A stretch of DNA of 64,000 nt from an uncultured virus (IMG/VR IMGVR_UViG_3300032294_003095) (lineage: Duplodnaviria; Heunggongvirae; Uroviricota; Caudoviricetes), in IMG/VR virus record IMGVR_UViG_3300032294_003095, one strand, 5' to 3'. Position numbers and translations under genes: made by a program. Below are positions 1-64,000 of the stretch, in pieces (position 1 is the first letter of the stretch; each line of letters begins with the position of its first letter). The notes below the pieces were generated by a model, which searched no databases, was not told the DNA's origin, and saw nothing but the letters and a program-made list of their open reading frames with translations.

Positions 1-2526
1 CCCCACAGCTAAAAGTCCAAATGTTCCAATAACAAGAACTGTCGGTCCTACCCAAGCAAGTGAAGGATATTTATCATATTTTCCAGAGTTTAAAATATAC
101 GAAGTAGCGACTACTGTACCAGCAACCACTAGAATCATACCAAGTCCTGCATAAAAGAATGGGTTAAATACTTGAGTTCCTAATAATACAGCCCCTAATC
201 CGAATGCGGCGAGACCGGCACCAACACCCAATGACCAGTCTAAGGTTGGATATTTAGTGTACTTTCCGGCACTTAATATGTAAGATGTCAATACTATAAC
301 ACCAGACAGTGCCACTATAGCTCCAAGTCCAGCATAGAACATAGGATTCATTGCTTGTGTTCCAAGTAAAACTGCTGCAATTCCAAATATACCAAGTGTT
401 AGTGCCACAGATAATGACCACTTAAAATTTGGATATTTAGTATATTTACCCATAGATAGTAAAATAGAGGATATCATTATCGTAGTAGCGATTGCCACAA
501 TTGCTATCGCTCCTTTTAGAATATTAGCAACACCCATTCTACTAACGATCTTAAATACACCAGCCATTACTGTGATTGTAACAGCTAAAGCCACAGTAAA
601 TATTACCAATTTAAATGATTGAACTAAGTCAATCTTCATTTTACTCACTATAAATGCTGAAGTAGCCAAAACACCAAGCATCAAAATAACTTTCAATCCC
701 TCTTTTACAACTTCACCTATTGTAAATCCTCTAGTAGCCTTAATCAATATTTCAAATATCTTAGATATAGCCACTAATGCTCCGGTAAATAGAATAACAC
801 CTATTGTTTTAAATATTCCAATATTTGGCATCTTACTAATTATAAATCCTGCAGTAAATACAACTGTGGAAATTGCTATTAATTTAACACCTGTTTTAAC
901 TATATCACTAGCCGAAACATTCTTCAATATCTTAACCAACTGTACAAATAAATAAGATTGTACGACAAATAAAACTGATATAGCAATAGAGGTCAAAAAC
1001 TGAGATATTCCTATAGGTTTAACCTTCGACAATGGATATGAGGATAACATTATAGCAACTGATAATGCAGTAAAGATCAAAGGCATCATGAGAGCCGCTT
1101 TAGCCGCATCCATTAAATTAACTCTTCTAAAAGAAGGTAGTATCTTAGCAACGGCATATGATAAAACAACAAATGTAACTGCGATTAGTATTGAAGAAAA
1201 TGCTTGAAATAATCCTATAGGTTTAACATTTGCTAAGAAATAAGAAGATTTCATTATTGAGAATGATAATGCTACAAATAAAATTGGCATAACTAATGCC
1301 GCAATTCCTGCAACTAAAGGATTTACCCCTCTGAATGCAGATATCATCTTACCTATACCATACGATACAACTGCAAAAACTGCCGCTATAAGTATCGATG
1401 ATATCGCTTGAAAAAGTCCTATAGGCTTAACATTTGCTAAGAATACAGATGACATCATAATTGCATATGACACAGCAACTAAAACTATAGGTAACAGTGC
1501 TGAAGCAATAACTGCGGTAAGTGGATTTAATCCTTTAAATCCACTAAGTAGTTTTCCTAATCCAAAAGCCACGGTGGCAAATACACCAGCAATCATTATC
1601 GCAGAGAAAGCCTGAAATAATCCAATTGGTTTAACATTCGCCAAGAATTTTGATGACATCATAATTGCCAATGAAACACTGGCTAAAATAACCGGAAGAA
1701 ATACAACCGCCTTTAAAGCGGTAAGAAAGCTAACATCTTTTAATCCATTTAATAACTTACCAAGATTTGGAGCAATCATCGCAAAAACACCTGCTATCAT
1801 TACAGAAGAAAAAGCTTGGAATAGTCCAATTGGCCTTACTTTACTTAAAATGAAAGATGATAATGCTATTGCGGTAGAAAATCCAACAAGTGCTAAAATC
1901 ATATCAGGAACTTTCTTTCTATCAAGATTAACTCGAGCTATTCTTTCAAAGGCAATTGCTATTAGAGGTAATGCCACGGATAGTGCTATAACTGATAGAA
2001 AATCAACTTTACCAATAAGTTTAAGAGCCAAACCAATTGCAACGATACCAGTCGCTATTAAAAGTATAGTAGAAATACCATCTTTAATTTTACTGGTATC
2101 CATATCACCAAAAAAGTTTTTCTTTTTATCCTTTTCTTCTTTCTCTTTAGCTAATTTTTGAGTTGTTGGATCTGCTGGAATACTTTTTACTTTACTTGAT
2201 TTGTCTTTGTCTTCGGACTTTTCTCTACTCAACTTAACCGCAGTCTGCTCTTTAGGCATTTCTTTAACTTTCTGTTGAGTTTTAACATCTTTATCTGTCT
2301 TTTTTAGAATTTTTAAAATAGTATCTTGTTGATCTAAAATTTTTTTAGTATCTTCTTTTATACTAATTACACTTTTGCTTATTTCAGTGATTTGTTTATC
2401 AAATTCACCCATCTTTAAAGCCATGGCAGTAGCGGATTTAGGCTCTTCTTTCTTACTAAGAACCTCTGCTATCCTGTCTAAAGACTCAGATAAATTACTT
2501 AAACCGGCTATTAACTCTTTATCCAT
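1..2526 (-). CDS. Large hydrophobic repeat protein, probable tail tape measure protein (runs off window start)
   Basis: Not in the ORF track. ATG at 2526 (MDKELIAGLSNLSESLDRIAE...). Charged N-terminus, then 68-aa hydrophobic repeats (LANVKPIGLFQA, 204-nt period) and 61-aa repeats (KYxKYP..W, 183-nt period). TTATATATA lies upstream. Confidence 0.6.
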   Translation of the reverse strand, partial: MDKELIAGLSNLSESLDRIAEVLSKKEEPKSATAMALKMGEFDKQITEISKSVISIKEDTKKILDQQDTILKILKKTDKDVKTQQKVKEMPKEQTAVKLSREKSEDKDKSSKVKSIPADPTTQKLAKEKEEKDKKKNFFGDMDTSKIKDGISTILLIATGIVAIGLALKLIGKVDFLSVIALSVALPLIAIAFERIARVNLDRKKVPDMILALVGFSTAIALSSFILSKVRPIGLFQAFSSVMIAGVFAMIAPNLGKLLNGLKDVSFLTALKAVVFLPVILASVSLAIMMSSKFLANVKPIGLFQAFSAIMIAGVFATVAFGLGKLLSGFKGLNPLTAVIASALLPIVLVAVSYAIMMSSVFLANVKPIGLFQAISSILIAAVFAVVSYGIGKMISAFRGVNPLVAGIAALVMPILFVALSFSIMKSSYFLANVKPIGLFQAFSSILIAVTFVVLSYAVAKILPSFRRVNLMDAAKAALMMPLIFTALSVAIMLSSYPLSKVKPIGISQFLTSIAISVLFVVQSYLFVQLVKILKNVSASDIVKTGVKLIAISTVVFTAGFIISKMPNIGIFKTIGVILFTGALVAISKIFEILIKATRGFTIGEVVKEGLKVILMLGVLATSAFIVSKMKIDLVQSFKLVIFTVALAVTITVMAGVFKIVSRMGVANILKGAIAIVAIATTIMISSILLSMGKYTKYPNFKWSLSVALTLGIFGIAAVLLGTQAMNPMFYAGLGAIVALSGVIVLTSYILSAGKYTKYPTLDWSLGVGAGLAAFGLGAVLLGTQVFNPFFYAGLGMILVVAGTVVATSYILNSGKYDKYPSLAWVGPTVLVIGTFGLLAVG

Positions 2527-2606
2527 TAAATAACTTTAATTATCGAAGTATATATAAATAATATCATTATTTCTTAATATATAATAATGAAAACTATTAA
2601 AATCAT

Positions 2607-3074
2607 ATGAGGATTATGAACTTCAGGAAATTCATATCATATTTGAATTTATCCGAATCTTTAAAAGAAGTCGAGTTAAATAAAATATTGGATAAAATAT
2701 CCAAGAGTATAAACCTGAGCTCAAAAGAAAAAGAATTTTTAGGAAAATATGATGAAATAAAAGATGATGATCTAAAAGATTTTAAGATGCTATCACTACA
2801 ATCGACCTTTGAGAAGCTACAGAATCTTATTGATGGTAATAAGAGAGTAATTTGTAATATTATAGACAGAAATGGTAGAATAGGAATACAAATAACATCT
2901 CTATATTCAGACTATGAAAATGAGATTTATATACTAAATCTTAAAAATGGAGAGAAGATTGAGTTAAAAGATAATTATCTTTATAATATAATATATAATC
3001 TTCAAAAAGATATCTACTCACTTGAAACAGAGGAAGAATTCTTTGAAAAACTACCTGTTAGAAATGAAGATTAA
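2607..3074 (+). CDS. Hypothetical protein with CTS-like N-terminus and ILDKIS..LS..EKEFL motif (DUF6576-like)
   Basis: ORF; TAATATATA at 2575-2583; motif shared with the 24237 ORF. Confidence 0.6.
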   Translation: MRIMNFRKFISYLNLSESLKEVELNKILDKISKSINLSSKEKEFLGKYDEIKDDDLKDFKMLSLQSTFEKLQNLIDGNKRVICNIIDRNGRIGIQITSLYSDYENEIYILNLKNGEKIELKDNYLYNIIYNLQKDIYSLETEEEFFEKLPVRNED

Positions 3075-3525
3075 TAAATTTAATGAATCAATTAGTGATG
3101 ATGACTTAATAAAAGATATATTTGAAGTAATTGATAGACTCTATGATTTCACTGACAATGATGTATTGTCTATAAATTTAGGAGTTTTTAAATATAATAA
3201 GGATGACGTTGGTTACACAGATGATATATTTATACTAACACATAGATTTATAAAAGATCCAAACTTTTACAATGATATGTTTAGTAGAAAAATTAAATCA
3301 GGGTACAAACCTTGTATTTTACTGAATTTTAAAATTAAAAAAGACCTATATAATATATCAAAAGGTATTGATAGTGATTGGTCAAGTATGTCTAGATATT
3401 TAGAAATAATTAATACTTTAAAAATTTTTGACAAAGATTGGGATATTAATATATCACACGGATCTAAACACCATCAATACCAACCTTTATCTATTTTATT
3501 AATCAAAAAAAATAATAATAAATGA
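3064..3525 (+). CDS. Hypothetical protein with CTS-like N-terminus (MKINKFNES)
   Basis: Start moved from 3022 to ATG 3064, which overlaps the upstream gene end. Confidence 0.6.
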   Translation: MKINKFNESISDDDLIKDIFEVIDRLYDFTDNDVLSINLGVFKYNKDDVGYTDDIFILTHRFIKDPNFYNDMFSRKIKSGYKPCILLNFKIKKDLYNISKGIDSDWSSMSRYLEIINTLKIFDKDWDINISHGSKHHQYQPLSILLIKKNNNK

Positions 3526-4223
3526 TTAAAAACTACAAATCATTCTTAGAAGCAATTTCAGGAACCGAATTGGTTGGACACATGGGACCAAACTATGGTG
3601 AAGAAGAAAATTCACCTATGAAAAAAGCAGGAATGACTGATGTTGTCTATTCTGAACTATTTGGAAGAATGGTAACATATGACGATTATCAAAATCTATA
3701 CAACGATTATCTTAAAAAAGGAGGATCGCCTCTTCAAGGTTTTAATTTAGAAAACTTAGATAAAGTTTTAGGAGTTTTAAATGAAGGTAGAGATTATAAT
3801 TCATATGTAAAAACGGAAACTGATATTGAAATTGAAGAAATATGTAAAGAAGTGTTTCAAGATTTTTTAACTGATTACTCAATGTCTATGTTTTTTAATC
3901 CAGGACTTTGGATTCCTAAATTTCACGGATGGTTCTCTATCTATACTTGGAATAGTATAAAAAGTGAAGTCGGAGAACTCTCAAATGTAGATCATCCTAA
4001 ATGTTTACAAATAAGTATAATGAATGAACACTGGGATCAGTCATTGGGTAAATCTGGACAAGATGAAATTTATTTAGATGAAGATTCTGAAATAAAGTTT
4101 AATCAATGTTTCGAAACACTTAAATCACACCTAAGTCAGGAAATAGATTTAATAGATATTAAAAGAACGGAACTTATACCAACTGCTTGGCAAATTCAAA
4201 TTCATATAACATATAAGGACTAA
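3522..4223 (+). CDS. Hypothetical protein with CTS-like N-terminus (MIKNYKSFLEA)
   Basis: ORF overlapping the upstream stop. Confidence 0.65.
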   Translation: MIKNYKSFLEAISGTELVGHMGPNYGEEENSPMKKAGMTDVVYSELFGRMVTYDDYQNLYNDYLKKGGSPLQGFNLENLDKVLGVLNEGRDYNSYVKTETDIEIEEICKEVFQDFLTDYSMSMFFNPGLWIPKFHGWFSIYTWNSIKSEVGELSNVDHPKCLQISIMNEHWDQSLGKSGQDEIYLDEDSEIKFNQCFETLKSHLSQEIDLIDIKRTELIPTAWQIQIHITYKD

Positions 4224-5275
4224 ATCTTATTTTTAAGACTTTCTTTTAAAATATCAAATATCCTATCAATCTGGTCATATCTAATACGGATCAAATCAAT
4301 ATAATTATCTTCACAATAATCGTTTTTGATTTTATCATTTACTTTTAATGATTCATATGCTTTTAATCCACCAAAGTGTTCAATTGGTTCATAATGTTGT
4401 TTACCATCAAATTCTATTATAGTTCTTTTAGAAGGTATATAGAAGTCAAATGGTAATTCAAATACATTACGACAATCATGAAATTTATGCTGTCTATAAT
4501 ATAATATGTTGTTTTTATTAAGAAATCTTGCAATTTCTTTCTCACCCTTTGACTCATTACAATTTGAGCATCCATTTCCCTGTATGTGTGAAAGTGGTCT
4601 CTGTAAAAAATCACCATGTATCGGACAAGTTATAATAACTTTAGTTTGATTGGAAATATAATCTGATTTATCATAAGAGTATCTGAAATCATGTACAGAA
4701 TTAGCTTCATTTATAAATTGTCTGAGAGATTTTCTTACAGATAATGCTATTTTTTCTGGACATCTTCCAGCGAGGTGATCACTAGGTTTTTGTAGAAAAA
4801 AAATCCCCTGATATCCAATCATAACTGCTGTTCTGCCATTTTTTATTTTAACTTGATCGTAATCATATTTATCACCAAATATTTTTTTCGCCTTTCTTAT
4901 AAAATTTTCCTTAGTCAATATTTTTTCTGGTGAAAGACCTTGTAAATGACTTATCGCAACCTGTTCCAAAACTATACCACTGCACAAAATTTTTACCTTT
5001 TTCAATGCTCCTCGATATTCAACTAATGAATAATCATATTTATCTCCCCAAACTTTTCTTGCCTCTTCGATAAATTCCTGAGTTGTTTTACGAGGTGTAT
5101 TCTTTTCTGGACATCTTCCTAAATAAATATGTTTATCAACTCTTTGCTTATAAAAACATCCAGAATAGGAAATATCAATTACATCGGTACTTAATATCTT
5201 TTCTGATAAATTTGGATACTCGTATTTATACCCATGTTTATTTCTTGCTCTTTCTAAAAATTCTTCTTTTGTCAT
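4220..5275 (-). CDS. Putative free-standing homing endonuclease (DUF723-like repeats plus C-terminal PD-(D/E)XK/Vsr-like nuclease)
   Basis: Four F..A..xxGxKYDY-type repeats; CPIHG...HIQGNGCSNC Zn motif; LPFDFY...IIEFDGKQH; late-type promoter at 5280-5288. Confidence 0.75.
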   Translation of the reverse strand: MTKEEFLERARNKHGYKYEYPNLSEKILSTDVIDISYSGCFYKQRVDKHIYLGRCPEKNTPRKTTQEFIEEARKVWGDKYDYSLVEYRGALKKVKILCSGIVLEQVAISHLQGLSPEKILTKENFIRKAKKIFGDKYDYDQVKIKNGRTAVMIGYQGIFFLQKPSDHLAGRCPEKIALSVRKSLRQFINEANSVHDFRYSYDKSDYISNQTKVIITCPIHGDFLQRPLSHIQGNGCSNCNESKGEKEIARFLNKNNILYYRQHKFHDCRNVFELPFDFYIPSKRTIIEFDGKQHYEPIEHFGGLKAYESLKVNDKIKNDYCEDNYIDLIRIRYDQIDRIFDILKESLKNKI

Positions 5276-5386
5276 ATCATATATATTAAAAACACTAACC
5301 CCCTTTTAATTTATCTTTTGGAAAAATTGATAAATAATAAAAGGTAGTAATAATAATTTTATATATATAATAAAAAATTATATTTT

Positions 5387-6613
5387 ATGGCAAAACAAAC
5401 AGGCAAGGAGGTCAAGAAATTTGAATTTAGTAAGGTTGGATCAATATTAGATAATATTGCAAAAACTATTCCAGTTCAAATAAGAAAAGAAGTAGTAGAG
5501 AAGGTTTTTATTACAACTGGTGTTTATTTATTGGATGCTGCTTTATCAGGAAAATTATTAGGGGGTGGAGTTTCTACAAATCGTATAACAGCTTTTGCAG
5601 GGGAATCGGGCGCAGGAAAATCATTCTTATGTTACTCTTGTGCCAAACATGCACAAAGAGCCGGATATTCTGTTATTTACATTGATACGGAACAAGCAAT
5701 TGATTTAGAAGATTTACCTAAATTTGGAATTGATAATTCACTGGATAAATTTAGATTAATCACATCTAACAAAGTTGAAGATGTTAATATGCTTTTGACT
5801 AAACTATTAGATGACTTAAAAGAACAAAAAATAGCAGGATATGAACTGCCTAAATTAATGATTATCTTAGACTCATTAGGTCAAATGGCATCTAATAAAG
5901 AAAAAGAGGATTTACTTGCTGGTAATATTAAACAAGACATGACAAAGGCAAAGGCATTAGGTTCTATGTTCAGAAGTATTAATACAGACCTTGGTTATTT
6001 AGAAATACCAATGATTGTAGCAAACCATACTTATATGACACTCGATATGTTTAGCGTCGAGAAACTCAAAGGCGGAAATGGTCTATTATATTCAGCATCT
6101 GTAATCGGAATGATGTCGAAATCGAAATTGAAGACCGGGGAAGAGGATGATATGGATTTGGGTTCTAGTGGTATTTCAGTTTTATTCAAAACTATGAAAA
6201 ATCGTATGGCTAAACCTAAAAAAATCAGATTCGATATATCTTTTGCACATGGTATGAATCCATTCACTGGATTAGATGCATTCTGCCGTTCAGAGTATTT
6301 TGAAAAAATTGGAATTGCTCAAGGTAAAATGGAAGTTGATAAGAAAACTGGAGAGATGACATTTGTACCAGGTGGTAATAGATGGTATATAAGTCACTTA
6401 AATAAATCAGTTACAACTAAACAGTTATTTACACAAGAAATATTCACAATGGAAGTTCTTGAGAAAATGGCACCAATTGTAAATGATTATTTCAGATTTA
6501 AATCATTAGATGAGATTGAGCAGGTTGAAAAAGAGTTTAATGACATAATTGGTGAAGAAGATATTGAAACACCAGATAGCGATTCATTTGATGCGGGTGA
6601 CTTTTTTAATTAA
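5387..6613 (+). CDS. uvsX: UvsX/RecA-like recombinase
   Basis: Walker A GESGAGKS, YIDTE, Walker B IILDSLG, GGNGLLYSAS. Confidence 0.92.
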   Translation: MAKQTGKEVKKFEFSKVGSILDNIAKTIPVQIRKEVVEKVFITTGVYLLDAALSGKLLGGGVSTNRITAFAGESGAGKSFLCYSCAKHAQRAGYSVIYIDTEQAIDLEDLPKFGIDNSLDKFRLITSNKVEDVNMLLTKLLDDLKEQKIAGYELPKLMIILDSLGQMASNKEKEDLLAGNIKQDMTKAKALGSMFRSINTDLGYLEIPMIVANHTYMTLDMFSVEKLKGGNGLLYSASVIGMMSKSKLKTGEEDDMDLGSSGISVLFKTMKNRMAKPKKIRFDISFAHGMNPFTGLDAFCRSEYFEKIGIAQGKMEVDKKTGEMTFVPGGNRWYISHLNKSVTTKQLFTQEIFTMEVLEKMAPIVNDYFRFKSLDEIEQVEKEFNDIIGEEDIETPDSDSFDAGDFFN

Positions 6614-6628
6614 AAAATAATACTGTTT

Positions 6629-6835
6629 ATGACATTTAATATTCAAACATTACTAAGACAAAAGAGTTTAGAATCTAAACATGATATTGACTTACTATAT
6701 AAAGCGGGTATGAAAAATGTCGTAGATAATATTGAATATTATTTTGACAAACAATACACCTGTGAATCTGTTCTGATAGAACTCTTTGAGAGAGGAGTTA
6801 ATAAGTTTATAGAAAAAGAAAAACCCAATCATTAA
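6629..6835 (+). CDS. Hypothetical protein
   Basis: ORF between uvsX and a terminator. Confidence 0.5.
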   Translation: MTFNIQTLLRQKSLESKHDIDLLYKAGMKNVVDNIEYYFDKQYTCESVLIELFERGVNKFIEKEKPNH

Positions 6836-6848
6836 GATTGGGTTTTTT
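6819..6848. terminator. Bidirectional intrinsic terminator
   Basis: AAAAACCCAATC-attaa-GATTGGGTTTTT between convergent genes. Confidence 0.8.
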
Positions 6849-6867
6849 AATTTTGTATTTGATACTA

Positions 6868-7161
6868 TTATACTCTAATCTTGAGTGTCTCAAGAATACC
6901 TTTAATCGCATCAATAGAGAAAATACCATTAGAGACAAGACCAGTAATAATACCAATCAATAGACCACCTTTCCAGTCCATATCTTGGAAAATACCGATA
7001 TTCAACCAAGAAGCAAATATTCCTAATAAAATAGCAATTGCCCAAGATTGAAGTCTAGCCCATTTACCATCAGCTTTCGTAAAACGCGAAGCATATTCAC
7101 TAAGAATAATAACAGCACCTGAAAGTGTAAAAATGGTATTAAATAATGACATTACATCCAT
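6868..7161 (-). CDS. Holin-like membrane protein (3 TM)
   Basis: 97 aa, three hydrophobic segments, GLVSNGIF, basic C-terminus. Confidence 0.55.
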   Translation of the reverse strand: MDVMSLFNTIFTLSGAVIILSEYASRFTKADGKWARLQSWAIAILLGIFASWLNIGIFQDMDWKGGLLIGIITGLVSNGIFSIDAIKGILETLKIRV

Positions 7162-7178
7162 ATTAATAATTTATTTTT

Positions 7179-7445
7179 TTATCTATATTTAATAACACCA
7201 CCGATGTTCATAAGTCTAGGTACACTCATTTGATTTGGTTTACCAACCGTGTAATAGCTTAGACTTTTAATTTGATCAGGGTATTTTGTAAAATAGTCAA
7301 TCAATAATTGCTCTTTTTCTTCATCAGAACATTCATCATCAAATTTGAATAATGGGACCAGTCTAAGTAAGTTACCACTAACATAATCTTTAGCATTTAG
7401 CTTATTCTTCTGGTTATAAAGAGACCAATCATCTATATAATTCAT
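7179..7445 (-). CDS. Hypothetical protein
   Basis: ORF with TAATATATA (minus strand, 7450-7458) directly upstream. Confidence 0.6.
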   Translation of the reverse strand: MNYIDDWSLYNQKNKLNAKDYVSGNLLRLVPLFKFDDECSDEEKEQLLIDYFTKYPDQIKSLSYYTVGKPNQMSVPRLMNIGGVIKYR

Positions 7446-7482
7446 TTTTTATATATTATTTTTTTGTTACAGATATTATTTT

Positions 7483-7490
7483 TATATTTG
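7483..7490 (+). promoter_or_regulatory. Bacteroidetes sigma70-type -7 element TATATTTG (early, leaderless)
   Basis: Matches TAnnTTTG; four nt separate it from ATG 7495. Confidence 0.6.
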
Positions 7491-7494
7491 TAGT

Positions 7495-8100
7495 ATGAAA
7501 ATAGAACATCAAAATGTATATTTCGCAAGTGATTTTCACATAGGACATCAAAATGTCATTCGATTCGATGGTCGACCATTTGAAGACCTTCAAGATATGC
7601 ACAAGACACTCATCCAAAATTGGAACTCAGTCGTAGGTGAGGAAGATTTAGTTTTTTACTTAGGTGATTTTTCATTCAAAGATCAAGGAGCAGGAAAATG
7701 GTTCAGAGAACAACTAAACGGTAAGATACATTTTATAATGGGGAACCACGATAGAATGAGAATAGTAAGTCGATTAGGATTTGATAAAATTTATGGAGAT
7801 GATACTGCCTTAGGTGGAGCAACTATAGAAGTCAAAGATGGAGATGCTAACCGAGGATACCAAACAATAGTATTATGTCACTACCCAATACTATCTTGGA
7901 ATAAGTCACATCACGGTTCTTGGCATATACACGGTCACTGTCACCAGTCTTTAGCTAAAAATCCAGAAATGGCATGGTACTATAAAAGAAAAGTTATAGA
8001 TGCGGGTGTAAATGGACTGGGATATACACCAATATCTTACACCGAGTTAAAAAAAGTTATGAGCGAGAAAATTATCTCACCAGTAGATCATCATGAGTAA
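7495..8100 (+). CDS. Calcineurin-like metallophosphoesterase
   Basis: SDFHIGH, LGD, GNHD, HYP, HGHCH motifs. Confidence 0.9.
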   Translation: MKIEHQNVYFASDFHIGHQNVIRFDGRPFEDLQDMHKTLIQNWNSVVGEEDLVFYLGDFSFKDQGAGKWFREQLNGKIHFIMGNHDRMRIVSRLGFDKIYGDDTALGGATIEVKDGDANRGYQTIVLCHYPILSWNKSHHGSWHIHGHCHQSLAKNPEMAWYYKRKVIDAGVNGLGYTPISYTELKKVMSEKIISPVDHHE

Positions 8101-8306
8101 TGAAAGTATATTGTATAGATAATCACCTTGTAGCACTTTCTGTTGAAGTGGGAAAATGGTATGATGTATCAAAAGGTGATAAAATATCAGACATGACATC
8201 ATACTTAATAATTAGCGGTTCAAAGTTTCAAAGAATATCTAAAGATAAATTCTTAACTTTAGAACAATATAGAGAAATGAAACTTAAAAATTTAGGAATA
8301 AATTAA
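8100..8306 (+). CDS. Hypothetical protein with C-terminal REMKLKNLGI tag
   Basis: Translationally coupled (TAATG) to the upstream gene. Confidence 0.6.
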   Translation: MKVYCIDNHLVALSVEVGKWYDVSKGDKISDMTSYLIISGSKFQRISKDKFLTLEQYREMKLKNLGIN

Positions 8307-8345
8307 GCCACAATCTTAATAACGGTTATCATGATGTTACATGAA

Positions 8346-9047
8346 TTAATACATCTGTGCAATTAAATACTCTTCACTACTTAGAGTTTTAGAGTAAAGT
8401 ATTGATGAAACAACTTCTATCAATTTATCATCGGATAATATTGTTGAGAATTTTTCTTTGAATTGATTTTCTGACATAAATTCAGATAACTTCATTTCAA
8501 ATTTTGATCTTCCTAAATCAAGAGATACATTTTTATTAGAAACTTGATTGTAAGAGTATTCAATTATGTTCTCTTTAATTATTAATAATTCTTCTTTAGT
8601 ATAGATTGTTACTGGAGTATCAACATCGTGTACCCAGAAAGTATGTTTATCAGGAGAGATAGGATCTATTTGACTTAGAGATAGATCAAAGAAATCTGCT
8701 AATATCTTTTCATGATTTATAGTAGCCTTTTCAACACCTTTGTATAAACATTGTTTTAAATCAATAACTTTGAATTCTTCTGACTCAAATAGTTTGAAAT
8801 TTTCAAAAGTAATAACACCATCATTGTGCATAGCAACTCTATCTTCAATAACATCTAATACAACTCTATCGATATTGCCAATATCTTTCAATCCTTTTCT
8901 TTCTAAAAAATTCACCAATCTAGACTTATTACCTAAAAGATAATTTTTTAAATTAGTTGGTTTAATTTTCCACTTATCAACATATTCATCAACATATTGA
9001 TTTACAAGATTATAGTATTTATTTGCGTCTTCAGAACTCTTAATCAT
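8346..9047 (-). CDS. Hypothetical protein with internal CTS-like motif (ITFENFKLFES)
   Basis: ORF; late-type promoter at 9053-9061. Confidence 0.6.
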   Translation of the reverse strand: MIKSSEDANKYYNLVNQYVDEYVDKWKIKPTNLKNYLLGNKSRLVNFLERKGLKDIGNIDRVVLDVIEDRVAMHNDGVITFENFKLFESEEFKVIDLKQCLYKGVEKATINHEKILADFFDLSLSQIDPISPDKHTFWVHDVDTPVTIYTKEELLIIKENIIEYSYNQVSNKNVSLDLGRSKFEMKLSEFMSENQFKEKFSTILSDDKLIEVVSSILYSKTLSSEEYLIAQMY

Positions 9048-9130
9048 AAGTGTATATATTAAAATAATTTTTCACTTTTAAAAAACAAAGTGGTATATAG
9101 TGATATATAAAAATAAAATTGTAATATAAT

Positions 9131-9301
9131 ATGAAAAAAATAGTTTTTGCCTTGGCAGTTTTTTCAGTTTTTATGACTTCTTGTGGTACAGGCTCTTCAG
9201 AGAGCACTACATCTACAGATTCAACATGTGTTGCAGTAGATTCTACTTTGTGTGATTCTACTAAATGTGATACTATTTGTGTTGATACATTGAAAAAGTA
9301 A
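9131..9301 (+). CDS. Small lipoprotein (56 aa) with repeated D-S/T motifs
   Basis: Not in the ORF track. MKKIVFALAVFSVFMTSC-GTGSSESTTSTDSTCVAVDSTLCDSTKCDTICVDTLKK; lipoprotein signal and lipobox; followed by a terminator. Confidence 0.8.
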   Translation: MKKIVFALAVFSVFMTSCGTGSSESTTSTDSTCVAVDSTLCDSTKCDTICVDTLKK

Positions 9302-9324
9302 TAAAACTAAAAAACGATAAGAAG

Positions 9325-9350
9325 AAGACCTGGTTTACCAGGTCTTTTTT
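9325..9350 (+). terminator. Intrinsic terminator
   Basis: AAGACCTGG-ttta-CCAGGTCTT followed by a T-run. Confidence 0.8.
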
Positions 9351-9397
9351 CTTTTTAGGTCGTATAGTTTAATATATAAGAAAATCTAAGTTCCTAA

Positions 9398-10303
9398 ATG
9401 AATTTATCACAAGCTAAGACATACTATAATAATAAGCCAGTTGAATATGTTTTAAAAGAATCATATAATGACTTAAAAGAAGATAAAGAGTTTGTTCCAA
9501 GATTTTCGCTTAAAAATATTAAAGACTTCCAAGACATTCCAATTAATGAGCCTATTAAATACGATGAAAAAATTTTAATAAAAGCTATTCAATATGGAAT
9601 GATATTTCTTATTAACTATAAGGGTGAAAAAGATAAACACTTTGCAGGACATGAGCGTGTTATTTATCCAATGGTACTCGGAAGATCATCAAAAGGAAAA
9701 TCCTTAATAAGAGGATGGCACTTAAACGGATGGTCAGTTTCTAAAAATAGACATATTAATAAAATTTGGAGACTTTTTAGAGCAGATAGGGTACTGTCTA
9801 TGACATTTACCGGATCATTTTATAGACTACCACCAGCAGGATATAATATGAACGACAAAGGAATGAGAGGTGGAATTATAACTAAAGCTGACTTTAATGT
9901 GATTAGAAAAAATCAACAAAATTTAGTACAACAAAGTGTTGTTCAAAATAGAGAAGAAGTAACACTAAGTCAGGAAAAAACTCAATTTGTTACAATAAGA
10001 GTGAAGAACACGGATTCAAAATTAGATTTAACAAAACCTCTTGAAAATGCTTATATCAATAATCTTAAAAATGTACAAAATGTTAGAATCTCATTCTTAA
10101 AAAGTATTTACGGAAATCAATATGTTGCAATATTAGGTGCAATGGGTGAGCCTGGAAATACAGTTAAGATAATAGATGAGAAAGGAAAAAATATAGGAGT
10201 TTATAAAGTTTTAGACTCAACAACTGGTCAAGTATTAAAAAGTATTACAAAAGTTAAAGGTAATGCTATTTATGACTTATACATTTTTGACAAAAAGATT
10301 TAA
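9398..10303 (+). CDS. WYL-like domain protein
   Basis: INYKG...ERVIYPMVLG...IRGW...WRLFRADRV pattern; late-type promoter at 9370-9378. Confidence 0.55.
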   Translation: MNLSQAKTYYNNKPVEYVLKESYNDLKEDKEFVPRFSLKNIKDFQDIPINEPIKYDEKILIKAIQYGMIFLINYKGEKDKHFAGHERVIYPMVLGRSSKGKSLIRGWHLNGWSVSKNRHINKIWRLFRADRVLSMTFTGSFYRLPPAGYNMNDKGMRGGIITKADFNVIRKNQQNLVQQSVVQNREEVTLSQEKTQFVTIRVKNTDSKLDLTKPLENAYINNLKNVQNVRISFLKSIYGNQYVAILGAMGEPGNTVKIIDEKGKNIGVYKVLDSTTGQVLKSITKVKGNAIYDLYIFDKKI

Positions 10304-10309
10304 TATATA
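10301..10309 (+). promoter_or_regulatory. Late-type promoter TAATATATA (representative of about 20 exact copies)
   Basis: Same 9-mer precedes genes on + at 2575, 9370, 24735, 27330, 35978, 42548, 43975, 51077, 51357, 51793, 57917 and on - at 5280, 7450, 9053, 20169, 31329, 34220, 49632, 55676, 57418. Confidence 0.7.
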
Positions 10310-10316
10310 ATTTATT

Positions 10317-11465
10317 ATGAGATATTTAAAATCAGTAAATGAAGAATTGAACATATCTAAGTTATCAGATGAAGAATTTGATAAGTTGATAAAAAATGTT
10401 ATTGATAATTTAGATCAATACAAAAATTCAATATTAAATAATATTGAATATAACTTAAAAACTAATAAAATTGAATATAAGGAATTTGAAAATATAAATA
10501 TTTCTCAAATAATATCTCAATTAAATTCAGATTTAGGAAAAGATATAGTTAACCAATTTAACATCGAAACTTTTTTAAGAAAAATCTATCAAATATTAGA
10601 TCTTAAAAATAGAAATACTAAGAAAAAAGTTAAAGAAGAGTTTACAAAATATTATAGATCATTAGTAGAAAGATTTGGAGAAGAGTCACAAGATACAAAA
10701 GAAGAAGATCACTTTGATAAAATAGAAGGAGAATCATCTTTACTACCTAGAAGAAAATATGAAGATGAAAAATACGACATACAAGTTGAGTTAATGAAAC
10801 TTCAAGAATGGGTCGTTAAAAACGGAGAAAGAGTTGCTATAGTATTTGAAGGTAGAGACTCAGCCGGAAAGGGATCAACAATTAAGAGATTTATTGAGTA
10901 TTTAAATCCTAAGCATTTTAGAGTTGTTGCACTTGGTGTTCCAACAGAAGAGGAGAAAAATGATTGGTTTGGTAGATATGAAAAACATTTACCTAAACCA
11001 GGTGAAATAGTTTTCTTTGACCGTTCTTGGTATAATAGAGCTGTAGTAGAGCCGGCAATGGGATATTGCACAGAAGAACAATATATGGACTTTATAGAAA
11101 ATGTTGCAGATTGGGAAGAAGATTTAATAAAAAGAGGATTGACATTGATTAAATTTTGGTTCTCTATAACTAAAGAAAAACAACAATTAAGATTTCAACT
11201 TAGACAAACATCACCGTTGAAATATTGGAAGTTCTCACCTAATGATGCTAAAGTCATAGACAAGTGGGACATTATTACAAAGTATAAAAATCAAATGTTT
11301 AATAAAACATCTACCAGATTATCACCTTGGGTTATCATAAATTCCAATGATAAAAAAATAGGCAGATTAAACGCAATGAGATACGCATTATCAGCGATTG
11401 ACTATGATGACAAAAATCCTGAAATGTCTGAATATTATCCAGAAGTAGTAAATGTACTTAAATAA
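10317..11465 (+). CDS. ppk2: Polyphosphate kinase 2 with N-terminal extension
   Basis: FEGRDSAGKG, FDRSWYNR, WKFSPND, SNDKKIGRLN motifs. Confidence 0.93.
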   Translation: MRYLKSVNEELNISKLSDEEFDKLIKNVIDNLDQYKNSILNNIEYNLKTNKIEYKEFENINISQIISQLNSDLGKDIVNQFNIETFLRKIYQILDLKNRNTKKKVKEEFTKYYRSLVERFGEESQDTKEEDHFDKIEGESSLLPRRKYEDEKYDIQVELMKLQEWVVKNGERVAIVFEGRDSAGKGSTIKRFIEYLNPKHFRVVALGVPTEEEKNDWFGRYEKHLPKPGEIVFFDRSWYNRAVVEPAMGYCTEEQYMDFIENVADWEEDLIKRGLTLIKFWFSITKEKQQLRFQLRQTSPLKYWKFSPNDAKVIDKWDIITKYKNQMFNKTSTRLSPWVIINSNDKKIGRLNAMRYALSAIDYDDKNPEMSEYYPEVVNVLK

Positions 11466-11491
11466 AAAAACCTCCAATTGGAGGTTTTTTT
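11464..11491. terminator. Bidirectional terminator
   Basis: A7-CCTCCAATTGGAGG-T7 between convergent genes. Confidence 0.8.
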
Positions 11492-11492
11492 A

Positions 11493-12029
11493 TTACAGTT
11501 GAACATAATTTGTTCCAGGTATAAACTGTTTATTGTTAAGCTTTGGTAATAGTGTTTTCCAAGTATGACCAAATGTCTTTTCAAAGTGTGGAGCATCTTT
11601 AAAAGATTTCCAATCACCTCCCCATACCCATCCACGATTTTTTAGTATGTTAACAACCTCCATCCAATCTGCTCTACCATCTTTGTCAAAATCAATATTT
11701 GTTTCCCAAGAAGCCGATTCAAATTTACCATCTGAATTAGTATCTTTTAATAGAACTATGTCCAATGCAAGTCCATAGTTATGTATAGACTGTCCACCTT
11801 TGGCTTTTGTAACTACACCAAGTCTTTTTCCTTTATCGTCAAATAATCTTGTTCTACCTTGCGCATAGAGAGCATCTTGCTCAGCAAATGTTCTTAATGT
11901 GTAGGCAAATCTGCAAATAGCTCTTCCATTTAAAGCTGGTACAATTTCGTTTAGGTAGATGTTTCTCACCTCCTCTCTTACAGCCGGATGTAATAGTTGG
12001 ATTCTATCTAATGTTGGTTTATCACTCAT
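11493..12029 (-). CDS. Endolysin, M15 L-Ala-D-Glu peptidase family
   Basis: RTFAEQDALYAQGR, SIHNYGLALD, WGGDW, DAPHFE. Confidence 0.9.
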   Translation of the reverse strand: MSDKPTLDRIQLLHPAVREEVRNIYLNEIVPALNGRAICRFAYTLRTFAEQDALYAQGRTRLFDDKGKRLGVVTKAKGGQSIHNYGLALDIVLLKDTNSDGKFESASWETNIDFDKDGRADWMEVVNILKNRGWVWGGDWKSFKDAPHFEKTFGHTWKTLLPKLNNKQFIPGTNYVQL

Positions 12030-12084
12030 AATTAGTTTTTTCTTTTATATATCTAACTTTTTATTACCGTCTCATATAAATAAT

Positions 12085-12576
12085 ATGAATGTATATAGTC
12101 CAGAAGAAGTAGATAGAATTAATAAAATTAAAGAAACTAACGATAGATTAGAGGAATTCTTTAATGGTAAAAGAACCGAGTGGTCAAAAAATATTGATCC
12201 TCTTTTCGAGGTATTAAAATTTGAAATAAATTCACAGTCATCTAAGAAAATTATGGAGACTCAAGCACTATGTCTTAGTTATAGACAAGTCATAAATGAG
12301 CAGATATCATCCTTTTTAGATAGACGATCTAAGCAAGATGTCAAGTTAAAAAGAATTAAGCAGGATAAATTTATTTGGTATGCAACATCATTTGGTGTTA
12401 AAACTAATATGGGTGAAAAAACACTTTTAATTGAAGCTCATGTCGCTGAGGAGCAGAGAAATGTTGAACTAATTGAAAACTATATTGAGTATTTAAGACA
12501 GACTAATAAAAATTTAGAAAGTTTACAATTTACTATAAAGAATATAATCGACTTATTTAATTATTTAGGTAAATAA
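12085..12576 (+). CDS. UvsY-like recombination mediator
   Basis: Start moved to ATG 12085. Helical protein ending LQFTIKNIIDLFNYLGK, similar to the UvsY C-terminus. TATAAATA at 12075. Confidence 0.55.
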   Translation: MNVYSPEEVDRINKIKETNDRLEEFFNGKRTEWSKNIDPLFEVLKFEINSQSSKKIMETQALCLSYRQVINEQISSFLDRRSKQDVKLKRIKQDKFIWYATSFGVKTNMGEKTLLIEAHVAEEQRNVELIENYIEYLRQTNKNLESLQFTIKNIIDLFNYLGK

Positions 12577-13884
12577 TTATTTCTTTTTCTTTTTAGGCTT
12601 CTTTTCCAATCTTTCAGATTTAACTCTCTCTATTTCTTTTTCTATCTGATCTTTAGAAACTCCCCATCTATTTGGAGCCCCTTTTATTGCTTCAAGTCTA
12701 TATTCATAATCACCAACACACTCAGAGCATGGTCCTGTACTTTCACCTGTGCCATCACAAGGCTTACATTTTACTTCACCATCATCATCACACTTTTTGC
12801 ATCCATCACCACTGCATTTTACACACTCAATACTGCCATTTCCTTTGCAGTCTGGACAATCACCGGCTTCTTCACCACTACCACCACAAGACCAACATTC
12901 AGAAGATGTTCCCTCCGTATCATTTAGAAATTCAACACCTGCAAAAGGTCTATTACTCAAATACTTCTTTTTCCTATTGAGACAAGAAAGAGTATCTAAG
13001 AATGGATATTGGTCAAAATCAGATTTAGTTAGCTCAACTTGTAACTCACCTACTATATTTTGACCTTTATATTTAAAAACTAAAGCATCATAGTTATCAC
13101 AGTTTTGTCTATATTTATACATCCAACCTTTTTCATCAGCATAATTTGTAAATTTGATAATATCACTATCATTATTAGTATAGATTCTATCCATGAAATA
13201 CTCAGGACCTGGAGTTTTACTTAACTTCCAAACAAGAGCTCTTCCTAAAACTTCACCACGACCATTAAAATAAACAAGTAGACTACAAACTTTAGGATTT
13301 TTAACATAGATATCAAAATAATCTTGACACTCTTCGTGTTTCATACAAGAACTACCTAAAGTACCTTTTTCTTTGAAAGCGTAATTATTATAATCGTAGT
13401 ATTTTCTAATACTTTCACCATTTACTAATTCAAATTTGTGATCTTGTTTATCAGTAGCAGCTTTATAAAGATTAACAAAATCCTCATAGTCTTTATCTTT
13501 CAACTTAGCAACACTACTTGACAATCCTGTATATGATATAAAATTCTTATCAGTTAATAAAGCTTTTGCAAATCTACCCACCTTAACATCACTTCTACCT
13601 TTTACAGAAAAGGGACTACTATCATCAGATATATTATCCGCCTTTTTATCTGATAAAAAAGATATAGTATCATCCTTATCGGAAATATCAATGAAATTTT
13701 GTTTTAAATCATCGCCAATATAAGTCTCTGCTGAAAAAGTATCAAATAATATCTTAGCAACTAAATTTTTATCTTTAAAAGATTGTATTTTATTTAAAAA
13801 ATCACCACTACATTGTAGATTTCCTTCTATTATTAGAGATATAATACGACTTTCAGTTAAAAATTCTGTGTATTTATTTAGCAT
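12577..13884 (-). CDS. SCM..GRALVW..MDRIY domain protein with DnaJ-type CxxCxGxG zinc finger
   Basis: Repeated CxxCxGxG motifs near the C-terminus; paralog of the 29448 ORF; CTS-like start MLNKYTEFLTES. Confidence 0.7.
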   Translation of the reverse strand: MLNKYTEFLTESRIISLIIEGNLQCSGDFLNKIQSFKDKNLVAKILFDTFSAETYIGDDLKQNFIDISDKDDTISFLSDKKADNISDDSSPFSVKGRSDVKVGRFAKALLTDKNFISYTGLSSSVAKLKDKDYEDFVNLYKAATDKQDHKFELVNGESIRKYYDYNNYAFKEKGTLGSSCMKHEECQDYFDIYVKNPKVCSLLVYFNGRGEVLGRALVWKLSKTPGPEYFMDRIYTNNDSDIIKFTNYADEKGWMYKYRQNCDNYDALVFKYKGQNIVGELQVELTKSDFDQYPFLDTLSCLNRKKKYLSNRPFAGVEFLNDTEGTSSECWSCGGSGEEAGDCPDCKGNGSIECVKCSGDGCKKCDDDGEVKCKPCDGTGESTGPCSECVGDYEYRLEAIKGAPNRWGVSKDQIEKEIERVKSERLEKKPKKKKK

Positions 13885-13931
13885 AAACTTTTTAATAATT
13901 TCTTGATATTAATGTATATATAAATTTTCCT

Positions 13932-14246
13932 ATGAATAAATTTAAATTAACCGAAGACCTCTATATTTTAGATAAAATTATCTTACCTAAAAATGCTGAA
14001 GTATCATTTGATGAATATGATGAAGTAAAAATATCAACTGAATACGGACCAATAACTTTCACAAAAGAAATGTTAAAAGATAAGATTGAAAGACCAGTTG
14101 AAAATGTAGAAGTTAAAATATCTGTTTTAGATGAAGATGAAGATGCTGTTAAGAATTACAGGCTTCAATTAGACTTTAAGGCATCGAGAAAAAAAGTAAT
14201 TGAAATAGAAACATATTTGAGAAAAACATTACATGATATGTTATAA
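13932..14246 (+). CDS. Hypothetical protein
   Basis: ORF only. Confidence 0.55.
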   Translation: MNKFKLTEDLYILDKIILPKNAEVSFDEYDEVKISTEYGPITFTKEMLKDKIERPVENVEVKISVLDEDEDAVKNYRLQLDFKASRKKVIEIETYLRKTLHDML

Positions 14247-14275
14247 TTTTTTGTATATTTACTTAAATTTTAGAA

Positions 14276-15211
14276 ATGAGTAAAGATTACCCTATAGGAG
14301 CAGTCGTTGGTAGATTCCAAGTTCATGAACTACACGATGCCCACAAATTTATTATCGACCAAGTCGTTAATAATCATAAAAAGTCAATTATATTCTTAGG
14401 TGTTCCCAAAGTAGTAGGAACAAAAAAGAACCCATTAGACTTCGATACACGAAAAAAGATGGTACAAGCATCTTATCCAGACTCCGTAATATTGGCACTT
14501 CCTGATATTGGAGATGATTTCAAATGGACTGCCGAGTTAGATAGAAGAATTCGAGAAGTATATCCAATTGGTGATGTTCTTATGTATGGTGGAAGAGATT
14601 CTTTTATACCATACTATAAAAAAGGAAACGGTCAATTCGATTGTAAGGAATTAGATCAGTACACTTTTGTCTCAGGTACAGAAGTTAGGAAAGCAGTTTC
14701 AGAAACAGTTAAAAATTCCTCAGACTTTAGAGCAGGGGTTATCTATCAAGCTTATAATCAATACCCTAAAGTACATCCTTGTGTCGATATCGCACCACTC
14801 TCTAAAGATGGTGATATGATATTACTCGCTAAGAAACCAGATGAAAATGGATGGCGATTTATTGGGGGATTTGTACATCCAAATGATGAATCTTATGAAA
14901 ACACGGTTGTAAGAAAATTAAAATCAGACTCTAATTTAGATGTAGATGCAGACGACTTGAAGTTCATTGGAACTTGTAAAGTTCCAGACTGGAGATATAG
15001 AAGTGAAGAGGATAAAATATTCACAATACTTTATAAATCTAAAAAATTTACTGGAGATATTCAACCATCTGACGATGTTTCCGAATTGAAATGGTGGAAT
15101 ATTGATGAATTGAAGTCATTTGTAGATCTTAAAGATAGATTTACAGGTCCAGTAGTTGATGAGCATAAACCTCTTATGTTAATGATATTAAAAAATTTAA
15201 ATAAAATATGA
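14276..15211 (+). CDS. nadM: Bifunctional NMN adenylyltransferase / Nudix hydrolase (NadM-Nudix, NatV-like)
   Basis: VGRFQVHELHDAH, KNPLDF, SGTEVR; Nudix-like C-domain with a degenerate box (GGFV..DESYE). Confidence 0.85.
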   Translation: MSKDYPIGAVVGRFQVHELHDAHKFIIDQVVNNHKKSIIFLGVPKVVGTKKNPLDFDTRKKMVQASYPDSVILALPDIGDDFKWTAELDRRIREVYPIGDVLMYGGRDSFIPYYKKGNGQFDCKELDQYTFVSGTEVRKAVSETVKNSSDFRAGVIYQAYNQYPKVHPCVDIAPLSKDGDMILLAKKPDENGWRFIGGFVHPNDESYENTVVRKLKSDSNLDVDADDLKFIGTCKVPDWRYRSEEDKIFTILYKSKKFTGDIQPSDDVSELKWWNIDELKSFVDLKDRFTGPVVDEHKPLMLMILKNLNKI

Positions 15212-16305
15212 AAGTAAATCACTCACCAGTATCATACTCTTCTATTGTTGAGATAGGAGAAAGAACATCCTATCTTGAAAAAACAACCGGAGAAACCTAT
15301 TTAAAACTTCATCGTGGAGTTATGGATGTAGATATGATCGATTTAAATTCATTTATGAATGACTTCGATTATAATCAGAAATCGGTTCAACAATATGGTG
15401 GTAATGATGGAGATGCTAAATTAGTTGAAGTTATTAAAGATAAATTTCACTTAAAAGACCACTATGTAATGACTGTACCTGGTGGAATGGCAACTTTAGA
15501 CTTAGTTATAAACTCACTATCAGAAGAAAATTTTTGGATACCAAAGTATCACTGGGGTTCTTGGAATAAAATTCTCAAAATTCATAATAAAAATACACAA
15601 GAATTCGATGATTTCAATATTGGAGATTTTAAAGCGTGTGACAATATTTTAGGATATTCAAGTGGAGTTGTTATGTTATGTTATCCATCTAATCCAACCG
15701 GATGGTCACCAGACTTCGAAGACTTAAAAAAGTTCTTAGATCACTCTAAAGAAAAGAATATTACAGTCATTTTAGACTTACCATACTATTATCTTTTCAA
15801 TGATATAGATAATCCTATTCACGAGTTATTTTATGATAATGTGATTGTTATATCGTCTTTTTCCAAATCTATGGGATTATCAGGACTTAGAATCGGATAC
15901 ATCGCTACGAAGAATCAAGAGCTTTACAACTCTATGAAAATTAGATCGTTGTATAAATACAACTCAATTTCAACTATTCCGCAACAAGTAATAACAAGAT
16001 TACTTACAACAAATGGTGGTAAATTGGCATTAGATAATTATAAGTGGAAAACACAAGATAGTATTAAAAAGAATATTCAATATCTAAAAGATAGGGGATT
16101 CTTATTTGATGAATATCCGTCAACTCCAACTGGGCCATTTGCAATTGTAAATATAAATTTTGATATTCTTTTGTTTAATCGGATATCATCCGTACCTTTA
16201 CATAAATTTTCACTCAATAGAACAGTGAATCCACAATACTCAAGAATATCAGTGGCAGTGCCACATGAAATATTCAAACAATATTTTGACAAAATAAATT
16301 CATAA
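15208..16305 (+). CDS. PLP-dependent aminotransferase class I/II
   Basis: PSNPTG, DLPY, SFSKSMGLSGLRIG (PLP lysine), C-terminal RISV. Confidence 0.85.
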   Translation: MKVNHSPVSYSSIVEIGERTSYLEKTTGETYLKLHRGVMDVDMIDLNSFMNDFDYNQKSVQQYGGNDGDAKLVEVIKDKFHLKDHYVMTVPGGMATLDLVINSLSEENFWIPKYHWGSWNKILKIHNKNTQEFDDFNIGDFKACDNILGYSSGVVMLCYPSNPTGWSPDFEDLKKFLDHSKEKNITVILDLPYYYLFNDIDNPIHELFYDNVIVISSFSKSMGLSGLRIGYIATKNQELYNSMKIRSLYKYNSISTIPQQVITRLLTTNGGKLALDNYKWKTQDSIKKNIQYLKDRGFLFDEYPSTPTGPFAIVNINFDILLFNRISSVPLHKFSLNRTVNPQYSRISVAVPHEIFKQYFDKINS

Positions 16306-16308
16306 TAT

Positions 16309-17766
16309 ATGGAACCAAATATTCTATTACTCACAGACTCTTACAAACCAACACACTGGAAACAACTACCTAAAGGCGTAACGATTTTAAGATCATATCT
16401 TGAAAGTCGCGGAGGCAAATTCGACAATACACTATTTTATGGTCTTCAATATATCATAAAAGAGTATCTACAAGGTAAAGTAATTACTTTGAATAAAATC
16501 AATCGTGCTAAACTATTCTGGGATGCACATCTTGGACCAGGTCATTTTAATATGGATGGATGGTTACACATTTTAGAAAAACATAACGGTCACTTACCTG
16601 TTATTATCAAAGCTGTTCCAGAGGGGAGTGTAATCCCAACAGGAAATGTACTCCTAACTATTGAAAACACAGACCCTGAAGTTCCTTGGCTAACAAACTA
16701 TCTTGAGTCACTTCTTTTACAAGTTTGGTACCCAATTACAGTTGGAACTCTTTCAAGAGAAATTAAAAAAGTTCTTATTGACTATTTGGTAAAAACATCT
16801 GATCACGATGAAAATGGAATTCGTGGAATTGTTAACTTTATGTTACACGATTTTGGCTTCCGTGGTACATCATCAGTTGAAAGTGCAGGAATTGGCGCAT
16901 CAGCACATATTATAAACTTCCGTGGAACAGATACAGTAGAAGGTATTCTATTGGCTCAAGAGTATTACAATACTTTAGATATGTTGGCATTCTCAATTCC
17001 AGCATCTGAACACTCAACTATTACTTCTTGGACTGAACCTTTTGAGGTAAAAGCATTTGAGAATATGTTAGACCAATTCCCAACAGGTTTAGTAGCGTGT
17101 GTATCAGACTCATTTGATATTATTAGAGCTTGTAGAGACCACTGGGGAACAACACTACGAGATAAAATCTTAAATCGTGATGGTCGTCTTGTAATTCGTC
17201 CTGATAGTGGAGATCCAGTTCAAACATTGAAACAAATTTTCCATATCTTATGGGATAAATTTGGTGGAACAGTCAATAAAAAAGGATTTAAAGTTATTGA
17301 TCCACACGTTAGAGTAATTCAAGGCGATGGTGTAAACTATGAGTCTATTATTGAAATTCTCGATATGATGGTTGAAGAAGGATTTGCAGTAGAGAACATT
17401 GCATTTGGTATGGGTGGTGCACTTCTACAAAAAGTAGATAGAGATACTCAGAAATTTGCAATCAAATGTTCATCAATTGTTATCAATGGTGAAGAGGTTG
17501 AAGTGCAAAAAAATCCAATTGAAATTAATGAGAAAGGTGAAAGAGTTCAATCATTTAAAAAGTCAAAAGCTGGTAGATTGAAACTTGTTCATCACATTGA
17601 TGAATATAACAATAGTGATGAATATGAAACTGTTCAACACTGTAAAGATTTTACCGGTGATATTTTGGTAAATATTTTTGAAAATGGTCATATCTTAAAA
17701 GAGTGGACATTTGAGGAAGTTCGTGAAAGAGCTGAGGTAAAAATTAATGTTGAAGAATTGGTATAA
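16309..17766 (+). CDS. nadV: Nicotinamide phosphoribosyltransferase
   Basis: TDSYK, LHDFGFRG, IPASEHS, IRPDSGDP, IQGDG, FGMGGALLQ, KKSKAG. Confidence 0.93.
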   Translation: MEPNILLLTDSYKPTHWKQLPKGVTILRSYLESRGGKFDNTLFYGLQYIIKEYLQGKVITLNKINRAKLFWDAHLGPGHFNMDGWLHILEKHNGHLPVIIKAVPEGSVIPTGNVLLTIENTDPEVPWLTNYLESLLLQVWYPITVGTLSREIKKVLIDYLVKTSDHDENGIRGIVNFMLHDFGFRGTSSVESAGIGASAHIINFRGTDTVEGILLAQEYYNTLDMLAFSIPASEHSTITSWTEPFEVKAFENMLDQFPTGLVACVSDSFDIIRACRDHWGTTLRDKILNRDGRLVIRPDSGDPVQTLKQIFHILWDKFGGTVNKKGFKVIDPHVRVIQGDGVNYESIIEILDMMVEEGFAVENIAFGMGGALLQKVDRDTQKFAIKCSSIVINGEEVEVQKNPIEINEKGERVQSFKKSKAGRLKLVHHIDEYNNSDEYETVQHCKDFTGDILVNIFENGHILKEWTFEEVRERAEVKINVEELV

Positions 17767-18512
17767 TGGGTAATTATAGAGTACTTTCAAAAGAAGAGGC
17801 TGAATATTGGTCAAATAAGATATTTACCAGTTGGTCAAATAGATACAATATCGGTGTTAATTTACTGGAAATCTATAATCCAGATTCTCTTAGAAAGACT
17901 ATAAACTATAGATTTACCTTTTCTGTGTCGAAAAATAATATTCAAAGATTTGAAAATCTATTCTTAAAATTTTTAAAAGATGGGTGCAAACATATGCTTC
18001 TTGAAAATGGGTATAAGCAGTATTTTCAAATCTTTGAGTATGAAGAATTAGAAAAATTTAGAAAAATTGAAGAAAGAGAAGAACATAAAATATACGGAGT
18101 GGATTTTATTAAATTCACTTATGATTTTAATAGATCTCCATCATTAGCCACAGTACTTTTTATACAAATAATAAAAGATGTAATTAATATAATTGGTGAA
18201 TATTGGGGATTTGATGAAAATGGAGATGAGGTTTGTTCTATAAAATATCCAGTTGGCTCGATAGTTTCATTAACTACCGATAAATCGGATTTTTTTGTAG
18301 AGTCAATATCTTTTATTAGAGAGAATACAGATAAATTCAAAGAACTGAAATTGAAATTTGGATTCAAAGAAGAATTATTGTTATATAACTTATTAAAAAT
18401 TGAATCAAATTTAAATTCACAAGTATTAGAGTTCTCAGATATTTATGTAGTATCATCAGATACTATAATACCAAATAGAGGACAACGAATAGACGAAATT
18501 TTAGATAAATAA
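17766..18512 (+). CDS. Hypothetical protein with C-terminal RGQRIDEILDK tag
   Basis: Coupled to nadV (TAATG). Confidence 0.6.
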   Translation: MGNYRVLSKEEAEYWSNKIFTSWSNRYNIGVNLLEIYNPDSLRKTINYRFTFSVSKNNIQRFENLFLKFLKDGCKHMLLENGYKQYFQIFEYEELEKFRKIEEREEHKIYGVDFIKFTYDFNRSPSLATVLFIQIIKDVINIIGEYWGFDENGDEVCSIKYPVGSIVSLTTDKSDFFVESISFIRENTDKFKELKLKFGFKEELLLYNLLKIESNLNSQVLEFSDIYVVSSDTIIPNRGQRIDEILDK

Positions 18513-18536
18513 AAAAGACCCGTAAGGGTCTTTTTT
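18511..18536. terminator. Bidirectional terminator
   Basis: AAAAAAGACCC-gtaa-GGGTCTTTTTT. Confidence 0.85.
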
Positions 18537-18537
18537 A

Positions 18538-18816
18538 TTACATTTCATCATTATCCAAACCAATTGCATAATTCAATTCGTCAAGAACAGCATCAAGAGT
18601 AGTATCTACATCATCCTCAGTATAGAAAATTCCATCCCAATATCCAGTAAGTTGAGGAACATCCTCACGAGCAACAGTAGTATTATAAGAATCCATAATA
18701 TCTTCAGGTGAAGCAAATTCTCCAAGTTCCATTCTAACTCCTGAATAGGCTTCCGGTATATGGATTTTATCAGAATTATTATCTAAATTTTCATTAAATC
18801 TTTTTAAGTATTTCAT
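18538..18816 (-). CDS. Small acidic protein with CTS-like N-terminus (MKYLKRFNEN)
   Basis: Start moved to ATG 18816. Confidence 0.65.
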   Translation of the reverse strand: MKYLKRFNENLDNNSDKIHIPEAYSGVRMELGEFASPEDIMDSYNTTVAREDVPQLTGYWDGIFYTEDDVDTTLDAVLDELNYAIGLDNDEM

Positions 18817-18817
18817 A

Positions 18818-19210
18818 TTATTTCTTTTTCTTTTTTCTAGCTTTTGCAGCTTTAGCTTTTGCCCATAAATCAGCATCGGCTTTTCTCGCACCACCAGCAC
18901 CCGTAATAAATGAATTCACACGACCCATTCCCCACTGGTGTTGAGCAACACCTGGTCTATGTCCAGCATTCCAAGCTTGCATTCCTTTTGCAAAAACCTT
19001 TCTTAAAATACCCATTGGTATTCCAGATGCTTTAGATTTTTTTCTTAAAGATTCAGTCACACCTGATTTCTTTTTCTCATACAACTCATCAGATTCGTCT
19101 AAATCATCTACCATTTCATTGGTGAAATCATTTTCCAATTCAAAATCTTCTGATTCTAAATAAGTTGAAAAATCTTCTGTTAAGTCTTCAAAATTTAATA
19201 AGTATTTCAT
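18818..19210 (-). CDS. CTS-like protein with DUF5824-like C-terminal domain
   Basis: SGIPMGILRKVF.KG..AW..GHRPG...QWG.GRVNSF motif. Confidence 0.65.
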   Translation of the reverse strand: MKYLLNFEDLTEDFSTYLESEDFELENDFTNEMVDDLDESDELYEKKKSGVTESLRKKSKASGIPMGILRKVFAKGMQAWNAGHRPGVAQHQWGMGRVNSFITGAGGARKADADLWAKAKAAKARKKKKK

Positions 19211-19215
19211 TATTA

Positions 19216-19545
19216 TTATTTTATTTTTTTATCGTTTTCAAATATTTCATATTCTATACCCTCACCACCAGTCTCATCAGATAGTGTAATTATTTCTCCA
19301 TTAGAAAATTCTAATTCTATTTCATATAAATCATTTTTAACACCAGTGATTGAAGTATCTTTTATTTTTGATAAATCACCATCAATGGATAAGTGAGCAC
19401 CCCCAGCACATGCAAAGGTAATGTCTCCACTTTTTGTGTATAAAACAAATACACCACGTCCATCTAAATCGTCAGATTCAATAACTTCTACTCCTATTAA
19501 TTCTGACTCATTTCTAAAATTTTCAAATAATTTTAAGTATTTCAT
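19216..19545 (-). CDS. Small protein with CTS-like N-terminus (MKYLKLFENF)
   Basis: ORF in a four-gene array that all start MKYL. Confidence 0.65.
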   Translation of the reverse strand: MKYLKLFENFRNESELIGVEVIESDDLDGRGVFVLYTKSGDITFACAGGAHLSIDGDLSKIKDTSITGVKNDLYEIELEFSNGEIITLSDETGGEGIEYEIFENDKKIK

Positions 19546-19554
19546 ATTATTATT

Positions 19555-20145
19555 TTATTTTTCTTTGTTTCCAAACATTCTTTGGTATGCTTTCGTAGCT
19601 GCTGATTTTTTAGTTTTAACTCTTTTACCTTTACCACCCTTACCAGATGAATAATCAGCATCCCAGTCTTTTTTGTACTCTTTTTTACCTCTATAGGTAT
19701 CAATTTCTTTTTTCATCTTACTAGGATTTTTAGTCAAATATTTACCAGGTATTTTTTTACCCTTGTATCTCTGAGCTTTAACTCTCTCTGATATTTCAAA
19801 TATATCATAGATATGTTTTTCTATAACATCTAATCCTTCTTCAACACTTGATAAGTGTGAATTATAAATTTCTTCTAGTTCATCACTATCACCAATTTCT
19901 CTAATGATTAAATGTGGTGAATCTAAGTCTAATTCCCAAGAAATTTGAGCTGTTGTATCTGTTGCAATTAAATTAACCTTTAAAATTCCTTGTAGATTCT
20001 CATTTTCTTGATTAGACTCTATATTATACTCGAAAGATATACCACTATACTCAGATACTAAATCTGACAACTCATCCATTTTAGCATTTACATATTCCAA
20101 ATCTATTGGTCCTACAAATTCCTCAAAGATTTTTAAATATTTCAT
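19555..20145 (-). CDS. CTS-like protein (MKYLKIFEEF), acidic N-domain and basic C-domain
   Basis: Start moved to 20145; late-type promoter at 20169-20177. Confidence 0.65.
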   Translation of the reverse strand: MKYLKIFEEFVGPIDLEYVNAKMDELSDLVSEYSGISFEYNIESNQENENLQGILKVNLIATDTTAQISWELDLDSPHLIIREIGDSDELEEIYNSHLSSVEEGLDVIEKHIYDIFEISERVKAQRYKGKKIPGKYLTKNPSKMKKEIDTYRGKKEYKKDWDADYSSGKGGKGKRVKTKKSAATKAYQRMFGNKEK

Positions 20146-20198
20146 GATAAACAAAGTAAATTTTAATGTATATATTAATAAGTAAAATTACATTTAGA

Positions 20199-20975
20199 AT
20201 GGCGAGTAAACTTAACATACAAATTAAACCTGATAAATTTTCTGACTTTTTAGATAAACTAACTGACTTAGCTAAAATAAGTGATACCATTAAACTAAAA
20301 ATTGATTCTGAAAACATATTGATGTATTCAATTGTCGGTGATACAATATTATTGGCATTTAAAAGCTATTTAGTCGATACTTCTGACTATCTTGAAATGA
20401 AAGATGAATTGGAAAATACCTTAGATATCATTATATCTGGTTCAAAAAGATTCGTTAAAAATTTAGGATTTATCAAGACATCTGAAAAAATTCAAATGAC
20501 TGTTGATTACAGAACAGATGATGATGATAATAGTGTGGCAAGATTTTTACAAATTAAAAATGGAAAACTAAAAATAGGACTTCAAGGTGGAGAACCATCT
20601 GAAATACGAGATATAGCTAAAGATGTTTTATCAAAAAGAGTTGATATTAAAAATAGTAAATGGTCATTTAAAATACTTAACTCTGAGTTTCAAGATATTA
20701 AGAAGCTTGCAACTATAAATTCTGACGGTAGAATATTACATCTAAATATAGATGATAAAAAAGTTATACTCTCAGAAACATCAACTTGGGAATTCCAAGT
20801 TGATGAAGTAGATATGTCGGATAGACATTTAATGTTTAATAAGACTTTCCTTCCGTCTATAAATGATACTGAGGATTTTATTAACTTTTTTGTATTTGAG
20901 ACATTTATTTTAACAAAAGATAGTAACAGCCATCTTATGATTTCTTTTGAGCAGGATTTTAGTGTAGATGATTAA
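20199..20975 (+). CDS. Putative sliding clamp (gp45/PCNA-like)
   Basis: About 258 aa, two-domain alpha/beta pattern, near the polymerase; start MASKLNIQIK. Confidence 0.55.
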   Translation: MASKLNIQIKPDKFSDFLDKLTDLAKISDTIKLKIDSENILMYSIVGDTILLAFKSYLVDTSDYLEMKDELENTLDIIISGSKRFVKNLGFIKTSEKIQMTVDYRTDDDDNSVARFLQIKNGKLKIGLQGGEPSEIRDIAKDVLSKRVDIKNSKWSFKILNSEFQDIKKLATINSDGRILHLNIDDKKVILSETSTWEFQVDEVDMSDRHLMFNKTFLPSINDTEDFINFFVFETFILTKDSNSHLMISFEQDFSVDD

Positions 20976-22095
20976 ACTCAGACTCAATTAATTTATTTTT
21001 TATACAATTTAAGTATCTTTTAGTTATACAAAGGTTTTCTATGCTTCCAATTACTTCCGGGTCAATATTATTATTAAATCCATAAAATACACTTATTCTA
21101 TGATCAATTGTAGGGTAAAATCTATGTGTGTGTGAATATAAAAAGTTGGATTTTATCATTTCGTTATCGTAGTGATCAAAACCATCCCAGTTTTCCATAA
21201 GCTTCTTTTTATTAGAATTTGTAATTCTTCTAACTTTCCTTTTATAAACCTCCCAATCATTCAGTTCATATTGTGAAATAATTTGATTATTTTGAATTTT
21301 AGTCTTGATTATTTTATCATACACTTCTTTTATCTGTGAGACATTTTCAACTCCATATTTTTCTAAACAGGTTTCTTTTTTCTTTGATTGTATTTCACTT
21401 ATTTTTGATAAATATTTTGATTTCCAGTCATTCGTTTTAGAAAAACTATCTACTCCATATTTTTTCAAAAATGTTTTTTTAATTTTTTCAATAATAATAT
21501 ACTTATCATTTTCAATAATATTTTTAAACTCTTCCGTTTTTGAGAACGAATCAACTCCCCAATTTTTAATCAAAGTTATTTTGGATTTTTCTTTAAATTC
21601 ATCAGAAGACATCCATTTCCTATTTGATTCTATGATGTCAGGTCTAAGTAATGGATTTGTCATACCATATTTTTCAAGGCAAGTATTTTTAGTTTTTTCT
21701 CTAAAGTCCTTTAACATATTTGGATTCTCAACACCATACTTTTCAAGGCAAGTCTTTTTATATTTATCCTTAAACTCTTTAGTTTCTGAATAGGATTTAA
21801 CACCATATAACTTGAGATTGGTAATTTCTTTCTTTTTATTTTTACATTTAAAACAAGAATAAAAACCACACCTATCATGATTTTGATAGTATTTATTAAT
21901 TGAAATCATTTTTTCTTGTTCACAAACACCACAAATTGCAGTTATCTTAACTCTTGAATGTCTAGCGACTTGATTAATTGGAACCTCTAACTTTTTTTTA
22001 TCACCAAATGATAATTCAATATCATATCCAAGCTCTTTATAATACTTGATATTTCTAGAATTTATATTCACAAAAACATTTTCTTCTTTTATCAT
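20959..22095 (-). CDS. Putative HNH-type homing endonuclease with KYGVEN repeats
   Basis: N-terminal CxxC..CxxC; about six (T/K)xLxKYGVxx repeats; C-terminal PTIDHRIS...ENL.I....N..K; TTATATATA upstream. Confidence 0.7.
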   Translation of the reverse strand: MIKEENVFVNINSRNIKYYKELGYDIELSFGDKKKLEVPINQVARHSRVKITAICGVCEQEKMISINKYYQNHDRCGFYSCFKCKNKKKEITNLKLYGVKSYSETKEFKDKYKKTCLEKYGVENPNMLKDFREKTKNTCLEKYGMTNPLLRPDIIESNRKWMSSDEFKEKSKITLIKNWGVDSFSKTEEFKNIIENDKYIIIEKIKKTFLKKYGVDSFSKTNDWKSKYLSKISEIQSKKKETCLEKYGVENVSQIKEVYDKIIKTKIQNNQIISQYELNDWEVYKRKVRRITNSNKKKLMENWDGFDHYDNEMIKSNFLYSHTHRFYPTIDHRISVFYGFNNNIDPEVIGSIENLCITKRYLNCIKNKLIESEFNHLH

Positions 22096-22170
22096 ATAAA
22101 ACTAAATCTTTTATTCTATATATAAAAGTCAATAAGTCCCTTTCAGGACTAATTTAAAAAAATAATAAAA

Positions 22171-23634
22171 ATGACCAAGGAAGATAAATTAAAAAAAATT
22201 GAGTCACTAAAACATAAAGCCAACCAACTGAAGAGAGAAGCTGATTACTACAACGCTCTTCAGTTGGCTTAATTGCCCCTCTGTTTTTAACAGAGGGGTA
22301 CAAAAGCTTTAAAATTGATTCTGAATGGATCTTATGGTGCATTTGCAACACAGTATTTTATACTGTTTAACCAACACGTTGCTGGAACAATAACTGCACA
22401 AGGTAGAGATCTTACAAAGACCATGAATGCTGTAAATGAGAAGTATTGGTACGAACAATGGCATTTAGACTATGAGCTACACTCAAGACTAGGTATTAAG
22501 AATGTAACTCCAATATCAAAAAAAGATGGAGAAGAGGTATCAATATATGCTGATACAGACTCTCTTTTTGTTTCTTTTGAACCCGCTATTCAACATTGCG
22601 ACTGGAAAAATTTAGTTTTGAATCAAATCGATTCTATATCTAAAAGTTTTGTTTTCTTAGAAAAGCGTCAAGAAACTAAAATATCAAACTCAAACTGCAT
22701 GGGACATTTTAGAAGTGTGGACGATTTAAAGGAGTTTTTAACTGATAATAAACCAGAACTAATTATTGTGGATGGATATTTTACAAAGGATAGATCCTTC
22801 ACATCAAAGGATGTTCAAGATTTAATTAAAGATATTGAAATTCAGTGGAACTGGGATAATGAATTGGATTTAATACATGGTATGGATGCATTCCGATACG
22901 GTGGATACTTTAAAAAGTGTTTAGAAGAATATGCTGGTAGTTACGGTGTTAAAAATCGAGAGGATTTTGAGTTAGAGAGAGTATCTGAATCAATTATTAA
23001 TCTTGCTAAGAAGAAATATATTCAGCATATAGTATATGAGGATGGAATTCCTTATGATAGATTAACTTATATCTTCCCTAAAGGAGTTGAACTTGTTAGA
23101 TCGTCTACTCCGGCTTTTGCTCGTGAGAAGATTGTTGAGATTGTTAAGTATCTTTTTGCACATCCAGATGATTTTAACATAAAAGATTTGTTAAAATTGG
23201 TAAAGAATTTACGAAAAGAGTTTGAATTGGCTGATATTGATGATATCTCAATGCAATCTTCTTGTTCAAACTATGAAAATAAAGTTTTAGAAGATAAAAC
23301 AAAACTAGAGTTTGTGAGTGGAGCACACTTTGCTGTTAAGTCAGCAGCTTACTACAATTATCTATTGAATCAAAATAAGTCATTACAGTCTAAGTACGAG
23401 AATATAAAGTCAGGAACTAAAATTAAATACTACTATTGTAAGAATAAAAAGATGAATGATATGTTCGCTTTTATCAGAGGTTCTTATCCAATAGAATTTG
23501 CACCAGAAATTGATTACGATGAGCAATTTATGAAATCAATTTTATCACCAATCAATTCAATTATAGAACCATTAGGAATGCCAGAGATAACAAAGAGATT
23601 ATCAGTTGTCTTAGATATTTTTGGAGGATTCTAA
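22171..23634 (+). CDS. Family B DNA polymerase, C-terminal subunit (gp43B-like), interrupted by an in-frame 39-nt insert (22270-22308)
   Basis: 22171-22269 encodes MTKEDKLKKIESLKHKANQLKREADYYNALQLA and 22309 onward LKLILNGSYGAFA. Joined they give motif B (QLALKLILNGSYG). Also ITAQGR, motif C YADTDS, AKKKY and KGVE.VRSSTP. No exonuclease or motif A. Confidence 0.88.
22224..22308 (+). other. Candidate programmed translational bypass (hop) element
   Basis: Take-off GCT 22267-69, TAA 22270-72, hairpin CCCCTCTGTT/AACAGAGGGG 22276-22298, landing GCT 22306-08; 5' stem CCAACTGAAGAG (22224-35)/CTCTTCAGTTGG (22256-67). Confidence 0.7.
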
Positions 23635-23650
23635 TATCAATATATAACTC

Positions 23651-23878
23651 ATGTTCAAAAAGCATGAGTTATATCATTTTTATGAAATCTATATTGATAA
23701 TAAAAATATATCAAATGGAGCTAAAAGATTAATGAAAATATCAGAGTCATCATTTAACGATTTTAAATTTCAATATGAAAAAGACTCAGACTTCAAACAA
23801 AGAATAGATGAGATTGTAAAAAGTGAAGTAAGAGATAATAAAATAGATGATTTATTAGATGATGAATTTTTTGGATGA
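23651..23878 (+). CDS. Hypothetical protein with C-terminal RDNKIDDLL tag
   Basis: ORF with CAATATATA upstream. Confidence 0.6.
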   Translation: MFKKHELYHFYEIYIDNKNISNGAKRLMKISESSFNDFKFQYEKDSDFKQRIDEIVKSEVRDNKIDDLLDDEFFG

Positions 23879-24206
23879 GATGTATATACAAAAATTAAGC
23901 GTTAGATTTTGGTCAGGCTTTGATATAGAACAGATTTTAAATCACCCAAAAGACGGTAGTGGTGGATTTATGATAGTCCTGGTAGAATCCATCGAATCAG
24001 AGAGACTCAAATTTCAAAGAGAATATATGATAAATCGAATTATTGGTGATAGAAATATCATAGATTTTGATAATTTACTTGATAATGTGAATAATAGTTT
24101 CTTAGCAATTTATCAATCAATAGGTGATGATGAATTATTAGTCAAAATTTTAAAAGAAAAATTTACCAAAACCCTTGATTGGAGACCAATTCAAGGTATT
24201 GCGTAA
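23859..24206 (+). CDS. Hypothetical protein
   Basis: ORF overlapping the upstream gene. Confidence 0.55.
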   Translation: MMNFLDEMYIQKLSVRFWSGFDIEQILNHPKDGSGGFMIVLVESIESERLKFQREYMINRIIGDRNIIDFDNLLDNVNNSFLAIYQSIGDDELLVKILKEKFTKTLDWRPIQGIA

Positions 24207-24236
24207 TATGTGTGTAAAATATTATATATATAATGT

Positions 24237-24737
24237 ATGAAACATTTAATGAGATATGAAAACTACACATCCACTGAGAGGATGGATGATATTTTAGATA
24301 AAATATCTAAGTATGGTATTGACTCATTAAGTGATTTAGAAAAAGAATTCTTAGATTCACATAAAACTGGTAAAGAACAGGAGCTACATGATAAATTAGC
24401 GAAGTCTGAAGTAGAAACAACCTTTGAAGATGATCTTGGAAAATTCACATTTGAATTATCCGAGGTTCAAAAGATAAAGAGCAAAAGCGGAGAATTAGAA
24501 GAGATTGAAATAATTGGAACACTATACGTTCCAGACTTAGAGTGGCCAAATGGTAAAAGAATTGAGGGCAGACTAGAAGGTAAGATAATTAAATACTCGA
24601 ATGGTACAACATCATTAGAATTTGAAAAAGATGGATATGATGTATTTGAGTTTTGTAACGGTCTTGAATATGAGTTAGACACATTTATTGATTATGTAGT
24701 ATCAGAAATAGATGAAAAATTCAAATACGAAGATTAA
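24237..24737 (+). CDS. CTS-like protein (MKHLMRYENY) with DUF6576-like motif
   Basis: MDDILDKISKYGIDSLSDLEKEFL. Confidence 0.65.
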   Translation: MKHLMRYENYTSTERMDDILDKISKYGIDSLSDLEKEFLDSHKTGKEQELHDKLAKSEVETTFEDDLGKFTFELSEVQKIKSKSGELEEIEIIGTLYVPDLEWPNGKRIEGRLEGKIIKYSNGTTSLEFEKDGYDVFEFCNGLEYELDTFIDYVVSEIDEKFKYED

Positions 24738-24763
24738 TATATAATAAAAAATATCATAATAGT

Positions 24764-25162
24764 ATGAAATTAAAGAAATATAACGAATATGTTAAAGAAG
24801 AATTGACACCAATGGCTGGTGAGTTAGAGGAAACTGACTTAGAAATGCCTGAGGTTTCTGATATTGATTCAGAATTAGACACTGAATTAAATTCAGAAGA
24901 ACCATCTGAGATGGATGTGGTTTCAACTGAAGAAGAGGAAGAGGGAAATGACGCAAGTGCATGGAAAGGAGATCAATTATTACAACAATTTGCTGAGATA
25001 ATGGGAGCAGAAGTTGTAGATAACCAAGTAAGCATAGATGGTAATGTTGTAACATTTGCACCTGAAACAGAGACTTTCTTAATTAATAGAAAAAACACTA
25101 AAGTTAGCGATCCACACGAATTAGTTCATAAAGAATTCAAAGGTCACAACCATAAACATTAA
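24764..25162 (+). CDS. Acidic CTS-like protein (MKLKKYNEYVKEE)
   Basis: ORF; promoter at 24735-24743. Confidence 0.65.
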   Translation: MKLKKYNEYVKEELTPMAGELEETDLEMPEVSDIDSELDTELNSEEPSEMDVVSTEEEEEGNDASAWKGDQLLQQFAEIMGAEVVDNQVSIDGNVVTFAPETETFLINRKNTKVSDPHELVHKEFKGHNHKH

Positions 25163-25198
25163 AAAATAAACCTCAAATTTAAATTTGAGGTTTATTTT
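25163..25198. terminator. Perfect 36-bp palindrome / terminator
   Basis: AAAATAAACCTCAAATTT|AAATTTGAGGTTTATTTT. Confidence 0.75.
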
Positions 25199-25327
25199 CG
25201 CTTAAATTTTCCCCAACCCCTTAATTTGCAAGGTTTTTGGGGAATTGTATTTTGTCTTATATTATAACTTCATATATAATTCATAAGGGTTTGATAATCA
25301 ATACCTTACAAAAATAAAAAATTAAAT

Positions 25328-27289
25328 ATGAAGAAATTTAAGTGCTTATTAAATCGTTTTTTTACATCGATTTTGTTTGTTTGCCTTGGAATTTCATCCT
25401 TTGCTCAGTATGCGGGTAGTGTAGATACTACTTTTGCTCCTAACAATAATGGAGTTCCATTTTCGACATCTGGACATTATCGTTCAATGGGTGTTGAAGT
25501 TATTGGTAATTCAGTTTATTACGCATTACAGTGTGAACCTGGATATCCAAAAATAAGAAAATATGACTTTCAAGGAAATGAGGACCTTGATTGGTATAAT
25601 AATCAAATGTCAACTTGGAATACACAGTTTGCAACAACTTTTTTGGAAACAGAAAAGGATATTAATGGTAATTATACAGGTGAATTTTTTATTTCAGGAA
25701 GAAATAGTTATAATTCCATGGTTAATCAAGGAGTTAGATTTTTAAATAAAATAAATGCGGATGGAACCAGAGATTTAAATTTTGTCTGTCCATATACAAG
25801 TTGGATATCTGTTTGTACCTCTATTTACCACGATTGGGAAAATGGTATATTATATTACTCTTATAGAAATGGGTATGGAACTGTAGTTTTGGTAAGTTGT
25901 GATCCAAATACTGGACAGGTTTTACAAACATTAACATTACCAGGTGTTAATAATAACTACAGTATAAATAAAATTACTAAAATTGAAGGTGTTGATGGTA
26001 TCATAGTTGCAGGATTATTTGATTTTGATTATAACAATAATCACTATACTAGTCTATTTAAAATAGATAGTCAATTTAATATTTTACCAATTAATGGTGT
26101 GACGAATGTTTCTAACAACTTTGCAGTATACGATATTATATCTGTTAATGACTCAGAATGTGATGGAACATTAACTGGATCAACAAAGATTTACATAGCG
26201 GGATCTATATCCGAGGTATCGGGAAATACCGGATTTAAAAATATCGCAAGATTTAACCTACTAAATGATTTTTGGCAAATTGATCAAAACTATAAACCGG
26301 GTTGTGCAGGTGGTGTTTATGATATATGTTATTATAATTGTCATCTAGTGGTAACAGGAAATTTTTCCAGTTCAACATCAAGTGGAAGTAACTCACCATT
26401 CTGGTCTCCTAAGGTGACAGCATTTACAAGTGATGGAATTGTTAGTGATGAATTTAAAATGACCACTACTGGATCTGGATTAGGTGGCGTTTATGTTTCA
26501 GGATTTGAAAATAGTTTCGGTCAAGGAACTGGAAGATGTTTAGCAGTAAATCCTACAAATGATGGTAATGGAAGATGGGAGATATTTATAGGAGGCACTT
26601 TTGTTAATTTAATACAAGGACCACCTCAACCAAGAAGTGTTATTAAACATATGAACTTTATGGCTAAATTATATGGATTTGAAAGTAATATAGATACTGG
26701 ATTCACATACTGTTTGGATGAAAATGGTTCTAATAATTATACTATATCAACATTCGATATATCAAATACAACAGGATGTGAAAAGTGGGAGGTATATAAA
26801 TCAGATGGTGAACCATTTAACTGGACCTTAATTAGAACAGAAAATACACATGATTTTACTGACACAACATTGACTACAAATGTTTGGTATAGGATTGTAA
26901 GAACAGTTACCGAGTGTGGTAATTCTTGCTCATCAGGATATATCATATATAAGGAGTCAAATAACTGTCAAATATCAAATAATGGTACTGAACTAAGAGA
27001 GCTGGTTATGAGTTCAGTAGATTATGAGGAGATAAAACAAATTGAAAGTGAAATTTCTAAATTAGATGTTTTTCCTAATCCAACAAATGGTGTTTTAACG
27101 ATTAAGGATGACTTTAAAGATGAATTTAGAAGTGTTTCTCTCTACAATTCATTAGGATCGAAGATAGTGTCTAAAAACTATAATTCAAATAATTATAGAC
27201 TAGATATAACAGACCTACCAAGTGGTGTATATATGTTGGTAATAACAACTGATACTGGAGTTCAAAAACAACAGATAATAAAAGAATAA
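25328..27289 (+). CDS. Secreted beta-rich protein with T9SS type A C-terminal sorting domain
   Basis: Signal peptide ending SFA-Q; delta-60-like motifs (GSVDTTF, NADGTRDLNF); CTD VFPNPT...YNSLG...LPSGVY...IIKE. Confidence 0.85.
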   Translation: MKKFKCLLNRFFTSILFVCLGISSFAQYAGSVDTTFAPNNNGVPFSTSGHYRSMGVEVIGNSVYYALQCEPGYPKIRKYDFQGNEDLDWYNNQMSTWNTQFATTFLETEKDINGNYTGEFFISGRNSYNSMVNQGVRFLNKINADGTRDLNFVCPYTSWISVCTSIYHDWENGILYYSYRNGYGTVVLVSCDPNTGQVLQTLTLPGVNNNYSINKITKIEGVDGIIVAGLFDFDYNNNHYTSLFKIDSQFNILPINGVTNVSNNFAVYDIISVNDSECDGTLTGSTKIYIAGSISEVSGNTGFKNIARFNLLNDFWQIDQNYKPGCAGGVYDICYYNCHLVVTGNFSSSTSSGSNSPFWSPKVTAFTSDGIVSDEFKMTTTGSGLGGVYVSGFENSFGQGTGRCLAVNPTNDGNGRWEIFIGGTFVNLIQGPPQPRSVIKHMNFMAKLYGFESNIDTGFTYCLDENGSNNYTISTFDISNTTGCEKWEVYKSDGEPFNWTLIRTENTHDFTDTTLTTNVWYRIVRTVTECGNSCSSGYIIYKESNNCQISNNGTELRELVMSSVDYEEIKQIESEISKLDVFPNPTNGVLTIKDDFKDEFRSVSLYNSLGSKIVSKNYNSNNYRLDITDLPSGVYMLVITTDTGVQKQQIIKE

Positions 27290-27294
27290 TAGTT

Positions 27295-27328
27295 ATGAAA
27301 TACCCCCATTTTTGGGGGTATTTCATTT
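27295..27328 (+). terminator. Intrinsic terminator
   Basis: ATGAAATACCCCCA...TGGGGGTATTTCAT hairpin. Confidence 0.75.
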
Positions 27329-27366
27329 CTAATATATAAGTCTGAGAAGAAGATAACTTTTATAAT

Positions 27367-27840
27367 ATGAATATAATTGAAGTTATCAAATTTATTAGAA
27401 AGTCAAAAGACCAACATTTTATATCAGTCGATAAAGAGATTTGGAATAGATGGAGTTTACTAATTAAAATTGCTGTTTGGTCAAACAAGAACTATGTACC
27501 GTGTGTAATTTACAGAAAGAAATATAAATTTTTGGAAAATATTGTTGTAGTTGGTTTAAAGTGGAACGGTAAAAATGTTAAAAGAAGAACATCTGGATTT
27601 GCGAAAGAATTTTTAAAAGAGAATAGAAATGCAAAGTGTATTTACTGTGAGAAGAAATTAAATCCAGAGATAGCCACTACCGATCATATTATACCAATAT
27701 CAGAGGGTGGAAATAATACACAAGTTAATTTAATGGTTTGTTGTTTTGACTGTAATAATGAAAGAGGAAATATGAAATTCATTGAGTATCTTAAAAAGAA
27801 AAATCCAAGATATAAATGGGTTAAAAGACCTTTTATTTAA
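27367..27840 (+). CDS. HNH endonuclease
   Basis: CIYC...TTDHIIPISEGG...NL..CC..CN..RG. Confidence 0.85.
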   Translation: MNIIEVIKFIRKSKDQHFISVDKEIWNRWSLLIKIAVWSNKNYVPCVIYRKKYKFLENIVVVGLKWNGKNVKRRTSGFAKEFLKENRNAKCIYCEKKLNPEIATTDHIIPISEGGNNTQVNLMVCCFDCNNERGNMKFIEYLKKKNPRYKWVKRPFI

Positions 27841-29021
27841 AAGTCATGATTCTTAAATGCTCTTAAATAGTCTTTCTCTACTGTAATCTTCTTTTTAGAC
27901 TTCTTAGGTAAGTATTTTAAGTCATATAAATCCTCTGAAAAGAAATTATTTAGTCCAAACTTTTTATAAGAGTCAGGTACCAACTCATTTAGTTTATTTA
28001 AGTCTTTAACTTTAGATATTCGATATAATAATTTATGTGGATCATCAGATTTTTTCTTTGATACTATATCTTCAAATAGTTTTTTCCAAAGAAATATCTT
28101 ACCACCTTCGAGTAATTTCTCTTCCGATTTATTATATCCTGCAATGTCATTATCAAAGAAGTATTGTAAATCTAAATTATTATTCTCTAAGAATTTCAAA
28201 TCAGTATTAACACCAACAATACCAACAGAGTTTGGGTAGAATAATGAATCTAAGAAACCCTCAAATATTGTTATAGTATTTTCAAAATTAACATTTAAGA
28301 TATTAAAGAAGTATGACAACTTGTTGTAGATAACAGACTTTTGTATATCTATTTCAGCATCATCACCATTAAACCACTTATAAATAGACTCCCAGTTATA
28401 GATAACAAAGAACCTTCTACGTCCTTCTTTAAGATTTCTAACCTGTAGTCCTAAAACCTTATCACCTCTTCTATTTAAGAATATAATAACGTGTTCAAAT
28501 CCTTCGTCACCTTTTGAGTACTTAGCTTGATAAATATCCTTATGTAAGTTTTTTGGAATTCCTCGACCTATTAAATATTTAAAAACTCCACTTTTTTCAT
28601 CAATTGGTTTGAAGTCAAATATTGGTGTAGTGTCTTTTACATTAAATAATTCTTCTAAATCTTTAATATCAAAAAGATCATCTACTTTGAAATCATTAAA
28701 GTCAGTATCATAATCAGAATAGTCAACAACAGAGTCAAGATACTCTATGATTTCAAGCTTCTTTTGAGGATCAATAACTTCATTAAAGTCTTTAGCAAAT
28801 CTATCAAATGAAGTCTTTTTATCACAGTTAAAACAGATATAAAACAGTTTATTAAAGTATAAGTTGCCTCTCTTTTTATGAACACTTTTAGATGAGTCTC
28901 CACAATACGGACAGGCCATGTTCAATCTATCAGCATACTCATCAATTCTTCTCTTCTGCTGATTTGAGAACTCTTTGTTTAAGATATTTTGAATTAGACC
29001 TCTAATATAAACTTTGTCCAT
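27837..29021 (-). CDS. DNA primase (T4 gp61-like)
   Basis: CPYCGDS..KKRG..CFNC Zn ribbon; YL..RG; TOPRIM FEGFLD..FDND.AG; KDLN. Confidence 0.88.
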   Translation of the reverse strand: MDKVYIRGLIQNILNKEFSNQQKRRIDEYADRLNMACPYCGDSSKSVHKKRGNLYFNKLFYICFNCDKKTSFDRFAKDFNEVIDPQKKLEIIEYLDSVVDYSDYDTDFNDFKVDDLFDIKDLEELFNVKDTTPIFDFKPIDEKSGVFKYLIGRGIPKNLHKDIYQAKYSKGDEGFEHVIIFLNRRGDKVLGLQVRNLKEGRRRFFVIYNWESIYKWFNGDDAEIDIQKSVIYNKLSYFFNILNVNFENTITIFEGFLDSLFYPNSVGIVGVNTDLKFLENNNLDLQYFFDNDIAGYNKSEEKLLEGGKIFLWKKLFEDIVSKKKSDDPHKLLYRISKVKDLNKLNELVPDSYKKFGLNNFFSEDLYDLKYLPKKSKKKITVEKDYLRAFKNHDF

Positions 29022-29087
29022 ATGTCATGATATTATATTTAAACAAATAGTTTTTTATTTGTATATTTGAAAATTAAATTTTAGGTT

Positions 29088-29447
29088 ATGAGCAGCTATC
29101 ATGGTAAAATGTTATACACTACAAAAGTAGATGGTATGAAATCACTCAGTTCCGAGGTGAATGTTGGAGTTTATGGTATATTTAGATCAGATTCCGGATC
29201 GGGTTCTTGGGAGTACTACTTAATTTCTTATAAATTAAATGGTAGTGATATAAAATTGACAGATGATTGGCACATATATGCAATGGATGCCACTTATGAT
29301 ACTATCAGAAAACATTCTAAAAAGGTTCAAACTGTTGAAGAAGGTAGAAAGATGTGTGATGATTACAAATGTAAGTGGGTTAGTGGTTCTAATGATACCT
29401 TACAACACAAAAGAGATGAAAAACTAACTGAGATACTTGATAAGTAA
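29088..29447 (+). CDS. Hypothetical protein with C-terminal RDEKLTEILDK tag
   Basis: ORF; TATATTTG at 29062-29069. Confidence 0.6.
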   Translation: MSSYHGKMLYTTKVDGMKSLSSEVNVGVYGIFRSDSGSGSWEYYLISYKLNGSDIKLTDDWHIYAMDATYDTIRKHSKKVQTVEEGRKMCDDYKCKWVSGSNDTLQHKRDEKLTEILDK

Positions 29448-31322
29448 TTAAGTGTTTTTCCACTTATACCACATCTTATAAATATCTAAGTCTTGAAAAA
29501 CATCTCCAATGAATGCTTGTGATAAGTGAGTTAAATTGAATATCGTATCATTTGATGTTCTTTTTACTCTTTCATCACCTTCTGTTAATAAGTTTAATAA
29601 TTCAGGATCAAAATTTATCATAGAGTTTTTAAATCTTAAATACCTATCACTATTATTTAGTCCTCTTTCTTGTGGAAGAGCAGGCATTCCATCTCTTTGA
29701 GATGATTTATTTGGATATGCGTATAATAAGTACTTTATAATGCCTTTTGTAAGAGTATTGTCAGATATAGAAAATCCTATGTATACCTTATACATAGATT
29801 GTATCACTTGTAATTTAGATTTTTTTATTTCAAAATCGTTATCAATTAAGTATTGCTTTATTTTATCAGTATCAACTTCAACATCAGATAGCTCATTTAG
29901 AATTTGATCCGATATTTTAATATTATCTACCTCTTCATCTCTAAAGTGATATTTACCAGTCAGTGGATTTAAAACTACAAATCTACTAAGTGTATCTACT
30001 TCTTCACCATCTAGCTGAGCTTTTACTAAAGCATCTCCGAAAAAATCTTTAGTGATATAATCTTCATCACCATAAGCATTAATAAATATACCTCTACTCT
30101 CGTCACTAGGAATATAGTCGTTCATAACCTCCGAGTGAACTACATCATCTAAATAATACGAACCATCAAAACATTCAGAATATACAGTCTCCTCATTAGG
30201 AGCAGCATGTATGCCTTTATAATCTAACCATATTGCAGAATCTTCATGAACCCAGTCACGAGCATTTTCACACCAAACAGCATAATCTCTGTCTAAATAT
30301 TCTCCGTGATACTCAGACCAAACACCTTCATCAGATATAAATGTTCCATCAGTATTTTGTAACTTATAATAACCTTCTTCCGGCCATTTGTCACTATCAT
30401 TAGTTAGAATGTTATCAATATAATTGTAGATATAGAAGTTATCCATATATGGATAGAAGTCATATGATATTTTACCTAATTGAACTTTATATGTTTTATA
30501 ACCTTTAGTCACATCTAACCATTCTTTAGAAGAAGCATACTTTTTAAAAGTTTCAATATCATAATCGTTGATGGTATAAATTCTATCCATAACTGTATTT
30601 CCATCGGCAGTCTTCCAAACTAATGCTCTGCCTGATATTTTCTCTTTACCCTGATCTGAGTACATAATTAAAAGACTACATACTTCTGGATTTTTAACAT
30701 AAATATCTAAATACTTTTGACATTTATCATATCTCATACAAGAGTTACCAAGTTGACTTTTTCTTTCAGCATAATTTGTTTCTAAATACCACTTTCTAAT
30801 ATCTTCACCAGTAACTAAATCCATTTTTTGATCAAAGTTGTATTCAAAGTCAAAAGTGGCTTTAAAAACATTTATAAACTTCTCTAATGATGTATCTGCC
30901 AATCCGATACCAGCGTCTTTAAAAACTTTTCTCGCATATTTACCGATACCAACCTCACCTCTTTGTTCTTTCCAGGATGAATTTTCAGTATCAACAGTTC
31001 CGATAAATTTCAAATACTCATCAAAATTATCAAAATTATCAGGCTTCGGAATTGTGTTTTTATCATCAAATTTTCTCCTAACTCGATTAGATTGAATAAA
31101 AGAGACCATGTCATTTCTATCAGTCAAGTCAATAAGGGTAATATCTAAAGAAACTTGATTTGAATTTTCAGCATGTCTCAGTGCGGATGCTAGTCTAGTA
31201 ACGTCTGTATCTTTAGAGGTCTTTTCTATCTTAGAAAGAAATTCTCTAAGTCTTTTAGAATAGAAAATTCTAACGGCATTAGCATTGGATTCAAAAATAT
31301 ATTCAACAAAACTCTTTATCAT
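29448..31322 (-). CDS. SCM..GRALVW..MDRIY domain protein, paralog of the 12577 ORF
   Basis: LGNSCMRY...IYVKNP.VCSLL...GRALVW...MDRIY...YPYMD; CTS-like start; late-type promoter at 31329-31337. Confidence 0.7.
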   Translation of the reverse strand: MIKSFVEYIFESNANAVRIFYSKRLREFLSKIEKTSKDTDVTRLASALRHAENSNQVSLDITLIDLTDRNDMVSFIQSNRVRRKFDDKNTIPKPDNFDNFDEYLKFIGTVDTENSSWKEQRGEVGIGKYARKVFKDAGIGLADTSLEKFINVFKATFDFEYNFDQKMDLVTGEDIRKWYLETNYAERKSQLGNSCMRYDKCQKYLDIYVKNPEVCSLLIMYSDQGKEKISGRALVWKTADGNTVMDRIYTINDYDIETFKKYASSKEWLDVTKGYKTYKVQLGKISYDFYPYMDNFYIYNYIDNILTNDSDKWPEEGYYKLQNTDGTFISDEGVWSEYHGEYLDRDYAVWCENARDWVHEDSAIWLDYKGIHAAPNEETVYSECFDGSYYLDDVVHSEVMNDYIPSDESRGIFINAYGDEDYITKDFFGDALVKAQLDGEEVDTLSRFVVLNPLTGKYHFRDEEVDNIKISDQILNELSDVEVDTDKIKQYLIDNDFEIKKSKLQVIQSMYKVYIGFSISDNTLTKGIIKYLLYAYPNKSSQRDGMPALPQERGLNNSDRYLRFKNSMINFDPELLNLLTEGDERVKRTSNDTIFNLTHLSQAFIGDVFQDLDIYKMWYKWKNT

Positions 31323-31348
31323 TAATTGTATATATTAATAATAATCAG

Positions 31349-31356
31349 TATATTTG
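31349..31356 (+). promoter_or_regulatory. Bacteroidetes-type -7 element TATATTTG (leaderless)
   Basis: Same spacing to ATG 31361 as at 7483/7495. Confidence 0.6.
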
Positions 31357-31360
31357 TATA

Positions 31361-32107
31361 ATGAAAAATTATGTTGCATATCGAGAAAAGTACTTTTTAG
31401 GAGACATCCACGGTGAATGGAGTGTCATACTTAATCATTTGCGACGAGTTAGTGATTTTGACTTAGAGGAGAAAAATAATGTCTGTTATATACAAGTCGG
31501 AGATTTTGGAATCGGATACAATGATCCTAAGATTGAACTAAGAAAGTTACTTGTACTTAATGATGAATTAGTTAAACATGAAAGTGATCTTTTTATTATA
31601 CGTGGTAATCACGATGATCCAGAGTGGTTTATTGCTGACAAAAAAGCAGAATATAAAGAACAATTGACTAATATTTTCTTTGTACCAGACTATACTGTAT
31701 TGAATATTGATTTTGAGAATATTCTTTTTGTAGGTGGTGCTGTGAGTATTGACCGTAACTACAATAAAATGTATGGTGGTAAATACTGGGAAGATGAAGT
31801 AGTTAAATTTGACTTTGAACTTGTTAAAGAATTAAGGGATATTGATAGAATGATTTGCCATACAAGTCCAGATTTTGTTGAACCTTTGACTTTTAATAAT
31901 CTTGTTTATAGGTATGCTATGAATGATGATTTACTTTTGGGTGATTTAACAGCCGAAAGAGGAAATATGACTAAATTAGTTACCGAAGTTATGAATAATA
32001 ACAAATTAAAAGGTTTCTATTATGGTCACTTCCATAGAAACTATAGATTCTATCATAATGATTGTGAATTTGTCTGTTTAGATATAAACACATTCAAAAA
32101 TGTATAA
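31361..32107 (+). CDS. Calcineurin-like metallophosphoesterase
   Basis: GDIHG, VGDFG, RGNHD, GGAVSIDR, CHTSP, YGHFH. Confidence 0.9.
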   Translation: MKNYVAYREKYFLGDIHGEWSVILNHLRRVSDFDLEEKNNVCYIQVGDFGIGYNDPKIELRKLLVLNDELVKHESDLFIIRGNHDDPEWFIADKKAEYKEQLTNIFFVPDYTVLNIDFENILFVGGAVSIDRNYNKMYGGKYWEDEVVKFDFELVKELRDIDRMICHTSPDFVEPLTFNNLVYRYAMNDDLLLGDLTAERGNMTKLVTEVMNNNKLKGFYYGHFHRNYRFYHNDCEFVCLDINTFKNV

Positions 32108-32108
32108 C

Positions 32109-32138
32109 AAAAAACCCACTCAATGAGTGGGTTTCTTT
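32109..32138. terminator. Bidirectional terminator
   Basis: AAACCCACTC-aat-GAGTGGGTTT. Confidence 0.75.
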
Positions 32139-32139
32139 A

Positions 32140-32685
32140 TTATTTAAAGTTATTAAAACTTTTAATCGACTTCATTTCAGATTCTAAATCTTTATTTGCC
32201 AATTGTCCTTCTGTTTCATCAAATGAAGGTTCTTCTTGGTTCACCGTAGTTGGATAAGACGCCTTTGGACCACCTATCAATTCACCGTTGTGTAGTAATT
32301 TCGCGTCATTTGGATTACCATGATTCTTTAGAAAGTTATAAACGTGTTCTAAATTCTCATTAGCAACTGAAATATGATCAGATGCCCAATCGTGTTCATT
32401 TAATATATCATCAATTTTAGACTCATCCATTTGTAGTAATTCATCAATCATATTTTTCATAGTTTCTAAATTACCAAAGAACATATAATTATTTTGTTCT
32501 CTATGCTCATAAGTACCTTCAGCACTATCTTGATTAGAATTAGATGTTTTACACATTTCAGCTAGTTCATAGTTAGAGCAACTCTCAAGTTCCTCCGGAG
32601 TATAACCACACTTACAAAGCATATCACACATTTCTTCTCTGGACATACCTTCTTCGTGGGCTTCAAATTTTTTCAAAAACTTCAT
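32140..32685 (-). CDS. CTS-like protein (MKFLKKFEA; C-terminal MKSIKSFNNFK)
   Basis: ORF with the motif at both ends. Confidence 0.65.
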   Translation of the reverse strand: MKFLKKFEAHEEGMSREEMCDMLCKCGYTPEELESCSNYELAEMCKTSNSNQDSAEGTYEHREQNNYMFFGNLETMKNMIDELLQMDESKIDDILNEHDWASDHISVANENLEHVYNFLKNHGNPNDAKLLHNGELIGGPKASYPTTVNQEEPSFDETEGQLANKDLESEMKSIKSFNNFK

Positions 32686-33827
32686 TTTTTGTTTTTATTT
32701 TTTCTTCCTACGTGTGAAGGTTTTTTTTTAACGTCCTTCGTCCACTCTTTGGATTGTTTAGTTATATAATCAGTAGCCAATCTGTGAGTATTTGCCACGG
32801 GATCATTATCTTTATTATTACCTGGAAATAATCTAGAGGCCATATTATTGTATTGTGTAAATGACATAACCGAGCTTGCCATTCCTGGTGCTTGAATTGA
32901 ATCGGTTGCTTCAGAAACCGGAACTTCTTCACCACTTCTAAATTTAGTTATCTCACCACCTTTCTTACTTCTATCAGTTGTTTTGTGCAGAGAGAGTTTT
33001 AACTCGTGACCAAAATCATGTGAAAGTGCTGATCTCTCCTTGAACATAGTTCTAACATGTTCAACATTTTTTGGATCATCATCTGAGAATCCAACAGATA
33101 CAGACTTAGCACCAATCCTTTGTCCATAGTCATTACACTTCTCAATAAACTTTTCAAGTGCCATTTCTTTAGCTTTCTCCGGATTTTGAGCGGATCCCTC
33201 TCCAAATTCTTTTCTAAATGACTCCGAACTTACGCCATAAAAATCACAATGGTCAAGATAGGTTTTAATTAATTTAGTCTTTGAAGTAAGTCCTTTTGGA
33301 ATTCTATCAAAATCTGTTTCTAATCCAAAAATATAGACATGTTTTAAACAATTATTATATAATAAGTATTGTTCATCTTCAGAAAGGACATTATCTATGA
33401 TATACTCAACCGCATTTCTCATAGTCTGTGGTTCATGACCTCTAGCTGTTATTATTGAGAATATAGCTCCTTCTTTTAAACAAATTATAAATTTATCCCA
33501 AGATGGACCTAATTCTTTATTAGATAATGCTTTTTTGACATCTTCAATAAATGCCATATCACCTCTTGGTCCAGTATCTCTAAATTGTGAGAAGGCGATA
33601 GTAGGATCATTATCTCTTAGTCTATAATTTTCCTTGTCATTTCTAACCACCGCAAATTCTGCAGTAGATACCTCAATAGGTACCCAATTATCTCCTTCCT
33701 TCCTATCCATTAGGATAGTAGTTGGCATGTGTAGGATATTATCATCCCAGTCAAATGCCCAGTAGTGTAATTCAGGACCATTTGAGTTTTCAAAAATTTC
33801 AAAGTCATTAAATTTTAAAATAGACAT
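32682..33827 (-). CDS. HAD-superfamily hydrolase-like protein with CTS-like N-terminus
   Basis: AFDWDDNI (DxD), IITARGH, K, GFSDDD motifs. Confidence 0.7.
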   Translation of the reverse strand: MSILKFNDFEIFENSNGPELHYWAFDWDDNILHMPTTILMDRKEGDNWVPIEVSTAEFAVVRNDKENYRLRDNDPTIAFSQFRDTGPRGDMAFIEDVKKALSNKELGPSWDKFIICLKEGAIFSIITARGHEPQTMRNAVEYIIDNVLSEDEQYLLYNNCLKHVYIFGLETDFDRIPKGLTSKTKLIKTYLDHCDFYGVSSESFRKEFGEGSAQNPEKAKEMALEKFIEKCNDYGQRIGAKSVSVGFSDDDPKNVEHVRTMFKERSALSHDFGHELKLSLHKTTDRSKKGGEITKFRSGEEVPVSEATDSIQAPGMASSVMSFTQYNNMASRLFPGNNKDNDPVANTHRLATDYITKQSKEWTKDVKKKPSHVGRKNKNKK

Positions 33828-33831
33828 TAAA

Positions 33832-34200
33832 TTACTTTCTTTTTTTCAAAAAGGAATTAAAAGATTCTAATTTACTTTCTCCAATTTGTGTATCATCATC
33901 TTCCTCAAATTCATCTTGAGCGTCATCATCATCGTCATCCGAATCTTGTGCCTCATCTTCATCAAATTCATCTTGAGATTCATCGTCAGAATCTTCTTCA
34001 GAACCAAATTCTTCAAAGTCTTGAATTTCTTCACCATCAAAGTCTTGAGCTTCTCCAGACTCATCATCAGATTGAGATTCACCAGATTGGATTTCAAATT
34101 CCTCAATTACTTCATCGTCTTTAACGGCGCTTACAGAAATAACACCATCAATTTCTTCGATAACGATTTCATAACCATTAATTTCAATTGTAGTTTTCAT
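33832..34200 (-). CDS. Highly acidic protein with C-terminal CTS-like motif
   Basis: D/E-rich, ends ESKLESFNSFLKKRK; promoter at 34220-34228. Confidence 0.65.
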   Translation of the reverse strand: MKTTIEINGYEIVIEEIDGVISVSAVKDDEVIEEFEIQSGESQSDDESGEAQDFDGEEIQDFEEFGSEEDSDDESQDEFDEDEAQDSDDDDDDAQDEFEEDDDTQIGESKLESFNSFLKKRK

Positions 34201-34452
34201 ATTTTTAACTATTTTTTTGTATATATTAAAATTTCAAATGTATTTTTTTAATACAGTTTTACTTGATATTATATATTAATTTAAGCATCAACCCATTCCA
34301 TCTTTAAACATAAAGTCTGTAAATTTGACAACAACGGAAATATTGAAAGTATAATTAGTAAACCATTTCATAGACTTAACAAGGATTTCTGTTTGTATAT
34401 TGCTCAGATTCCTTGTATAAAAAGAGATTGATAAAAAATAATAATTATAGAT

Positions 34453-35109
34453 ATGGATTTTAAAAAATACGCAACTAAAAATTTCAATGTTAATAGTCTC
34501 TATTTTGATGACTACTTTAAGCATGTTAATAAAAAATCAAATTATATCGATGATGGATTTGCACCATCCATGGCGGATGTCTTTAGTAAGATGTTAAATG
34601 ATAGAATTATTTTTTTGAATACAGATTTAGAATCTGGAGTTTGTAATGTGTTAAAAGCTCAGCTACTATATTTAGATAGTATATCAAATGATGATATTTC
34701 TATTTATATTGACTCACCGGGTGGATCAGTATATAGTGGATTAGGATTATTGGATGTTATGGAATATGTAGAGTCAGATATTGAGACAATCAATACTGGT
34801 CTAGCTGCATCTATGGCAGCGGTTATTCTTTGTTCTGGTGCAAAAGGTAAGAGAAAGGCCCTAAAAAGAAGCAGAACTATGATACACCAACCACTAGGCT
34901 ATGGTGGATGGGTTCAACAAGCATCTGATATGGAGATCGAGGCAAGAGAAATTAACGATCTTAAAAAAGAACTCTACGAAATTATATCAAAAAACACTGG
35001 TCAAAAGTATGATAAAGTCTATAAAGATGGAGATCGTGACTATTGGATGACTTCTAAAGGAGCATTAGAATATGGAATGATTGATAAAGTCATAAAATCA
35101 AAAAAATAA
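34453..35109 (+). CDS. clpP: ClpP protease subunit
   Basis: YIDSPGGSV, GLAASMAA (Ser), MIHQP (His), DRD (Asp), YGMID. Confidence 0.93.
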   Translation: MDFKKYATKNFNVNSLYFDDYFKHVNKKSNYIDDGFAPSMADVFSKMLNDRIIFLNTDLESGVCNVLKAQLLYLDSISNDDISIYIDSPGGSVYSGLGLLDVMEYVESDIETINTGLAASMAAVILCSGAKGKRKALKRSRTMIHQPLGYGGWVQQASDMEIEAREINDLKKELYEIISKNTGQKYDKVYKDGDRDYWMTSKGALEYGMIDKVIKSKK

Positions 35110-35119
35110 TATATAGATT

Positions 35120-35926
35120 ATGAAAAAATACTATTTTTCGGTGGCTTCTGTTTTTAAAAATGAAAGTTGGATACTCAAAGAGTGGATAGAACATTATAAA
35201 TTTCATGGTGCAGATCACATTTATCTAGTTAATGATCATAGCACTGATAATTATTTAGATATTTTAGAACCATATATTAAAGATGGTTTTGTTACTCTTT
35301 ATGAAAATGATATTGAAAATTACTATCTTAGTCGTCAGGTAGATATTAATAATAAATTTTTTAAACCAATTTTGAGCAATACTCAATGGTTAGCACAAGT
35401 TGATTTGGATGAATTTATATATAGTCCAAAGGAAACTGACATTAAAAAAATACTAAAAAAATACATCAATTACTCCGCAATTATTAGTAATTGGGTATAT
35501 TTTGGTTCTAATGGTCATAAAACACAACCAAAATATGTAGTACAAGGGTTTACAAAAAGATGTGAGTATAATGCTACAGCTTACATGAAACCAGCAGGAC
35601 ATCCTCAACAAACTGTTACTTTTGATGGAGCTAAAGCTATAGTAAATTCAGATTATAAAGTTGAATCTTTTAATATTCACGATGTTGTGGTAAATGGTGA
35701 AAAAATAAATTTATCTTATAAAACAAGTGATGATCCAGAATTATTAATAAATCATTATCAACTTCAATCTGAAGAGTATTGGAGAGAGATTAAAATTGGA
35801 AGAAAAACAGATGTCAATCATTGGTTTAGAGGAGTATCGAGAGATATGCAAGAATTTAAGGACTTGGATATTGGGGATATAAATGATTTTAGATTATATA
35901 AACAAAATGTTAAATTATTTACTTAA
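35120..35926 (+). CDS. Glycosyltransferase (GT2/GT92-like)
   Basis: FKNE..LKEWIEHY..G, NDHSTD, W...VDLDEF, INHY. Confidence 0.85.
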   Translation: MKKYYFSVASVFKNESWILKEWIEHYKFHGADHIYLVNDHSTDNYLDILEPYIKDGFVTLYENDIENYYLSRQVDINNKFFKPILSNTQWLAQVDLDEFIYSPKETDIKKILKKYINYSAIISNWVYFGSNGHKTQPKYVVQGFTKRCEYNATAYMKPAGHPQQTVTFDGAKAIVNSDYKVESFNIHDVVVNGEKINLSYKTSDDPELLINHYQLQSEEYWREIKIGRKTDVNHWFRGVSRDMQEFKDLDIGDINDFRLYKQNVKLFT

Positions 35927-35990
35927 TAAATCAAACACTTTGATCATTGGTAAGTTTATAAAATCAAAAAAATAATATAATATATAGAGT

Positions 35991-36347
35991 ATGAGAATTT
36001 TAAATTTTAAAAAATTCAATTTACTCGAATTCCACAAAATGGAAAATGTATTACCAGTTAACAGTGAATATAATTTTAAAATAACTGAAGATTCTGTTAT
36101 ACATTATCTAAAAGTAAAATTGAGTTCTTACGGATGGTCTCTACATAGAGAGATAATTTACTATGAATTTACAGTTGTTGAGTCTGAAACTAGTTCATAC
36201 CCAGTAGGTGGAATGATGGTTTTGGGATTGAATTTCAATAAAAAGTTAAATCATTTCCATTTCTATCCTTATTATTTTGATGAGGGACCTCACAAAATGA
36301 ATCAAATGGCTGAGATAACTAAAAAAGCTTACATTGAAATGTATTAA
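35991..36347 (+). CDS. CTS-like protein (MRILNFKKFNLLE)
   Basis: ORF; promoter at 35978-35986. Confidence 0.6.
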   Translation: MRILNFKKFNLLEFHKMENVLPVNSEYNFKITEDSVIHYLKVKLSSYGWSLHREIIYYEFTVVESETSSYPVGGMMVLGLNFNKKLNHFHFYPYYFDEGPHKMNQMAEITKKAYIEMY

Positions 36348-36350
36348 ATA

Positions 36351-36380
36351 AAAAAACCTCTGAATACTCAGAGGTTTTTT
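36351..36380. terminator. Bidirectional terminator
   Basis: AAAAACCTCTGA-atac-TCAGAGGTTTTT. Confidence 0.8.
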
Positions 36381-36385
36381 ACTTC

Positions 36386-36751
36386 TTAACCTTGTTGTTT
36401 AGGTTTTCTTGGAGGTCTTTGTCTCTTAGGTTTGTTACCATTTGAATTAGTATTCTGTTTAGGAGCACTATTTTGTTGTTGGTTTTTAGCAGCTGGCTTT
36501 TTAATCTTAGCCTTAATTTCCTTTGCTGTTTTTGGAGCTTCTGTTTTAACTTCTTTTGGAGTCTCAGATTTAGGCTCTTCAGCCTTAACAGGTGTCTCAA
36601 CTACAGCTTCAACCTTAACAGGTGATTCAACTACAGTTTCAACCTTAGGTTCCTCAACCTTGGTTTGAACAACAACTGGCTTTTCAACAGGTAACGTATT
36701 TGTCTCTTCTGAAGATCCAAATAATCCCTTTATAAATTTAAAAAATCCCAT
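36386..36751 (-). CDS. Low-complexity protein with amphipathic N-terminus (MGFFKFIKGLFG)
   Basis: P/E/K/V-rich linker and basic tail. Confidence 0.6.
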   Translation of the reverse strand: MGFFKFIKGLFGSSEETNTLPVEKPVVVQTKVEEPKVETVVESPVKVEAVVETPVKAEEPKSETPKEVKTEAPKTAKEIKAKIKKPAAKNQQQNSAPKQNTNSNGNKPKRQRPPRKPKQQG

Positions 36752-36847
36752 AAAATTTTTATTTTTTTAATATATATAAGAATCTATACCTCTCCCTTGT
36801 AAAAAACCTCAAAAAAACTTAAAACACTTTTGAATATATAACATATA

Positions 36848-38464
36848 ATGAAGTTTCGATATGAACCACAGTCTGAAGAATTAGTTGTATCAGATTCAAG
36901 TCGTGTAGAATACCACCAAATGAATATTTGGTTAACTCGACATGTGAAAGGATATAGATATATGCCTGCTTTTAAACTAGGTGTATGGAATGGTCAAAAC
37001 TCATATTTCAGAAATGGTAGAATCAATTTAGGATTATGGAAAGAATGTTACAAAGGATGTAAAGAAATTGATGTTCCATTTGTAATTGAAAATAAAGAAG
37101 ATTTTCCAATAAACAGAGATGTTACCTTAGAAAAAGTTCAAGACTTTTGTAAAGAATTTTTTAAAAATCACAAAGTTAGAAATAAACAAGGTGAATGGAT
37201 TCCATTTATGCCTTATGATCACCAGATAGATGCCGCTTATAAAATTCTAAAAAATAGATATTGTATGGCAGAGGTTGCCACATCTGGTGGTAAGTCACTT
37301 ATTATATCTATTGTTATATTCTATACTCTTAAAAATCTTAAACCAGATGCAAAATTTCTATTAATAGTACCTTCAATTACACTAGTTACACAATTCTATG
37401 ATAATATAATTGAGTATAATCACGGGGTTAATACTTTGGCCGAAATTAGAGAAAAGAAAATAGAATCTATATTAGATAGTAGAGACTATACCGCTTGTGA
37501 TATACGTATAGAAGAGGTGATGTCTGATAGGCCAAGAAAGTATTCAGGAACAGAAAATCCAAACATTTATATAGGTACTTATCAATCTTTGGAAAAGTGG
37601 CCAAAACAATTCTTTCAACAATTTCATACGGTTGCTTGTGATGAGGCACACGGTGCTAAAGCAAAAACGATCACAGGAATACTTCATAAAACATTTGGAT
37701 CAGCTTATTCAAGGTTTGGTGTATCTGGTACTTTCCCACCAGATGAGTCTTGTGAAATATTAACAATACAATCGGTACTTGGTCCTAAAATAACAGAGGT
37801 CTCTGCAAATGAGTTAAAAGAGAAAGGTATCATTACGCCTATGAACATAAAAGTTGTAATGATGAATCATCAGGATTTAGATTATGGAGAAAGACTTGAA
37901 TTGATAAAGAGAGGTGGTATGGGTAAAGAGGCTCTTGATTTAGAAAAAAGTTTCATACACGATTCAGAAAAAAGACTTAACTTTATTAAAAAAATAATAG
38001 ATAAATGTGATAAAAATACACTCGTATTATTTCACAGCATTGAATATGGTCAAAAAATATTAAATAAATTGAGAACTGAAATTACTGACAAAGATTTCTT
38101 TTATATTGATGGTGAGGTTAGAAATAAAGAGAGAGAAGCGATTAAAAAGTTCATGGAGGAAACTGGTAGTAATACTAAAATATTAATTGCCTCATATGGA
38201 ACACTTTCAACGGGTGTTTCTATTAATGCTATATTTAATGTAGTATTCGCTGACTCTTTTAAATCGGAACAAATTATCATTCAATCAATAGGTAGAGCAC
38301 TAAGATTACATGAAGAAAAAAAGACTGCTTTAATTTTTGATTTAGTTGATGTGTTCACTTTAGAATCACCTAAGAATATACTTTATAGACACTTTAAAGA
38401 AAGAGAGAAATTCTATGTTAAAAGAAAGTATCCATATACACTAACTAAGGTTAATTTAGTTTAG
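36848..38464 (+). CDS. uvsW: UvsW-like SF2 DNA helicase
   Basis: ATSGGKS, DEAH, SGT, STGVSI, QSIGRALR. Confidence 0.92.
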   Translation: MKFRYEPQSEELVVSDSSRVEYHQMNIWLTRHVKGYRYMPAFKLGVWNGQNSYFRNGRINLGLWKECYKGCKEIDVPFVIENKEDFPINRDVTLEKVQDFCKEFFKNHKVRNKQGEWIPFMPYDHQIDAAYKILKNRYCMAEVATSGGKSLIISIVIFYTLKNLKPDAKFLLIVPSITLVTQFYDNIIEYNHGVNTLAEIREKKIESILDSRDYTACDIRIEEVMSDRPRKYSGTENPNIYIGTYQSLEKWPKQFFQQFHTVACDEAHGAKAKTITGILHKTFGSAYSRFGVSGTFPPDESCEILTIQSVLGPKITEVSANELKEKGIITPMNIKVVMMNHQDLDYGERLELIKRGGMGKEALDLEKSFIHDSEKRLNFIKKIIDKCDKNTLVLFHSIEYGQKILNKLRTEITDKDFFYIDGEVRNKEREAIKKFMEETGSNTKILIASYGTLSTGVSINAIFNVVFADSFKSEQIIIQSIGRALRLHEEKKTALIFDLVDVFTLESPKNILYRHFKEREKFYVKRKYPYTLTKVNLV

Positions 38465-40041
38465 AGCTCAGGAACATCATTTTTAGTAATAAGAGTATAT
38501 GTAAATTTATTACCATACTTGCTCTTATGTATTTCTAATAATGAGAATATTTGATCTAAAGCAACTGGATCTGGAATTACTTGACATCCTTCTGACCAAT
38601 TAAAAACACCATAAGTATTTTTACCCTGTTTTCTATTAAAGGCTTTGTGTATTAACATACCAGCATTTCCTTCTCCTGATTTACTATATGTAATTTGCTC
38701 ATTACCGAGATTAGTATCTCTAAAAAACTTCTGTTTACCAGGTCTTAGGCATTTTTCTTCATGATACATTCCGATTGTCCAAGAATTTTTGTATTGAGCG
38801 GGTGCTAAAGTACCTAATCCTCCCCTTTCTCTCATTGTTGGAAGATCTTTATGTAAAGTCTTTCCATATTTTTTCGCACCGTATTTACCAGGTATTGTAG
38901 AAATTGGCCACCAGTGTGCCTTTAAGGCTCCTTGATCGTTTTTATAAATTATATAAAGTTTATCTTTAAACTGATTACTATAAGGAGTACCAGGTAATTG
39001 ATATCTTATGCCTATAATATTCATTTCATTCGGTCTTGAGTAAACCTCATAATTTAATCTTCTAACCTGTGTCAAAATGTACTCACCGTCATCGTTACTC
39101 TCTCTAGCTGCAGGTGGTATGACTTTAGGCTCAGTATCGGGTTGACTTGGATTAGCAGCACCGGATGCTTCAGTTAGATTACCATCAAGTGGTGTAGAAG
39201 CCTTTGGTTCAAAATCAATTGGCTCCGAACCGCCACCTCCGCCACCTGGTAATCCACCACCACTTCCATCACCATCTGATGTTTTTTTACTGTTCTTCCA
39301 TTTATCACCAACTTGACCATCTTGTATTCTATCTCTTTGTAATTTAACAACATTGGCATCTATTAACTTATTATCATTTAAATTAACATTATGTGATAGA
39401 AATTTAGGCTCTTTCAGTGCTCTATATTTTTGACAAATTTCTATGAAATCTGGATTTGCAACAACAGGTGCTCCTAAATTTCCCAAATATGGACCACCTC
39501 TTTCACCTAATAAATTGGCTATAAAGTCATCAAACCAATTCATAAAATTAGTACCTAATATAGCCTGTTGATTTGCGGATTCATGTCCTAAATTAATTGA
39601 TGAATTATTATCTTTAAGATTTAAATGTATGCTGTTACTAGTAATATTTATTTGATTCATTTTATGATCAATTACTAAACCCTCACTATCATTAACAAAT
39701 ATTTGAGTCTTATGATCAAAAATTAAAGATTTCATTGATGTATAATCTTTACCTTGAAGTTTTGATAACTTATTTTCAAGATTTATATTATAGTGATCTG
39801 CATAAATATACTCTGGTTTATAAATATTACCAGAGTCGAAAATGACAGTAACTATTTTACCAACTTCAGGGACATTAAATGCATTACCATTTAGATCCTT
39901 CCAAGGAGATGCCCAAGGAATATCATTTTTAGGTATATCATCAAATATATCAACAACTCTGATTCGACATCTACCTAATTTTTTAGGATCTTCATTATCT
40001 TCAACAATACCTATATAAGTTCGGGATCTATCAACATACAT
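38461..40041 (-). CDS. Baseplate hub/spike gp5-like protein with C-terminal YkuD/L,D-transpeptidase-like domain
   Basis: gp5 OB-fold G.VEDNEDP..LGR..IRV....IPWA...PEVG..V; C-terminal LIH...NWSEGCQV. Confidence 0.75.
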   Translation of the reverse strand: MYVDRSRTYIGIVEDNEDPKKLGRCRIRVVDIFDDIPKNDIPWASPWKDLNGNAFNVPEVGKIVTVIFDSGNIYKPEYIYADHYNINLENKLSKLQGKDYTSMKSLIFDHKTQIFVNDSEGLVIDHKMNQINITSNSIHLNLKDNNSSINLGHESANQQAILGTNFMNWFDDFIANLLGERGGPYLGNLGAPVVANPDFIEICQKYRALKEPKFLSHNVNLNDNKLIDANVVKLQRDRIQDGQVGDKWKNSKKTSDGDGSGGGLPGGGGGGSEPIDFEPKASTPLDGNLTEASGAANPSQPDTEPKVIPPAARESNDDGEYILTQVRRLNYEVYSRPNEMNIIGIRYQLPGTPYSNQFKDKLYIIYKNDQGALKAHWWPISTIPGKYGAKKYGKTLHKDLPTMRERGGLGTLAPAQYKNSWTIGMYHEEKCLRPGKQKFFRDTNLGNEQITYSKSGEGNAGMLIHKAFNRKQGKNTYGVFNWSEGCQVIPDPVALDQIFSLLEIHKSKYGNKFTYTLITKNDVPEL

Positions 40042-40063
40042 ATTTTTATATATTGATTAAATT

Positions 40064-42508
40064 TTATCCTCCTAAAAGTCCACCTAAAACATCACCACCA
40101 AAATCTCTTAGAGAGTTTTTAACATCAAAGAAAAATTGAGCATTTGGTAAACTTGTATAGACATTTGTGGGTTCTCTCATTCTTCCTATTCCAAAAGAGT
40201 TTCTAACTTTATCAAGACTATTATTAATTAATCTAAATTGATTATTCAGTTGTCTTTGAGCCTCACTTAATGCTGCCTTTTTAACATTTTGTAAAAGTCT
40301 CTCGCTAGCTTTTGAGAAAGAGTTTTGATTTACCGTAAGTGGTATGGTACTTTCCACACTAAGAGTACTCAATGGTTTTCCATATAAATTTAAACTCTGA
40401 CCACCTAATTGTGATTGTGGAGATTCAGTATTTGGATTTGCAGCGGTATAAAGACTACCATTATTCGCATTTAAAGGAACTTTAGTCTCGGTCTTATTGG
40501 TATCATAAATTTGACCACTTTTATTTTCACCCTCAACAGCTTCTTTTACAAAATATTTATTGTATATTTCTCTTTTTTGCTCCGATGAAAGTATTCCCAG
40601 TGTGTTTGTTATTTCAATATCATCCGAAAAGTCATAATTATCATATGTAATTACTTTGTCACTGACTGTATCTTTACCTAAATATCCATTATTAAGTCTC
40701 ATAAATCCACCTGTTAATCCATTATTAATGGTGTTACCATCAAAAGATGTGGTATTTGCTTCAGAAGGCCTTACCTGAGTTGGATTAAGTAGATCATTTC
40801 TAAGACCTGCATAATTATTTTTTATAAAGTTATATCTTTCAAATTTCATAGTTGAATATTTATAACTAATTGACAATTCTAAAGAATCTGGACTACTTAA
40901 TGCACCGCCACCAATGTCTATAGAATCTCCGTGTGTCATTTTATCAAAAAATAATTGACACTCATAAAGATTATAAACATATCTGGAAACATTCTCTTTT
41001 AGTGTTCGAAGACCTGCTTGACCGTTAGCGGCTTTAACAACTCTTGTTAGATTTCTAACTTCAGATGCTACTATATAACAGTCAAATCTTAGTAGATTTT
41101 CAGGAATTATGTTTTTGCCATTTATTCTCGACCAATAAATGAGCTTATATAAAGAGGCTAATGTTCCAAGATTTAAATTGGTATCCTCATAAAAAGATAT
41201 TTTTATTAGATCTTGTCTATATTTAGTAAATGCTGCTTGTGCAGACGGTGTATTTGCTTCTATTAATCTATCCAAACCAGATACTTTTTTCACATAATGC
41301 CTTTTAGGATTTGGTGGTGTGCTAAATATAGAATCTGTGTATAAGTTTACAGGATTAAAAAAAGCTGCATTAAATTTAAAAAATTTTGAAAACTCAATCA
41401 TTGTATCTGCTAAAATTGGACCTCTGGACCTAATCTCTGTATTTGAATTAAATTTCTCAATAAATCGAGCTGCCTCGCCATTAAACAATGGAGAGTTTGG
41501 AACATCTATCACGACCTCAAATCCTAAAAATAAAGGATCCTCATTGTCCATTGGAGTCACTGAACTATTATCAATAGTACTTAGAAGCTTATCATCCTCT
41601 AATCCAAATTTAAATCTATAATCTGACGACCTAGTGCTTTCAAAAAATCCATCATCCCCAGTTTTCTTACTATACGATAAAGCCTCCTCAGAGCTGACAA
41701 CTCCAATCGCTGTTTCATATCCCAAGAAAGTGTTGTTACTAGGCATCAATAGTATTTCATCTCCAGTTCTATAATAAGCAACCGGTGTGAATCCTGGCTT
41801 ATCTATAGTACTAGTATCAGGATTTTCAATCCCAACATATGCTGATCTAGATATACCCGGTAGTTCATCTTTATTGGGTCTATTATCTACCCATTCATTG
41901 ATTTTTGTATCAAAAAATCCAGGTGGTGTAAACCATCCAATATATTTATACTCACCAGTTATGTTGGGTAAATCTTCTCTAGATATACCTGGGAGTCCAC
42001 TTATTTGTTTCTTTAGTCTATTATCTACCCATATTCCTGTACTATTGAAATACCCGGGTGGAGTATATCCCTTAGTCAAAAGTCCATTATGATCAGATAT
42101 AAAATCGCGCTGAGTACCAGGAAAACTTCTTATTAGGGAGCTTAGTTTATTATCTATCCATTGTTTGGTTCTAGTAAAATATCCAGGTGGAATAAATCCT
42201 TTAATTTTAGTATTACCACTTACTATTAAATCATCATGTGTAACACCAGGAAATTCTTTAATTATAGTGCTTAGTCTACCATCTACCCATTGATTGGTTT
42301 TATCGAAATATCCTGGTGGTATAAAATTACCACCATATCTTTCACTATCAATTGTAAATGAATCCATTCTTGTAACTCCACCACCGGGTCCTATATAGAC
42401 ACCACTAAAATTCTCTGCTCCCTCGGGGTTTTCTTTTGAGTTACCAAATAATTTAGCTGATAAAGTATCACCTAACTTTTGAATTGATGTATTTAAACTA
42501 TCTGCCAT
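40064..42508 (-). CDS. Probable virion/baseplate protein with 4-5 N-terminal PPGYF repeats
   Basis: About 43-aa repeats GF.PPGYF...W.D.RL...PG; adjacent to the gp5-like gene; late-type promoter variant. Confidence 0.55.
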   Translation of the reverse strand: MADSLNTSIQKLGDTLSAKLFGNSKENPEGAENFSGVYIGPGGGVTRMDSFTIDSERYGGNFIPPGYFDKTNQWVDGRLSTIIKEFPGVTHDDLIVSGNTKIKGFIPPGYFTRTKQWIDNKLSSLIRSFPGTQRDFISDHNGLLTKGYTPPGYFNSTGIWVDNRLKKQISGLPGISREDLPNITGEYKYIGWFTPPGFFDTKINEWVDNRPNKDELPGISRSAYVGIENPDTSTIDKPGFTPVAYYRTGDEILLMPSNNTFLGYETAIGVVSSEEALSYSKKTGDDGFFESTRSSDYRFKFGLEDDKLLSTIDNSSVTPMDNEDPLFLGFEVVIDVPNSPLFNGEAARFIEKFNSNTEIRSRGPILADTMIEFSKFFKFNAAFFNPVNLYTDSIFSTPPNPKRHYVKKVSGLDRLIEANTPSAQAAFTKYRQDLIKISFYEDTNLNLGTLASLYKLIYWSRINGKNIIPENLLRFDCYIVASEVRNLTRVVKAANGQAGLRTLKENVSRYVYNLYECQLFFDKMTHGDSIDIGGGALSSPDSLELSISYKYSTMKFERYNFIKNNYAGLRNDLLNPTQVRPSEANTTSFDGNTINNGLTGGFMRLNNGYLGKDTVSDKVITYDNYDFSDDIEITNTLGILSSEQKREIYNKYFVKEAVEGENKSGQIYDTNKTETKVPLNANNGSLYTAANPNTESPQSQLGGQSLNLYGKPLSTLSVESTIPLTVNQNSFSKASERLLQNVKKAALSEAQRQLNNQFRLINNSLDKVRNSFGIGRMREPTNVYTSLPNAQFFFDVKNSLRDFGGDVLGGLLGG

Positions 42509-42579
42509 GAGATATATATTCTTTTATTCTAAATACATATCATAAATTAATATATACAACAAAACTAAATGTAAATTTT

Positions 42580-43959
42580 ATGAGATTTCTAAAAAGCTCA
42601 TTTTTATTTGAATCTAAGAATAATAATACATACAGCTCAAAAGGATTAGTTTTTGAGATATGTACAAGTATGGTACTATTAAATAATGAATTCTTAGATA
42701 ATATTCTTGATAGGGGATTAAAAGCAAGATATTCAGAAAACTCTTCAGTTTTTTTAACAGATTTGAAGAATCTACTATTAGCAAAAAACAGACTTGAATT
42801 GGGTGTGTTAAGTGCAAATAAATTTGAAGTAGATAATGAAGTATCAAAAATAAATGAGATATTTGATTCTGTTGAGTTTAATATTGAGAAAGATTGGGAA
42901 CAACTTGTAAACGCAAGAAGTACAGCTAGAAATATAATCGATAAATTATTACCAGATCAAAAACTATCATCAGATTTTATAAGTAAAATTTACTGGATTG
43001 GTCCAAATAAAAATGAAGAGTCTCAAGAAGATATTGTAATCGAAACAAAAGATGGCGCTCAATACTCTTTTTATTTAAATAAAAATATATCATTACAAAA
43101 AACCGCTAGCTTTAATACATTTGCTGATGATTTAATACCAGTTGATATTGACAATCTTTATAAAGAAGAGAATTTAAGTAAATGGGATAAACTAACACAA
43201 GAGTGGATTAGAATAAACTATGAAAACTCAAATAAAACTATGCAACATCACATTGAAAAATTTATAGATGTGAAAAGAATTGACTCTATCGGATATTTTG
43301 AATTTTTCGATATTAGACACAGGGATAATAGATTTAAATATCTTGGTGAATATATTAAAGACTTTGAAAAAAATATATTAAAATTTTCAGATTTATTAAA
43401 TGAAATTTGGAAAAATAGAGAAGTATTTTTTATAGATGTTGAAAGAGCTAATAAGGAATGGTACGAATCTAAAATAACAATATTAAATTCTAGAATTTTA
43501 GAAAATCTATTCACAACATCTTTAAAAAGAGATAAGATTGATGAAATTGAAAGACTAGAATCTGGATTCAAAAGAGCATCTGGAAGTATTAAAATGAAGC
43601 TTATCAAAACAATTGTAAATAAAATGAATTGTTTGGAGAGACCAGTTTATTATCTTTCTAATGGTGGAAATAACTTTATTCAAATTCCATCTAGATCATT
43701 CTTCAGAAAAAATTATGAGGATATAGATATTCAATTTGACTATCATGTTAAATTTCAAGTATCATCAGAAGATGAGAATAATAGTTTTAAATTTAAAATT
43801 AAACTTATTATTAATAATGATGAATTATTAAATATGGAAATTATTGTAGGATTCTCAGGTGGAGAGTTCTCAAGTAAATTAAATGCTAAGTATAGATATA
43901 ATTTACCAAATAATTTTAACTACATAATTTCAAAATTGGAGAAAAACGAAGAATTTTAA
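42580..43959 (+). CDS. Hypothetical protein with CTS-like N-terminus (MRFLKSSFLFES)
   Basis: 459-aa ORF; promoter at 42548-42556. Confidence 0.65.
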   Translation: MRFLKSSFLFESKNNNTYSSKGLVFEICTSMVLLNNEFLDNILDRGLKARYSENSSVFLTDLKNLLLAKNRLELGVLSANKFEVDNEVSKINEIFDSVEFNIEKDWEQLVNARSTARNIIDKLLPDQKLSSDFISKIYWIGPNKNEESQEDIVIETKDGAQYSFYLNKNISLQKTASFNTFADDLIPVDIDNLYKEENLSKWDKLTQEWIRINYENSNKTMQHHIEKFIDVKRIDSIGYFEFFDIRHRDNRFKYLGEYIKDFEKNILKFSDLLNEIWKNREVFFIDVERANKEWYESKITILNSRILENLFTTSLKRDKIDEIERLESGFKRASGSIKMKLIKTIVNKMNCLERPVYYLSNGGNNFIQIPSRSFFRKNYEDIDIQFDYHVKFQVSSEDENNSFKFKIKLIINNDELLNMEIIVGFSGGEFSSKLNAKYRYNLPNNFNYIISKLEKNEEF

Positions 43960-44001
43960 GAAAAAACTAAGTTCTAATATATAATAAAAAGAATTTAGTT
44001 A

Positions 44002-47000
44002 ATGAAGGTTTTACCGATTTTTCCATTATATCCATCACCATCATTTTTACAATATAATGTATCTCTTGGTATACCCGGGCCTAAACTTTGGGATTTACCA
44101 CTCATTGGTGATTTTGCAAAAAAAAGTAATTTTCCAAATACTCAATCATCTGTACTTATACCAGATGTTGAATATATTAAAAGATTTGCTAATTATGAAT
44201 TAGGCATTGCGGATGCCATGTTAAAAGCTACACAAGCACAGAACATAGCTAAGATAAAAACTCCTGAGATTAGAAATCAATTTGATCAACTATACGGATC
44301 TTCTGAGAAAAAAACCGGAGCATTTAAAGAGGGTATAGGTTTAGCATCAATTGAGAAAACAATTTTATCATCTGTATTTGAAAGTCAGAAACCTTACTTT
44401 GAAATCGCACAATTTGTAATTAAAAGTTTAGCAAAAGTAGAGGATATAATTGCTAGAATATCACCACTCATTGGTGCTGCTGTAAATCCAACATTAGCAT
44501 TGGCGATTAAGTCTAGAAGACCAAAAGGTAATGGTCCACAATCAACAAAATTTTTAACACCATACGGAACACCACTTGCTTTAGGTTATAAAAACAGCGA
44601 GCAAATTAAAAAAGAGCTTGATAAACTAAAAACTCAACTTCAGAGGGGTAACGGTGTTTCTATAGATAAAAGAGGTAATTATAAAAAAGTTCCGAAAAAT
44701 AACAGTGGAAATGGATTAACACAGTCATCAAATTTTGAAAATGACTCGAACTTGATGTTTACATATGCGACTGTATCAACATATTATTCAACTGGCGTAT
44801 TTATACCACAAGAAGATTATCTCTATAAGTATATAGATCTTCCAGCGGATGAAAAGCTACCACCTGTAGTAACACCAGACGAACCTGAAGAAAAAGATTT
44901 AAGACCAGATAGAATAATACTTGGAATATTTAATAAAAATGGAACACCAATAGATCCAAATTCAAAAATTCAATATTGGGGAGTAAATCAGGATGGTACA
45001 GATTTGACTATTCAAGAGTCTATTTTTGAAAAAGCACCATGGATAAAAAATGAAAAATGGATTTTTGACAAATCTATTGACTATAGTGGATCACTAAGTT
45101 GGCAGACATTAGAGATAGAAAATTACAAGTGGAGAAAAAATGGATCAATAGTTACACAAAAGGATAGTCCGGGTGATGGTTGGGAGAAATTAAAATATAA
45201 AGATGTACTTGATTTTAATAAAGAAGAGCTTCAATATTTGAAATATAAAGAAAATGATTTTATTGTAGATTTTAGACAATCAACCATCTCTGATTATAGA
45301 AAATATTATGACTTTTTGGTTGAAAAGGGATTTGTTAAGTACAATGTAACAGAAGATGAGAGACCTGAAATTATGACACAAGTTGAAAAGCTTTTCTCAG
45401 AGAATGCACCAAATGATAAAATATTAGAGCAGTTACAAAATTTAATAAAGTTTGGTGATTTTAAAAATTCATATGTCTTAGGAATAGATAAGCAAGATTG
45501 GAAAAGATACTCAAATTCAAATACTCCACAAGATAGTATACCAGATTCAGTGAGAAAAATATTTAAACCAATGAGGTTTAATATAGCCGGAGAAACCGTT
45601 TGGATTGATCCAGAAAGTGAGTATGATTTGAAAGTTGTTAAAGTCGATCCTGTTTTAAAATTATATTATAATTCTGAGAACACGAATAGAAAAAGACCAG
45701 GTGAAACAGATTTCAAAAAAGGACTAGGAAAGGACAATCTAAAAAATAAATTATCCAGCGAGGATGGTATTAAGGGTGCTAATGAAATTATTCAAAGAAA
45801 TTCAAATATTAGAAACTTTGTAAAAAATAAATTACAAATTTTAGTAGTTGATGATAATGGGCCTGTAAATTTCAATTTAAAAACTTATAGGACAGATTTA
45901 GAAATCTACAGTGAAAATGAGTTAGAAGTTGATTATAAAAATATAGAAAACTTTGATTTTATTAACTGGAATGTTAATATTGACAATCTAACGGGTGTAA
46001 AAACACCAGACTTGAGAAATGTTTCTATGAAATTATATTTTGATTCAGATTCTTATCCTATATCCTTTGATAAAAATATAAATAAAGAATTTATAGGTGG
46101 ACAGGTATATTCACCTGATACTAACTATGATGATGGTAGTAATCCATTAATTAACTCTTATCCACTAAGTTTTACAGATTCAATTAGAAATTTGATAAAT
46201 CTATCAGATAGATCAGACTTTGATAGCAATTTTGACTCTATAATGGAAAATAATGGACTTGATTGGGATAGAGATAAGTTTGATAAGTTTAAGAGAAATT
46301 CTGAGTGGCTTTTATCTAAAATAGATGAAATAGGTAATGTTAGTATAGAGTCTGAGAAAACTGATAAAGTAGAGACATCTGAATTACTCTCAAAGTCGGG
46401 AAGTACAATACAATATAAAACCGTTGAGTATACATATATTACAAAAACGATTTTAAAACCTCTTATTCTCGCTAATGCAATTGGACTGGTTTTATCGGCT
46501 ATCATAAAATATGAGGGTAGTTTATTAGCAGCGGCATCTTTACAACCGGTTTTGGCTGTATCATTATTAAACGGTGCTATAGACGACACTAGAGATGCTA
46601 TTGAAAAATTTAAAGAAGCTAAAGATAAATATTCATACTATAATAGAGAGGTGAAGTCGAGCTCAAGAACTACACCACCTAATTTTTATGTTGAATTTGG
46701 TGGATTGGGTAGAGGAAAGTGGGATTTAAAATTAATAGATGGTATAGTAAAAGAAATTATTTTCTTCAGAGGAGTATTGACCAATGATACACTAGTTGAT
46801 AATGGATATATTACTAGTAATAACAATAATACTCCAGCAAACAATGCATTGGTTACAAATACCTCAAGAGCTTTGCCACTTTTTGGAAAATCTAATACTT
46901 TAACATTCTCATTATCACCCCCACCGATGGGTTTAAACTTCAATACTGAAAAATCAACCATTTCTCTTAATATAACTGAATTAGAGAAGTTTCAAATCTC

Positions 47001-49179
47001 TGTGTTTGAAACAAATGGTAGTGGTGGTAAGTTAAAAACCATATCTTCAAATAATTATGCTCAAAAAACAATATTAAATAAAAAAATACAAGAACTTGGT
47101 GTTCAAAATAAATCTTATTCCAAAGGTAGATATGGTGCAGGGTGGAAAGGTGGATTGGCTAAAGATAAAGATGGAAGACCAGTTTTAAATGATGATGGAA
47201 CACCTTTTATAGAGCCAGATAATCCTCAATTTGTTGGATATCTAAGAAGAAGTCAATTAACTGAGTTAGATTTAGAACCGTATTATATAATAGAGGGTTA
47301 TAAAAAAACTCAAAATGAAGATACTAAAGATAATGGTGGATATGGTGGTGCTGGTGCAGGATCTGGATCGGGAGCTGGCATCGGTGCTGGGGCTGGAGGA
47401 GGAGGTGGATTTTATCGAATGCCGGATGCAATCGGTATAGTTAAAGTGATGATTGAGCTAACTATTGAGTTAGGTATGAAGTTATTTCCAGCAATTAATA
47501 AACTGATCTCTTTAATAAAAAATCCAGCTAATTTTATAATTGAAATAATTAAATCAAAAGTTGAAGACCATTTTTTAATATTTAGTCCAAAAATAACTCA
47601 GATAATGCAAAGAGTTTCTGAGTATAGTACGTCTGTTAAATCAATTAATAATCCAGATTTAAAGTATTTTAAAATAAAAGAAATGAAGGACTATGTTAAG
47701 GGAACAGAGATTGCTAACTATTTGTATGTTGATGATAAAGGCGAGTTTCGATTTGTAATTGATGGTCCTGCATTAATTGGATTTTTTGGAATACTATTTG
47801 GAATAGATTTGAATCTATCTAAAGCATTTAACGGTGGAATACCTATAAAGCCAATATTTTCAGCACCTAATCCATCTAATTTTGATCAATTTATAGATAA
47901 GTTTGGATTAAAAAAACCAAACACGACTAAAAAAAATGATTCATCTTGGGGAAATGGTGATCCAAATGTAACTGATGATAATAAAGAGGATTTAGAAGAT
48001 AAAGTAATTAAAAATCTAGACCTTACTAAACCAGACGAAATAACTAAAAATAAAATCGTTTCAAAAAATGGTAATAAAGAATACTATGAGGAAGTTGAAA
48101 TTACATACTCTACTGGTAAATTTATAGAGGGAATAGATTATAAATATATTTATCTAGATCAAGAAATAGAAAAAACAATTAGAGAAGCTGATGAATTAGT
48201 AAGTGAAACTAGTGATATAGACTATTCTGGAACAGCTTCAAATCCAATTGATGCTCTACAACTAGCCTCAGAAAAATATCAACATGCTTATGATCTAATT
48301 GATAAAGATGATAAGAGTAAACAGTCACTTAGAAAGCTACTTATAGATAAAATAAGAGCATTAAAAGGAAAGATAAATATTGTTTCACAACCACTATTTA
48401 AAATGCTTTTGGGTATAGTAACTCTACCACTAAAAGTCGTATTTAGTATAATTAAGTGGTTAATAGACTTTTTTAAGAAATTACTTAACCCTGTAAAATT
48501 TCCTGGACTAATGGCTGAGTTTTTATCCTTCAAATGGATAATGCAGTTCTTCACTCCAAAAGGATTATTAGATTTAGCCGGAATTAAATTCAATCCAGAA
48601 AAAGTTGCTGAGTGGTGTATTGCGGTAAATGTTACAAATCCTCTTTTTGGAAGAATACCAGGAGTCGGTCAATATCTTATACCTGATGATTATGTGATAG
48701 CTGATTTAAATGAATTTTTGAGTGTTGGATTTGAGGCTAGATTGCCTGTATATACCGCTAAACAATATAGAGATTTGTGTCTAAGACCTTTTAGACTATT
48801 TTTTGTATTCTTATGCTTTATAGAAAGAATAATAAACGCGTTTATAATGTTAATCTGGTCAGTTATGGGTATAACCGCAGTTATACCACCACCACTGATA
48901 AAGTTATGTAAAAGAATACCAGAGAATATCAATCCGAGAGATCTAAGAGAAATTATAAGTGGATTATACAGAGATGGTGATTTAAATGTTGCTGATCCAA
49001 AATTATCAACCGATGAGTTGAAAAATACAGCAACGGGTGATTCATATGATTTTATATATGAGGTTAAATTACCGGACGGTACTGTTAAGAAAGAATTAGA
49101 TCCGGAAGCCGTTAAGAAAATAATGGAAGATAATAAAGACTTAAACTTTGATTTTCTAAATTTTGAAACACTTGAATAA
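44002..49179 (+). CDS. Giant (1725 aa) probable virion protein
   Basis: Late-type promoter at 43975; Gly-rich linker; hydrophobic helical segments; duplicated YSTGxFI..DY.Y.Y motif. Confidence 0.6.
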   Translation: MKVLPIFPLYPSPSFLQYNVSLGIPGPKLWDLPLIGDFAKKSNFPNTQSSVLIPDVEYIKRFANYELGIADAMLKATQAQNIAKIKTPEIRNQFDQLYGSSEKKTGAFKEGIGLASIEKTILSSVFESQKPYFEIAQFVIKSLAKVEDIIARISPLIGAAVNPTLALAIKSRRPKGNGPQSTKFLTPYGTPLALGYKNSEQIKKELDKLKTQLQRGNGVSIDKRGNYKKVPKNNSGNGLTQSSNFENDSNLMFTYATVSTYYSTGVFIPQEDYLYKYIDLPADEKLPPVVTPDEPEEKDLRPDRIILGIFNKNGTPIDPNSKIQYWGVNQDGTDLTIQESIFEKAPWIKNEKWIFDKSIDYSGSLSWQTLEIENYKWRKNGSIVTQKDSPGDGWEKLKYKDVLDFNKEELQYLKYKENDFIVDFRQSTISDYRKYYDFLVEKGFVKYNVTEDERPEIMTQVEKLFSENAPNDKILEQLQNLIKFGDFKNSYVLGIDKQDWKRYSNSNTPQDSIPDSVRKIFKPMRFNIAGETVWIDPESEYDLKVVKVDPVLKLYYNSENTNRKRPGETDFKKGLGKDNLKNKLSSEDGIKGANEIIQRNSNIRNFVKNKLQILVVDDNGPVNFNLKTYRTDLEIYSENELEVDYKNIENFDFINWNVNIDNLTGVKTPDLRNVSMKLYFDSDSYPISFDKNINKEFIGGQVYSPDTNYDDGSNPLINSYPLSFTDSIRNLINLSDRSDFDSNFDSIMENNGLDWDRDKFDKFKRNSEWLLSKIDEIGNVSIESEKTDKVETSELLSKSGSTIQYKTVEYTYITKTILKPLILANAIGLVLSAIIKYEGSLLAAASLQPVLAVSLLNGAIDDTRDAIEKFKEAKDKYSYYNREVKSSSRTTPPNFYVEFGGLGRGKWDLKLIDGIVKEIIFFRGVLTNDTLVDNGYITSNNNNTPANNALVTNTSRALPLFGKSNTLTFSLSPPPMGLNFNTEKSTISLNITELEKFQISVFETNGSGGKLKTISSNNYAQKTILNKKIQELGVQNKSYSKGRYGAGWKGGLAKDKDGRPVLNDDGTPFIEPDNPQFVGYLRRSQLTELDLEPYYIIEGYKKTQNEDTKDNGGYGGAGAGSGSGAGIGAGAGGGGGFYRMPDAIGIVKVMIELTIELGMKLFPAINKLISLIKNPANFIIEIIKSKVEDHFLIFSPKITQIMQRVSEYSTSVKSINNPDLKYFKIKEMKDYVKGTEIANYLYVDDKGEFRFVIDGPALIGFFGILFGIDLNLSKAFNGGIPIKPIFSAPNPSNFDQFIDKFGLKKPNTTKKNDSSWGNGDPNVTDDNKEDLEDKVIKNLDLTKPDEITKNKIVSKNGNKEYYEEVEITYSTGKFIEGIDYKYIYLDQEIEKTIREADELVSETSDIDYSGTASNPIDALQLASEKYQHAYDLIDKDDKSKQSLRKLLIDKIRALKGKINIVSQPLFKMLLGIVTLPLKVVFSIIKWLIDFFKKLLNPVKFPGLMAEFLSFKWIMQFFTPKGLLDLAGIKFNPEKVAEWCIAVNVTNPLFGRIPGVGQYLIPDDYVIADLNEFLSVGFEARLPVYTAKQYRDLCLRPFRLFFVFLCFIERIINAFIMLIWSVMGITAVIPPPLIKLCKRIPENINPRDLREIISGLYRDGDLNVADPKLSTDELKNTATGDSYDFIYEVKLPDGTVKKELDPEAVKKIMEDNKDLNFDFLNFETLE

Positions 49180-49216
49180 AATTAAACTATAACTAAAAAA
49201 TATAAATTTCAAAATT

Positions 49217-49441
49217 ATGCCAAAATCAAGAAATAGAAAAGACCACAAGAAAAAATCTAGAGCTAGAAGCGAAAGAATGAAAATTGAAAAAAGAAAACAG
49301 GAAAAAGCTCAAAGAGAGATGATTATGAACTTAATTGAACAAGAGAAACAAAAAGGATTGTTTGATAACTTACCACAGATAAATCCGACCACTACCACTG
49401 ATGGTCCACAAATTGATTTATCATCAGGTCCAGTTCTTTAA
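49217..49441 (+). CDS. Small basic hypothetical protein
   Basis: MPKSRNRKDHKKK... Confidence 0.6.
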   Translation: MPKSRNRKDHKKKSRARSERMKIEKRKQEKAQREMIMNLIEQEKQKGLFDNLPQINPTTTTDGPQIDLSSGPVL

Positions 49442-49614
49442 AATAAGATAGATAAAAACCAATTTTTAGGTTTTGATTTTTGATTTAAAATCTTTGATAT
49501 CTTATGACAAAGATAAAGCCTAACAATCTTTGCCTTTGTACAATTGTGATTTTGTAACTTACAAATACCTAAATAGTTATTGACAACCAATATTGAATCC
49601 AAGTTTTGTTTCAT
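49438..49614 (-). CDS. Small hypothetical protein (58 aa)
   Basis: Not in the ORF track. MKQNLDSILVVNNYLGICK...NWFLSILF; fills the gap; TAATATATA on minus at 49632-49640. Confidence 0.5.
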   Translation of the reverse strand: MKQNLDSILVVNNYLGICKLQNHNCTKAKIVRLYLCHKISKILNQKSKPKNWFLSILF

Positions 49615-49663
49615 TAATTAAAGGTTTATTGTATATATTATTAAAAAAAATAAGAATTCGTTT

Positions 49664-50713
49664 ATGAATATAAATATTAACAGGGATGATTCTAATATCA
49701 ATGATTTTTTGATTATTTTTGAACACCTTAAAAATCGACCTAATAGAGTAGTTTTGAATGAAACCCTATCAGGTAGAGACTTTGAGGAGATTTTTAAAGA
49801 TATTTATAAAAAAGATGAAATAAATTCAAATTATCTTACTGAGCTAAATCCAAAAGATGATGGATACATTATTAATAGAAAGGCTCTAAGGCAAATAGGT
49901 GAGAAGATTTGGATTTCATTCGTAGAAATAAACAAATTCTCTGATGATTACTTGATTAATGACATCTGCTTTTACTATGAAGATGTTAATGATGAATTAA
50001 CAATAAATGAGATAATTGACAAATTATCAGATTGTGTTGTCGACTACACTGAAGATAGTATATCGAAAGTGAATAGCCTTACAGTAGTAAATAATAATTT
50101 GGACTTATCTCCAGTGATATTTGATCATGAGATAGATAATGATTTATTTTATAATAGTAAAACACTAAAGTCTGTAGAGAAGTCAATAAAAAGAGTTAAA
50201 AAGGCAAAAAAAGGATTAACAATATTTCATGGAGAAAGAGGTTTAGGTAAAACTAGTATTGCTAAATACTTCTGTTCAAAAATAGATAGAATGAGTATCT
50301 TCATACCTAATAACTTAGTAGAGCAGTCAATAAATAATCCCGATTTTAAAAACTTTTTAAAGAAATATGAAAAGTGTCTACTTATAATAGATGACTGTGA
50401 ATTTCTGTACACCTTTGGTAAGAACAATTATTTTACGAGCTCAATACTTCAATTAGTAGATGGTTTCTATTCAGATGAAATTGATGTGCAAATATTATTG
50501 ATATATAACAATTCTAAAGAGGATATAGATGAGTATCTATTGGAATGTAATAATTTAATAGATATAATTGAATTTGATTATTTATCACCTAAATTGGCTA
50601 CTGAATTATCCGAGTCTATTGGTATAAATAAAAAGTTCAAAGATGAAGCTAAATTAGTAGATGTTTTAAACTCTAAGAATTTAAAATCAAAAAATACTAT
50701 AGGATTAAAATAA
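49664..50713 (+). CDS. AAA+ ATPase
   Basis: GERGLGKT, LLIIDDCE, ILQLVDG. Confidence 0.8.
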   Translation: MNININRDDSNINDFLIIFEHLKNRPNRVVLNETLSGRDFEEIFKDIYKKDEINSNYLTELNPKDDGYIINRKALRQIGEKIWISFVEINKFSDDYLINDICFYYEDVNDELTINEIIDKLSDCVVDYTEDSISKVNSLTVVNNNLDLSPVIFDHEIDNDLFYNSKTLKSVEKSIKRVKKAKKGLTIFHGERGLGKTSIAKYFCSKIDRMSIFIPNNLVEQSINNPDFKNFLKKYEKCLLIIDDCEFLYTFGKNNYFTSSILQLVDGFYSDEIDVQILLIYNNSKEDIDEYLLECNNLIDIIEFDYLSPKLATELSESIGINKKFKDEAKLVDVLNSKNLKSKNTIGLK

Positions 50714-50722
50714 AAATGGATT

Positions 50723-51052
50723 ATGATATCAGAGTTAAAAGATGATGAAATATTAGAAATACTTATGACATCGGATTTTGTAGAAAATCTTAGACCAGAA
50801 GATTATAAATATCTAATTCTAAAATTTAGACTTTTTTATAAAATACTACACGGTAAATTTCAAAGATACAAAACAGAAAACGAAAAAATAGTAAGTGATA
50901 GTAAGATAAGTATTGAGGGATTAAATAATGAAATATTCAGATTACAAACACATTCTGCCGATCTTGAAAATGATCTATTAGAATTTCAAAAACCTCGAAA
51001 GTTAACGATAAAAGAAAGAATAAAGGGAGAAATTGAATACAAAAGAAGATAG
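50723..51052 (+). CDS. Coiled-coil hypothetical protein
   Basis: ORF only. Confidence 0.55.
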   Translation: MISELKDDEILEILMTSDFVENLRPEDYKYLILKFRLFYKILHGKFQRYKTENEKIVSDSKISIEGLNNEIFRLQTHSADLENDLLEFQKPRKLTIKERIKGEIEYKRR

Positions 51053-51102
51053 TTTTAAAAGGTGATAACTCTAAAATAATATATACTAAAAAAAATCTTT
51101 TT

Positions 51103-51318
51103 ATGGAGTACATCGATAAATATGATCAACTTTTAAAGTTATTGACAGAAGAAGTTGAGATAGATGGCAAAAAATATTTACTTAAAGAAGAATTTGATAA
51201 GTTCTTTGTAAAGGGAAATAAAACTGCCGCTACTAGAATCAGAAAGTTTATGCAGGAGATTAAGAAAAAATCTCAAGAAATTAGAGATGATGTTCAAAAT
51301 TATAGAAAATCAATCTAA
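51103..51318 (+). CDS. Histone H1-like (Hc1-family) DNA-binding protein
   Basis: KF..KGNKTAATRIRK.MQEIK....IR motif. Confidence 0.7.
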   Translation: MEYIDKYDQLLKLLTEEVEIDGKKYLLKEEFDKFFVKGNKTAATRIRKFMQEIKKKSQEIRDDVQNYRKSI

Positions 51319-51324
51319 AAAATT

Positions 51325-51352
51325 AAAAGTCAGAGTTATCTCTGACTTTTTT
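51325..51352 (+). terminator. Intrinsic terminator
   Basis: AAAAGTCAGAG-ttat-CTCTGACTTTT. Confidence 0.8.
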
Positions 51353-51369
51353 GTTTTAATATATACTCT

Positions 51370-51795
51370 GTGAGAAAATTTTCAAAAATAAACGAATCGT
51401 CTAAGTTTAATAGAAATGATATTGATAAAGTTAATGATATTTTATCTGACTTTAAAGATGAGTCTAAATTTAATATCAGAATAGATTGGATGGGAACAAA
51501 TAGATTGACATATGGTAAAGAGATACCAGAATATGTAAATGATTTCAATTGGGTTCAAATTGCTATTTACTATAAAAATAATTCAAACTCTGATGACTTC
51601 TTACAAGAATTTAATTTTTTTAATGAAAATATACAGAATGTGATTTCACATTTAGAATCAATAGGTAAAGTTTTTTTTAAGATAAATATTGAACATGATA
51701 GAGAATATTTAAATGAAAGAGACAAAGTGGATAGATTTACTTATAAAAACTGCCATGTCGATTTACAATCAATAATAAAAGTATTTCCAAATTAA
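51370..51795 (+). CDS. CTS-like protein (MRKFSKINES), GTG start
   Basis: Promoter at 51357-51365. Confidence 0.6.
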   Translation: MRKFSKINESSKFNRNDIDKVNDILSDFKDESKFNIRIDWMGTNRLTYGKEIPEYVNDFNWVQIAIYYKNNSNSDDFLQEFNFFNENIQNVISHLESIGKVFFKINIEHDREYLNERDKVDRFTYKNCHVDLQSIIKVFPN

Positions 51796-51806
51796 TATAT
51801 AATGAT

Positions 51807-52364
51807 ATGAAAAAATTCTCAAATATTACCGGTCAAAAAGTACCTCAGGAACCAAAAATTGAGGTTAAAATCACTGAGGCTGATATCTTTAAATCAAAAG
51901 TTATGGCACTAATGGATGACTTCCTAAGAGTTCAGATGTATGGTCCAATAACAAGATATCATGTGGCAGGTACTATGAAAGTTGCTGGTAAAGAATTATT
52001 TCTTGAAGCATTATTAGATCTACTTGATGATAAATCAAATGGTGACAAAATCAAAATGTTAGAATCACTAAAGTCAAGTGTTACAAATTGGGAATATTTA
52101 GATGAAAAAATTGATGAAATAAAGTCAAAACCAAAAGGTCTTTATAAGCACAAATCGACCATTAAGTCTTTATATAATAAGTATAAATCAGATAAAGATT
52201 TACTAATAGAACAAACTAAAAAATCAGCACTAAAGCTAAAATCATCTGATGCTATCAATAGTAGATATAAGGCATGTGAGTCTCTAAAAGATGATTCTAA
52301 CTTCAATGCTGAATTAATCAGCTTAATGTCTGATGTTTATCTAAGTAGACTAAACGAAATATAA
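51807..52364 (+). CDS. Hypothetical protein (MKKFSNI...)
   Basis: Promoter at 51793-51801. Confidence 0.6.
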   Translation: MKKFSNITGQKVPQEPKIEVKITEADIFKSKVMALMDDFLRVQMYGPITRYHVAGTMKVAGKELFLEALLDLLDDKSNGDKIKMLESLKSSVTNWEYLDEKIDEIKSKPKGLYKHKSTIKSLYNKYKSDKDLLIEQTKKSALKLKSSDAINSRYKACESLKDDSNFNAELISLMSDVYLSRLNEI

Positions 52365-52970
52365 TTACTTAGTAGTAACTGATCTGAAATCAGAAAGTAT
52401 ATTATTTTTTAAATCTCTAAATTCAGTATCTAACTCCTCCCATGTCCAGATTTTAGATGATAATTTATCATAAATATAGTTAGCCTCACTAAAGTCATAT
52501 ATCCTACCAGATGTAGCAATTTGTATACCAAACATCGGTATTCTAAGACTATGAAATAGTGATTTAACTCCTATGTAGTAATCATCTTGTAGAAGTTTCT
52601 TTTTACACTTAACCCAAGAGTTTGACGATATGTGTGAGAACGAATGTCTCAATGATGGAATATTAGGTTTCCAAGCAAACTTAACACTTTCTAAAAGTCT
52701 AAATTCTTGAGGTGCAAAAAAACATTCAACTGTAGAAGAATGATGTTCTTTCAAGTTATGATAGAACTGGTCTTCAGTCATTACATGTATATTGAAATTA
52801 CCAGATCGTATTTCCTGATTAGTATTTGGCGTATTAGCAACCATTATAAAATCCCAATCGGAATCTTTATTCACAGTACCATATACTTGACTACCAAAAA
52901 CATAAATATTCTTCACACGAACAGGGTGAATTTTAGATCTTTTAATTACTTCGTCTGCGGTTGGTATCAT
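52365..52970 (-). CDS. Pol-beta-superfamily nucleotidyltransferase
   Basis: YVFGSQVYGT...DSDWDF; KSLFHSLR helical C-domain. Confidence 0.8.
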   Translation of the reverse strand: MIPTADEVIKRSKIHPVRVKNIYVFGSQVYGTVNKDSDWDFIMVANTPNTNQEIRSGNFNIHVMTEDQFYHNLKEHHSSTVECFFAPQEFRLLESVKFAWKPNIPSLRHSFSHISSNSWVKCKKKLLQDDYYIGVKSLFHSLRIPMFGIQIATSGRIYDFSEANYIYDKLSSKIWTWEELDTEFRDLKNNILSDFRSVTTK

Positions 52971-53809
52971 ATTCCTAATTCTTTAAATATATCATCTCTT
53001 TGTCTCGAAACCTCTTCAAATAGAGTATAAGTTACATATGCCTCTACACCGTTATCATCAGTTATTTTAACTTCAAGGTAACCGTTGTAATTAACTCTAC
53101 TATCAGTAACTTCATATAATCTATCAAGTGTAAATCCTTTCTTTTGTGATATACACTTAACCAATAAGCCACTTTCAATATTCATCATTGATTTCAGTCT
53201 ATGATTCAGCTCAGATATTAGTGATTTTATATTACACTTTCTTAAATCTAAATCTTTCTCTTTTGTGTAATTTATAAATTCATCTATAAAATTCTGAGTC
53301 ATTTTTAACTCTCTTGAGTAGAGATTTGGTTTTTTTAGTTTATTCAAATAAAAATAACCACCTCTTAAATATCCAACATCATAAACATCTATTCCATTTT
53401 GAATGAAATAGTTAATTATTGTAGGAATAGCAGTTTCTAATCCTGAGCAATATGATACATTACTACCCTTTGTATACCTTCTATTGACTTTATAGTCAGT
53501 GAATATTTTTATAAAATCATCACTGCTCTTTTTAAGAATTATACCTTTTGATTTACCGTAACTTAACTCAGATACTTTTTGCTTAAGATCCTTAAAAGTT
53601 ATTGTATCTTCATAGATAACTTTCTGACCACCAGTATTCACACACTGTTTTTTGAATGTTATAAATTCAACAAATGTATCGAGCCCAACATTAGAAACTG
53701 AATCTCTGTAAACAGTACCATTTTCAAAATCTTGAAGTATAGGATATTCCTGCTTTACTTCTTCTAAAAGATCAAGATTGTATTTTATAGTTTCGTATGT
53801 TAATATCAT
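52967..53809 (-). CDS. Hypothetical protein with C-terminal RDDIFKELGI tag
   Basis: Coupled (ATGA) to the nucleotidyltransferase gene. Confidence 0.6.
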   Translation of the reverse strand: MILTYETIKYNLDLLEEVKQEYPILQDFENGTVYRDSVSNVGLDTFVEFITFKKQCVNTGGQKVIYEDTITFKDLKQKVSELSYGKSKGIILKKSSDDFIKIFTDYKVNRRYTKGSNVSYCSGLETAIPTIINYFIQNGIDVYDVGYLRGGYFYLNKLKKPNLYSRELKMTQNFIDEFINYTKEKDLDLRKCNIKSLISELNHRLKSMMNIESGLLVKCISQKKGFTLDRLYEVTDSRVNYNGYLEVKITDDNGVEAYVTYTLFEEVSRQRDDIFKELGI

Positions 53810-53830
53810 AACAGTAAATATATAAAATAT

Positions 53831-55657
53831 TTACTTACGATTTATAAAACTTTCAAATTTTGCTATAATCTTCTTATTCACAGGATCTATTGTGATACCT
53901 TTATCTGACTTCATTGCCTTAGGGGCACCAGCTTTAATAAAATCATCCTTGGTAACTTGAGTTTGTCCTGTCTTTGTAACTAAATGATATGTATAACCTT
54001 CATTTGTATCTTGTCCAGTAAACTCAACACCTTTAGTATCATACTCAATAGATTTACCTTGCTCAAATAGGTCAATTTTATCTTTAAGATTATCAACAAA
54101 CTCTCTTGCTACTTTTTTCATAACATCTGTATACTTCTCAGTATCATATGCCAATTTCATAGCATCTTTGTTATATTTCAAAAATCCCCAACCTTGTATA
54201 TTTGTTATAGATGGGTGACCACCAGAGTTTCTTGTAATTAATTCCCAAGCTGATATCTTATAATTCTTTAAATTGGAAATTTGAGACTCTGTTAAATCTT
54301 CATAGACTGTATTCATATCTTTTTTAAGATCAACAGAAGATAAATCAATAATCTTTCCATTAGAGAAGATACAGTCATTATAGAAAGCTTCTAAGTCGGA
54401 GTATTTAAAACCAACGCCTACATAATCAGGACCTTCTTCTTTTTGCATTTTTTTCCAATCTTGAGATGTCTCAAATTCTTTTTTAATTGAATCTAATGAT
54501 ACTAATATTTTAGTAAGAACTGACTGATGACTTGACATAACTTCTTTAGCAATTTCACCAAGATTGATATCCTTCAATTTCTTTTCCTTAAATGGATTAC
54601 AACTCACTTGTACTAATCCAAGTGGCCAAACCATACATAGGAAATTAGAATCTGGAAAGTTTTTAAATGGAACATATCTATCATATGATCCTGGTTGAAT
54701 CATTGAACCACCACCATATTGAATAATTATTTTATTCTTCTCATCATAGTGAACTCCTTTGCCAACTTTAACACCTTTAGCTGATGTTAAAAATTGATGC
54801 TTTCTACTTGTTGGATCATATTCAGAAACATCACCTGTGTCCGGATCTTCTATGAATCTATAGTTCTTCATTCTATCAATATACTTTTGTATATTCTGCA
54901 TAAGAACTTCAGGCTTTGCAAGTACGCCAGCTTTGTCAGAAACACGAGCGGTTGTAATATAGTGTCTTAAATTATTAAACATTGAGTGTAAAGATGGATT
55001 ACAATCTAATACCATACATTCTAAGATATTCTTATTTATATGGTCTCTCTTACCATCCATACTTTTAACTGTAATTCTCTTATTCTTATAAGCTAGTAAA
55101 AGTCTATTCACAACAAACCCCATCATAAATCTGTTCTTCTCACCTGATAAATCTTTATCAAATTTAAAAATAGAATTTTGAATATCTTCCGGATTGATCT
55201 CATACTTTAAAAAGTTAGCTGAGTCAACTGTTTTAATTAGTTCAACATCTCCTGGTGTAAAAACATCAGAGTAAGATATCTCACCAGATATAATTTCAAC
55301 ATTAGATCTAGCAGGTTTAAAATAAGTACCTTCAGTATCACCAGCACCTACTTGTTTATCGTGATGGTCGGATTGTATTTTAAACATTGGCTTACCATGT
55401 GCGAAGTCAACAAGTACACAAAGATTTCCTTCTTTATGATGTTTAATTGCAAACTCTAATCCACCGTATTGTATTTGGTGAGCATCAACCGTTTTAACCT
55501 GATAATAGGTCTGTAGGAAATACTTCATAGCCAATGCTGATGTAACACCATCAAGGTCTTTATGAAAATAAATCTCCGCGGTCTTCATTGGACCGATAAT
55601 TTTTTTAATATTTCTTATTCCTACTTCTTCGTTTACGAATGAATTATAATTTTGCAT
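53831..55657 (-). CDS. DHH-family phosphoesterase-like protein
   Basis: FHKDLDG, LVDF, SDHH, VDSA, GGH; CTS-like motif at both ends. Confidence 0.75.
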   Translation of the reverse strand: MQNYNSFVNEEVGIRNIKKIIGPMKTAEIYFHKDLDGVTSALAMKYFLQTYYQVKTVDAHQIQYGGLEFAIKHHKEGNLCVLVDFAHGKPMFKIQSDHHDKQVGAGDTEGTYFKPARSNVEIISGEISYSDVFTPGDVELIKTVDSANFLKYEINPEDIQNSIFKFDKDLSGEKNRFMMGFVVNRLLLAYKNKRITVKSMDGKRDHINKNILECMVLDCNPSLHSMFNNLRHYITTARVSDKAGVLAKPEVLMQNIQKYIDRMKNYRFIEDPDTGDVSEYDPTSRKHQFLTSAKGVKVGKGVHYDEKNKIIIQYGGGSMIQPGSYDRYVPFKNFPDSNFLCMVWPLGLVQVSCNPFKEKKLKDINLGEIAKEVMSSHQSVLTKILVSLDSIKKEFETSQDWKKMQKEEGPDYVGVGFKYSDLEAFYNDCIFSNGKIIDLSSVDLKKDMNTVYEDLTESQISNLKNYKISAWELITRNSGGHPSITNIQGWGFLKYNKDAMKLAYDTEKYTDVMKKVAREFVDNLKDKIDLFEQGKSIEYDTKGVEFTGQDTNEGYTYHLVTKTGQTQVTKDDFIKAGAPKAMKSDKGITIDPVNKKIIAKFESFINRK

Positions 55658-56042
55658 ATAATTTACTATTTTTTGTATATATTAAAAATATTATTGAACT
55701 AACTTCTACATAAACTTTATGTAATTCTAAATCAAAATATTCAAGTTTAGATATTATTTCAGATTGTCTCTCTAAAAATTCATCTGAGTTTATATATTGG
55801 CCTAATGAGTATGGACTTGACTTATCTTCTGATACAAGTCTAACTTGAATATATGGTTTAAATCCTAATTTAATATCTTGATCAGTAATATTTGTATCTA
55901 CCACATTGAACTGATGTAATTTTTTACCAAAAACAATAGAAACTCTAAAATCATCAATGAAGTCACTAAATACTTCTTTAACATCATCCTTATCTAAATT
56001 CCAGATTTCTGTTCTATTTTCAAATGACTTCAAATACCTCAT
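55644..56042 (-). CDS. CTS-like protein (MRYLKSFEN)
   Basis: ORF in a late operon. Confidence 0.65.
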   Translation of the reverse strand: MRYLKSFENRTEIWNLDKDDVKEVFSDFIDDFRVSIVFGKKLHQFNVVDTNITDQDIKLGFKPYIQVRLVSEDKSSPYSLGQYINSDEFLERQSEIISKLEYFDLELHKVYVEVSSIIFLIYTKNSKLYAKL

Positions 56043-57412
56043 TTTTTATATCCTTTTATATCATCTTTATAAGACTTTTCTTGTGAGTCAAATTTGGTAT
56101 CGAAGAAATTGTCAGTAACACCAACTATTTTAGTTTCTGGTGAAATTGAAGCATATGGTCCTAAATCACCACTTCTAAATACACCACCACTCATATCACC
56201 ATTCAATACACCATTCATAAAGTAGCAATTTACCAAATGACTATTTTCGACTCTGCAGCTTAAAACTTTTGAATTTGTTATATCAGATGCTTCTATTTTA
56301 GATTTCGTAATTTGTGAATTGTTTATTTCACATCCATAAAAATTTGAAGACTCAAATATGCCCTCAATTATTCTACAATTAACATATTCGTAATTCTCTA
56401 ACATCAATGTTGCTTTTACATCAGCGTCAACTATTTCCATTTTTTGAGTAGCAGTGATATAGTTTATTATACAATCCTTTAGATCATCAGTTCCTTCTAA
56501 TAAATCATATAGCCTTTCATAGATTTTACCAAAATATGAATTAACTAGCTCATACATATGGTTTTGGTCAATTTGAATTTGAATACTTGGAAATTCAACA
56601 AGAAAATTATCATACTTAGAAAATGTTTTAAACTTACTAATATTGTGTTCGAGATAATTCTCTAACTTATCAGCATCACTTTGATCAAATCCTGTATCAA
56701 TTGAATTATAACAATCTAGAATAAATCTGTCTAAAAAGTAAACAACATTGCCGATATTTAATTCATAGTTCTGACCACCGATATATCTATATTCTAATCT
56801 TTGATTTTCTTTATTACTATTTATGTTTAGAAAATTTATACCAAAATATTTATTATCTGGTAAGAGAATATTGTTTTTTACAGAGTCAATTGGTATGTTG
56901 AAGAAATCGTATTCTTTAAAAGGTATAATATTTTTAACAGACTTGGCATAAATGTTACCTTTTCTTGTTGGATAAAATCTATAAATTTCTTCTTCATCCG
57001 TATTCAATATTAACTTTAAAACATTTAAGTCATTTAAATCTTTCTCATCTTTAAATGAGATGTTAAAGTGAATTGATGATTTATCATTTGTATATCCATA
57101 ATTTTGAATAAAATTCAAAATTTTTATTAGATAATACTTTGAATCATTATAATCCATTGGTCCGGTTACTAACTCGACCATGTTTGAACCACCAGATAAA
57201 TCAGGTTCTATTTTAAAGTTATTAGCATCTGGTCTGAAGTCTGAATGATATTGTCTAAATCCGTGTACTTTAACAGGAGATAGTTCTTTATTTAATAATT
57301 CTAGTGTTTTATAAAAAGATAGCTCTTTCATATAGAACTCGAACTCGAAACCGACTCTTGCCTTATTTAACTTCGAATATTCGTGTATAAATTTCTCAGA
57401 ATATTTTTTCAT
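56039..57412 (-). CDS. Putative amidoligase (COOH-NH2 ligase) with C-terminal beta-helix repeats
   Basis: GFEFE, IEPD.S, ELVTGP, SIHFN, KY..IN, LEYR; pentapeptide-like C-terminus. Confidence 0.7.
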   Translation of the reverse strand: MKKYSEKFIHEYSKLNKARVGFEFEFYMKELSFYKTLELLNKELSPVKVHGFRQYHSDFRPDANNFKIEPDLSGGSNMVELVTGPMDYNDSKYYLIKILNFIQNYGYTNDKSSIHFNISFKDEKDLNDLNVLKLILNTDEEEIYRFYPTRKGNIYAKSVKNIIPFKEYDFFNIPIDSVKNNILLPDNKYFGINFLNINSNKENQRLEYRYIGGQNYELNIGNVVYFLDRFILDCYNSIDTGFDQSDADKLENYLEHNISKFKTFSKYDNFLVEFPSIQIQIDQNHMYELVNSYFGKIYERLYDLLEGTDDLKDCIINYITATQKMEIVDADVKATLMLENYEYVNCRIIEGIFESSNFYGCEINNSQITKSKIEASDITNSKVLSCRVENSHLVNCYFMNGVLNGDMSGGVFRSGDLGPYASISPETKIVGVTDNFFDTKFDSQEKSYKDDIKGYKK

Positions 57413-57503
57413 AAAATTATATATTAAATTTCATCTGCATTAATCTTTAAGGAAAGAAATTCTGTAGAATATATAAAATATTAAAAAATTAAAAAAGTCA
57501 ACA

Positions 57504-57911
57504 ATGATTGATAGTAGTAAAATGACTTTCTTTTGCGTGTATTGTAAAACACGTAAAAAGTTTGATAAGTTTATAAAAGTAAATAAGATAAAGAATAAGT
57601 ATATAATCGACATAAAAAAAATTGTTGAGGAAGAAGAAGTTGACTTTAAAGGTGATAAAACATATTTAAAAATTCTAATTTTTAATAAAATACAACAAGC
57701 AATAGATAGGAAAAAAGATATCTATTATATACCAGATTTCGATAATGAATTTTCAATAGAAAAGCTTTTAAATCTTAAAAAAATCTTAGGAGAAAACGAT
57801 TTCAATGTACTCATATTCTATAATGAGTTTAGAAAAAATCAAGAGGTGATCGATGATGTTTTTTCAAATCTATCTAAATTCTCAAACTCTCAAATAATTA
57901 GAGATTACTAA
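57504..57911 (+). CDS. Hypothetical protein
   Basis: ORF only. Confidence 0.55.
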   Translation: MIDSSKMTFFCVYCKTRKKFDKFIKVNKIKNKYIIDIKKIVEEEEVDFKGDKTYLKILIFNKIQQAIDRKKDIYYIPDFDNEFSIEKLLNLKKILGENDFNVLIFYNEFRKNQEVIDDVFSNLSKFSNSQIIRDY

Positions 57912-57947
57912 GTAGATAATATATAATCAAAATATACTATCTTAGAA

Positions 57948-59912
57948 ATGGCTACCAGATACACAAAATCTCCATTAGGACTAATACCTGATAACACAGC
58001 ATCCACAATAGATGGTAAATCATCTGTCTTTTCAAATAAAAATTTTTTAAAACAGCCAGCAGCACAAAAAACTGGACTATCTAAACATCCCTTACAATTT
58101 GGATCAACTGCCGAGACTCATTCAGATGAGGTTTATAATATATCAACTCAAAACATAATTGATAAGTTAAATTCCTATGACTCTATGAGATTAAAATTTG
58201 CAGACTTTGCATATTGTAGGGATTATGGTATCTATCCAAATAATAGATTGATTATCTGTAGAAGGTTTCCAGCTCCAGTAACTGACGACTTAACATTTAA
58301 CGGTGTTAGTAAAGACTACACACAACCAATATCGACGCTAGTTAGTTGGTTTGATGATCAGAAAAACACATTGGAGTTTTCATTTGGTGAAAATTGGGAA
58401 GACTCGGACGCATCATTTAAATCATTATTAAATGACGCAGGAAAAGAGATTGGAATGAAAGGACAAAACTTCCAACTAGGTGATATTCTATTTTCAGGAT
58501 TGAATATAGTTCCTCTTCCAGGTGCAACTGAAGGTCTTCAAAGAAAGTTATTAAAACAACTTGGATTCATAGGAAGTGAAGATGAGGAAACTGAAAATAT
58601 TATACCATCAGGAACTCCAAACTTAGTGAAAGAATCTAAAAAAAGAGCCACAATAAAGGATGATACAGCAGGTTCAGGACTAAAAGGCAAATTTACCGTG
58701 AATGTTAAATGTGCTTGGGAGCAAAAATTCATATCAGGCGTAGATCCTACTTTAATATATTACGACATATTACAAACCGTTTTGTCATTTGGTGGTTCCG
58801 AGGCGGTTTTTTACTTAGGTAAAAAATCTAACTTGACGAAATTAGATCAAAAACTCGCAGAATTTTTAAAACCTGGTGGTGCATCTAAAATAGTAAAAGA
58901 AATGGTTGAGGCGTTTGCTAAAGTTATTCAAGAATTTGGAGATAAACTAAATAAAGTTATAAGAGAATTTTTTGATAGCAGTGACGCTTCTAGTGACTCA
59001 TCATTATCTGCAGAGGAACAACAGAAACAGGCAGAGGAAAGAGCTAAACAAGAAAAACAGGAAAGAGAGAATACTATTAATGAGGCAACAGCCGGTGTAT
59101 CAAACTTATTAAAAAGTTTCGCAGACACTATAATAAAAAAATATAGAGTAGCAGCTCTTGGTGTGGTAACAAGTCTTACAGGTATACCATCAACACCTTG
59201 GCATGTTACACTTGGAAATCCATTAAGACCAATTTTTTCAAGTGGTGATATGTTATGTGAAGAAGTAACAATTAATTTGGGACCACAGTTGGGATTCAAT
59301 GATTTACCTTCTTCCATAGAGGCAGAATTTAAATTAACAAGTGCTAGAAATCTTGGTATAGATGAGATAATGGAGAAATTAAGTTGCGGAGCTATTAGAA
59401 TAACTGTCGAACAACCAACATTTTGGAATAAAGTTGAGGGAGATGCCAGTCCTAATTCAGACTCTGGTACTGGTGGAAATACAACACAACTAAGTGGTCC
59501 AACCGCTTCACCACCTCCTAATAACGAGGTTAAAGAAGAAGATGCACCAGTTGTTGCAACACAATCAAGTGCTGAACAATCAAAAGTAGGTAACGAACCA
59601 TCTACTGATACTACATCTACAAATGGACAGACTATAAATCCAGATGCTAATAGTAGTGAGCCTATTTTAGGAAAAACAGAGTTACCAACATCAAGTGATG
59701 AAGAATATACTGTTAAAAGTGGTGATACAATTTGGGGAATAGCTAAAAAGAGTTTAGGACCTGATGCAACAAATGCTGAAGTTAATGCAAAAATGAAGGA
59801 AATTATTGCTAAGAATAAGAATAAAAATCCATCTGAGGCAGATGGAATAGTAAAAGCTGGTCAAAATAGTGATCCAGACTTTATTGTACCTGGTGAAAAA
59901 TTAATTATTTAA
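57948..59912 (+). CDS. Probable baseplate/tail protein with C-terminal LysM
   Basis: YTVKSGDTIWGIAK...FIVPGEKLII; late-type promoter at 57917. Confidence 0.7.
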   Translation: MATRYTKSPLGLIPDNTASTIDGKSSVFSNKNFLKQPAAQKTGLSKHPLQFGSTAETHSDEVYNISTQNIIDKLNSYDSMRLKFADFAYCRDYGIYPNNRLIICRRFPAPVTDDLTFNGVSKDYTQPISTLVSWFDDQKNTLEFSFGENWEDSDASFKSLLNDAGKEIGMKGQNFQLGDILFSGLNIVPLPGATEGLQRKLLKQLGFIGSEDEETENIIPSGTPNLVKESKKRATIKDDTAGSGLKGKFTVNVKCAWEQKFISGVDPTLIYYDILQTVLSFGGSEAVFYLGKKSNLTKLDQKLAEFLKPGGASKIVKEMVEAFAKVIQEFGDKLNKVIREFFDSSDASSDSSLSAEEQQKQAEERAKQEKQERENTINEATAGVSNLLKSFADTIIKKYRVAALGVVTSLTGIPSTPWHVTLGNPLRPIFSSGDMLCEEVTINLGPQLGFNDLPSSIEAEFKLTSARNLGIDEIMEKLSCGAIRITVEQPTFWNKVEGDASPNSDSGTGGNTTQLSGPTASPPPNNEVKEEDAPVVATQSSAEQSKVGNEPSTDTTSTNGQTINPDANSSEPILGKTELPTSSDEEYTVKSGDTIWGIAKKSLGPDATNAEVNAKMKEIIAKNKNKNPSEADGIVKAGQNSDPDFIVPGEKLII

Positions 59913-59913
59913 A

Positions 59914-60390
59914 ATGAATATAAGTGATATCAATGTTCTTAGAAGAACTGTAGTTAATGAAAATCTCTATGATTTAACAAAACTGACTTTTAAAACCACT
60001 TATCAAGGTGTTAAATATAATACCTATAAAGTTCAAAAAGGTGAAGAGATGAGAATTGATTTAATTTGTAATTCAATATATGGTAATATTGACCAGATAG
60101 ATACACTTTTGAATTTTAATGACATCAGCAATCCACTTAATATTAAAGAAGGAACTGTTATTTATTATCCAGAACCAATAAGTTTAAATAGCTTTAAAAT
60201 TAATGAAACTACAACTGAAAATGTTCAAGCTAAAATATCTACAGCTGGTAAAGCGACAACAATAGATCAAAATAGAAAAGATTATATTGAGCAAAACTAC
60301 ACACTTCCACCAACTGTATTGGATAGACCAACTGAACAAGTTGTGTTAACTGGCAATACTGTCAAAGTTGATAATTTATTTAACAAATAA
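59914..60390 (+). CDS. Baseplate wedge protein (gp53/LysM-like)
   Basis: Y.V....RIDLI...YG......L..N.I.NP..I.EG..I..P. Confidence 0.7.
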   Translation: MNISDINVLRRTVVNENLYDLTKLTFKTTYQGVKYNTYKVQKGEEMRIDLICNSIYGNIDQIDTLLNFNDISNPLNIKEGTVIYYPEPISLNSFKINETTTENVQAKISTAGKATTIDQNRKDYIEQNYTLPPTVLDRPTEQVVLTGNTVKVDNLFNK

Positions 60391-60398
60391 TCTTAATT

Positions 60399-63300
60399 AT
60401 GGCTTATCAAATTAAAAATGGAAATATTGTTGCTAAAGATACTGAAGGAACCAATAGAAAGTTTCCACAGGCAAATGTCGATGTTGTTATATCAGAATGT
60501 CGAAGATTAGGTATAAATAACAAGTATATTATAGCTGGTATATTAGCAGTAATATCTAAAGAATCGGCATTTGTTCCGCAAAATGAAAATTTAAAGTATA
60601 GTGAAAAGGGACTAAAATCTACATTTGGAGATTATTTTAATCCAAGTAGAGCAAATGCTGCAGAATATGTCAAAAATCCTGAAAAAACTGCGAACTATGT
60701 TTATGGTGGAACCTGGGAGAATGGTAAATATAAATTGGGAAGATACGGTAATACCTCACCGGGCGATGGATTTAAATATAGAGGAAGAGGATTTAATCAA
60801 ATTACATTCAAAGGATTATATGAGACATACAAGAAATTAATACCGTCAATTGTAACAAACCCAGATTTATTAAATAATCCAAAAGAGGCTGCAACTATCA
60901 ATGCACAATTCTTTTTAAATAATTTTAAAAATTATGATAAAACAATAAGAGCAAATTATGGTAGATCAGCACTTGATATTTCTGACTGGGATCAAGCTCT
61001 TAAACTGTGTGCTAATGCAAATGCTGGTCTGGGTAAAAGTCCAAATAATCAAAAAGTTATCTGGGCATATGACAATTCAAAAAAATGTCACGGGTTCCTA
61101 ATTGAATATTTGGAAAAAAATCCACAAGGTCAAGACTTTCCACCTAGTAATCCATCTAATGTGAATAATCAAACAGGCAGCGATCAACCAGTGGATAATA
61201 CACAACCAACACCTGCTGAACAAGAAAATGCGGCACAAGGTGCAAATGAACAAGGTAATGATCCAAACAACAATAACACAAATTTAAATAACGGTCAACC
61301 TGTTACTATTTTAACACAGTTTTCAAAACCAACAATTGCACCTACTAAAATTGAATTCAATCTTGAAGGATATACAAAAAAGGATAAAGAAAAACTATAT
61401 AAACAACTTGGATACACACCATTTGTTTATTACAACGGAATTCCAATAGGGTATAAGGATGTAAAGAAGGTAAATCTTTTCCATAAAGGAATTCTACCAG
61501 CAATAGAATTATCTTTTGTTGATACTTGGGGTATTTTTAGAGAGGACGCATTTCCTACAGATGATGCTGTAATTACAATCTATATAAATTCGAGATCTAA
61601 AAATCTCAGAAGCATTCATATGGATTTTAAAATTATAGATTTTAAAGATAATAATGACAACTCATATTACATTGTGGGAATTTGTAACATTCCACAAATT
61701 TATCTAAGAAAGTTTAATAGCTATTCTGGAAAAACATCTGTCGAGGCATTACAAGAAGTTGCTAAACAATGTGAGATAGGATTTTGTTCAAATATTCAAA
61801 ATAGTGATGATAAAATGACATGGATAAATACTGGATTCATGGTGAAAGATTTCATTGAGAATATAATTAATAACTCTTATGTATCAGAAACATCATATCA
61901 ATATGTGTATATCGACTTCTATTATAATCTTTGTTATGTTGATATTGGAAAAGAAATGGAGAGAGATGTCACTGGTGATAAAATGGTCGCCTCTTATGGA
62001 TATAAATTCTTAGCCTCCGCTGAGGATGAGGAGAATCAAGAAATTGACGAACAAGTGGTTGATATGGTTCTGCTAAATGATAAATCTATTAAAGACTCAC
62101 CAGGATATATTGAAAATTTTGAATTGATTAATAAGTCAACAAAGGTATCTATCAATAAGGCTTATAGAACAAGAACTAAATATTATGATGTTATGAATAA
62201 AGAGTTATTGATATTTGATGTTGAATCACAGACATCAGATGGAAGTAAGTCAATAATTCTTAAATCTAAACCAGGTGATGATAAATTTTTCAAAGAAAAT
62301 ACAAATAATGTATATGTTGGAAAACAGGATATATTTAATGAAGGTGAGGGTAATGTTCATAAAAATTACAACTACTCTGTTTCTCAAAACAGACAAAATT
62401 TAGATGACATAACTAAGCTTTCAGCTAAAATGTATTTACCAAATACAAATTTTAATATCTATATCTATCAAAAGATTCAAATATTTTTCACACCACAAAA
62501 GCAAACTCCTTCTATACAAAATGCTTTTTATAAAAGAATATCTGGAGACTGGTTAATAACAAATTTAGAATTTGAGTATGAGAACGGTGCTTACTACCAA
62601 GTTGTTACAGCAATCAAGAGGGAATTGAGTCTTCTTCCTGATGAAATTGATAAATCAAGCCAATCAAGTAATAGAAGAAATGATGGTAACTCTGCTAACA
62701 ATGTTAACCAATTATCACCAAATGACACAGCACCTAATGATCCAGCCGCTTTACAACAACCAAGTAATGTGGCAAATACTGCAAATCCAGATAGAGGAAC
62801 TTCACCAGAATCTACCGATTCTCCAGCAAATGAGTTAAAAAATCCACCGGGTACTAATAATAAACTATTATACATAAGTAATAAAGGACTTAAATATATT
62901 ATTAATCCATCAACCGGTGTAGGTGGTAAGAGACTTAAAAGACTCACCAGTGATTTACAAGCACATTTAAGAGCAAACGGGTATCCACAAGCTGAGATAT
63001 CATCCAATGGTATAGTGAGAGATTTACAGGCTGCTGCATATCCAGGTTCCCCTAAAAGAGTAGCCGGATCACTTCATGGGTCTGGTTTAGCCATAGATGT
63101 TAAATTTACCATACCTGGTAAAAAATGGGACAGTATTGATGATAATGTGAATTTATCGACTGATGCACAATTAACGAAAACAATTTGGAATTTTGTTGTT
63201 TCTCAAAAAGATATAAAATGGGGAGCTGAATTTGGTAAAAGCAGTCCCGCTAATGGAAATGTTAAAGCCAGAGGTATAACAGAATATCATCACTTCGAAT

Positions 63301-63428
63301 TGAAAAAAGAATACATAAAACAATATTGGGATGAGTATTCAACAGAACTTTCTAAACTTGGATATGATCCAGCTAAGTTAAATAATAGTGATGATTTGCA
63401 AAAACTATATCTTAAATTATTAGCATAA
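60399..63428 (+). CDS. Baseplate hub-like protein fused to N-terminal GH19 lysozyme and C-terminal M15-like peptidase
   Basis: KES..F..ENL.YS, GN...GDG.KYRGRGFNQIT; central hub region ending ISGDWLIT...KREL; SLHGSGLAID...WG...EYHHFE. Confidence 0.75.
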   Translation: MAYQIKNGNIVAKDTEGTNRKFPQANVDVVISECRRLGINNKYIIAGILAVISKESAFVPQNENLKYSEKGLKSTFGDYFNPSRANAAEYVKNPEKTANYVYGGTWENGKYKLGRYGNTSPGDGFKYRGRGFNQITFKGLYETYKKLIPSIVTNPDLLNNPKEAATINAQFFLNNFKNYDKTIRANYGRSALDISDWDQALKLCANANAGLGKSPNNQKVIWAYDNSKKCHGFLIEYLEKNPQGQDFPPSNPSNVNNQTGSDQPVDNTQPTPAEQENAAQGANEQGNDPNNNNTNLNNGQPVTILTQFSKPTIAPTKIEFNLEGYTKKDKEKLYKQLGYTPFVYYNGIPIGYKDVKKVNLFHKGILPAIELSFVDTWGIFREDAFPTDDAVITIYINSRSKNLRSIHMDFKIIDFKDNNDNSYYIVGICNIPQIYLRKFNSYSGKTSVEALQEVAKQCEIGFCSNIQNSDDKMTWINTGFMVKDFIENIINNSYVSETSYQYVYIDFYYNLCYVDIGKEMERDVTGDKMVASYGYKFLASAEDEENQEIDEQVVDMVLLNDKSIKDSPGYIENFELINKSTKVSINKAYRTRTKYYDVMNKELLIFDVESQTSDGSKSIILKSKPGDDKFFKENTNNVYVGKQDIFNEGEGNVHKNYNYSVSQNRQNLDDITKLSAKMYLPNTNFNIYIYQKIQIFFTPQKQTPSIQNAFYKRISGDWLITNLEFEYENGAYYQVVTAIKRELSLLPDEIDKSSQSSNRRNDGNSANNVNQLSPNDTAPNDPAALQQPSNVANTANPDRGTSPESTDSPANELKNPPGTNNKLLYISNKGLKYIINPSTGVGGKRLKRLTSDLQAHLRANGYPQAEISSNGIVRDLQAAAYPGSPKRVAGSLHGSGLAIDVKFTIPGKKWDSIDDNVNLSTDAQLTKTIWNFVVSQKDIKWGAEFGKSSPANGNVKARGITEYHHFELKKEYIKQYWDEYSTELSKLGYDPAKLNNSDDLQKLYLKLLA

Positions 63429-63443
63429 TTTTATATATACTCT

Positions 63444-64000
63444 ATGAAATGGATTAAAAAATTCTCAAAGTTTAAAGAGTCTTTAAACATAAATTTAGAT
63501 GTAAAGATTAATTTGATGGAGTCTCTTTTAAAGGCGGATGAAAACCTATTGAATTCAATTTCAGCAGAAGAGGTGGACATTTTTAAAACACTCTTTCTAG
63601 ATCCAGAGAAATATTCAAATAAGCTACAGTTAGATTTAATAAATTCAGACTCAGAAATAGGCATCGATTTTATCAATTCACTTTCATCTATAGGGTTAAA
63701 AAAATCACAGATAAACAACTCCGATGACTTTGAGAATTTTGTAAATAAGCCTTGTAAATTTATGATGATTTTTACTATCGAGTCAAATGAGTTAGAAAAT
63801 CCAAAATATATTTTATTTCAAAATTGGAATGAAACATTGAAGAAATGGGATGACTTAAAAATGTACTCAATAAATGATGACATTAAAAAGTTTTATGATA
63901 AACTTACAAGTAGAACCATCGAGATAACAGAGGACGGAAATAATTACATATATTCGACATCTAATGGAAATGATTGGATCCTACAAAATACATCCAATGA
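63444..64000 (+). CDS. CTS-like protein (MKWIKKFSKFKES), runs off window end
   Basis: Not in the ORF track; open to the window end; TTATATATA at about 63431. Confidence 0.65.
   Translation, partial: MKWIKKFSKFKESLNINLDVKINLMESLLKADENLLNSISAEEVDIFKTLFLDPEKYSNKLQLDLINSDSEIGIDFINSLSSIGLKKSQINNSDDFENFVNKPCKFMMIFTIESNELENPKYILFQNWNETLKKWDDLKMYSINDDIKKFYDKLTSRTIEITEDGNNYIYSTSNGNDWILQNTSN

What the first reader, a model, noticed from the sequence alone, without database searches (positions are those of the whole stretch)
22171..22340. Candidate programmed ribosomal bypass (39-nt hop) in the DNA polymerase active-site helix
Seen: the ORF from ATG 22171 reads ...YYNALQLA(GCT) then TAA. 39 nt later, in the same frame, a second GCT is followed by LKLILNGSYG. 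Skipping 22270-22308 restores an exact family-B motif B (Q-x3-K-x3-N-x2-YG). The gap has two in-frame TAA and a GC-rich 10-bp hairpin (22276-22298). A perfect 12-bp stem (22224-35/22256-67) ends on the take-off codon. No start codon lies between the second TAA and the motif-B Lys, so reinitiation cannot give an intact enzyme. Known: matched take-off/landing codons, an adjacent stop, flanking stem-loops and a nascent peptide define T4 gene 60 bypassing; yeast mitochondrial byps are similar. Inference: an independent hop in an essential polymerase gene, with an Ala codon and a Lys-rich 33-aa nascent peptide.
Basis: partly seen in the sequence, partly recalled or inferred. Interest (0 to 1): 0.95.

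Follow-up and report, generated by a model that had tools for sequence, protein, structure and literature searches.

The report
Ribosome-hop cassette in phage polymerase gene
A huge phage's DNA polymerase gene is cut inside its active-site motif by a 39-base hairpin that cannot be translated, and dozens of relatives carry similar inserts whose layout points to ribosomes hopping over them, a trick known so far from one other phage gene family.

Summary
Confirmed. At 22267-22308 the gene for the C-terminal fragment of a split family-B DNA polymerase is interrupted inside motif B by GCT-TAA, a GC hairpin, an A-rich tail and a second GCT. The phage is a huge one of Bacteroidota type.

It is not an isolated oddity. 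Of 108 distinct relatives' sequences, 51 read QLALKL straight through. The other 57 carry a 36-49-nt hairpin insert at one of six codon boundaries within ten codons. Gap lengths fall in all three frames, so the insert cannot be translated.

- The hairpin starts 6 nt after the last decoded codon in all 56 single-insert sequences.
- An in-frame stop lies in that spacer in 48 of 56.
- The triplet before the resumed frame is synonymous with the last decoded codon in 43 of 56, against 0 of 56 in slid registers.
- A covarying stem written in synonymous codons precedes inserts at the first two sites only.
- Inserts travel with a divergent homing-endonuclease gene (23 of 45, against 1 of 42 uninterrupted loci).
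- The closest insert-free relative loses homology exactly from the upstream gene to the landing codon.

Best reading (0.7): a gene-60-like ribosome hop on an independent mobile cassette. Retention in mRNA and the junction peptide are not shown. This scan noted the same family before on other genomes.

The parts
20959..22095 (-). Free-standing homing-endonuclease-like gene (378 aa), divergent from the polymerase fragment gene
   Evidence: PHROG homing-endonuclease families phrog_12131 and phrog_3339 (E 2.7e-15 and 7.7e-15) and Pfam DUF7487. The family is multi-copy in huge phages, with up to 12 places in one record. Homologues sit in the same place in 23 of 45 insert-bearing loci and 1 of 42 uninterrupted loci.
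20978..22305 (.). Cassette absent from the closest insert-free relative: endonuclease gene, leader, 33-codon first exon, stop, hairpin and A-rich tail
   Evidence: blastn against L067 (95% aa identity). Homology runs to window 20977 and resumes at 22306. L067 has 123 nt where the window has 1328 nt.
22171..22269 (+). First coding part (33 codons, MTKEDK...YYNALQLA); the last codon, GCT 22267-22269, is the take-off codon
   Evidence: It aligns codon for codon with the first 33 codons of uninterrupted relatives.
22224..22267 (+). 5' stem-loop: arms 22224-22235 and 22256-22267 (12 bp), the 3' arm ending on the first base of the take-off codon
   Evidence: z -4.4. It is built with the rare codon CTG, 1.6 per 1000. 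The closest insert-free relative encodes nearly the same peptide with other codons and has no stem, -1.5 kcal/mol. Covariation in 24 distinct insert-bearing sequences, none in 48 uninterrupted ones.
22270..22272 (+). In-frame TAA directly after the take-off codon
   Evidence: TAA ends 37 of 44 long ORFs in the window.
22270..22305 (+). Untranslated gap (36 nt; 39 nt counted through the landing codon), with a second in-frame TAA at 22288-22290
   Evidence: Homologous 38-nt gap in L005 and L038.
22274..22300 (+). GC-rich hairpin; its C-run starts at 22276, which is +10 from the first base of the take-off codon
   Evidence: Stem covariation across 42 inserts. C-run at +9 to +11 in 54 of 56 by script, and in the other two on reading.
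22299..22305 (+). A-rich tail (7 nt) between the G-run and the landing codon
   Evidence: The distance from G-run to landing codon is 5-9 nt in 48 of 56.
22306..22308 (+). Landing codon GCT. It is the resident gene's own Ala-33 codon, where homology to the insert-free relative resumes.
22309..23634 (+). Second coding part (441 codons plus stop): motif B from Leu-Lys onward, motif C (YADTDS), palm and thumb
   Evidence: Pfam DNA_pol_B and PHROG 262 DNA polymerase. dN/dS 0.04-0.27 between insert-bearing pairs.

Best explanation
The 39 nt are the coding gap of a programmed translational bypass.

Proposed sequence of events (inferred unless marked):
- Ribosomes translate the 33 codons from ATG 22171.
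- They stall with peptidyl-tRNA(Ala) on GCT 22267-22269. TAA is then in the A site and a stable GC hairpin sits 6 nt further on, at the mRNA entrance.
- The tRNA lets go of its codon and the ribosome slides about 39 nt without decoding.
- As the 3' arm of the upstream 12-bp stem leaves the ribosome it re-pairs behind it. This would favour forward movement.
- The same tRNA re-pairs with the next GCT (22306-22308), the first cognate triplet after the hairpin.
- Decoding resumes at TTA AAA, giving one continuous chain ...YYNALQLA-LKLILNGSYG... with an intact motif B.

Origin. The gap, the recoded first 33 codons with their stem, and the divergent endonuclease gene form one mobile cassette. It replaced the start of the resident gene up to its Ala-33 codon. 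As reported for T4 MobA and gene 60, the insert probably splits the endonuclease's target in the conserved motif-B DNA. That would protect the carrier while costing no residue in the protein.

Shown here: the anatomy, its conservation rules across 56 distinct inserts, the cassette borders, the single copy number in relatives, and purifying selection downstream.

Inferred: every step that happens at the ribosome, and the endonuclease's target.
For: 1. The insert cannot be read. Gaps of 36-49 nt fall in all frames (length mod 3 = 0, 1, 2 in 21, 20 and 15 of 56 distinct single inserts). The window's gap holds two TAA.

2. The gene is in use. The downstream 430 codons stay open, with dN/dS 0.04-0.27 between insert-bearing pairs. 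It is the only copy in 2 of 2 records rated 98% complete.

3. The geometry is set by the reading frame. Inserts at six different codons (A33, L34, V37, G40, S41, Y42) all sit at codon boundaries. The hairpin's C-run lies at +9 to +11 from the last decoded codon in 54 of 56 by script; the other two are script artefacts and read +10.

4. A stop lies in the 6-nt spacer in 48 of 56: at +4 in 9, including the window, and at +7 in 39. TAA, TAG and TGA are all used. What is conserved is therefore the meaning 'stop', not a base motif.

5. Take-off and landing triplets are synonymous in 43 of 56 and share at least 2 of 3 bases in 49 of 56. In registers slid by -6 to +5 nt the count is 0 of 56. The pairs are mostly NNT then NNA (CTT/CTA 19, GTT/GTA 4, TCT or TCG/TCA 2, GCT/GCA 2) or TAT/TAC (7). 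One tRNA can read both members of such a pair. A 3-bp target duplication would not produce these pairs.

6. The landing codon is the first triplet after the G-run with the same first two bases in 42 of 43.

7. The hairpin stem covaries: up to 21 of 42 sequences have both sides of a pair changed.

8. A 5' stem ends at the take-off codon. For A33 inserts the median MFE is -19.4 kcal/mol against -6.3 in uninterrupted genes; for L34 inserts -23.1 against -7.4. In insert-bearing sequences 82.7% of cells pair, 7 of 14 pairs show compensatory change and 0 of 500 shuffles reach that. In uninterrupted genes 44.5% pair and 342 of 500 shuffles reach it.

9. Cassette logic. The endonuclease gene is directly upstream in 23 of 45 insert-bearing loci against 1 of 42 uninterrupted ones (Fisher p 1.2e-7, not corrected for relatedness). 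The empty-site comparison puts the right-hand border at the landing codon.

10. The same feature list is what Manning and Atkins report as conserved among gene-60 cassettes: matched or wobble-matched codons, a stop or slow codon, a stem-loop, an A/U-rich 3' part, a 5' stem stronger in carriers, an endonuclease that can be lost (bioRxiv 10.1101/2022.08.31.505936, sections 10 and 11 read).
Against: - No RNA or protein data.
- At Y42 only 7 of 20 distinct inserts have a Tyr landing triplet. The rest have AAC (4), TAA (3), TAG, GAC, AAT, AGC, CAA and AAA. Landing would there need two-of-three pairing or none.
- In 39 of 56 the stop is one codon further on (+7), after an ordinary sense codon such as TTT or GTT. 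In 8 of 56 there is no stop in the spacer. The stall cannot be explained by an A-site stop alone.
- The hairpin is 6 nt away from the take-off codon and does not contain it, unlike T4.
- No 5' stem accompanies Y42 inserts (median -9.05 against -8.2, not significant).
- The G-run looks like a mini-SD 5-9 nt before landing, but 0 of 44 long ORFs in the window have an SD-like tetramer.
- The 33-residue peptide is much the same in relatives without an insert, so no dedicated nascent-peptide signal is visible.
- Counts are over related sequences. One of the two seed patterns of the metagenome scan disfavoured loci broken inside LKLVLNGSY.
Confidence: 0.7

Rival explanations
1. The insert is removed from the RNA. 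On this reading it is a 36-49-nt hairpin mini-intron, cut out and re-ligated by an unknown phage or host activity that recognises the hairpin. The mRNA would then be colinear and translated normally.
For: It explains the frame-independent lengths and the intact protein equally well. It needs no landing codon, so it fits the 13 of 56 unmatched cases, all at Y42. The conserved, covarying hairpin could be a recognition element. The fixed 6-nt distance to the 5' junction could be a measured cut.
Against: - It gives no reason for in-frame stops of three different spellings in 48 of 56.
- It gives no reason for all six sites lying at codon boundaries.
- It gives no reason for synonymous flanking triplets in 43 of 56 against 0 of 56 in slid registers.
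- The 3' junction lies 5 to 16 nt from the hairpin, which is odd for a structure-measuring nuclease.
- No Rfam family matches. The only hit is noise, E 0.28, 15 bits against a gathering score of 95.
- No ribozyme this small that both cuts and joins is known to me (recalled).
- None of 79 insert-bearing loci has a near-identical insert-free twin among 58 uninterrupted ones; the best flank identity is 94.9%. This is weak evidence, since most contigs are DNA.
Confidence: 0.15
2. Translation ends at the TAA and restarts after the hairpin. The polymerase would then be assembled from a 33-residue peptide plus a C-terminal piece, in addition to the separately encoded N-terminal fragment.
For: Family-B polymerases tolerate a split at the finger tip, both in nature and when engineered through termination-reinitiation at an AUGA (PMC3061061, abstract and passages read). 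These phages already split the enzyme there. The A-rich tail resembles the A/T-rich leaders of the window's genes.
Against: - No ATG, GTG or TTG lies between the last stop and the essential Lys codon in the window.
- The resumption codons in the family are GCT, GCA, CTA, GTA, GTT, TCA, TAC and GGT, none of them a start codon.
- The breaks fall inside the nucleotide-binding helix, among the Q-K-N face residues named in PMC3061061, not at the finger tip.
- Matched codons would have no role.
Confidence: 0.07
3. The gene is dead, the insert is an assembly error, or the two TAA are read through by a suppressor to give a 13-residue insertion.
For: The window's exact 39-nt variant was found in no other contig. 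Its length is a multiple of three. Only 64 kb of the genome could be examined.
Against: - Homologous inserts occur in 57 distinct sequences from many independent assemblies.
- The downstream frame is under purifying selection.
- Two near-complete relatives' records hold a single copy.
- 35 of 56 gaps are not multiples of three.
- TAA ends 37 of 44 long ORFs and no tRNA gene lies in the window.
- Thirteen extra residues would sit inside motif B.
Confidence: 0.03

Closest known systems
Phage T4 gene 39 / mobA / gene 60 cassette with its 50-nt translational bypass, and its homologues in Myoviridae topoisomerase genes (Manning and Atkins, bioRxiv 10.1101/2022.08.31.505936; abstract, sections 10 and 11 read)
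   Same: - A short untranslatable insert a few dozen codons into the downstream piece of a split essential replication gene.
[quoted passage not shown]
- A stop just after take-off.
- A covarying stem-loop, an A/U-rich 3' part and a G-rich triplet run 5-9 nt before landing.
- Stronger 5' structure in carriers.
- An adjacent free-standing homing endonuclease that is often lost while the gap stays.
- The insert lies in the most conserved coding stretch.
   Different: - The gene is polB, not the topoisomerase large subunit. That paper reports the cassettes exclusively in topoisomerase genes and does not contain the word polymerase.
- The endonuclease matches DUF7487 and PHROG homing-endonuclease families. 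Its relation to MobA was not tested here.
- The hairpin starts 6 nt after the take-off codon instead of containing it.
- The stop is usually at the second codon after take-off.
- There are six take-off codons within ten, and one relative (L071) has two gaps in one gene.
- The phage's genes show no SD use.
- The first-exon peptide is ordinary polymerase sequence, not an added extension.
byp elements of Magnusiomyces capitatus mitochondria (Lang et al. 2014, known to me only through passages of the review PMC5009743 and of the Manning and Atkins preprint)
   Same: - Short block inserts skipped in translation.
- No SD involvement.
- A/U-rich 3' part.
- Take-off and landing not always perfectly matched, with two-out-of-three pairing invoked. 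This parallels the Y42 inserts here.
- More than one element can sit in a gene.
   Different: - There the elements sit at 81 positions in 12 of 15 genes and are said to be largely context independent, with an unused codon in the A site.
- Here a pattern search of four relatives' records found hairpins of this type inside no gene but polB. Of the other hits, the seven whose context was examined were terminator-like or ordinary coding sequence.
- Here the element is tied to an endonuclease gene and, at two sites, to a 5' stem.
Finger-tip split gp43A/gp43B polymerases of T4-like phages (Petrov et al. 2006 and 2010, as cited in PMC3061061; passages read)
   Same: The family-B polymerase is made from two genes split in the fingers domain. 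In relatives the exonuclease-bearing N-fragment (497-512 aa) lies 96-130 kb from the C-fragment.
   Different: That split is a plain two-gene arrangement. It does not explain a second, untranslatable break inside helix P of the C-fragment.
Fractured genes with split inteins and a homing endonuclease (Dassa et al. 2009, PMC2677866; search listing and start of abstract only)
   Same: An endonuclease-borne interruption of conserved sites of replication genes in environmental phage DNA. Some relatives of this gene carry an intein or a broken intein in motif C.
   Different: The insert here encodes no protein and is out of frame in most members, so protein splicing cannot mend it.

Membership tests
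Programmed translational bypass (gene-60 type), as a mechanism | Two coding parts separated by a stretch that cannot be decoded, together colinear with an uninterrupted homologue | tested here: met
   33 + 441 codons give the 474 of relatives' single ORFs. Gap lengths fall in all frames.
Programmed translational bypass (gene-60 type), as a mechanism | Take-off and landing codons readable by the same tRNA | tested here: met
   Window GCT/GCT. Family 43 of 56 synonymous against 0 of 56 in slid registers. Not met for 13 of 20 inserts at Y42.
Programmed translational bypass (gene-60 type), as a mechanism | Stop or slowly decoded codon directly after the take-off codon | tested here: met
   Window: TAA at +4. 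Family: +4 in 9, +7 in 39, none in 8 of 56. For most members this is only partly like T4.
Programmed translational bypass (gene-60 type), as a mechanism | Conserved stem-loop at the take-off site | tested here: met
   A covarying hairpin is present in all 56, but it starts 6 nt after the take-off codon rather than including it. A few members (L017, L028, L093, L075, L128) extend the stem over the codon.
Programmed translational bypass (gene-60 type), as a mechanism | SD-like element 5-7 nt before the landing codon, pairing with 16S rRNA | tested here: inconclusive
   The G-run lies 5-9 nt before landing in 48 of 56, but 0 of 44 window ORFs have an SD-like tetramer upstream.
Programmed translational bypass (gene-60 type), as a mechanism | Nascent-peptide signal in the exit tunnel | not testable with these tools
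   The 33-residue peptide is similar in carriers and non-carriers.
Programmed translational bypass (gene-60 type), as a mechanism | Insert kept in the mRNA and one polypeptide made across it | not testable with these tools
There is no proteomics.
MobA / gene 60 cassette family (by descent) | Inserted in the topoisomerase large-subunit gene at Gly46/Asp45, with a MobA-type endonuclease | tested here: not met
   The host gene is polB. Sequence likeness of the endonuclease or gap to T4's was not compared directly.
Homing-endonuclease mobile cassette | Endonuclease gene and insert present or absent together at one site, with defined borders against an empty site | tested here: met
   23 of 45 against 1 of 42. 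Borders at 20978 and 22305 against L067, and endonuclease-less carriers L005 and L038. Cleavage of the empty site is not testable here.
Self-splicing intron (group I or II) | Ribozyme core recognisable by covariance models; hundreds of nucleotides long | tested here: not met
   No Rfam match above noise in 21900-22700. Inserts are 36-49 nt.
Intein | In-frame insertion translated with the host protein | tested here: not met
   Two stops in the window's insert. 35 of 56 gaps are not multiples of three.
Split family-B polymerase (gp43A/gp43B type) | N-terminal exonuclease-palm fragment and C-terminal fingers-palm-thumb fragment encoded by separate genes | tested here: met
   Relatives: DNA_pol_B_exo1 ORFs of 497-512 aa lie 96-130 kb from the C-fragment. 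In the window the N-fragment is absent from the 64 kb, and the rest of the genome is not held.

The most novel reading that the evidence does not exclude
A second, independently evolved family of endonuclease-borne ribosome-hop cassettes exists, in the polymerase gene of huge phages whose hosts do not use Shine-Dalgarno pairing.

On this reading the hop is specified by geometry: a hairpin 6 nt past the take-off codon, and at two of the six sites also a re-folding stem behind it. No dedicated peptide or rRNA pairing would be needed. The device would be robust enough to work from six different codons, twice in one gene, and to land even on near-cognate or stop triplets in the P site.
Probability: 0.6. 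Interest if true: 0.92.

Novelty: new variant of a known kind. Interest (0 to 1): 0.86.

Why it matters
Efficient programmed bypassing has rested for decades on one phage gene family, plus yeast mitochondria. The 2022 survey of gene-60 homologues still calls the cassette unique and finds it only in topoisomerase genes.

A non-homologous family in another essential gene would show that hopping is a recurrent answer to endonuclease invasion of conserved coding DNA. It comes with 56 natural variants: six take-off codons, three stop spellings, stops at two positions, members with and without a 5' stem, matched and unmatched landings, and one double gap.

That makes several open questions directly testable:
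- What is the minimal signal for take-off?
- What sets the landing site when there is no SD?
- Does mRNA re-folding behind the ribosome drive forward sliding?

It also matters for annotation. Gene callers will report this polymerase as a truncated gene or a pseudogene in many huge-phage genomes.

Tried and rejected
- **Stop-codon recoding.** Rejected. TAA ends 37 of 44 long ORFs, table 11 gives about 80% coding, and there are no tRNA genes in the window.
- **Read-through to a 13-residue insertion.** Rejected for the family because 35 of 56 gaps are out of frame.
- **Known RNA family.** None found.
- **Genome-wide spread like yeast byps.** Not seen. The window holds one such gene-internal hairpin. 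In four relatives' records the strict pattern hit only the polB insert. The loose pattern gave 4-12 hits per strand, close to the reversed-pattern control in three of the four records (4 against 0 in G004). Of the hits outside polB, only the seven that were returned as loci were examined. They were terminator-like hairpins followed by T-runs, or ordinary coding sequence.
- **The exact 29-nt core of the window's insert.** Found in no viral contig.
- **phmmer of the read-through translation against solved structures.** Found nothing. A profile of relatives then aligned motif B.
- **The window's own genome.** Not held.
- **An insert-free twin of an insert-bearing contig.** None found.
- **G-run as mini-SD.** The spacing fits, but the phage's genes lack SDs, so this is left open.
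- **Literature.** Searches listed no report of bypassing in a polymerase gene or in huge phages. One search found all 37 held papers since 2022 that use the term 'translational bypassing', of which 33 were listed. The library lacks most subscription journals. Supplements of the bioRxiv preprint are closed and may hold further cassette tables.
Full report
**What the window is.** The 64 kb are low-GC (26-35%) phage DNA. Genes found include a UvsX-like recombinase, NAMPT, primase, helicase, prohead protease and baseplate genes. The nearest GenBank records to the polymerase fragment are uncultured huge phages of 634-735 kb (69.7% aa identity for the best two), followed by Lak phages and Flavobacterium and Chryseobacterium phages. 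One ORF carries a type-IX secretion sorting domain. None of 44 long ORFs has an SD-like tetramer upstream. Both points fit a Bacteroidota-type host.

**The observation.** It is exactly as described.
- ATG 22171 opens 33 codons ending in GCT 22267-22269, followed by TAA.
- A second in-frame TAA lies at 22288-22290.
- GCT 22306-22308 is followed in frame by LKLILNGSYG and the rest of a PolB fingers-palm-thumb fragment, to 23634.
- No start codon precedes the Lys codon.
- The hairpin folds at -23.5 kcal/mol (z -6.4). The upstream 12-bp stem folds at -17.9 kcal/mol (z -4.4). Both exceed all 200 shuffles.
- A profile of relatives aligns the junction with motif B of the solved PolB 1s5j.

**Relatives.** Four GenBank huge phages start this fragment with ATG about 33 codons before the motif-B Lys and read straight through. 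The two closest have a single 474-codon ORF, equal to 33 + 441 here.

Scans of IMG/VR gave 62 loci and of metagenome contigs 80 loci. The metagenome scan kept the best 80 of 215. One of its two seed patterns was LKLVLNGSY itself, which disfavours loci broken inside it. Of 147 sources, 139 had both anchors. These collapse to 51 distinct uninterrupted sequences and 57 distinct insert-bearing ones: 56 with one insert, and L071 with two inserts 27 nt apart. Two edge-truncated loci were dropped.

**Rules of the inserts**.
- Gaps counted through the landing triplet are 36-49 nt. Length mod 3 is 0, 1 and 2 in 21, 20 and 15.
- Inserts follow codon A33 (7, including the window), L34 (20), V37 (5), G40 (2), S41 (2) or Y42 (20). 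All lie at codon boundaries.
- The C-run of the hairpin starts at +10 from the first base of the last decoded codon in 42, at +11 in 9 and at +9 in 3. The remaining two (L059, L093) were mis-scored by my regular expression and read +10 by eye.
- The 6-nt spacer holds an in-frame stop in 48 of 56: at +4 in 9 and at +7 in 39. TAA, TAG and TGA are all used. Eight have none.
- The triplet just before the resumed frame is synonymous with the last decoded codon in 43 of 56: A 7/7, L 20/20, V 5/5, G 2/2, S 2/2, Y 7/20. It shares at least two bases in 49. In registers slid by -6 to +5 nt no case is synonymous.
- The pairs are mostly NNT then NNA, or TAT/TAC. From general knowledge of wobble decoding (recalled), a U34 or G34 tRNA pairs weakly with the first member and fully with the second.
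- In 42 of 43 matched cases the landing triplet is the first after the G-run with the right first two bases.
- Inner stem pairs covary: up to 21 of 42 sequences have both sides changed.

**The 5' stem.** Windows of 60 nt ending on the take-off codon fold far better in carriers at A33 (median -19.4 against -6.3 kcal/mol) and L34 (-23.1 against -7.4). The effect is moderate at V37 and absent at Y42. These p-values are not corrected for relatedness.

On gapless alignments the named 14-pair helix is 82.7% paired in 24 distinct carriers. Seven pairs show compensatory change and no shuffle of 500 reaches that. In 48 of the 51 uninterrupted sequences it is 44.5% paired and no better than shuffles. 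L003, L004 and L054 were left out as the most distant.

The window and its closest insert-free relative L067 encode almost the same peptide here. The window uses CAA CTG AAG AGA ... CTT CAG TTG, including the rare CTG (1.6 per 1000). L067 uses CAA TTA AAA AAG ... TTA CAA CTC and folds at -1.5 kcal/mol.

**The cassette.**
- The 378-aa ORF at 20959-22095 on the minus strand matches PHROG homing-endonuclease families and DUF7487. It belongs to a family that is multi-copy in huge phages.
- Homologues lie divergently within 400 nt upstream in 23 of 45 distinct carriers and 1 of 42 non-carriers. The exception is L141, which has an intein in motif C instead. Twenty-one loci with too little upstream DNA were skipped.
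- Against L067 (95% aa), nucleotide homology stops at 20977 and resumes at 22306, the landing codon.
- The cassette therefore brought the endonuclease gene, a leader, its own copy of codons 1-33 with the stem, the stop, the hairpin and the tail.
- L005 and L038 keep a homologous first exon and a 38-nt gap but lack the endonuclease gene. Manning and Atkins report the same kind of loss for MobA cassettes.

**The gene is used.** Downstream frames are open, and dN/dS between carriers is 0.04-0.27. Two carriers' records rated 98% complete hold one copy of this fragment, with the exonuclease-bearing N-fragment 96-130 kb away. The window holds one copy and no N-fragment. Its whole genome is not held.

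**Mechanism.** The frame-locked geometry, the conserved meaning 'stop', the tRNA-compatible codon pairs and the landing on the first cognate triplet are what a ribosome-centred process predicts. An RNA-cutting process gives no reason for them. I therefore favour a hop (0.7).

From my own knowledge of ribosome footprints and frameshift spacers (recalled, not tested), a hairpin starting 6 nt past the P-site codon sits at the mRNA entrance. There it would act as a roadblock. The 3' arm of the upstream stem lies inside the ribosome at take-off and can re-pair only as the ribosome moves on. That fits the idea that pairing of exiting mRNA drives forward bypassing (bioRxiv 10.1101/2024.12.09.627546; title and start of abstract seen in the listing only).

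**Weak points.**
- Unmatched landings at Y42 (13 of 20).
- The stop is usually at +7, after an ordinary sense codon.
- No visible nascent-peptide adaptation.
- No SD use in this phage.

**Rivals.**
- RNA-level excision (0.15) explains everything except the frame-linked features.
- Termination-reinitiation (0.07) lacks start codons and would break helix P.
- A dead gene, an artefact or read-through (0.03) is contradicted by the family data.

**Comparison with what is known.** The closest system is the T4 mobA/gene 60 cassette and its homologues. The preprint that surveyed them (abstract, sections 10 and 11 read) finds them only in topoisomerase genes and calls the cassette unique. Its text does not contain the word polymerase. 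Six literature searches listed no report of a polymerase or huge-phage hop. The library lacks most subscription journals. Yeast mitochondrial byps (passages of PMC5009743 read) share imperfect codon matching and SD independence, but are spread over many genes.

**Earlier notes of this scan.** Four follow-up notes, found after my own analysis, describe stems and about 40-nt gaps in the polymerase gene of other huge phages. One further note describes a 5-nt gap in an N4-like phage. They agree with what I find here. They are AI notes and are not independent evidence.

Noticed in passing
L071:2480-2620 (approx.; relative, not the window): One relative (85% aa identity) carries two hairpin gaps in the same gene, 27 nt apart. 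The first is CTT...CTA after L34. The second is TAT...TAA after Y42. Two successive skips would be needed.
   Followed up: partly
L141, L053 (intein); L043, L049, L140, L045 (broken intein), relatives: In some relatives motif C (YADTDS) is followed by an in-frame mini-intein (C...HN|S). In others an intein N-part runs into stops, as in 'fractured genes'. The same polymerase fragment is thus invaded at a second conserved site.
   Followed up: partly
window 25328-27289 (+): A 653-aa ORF ends in a Por_Secre_tail (type-IX secretion sorting) domain, E 6e-14. This hints at a Bacteroidota host and at a phage protein exported by the host's T9SS.
   Followed up: partly
window, 20 nt upstream of 44 long ORFs: No SD-like tetramer occurs upstream of any of the 44. 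Leaders are A/T-rich, and many hold a TATATA-type motif that may be a phage promoter element.
   Followed up: partly
window 4220-5275 (-) beside 5387-6613 (+): A second, unrelated HNH homing-endonuclease gene (phrog_559, E 1e-65) lies divergently next to the UvsX-like recombinase gene. This is the same layout as at the polymerase fragment. The recombinase gene looks uninterrupted.
   Followed up: no
window 9398-17766: A metabolic block: PPK2 polyphosphate kinase (10317-11465), a cytidylyltransferase-NUDIX fusion (14276-15211), a class I/II aminotransferase (15208-16305) and NAMPT (16309-17766). It suggests phage-encoded NAD salvage.
   Followed up: no
window 18538-20154 (-) and 24237-24737 (+): Several small acidic ORFs begin with near-identical N-termini (MKYLK.F.. 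or MKHLMRYENY). They look like a paralogous family of unknown function flanking the polymerase fragment.
   Followed up: no
window 27295-27326 and 32112-32134: GC-cored perfect hairpins lie just after ORF ends. They are terminator-like and use the same CCCCC/GGGGG style as the gap hairpin, which may therefore derive from a terminator hairpin that lost its T-run.
   Followed up: partly
L044 and L145 against L045 and L046 (relatives): Otherwise identical inserts differ by one G in the G-run (8 against 7). This changes the gap length by one base. It is either a homopolymer sequencing error or a tolerated variation.
   Followed up: no
window 20779-20805 (+), inside ORF 20166-20975: A perfect 11-bp palindromic hairpin around GAATTC lies within the coding sequence of the gene upstream of the cassette. 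Its purpose is unknown.
   Followed up: no
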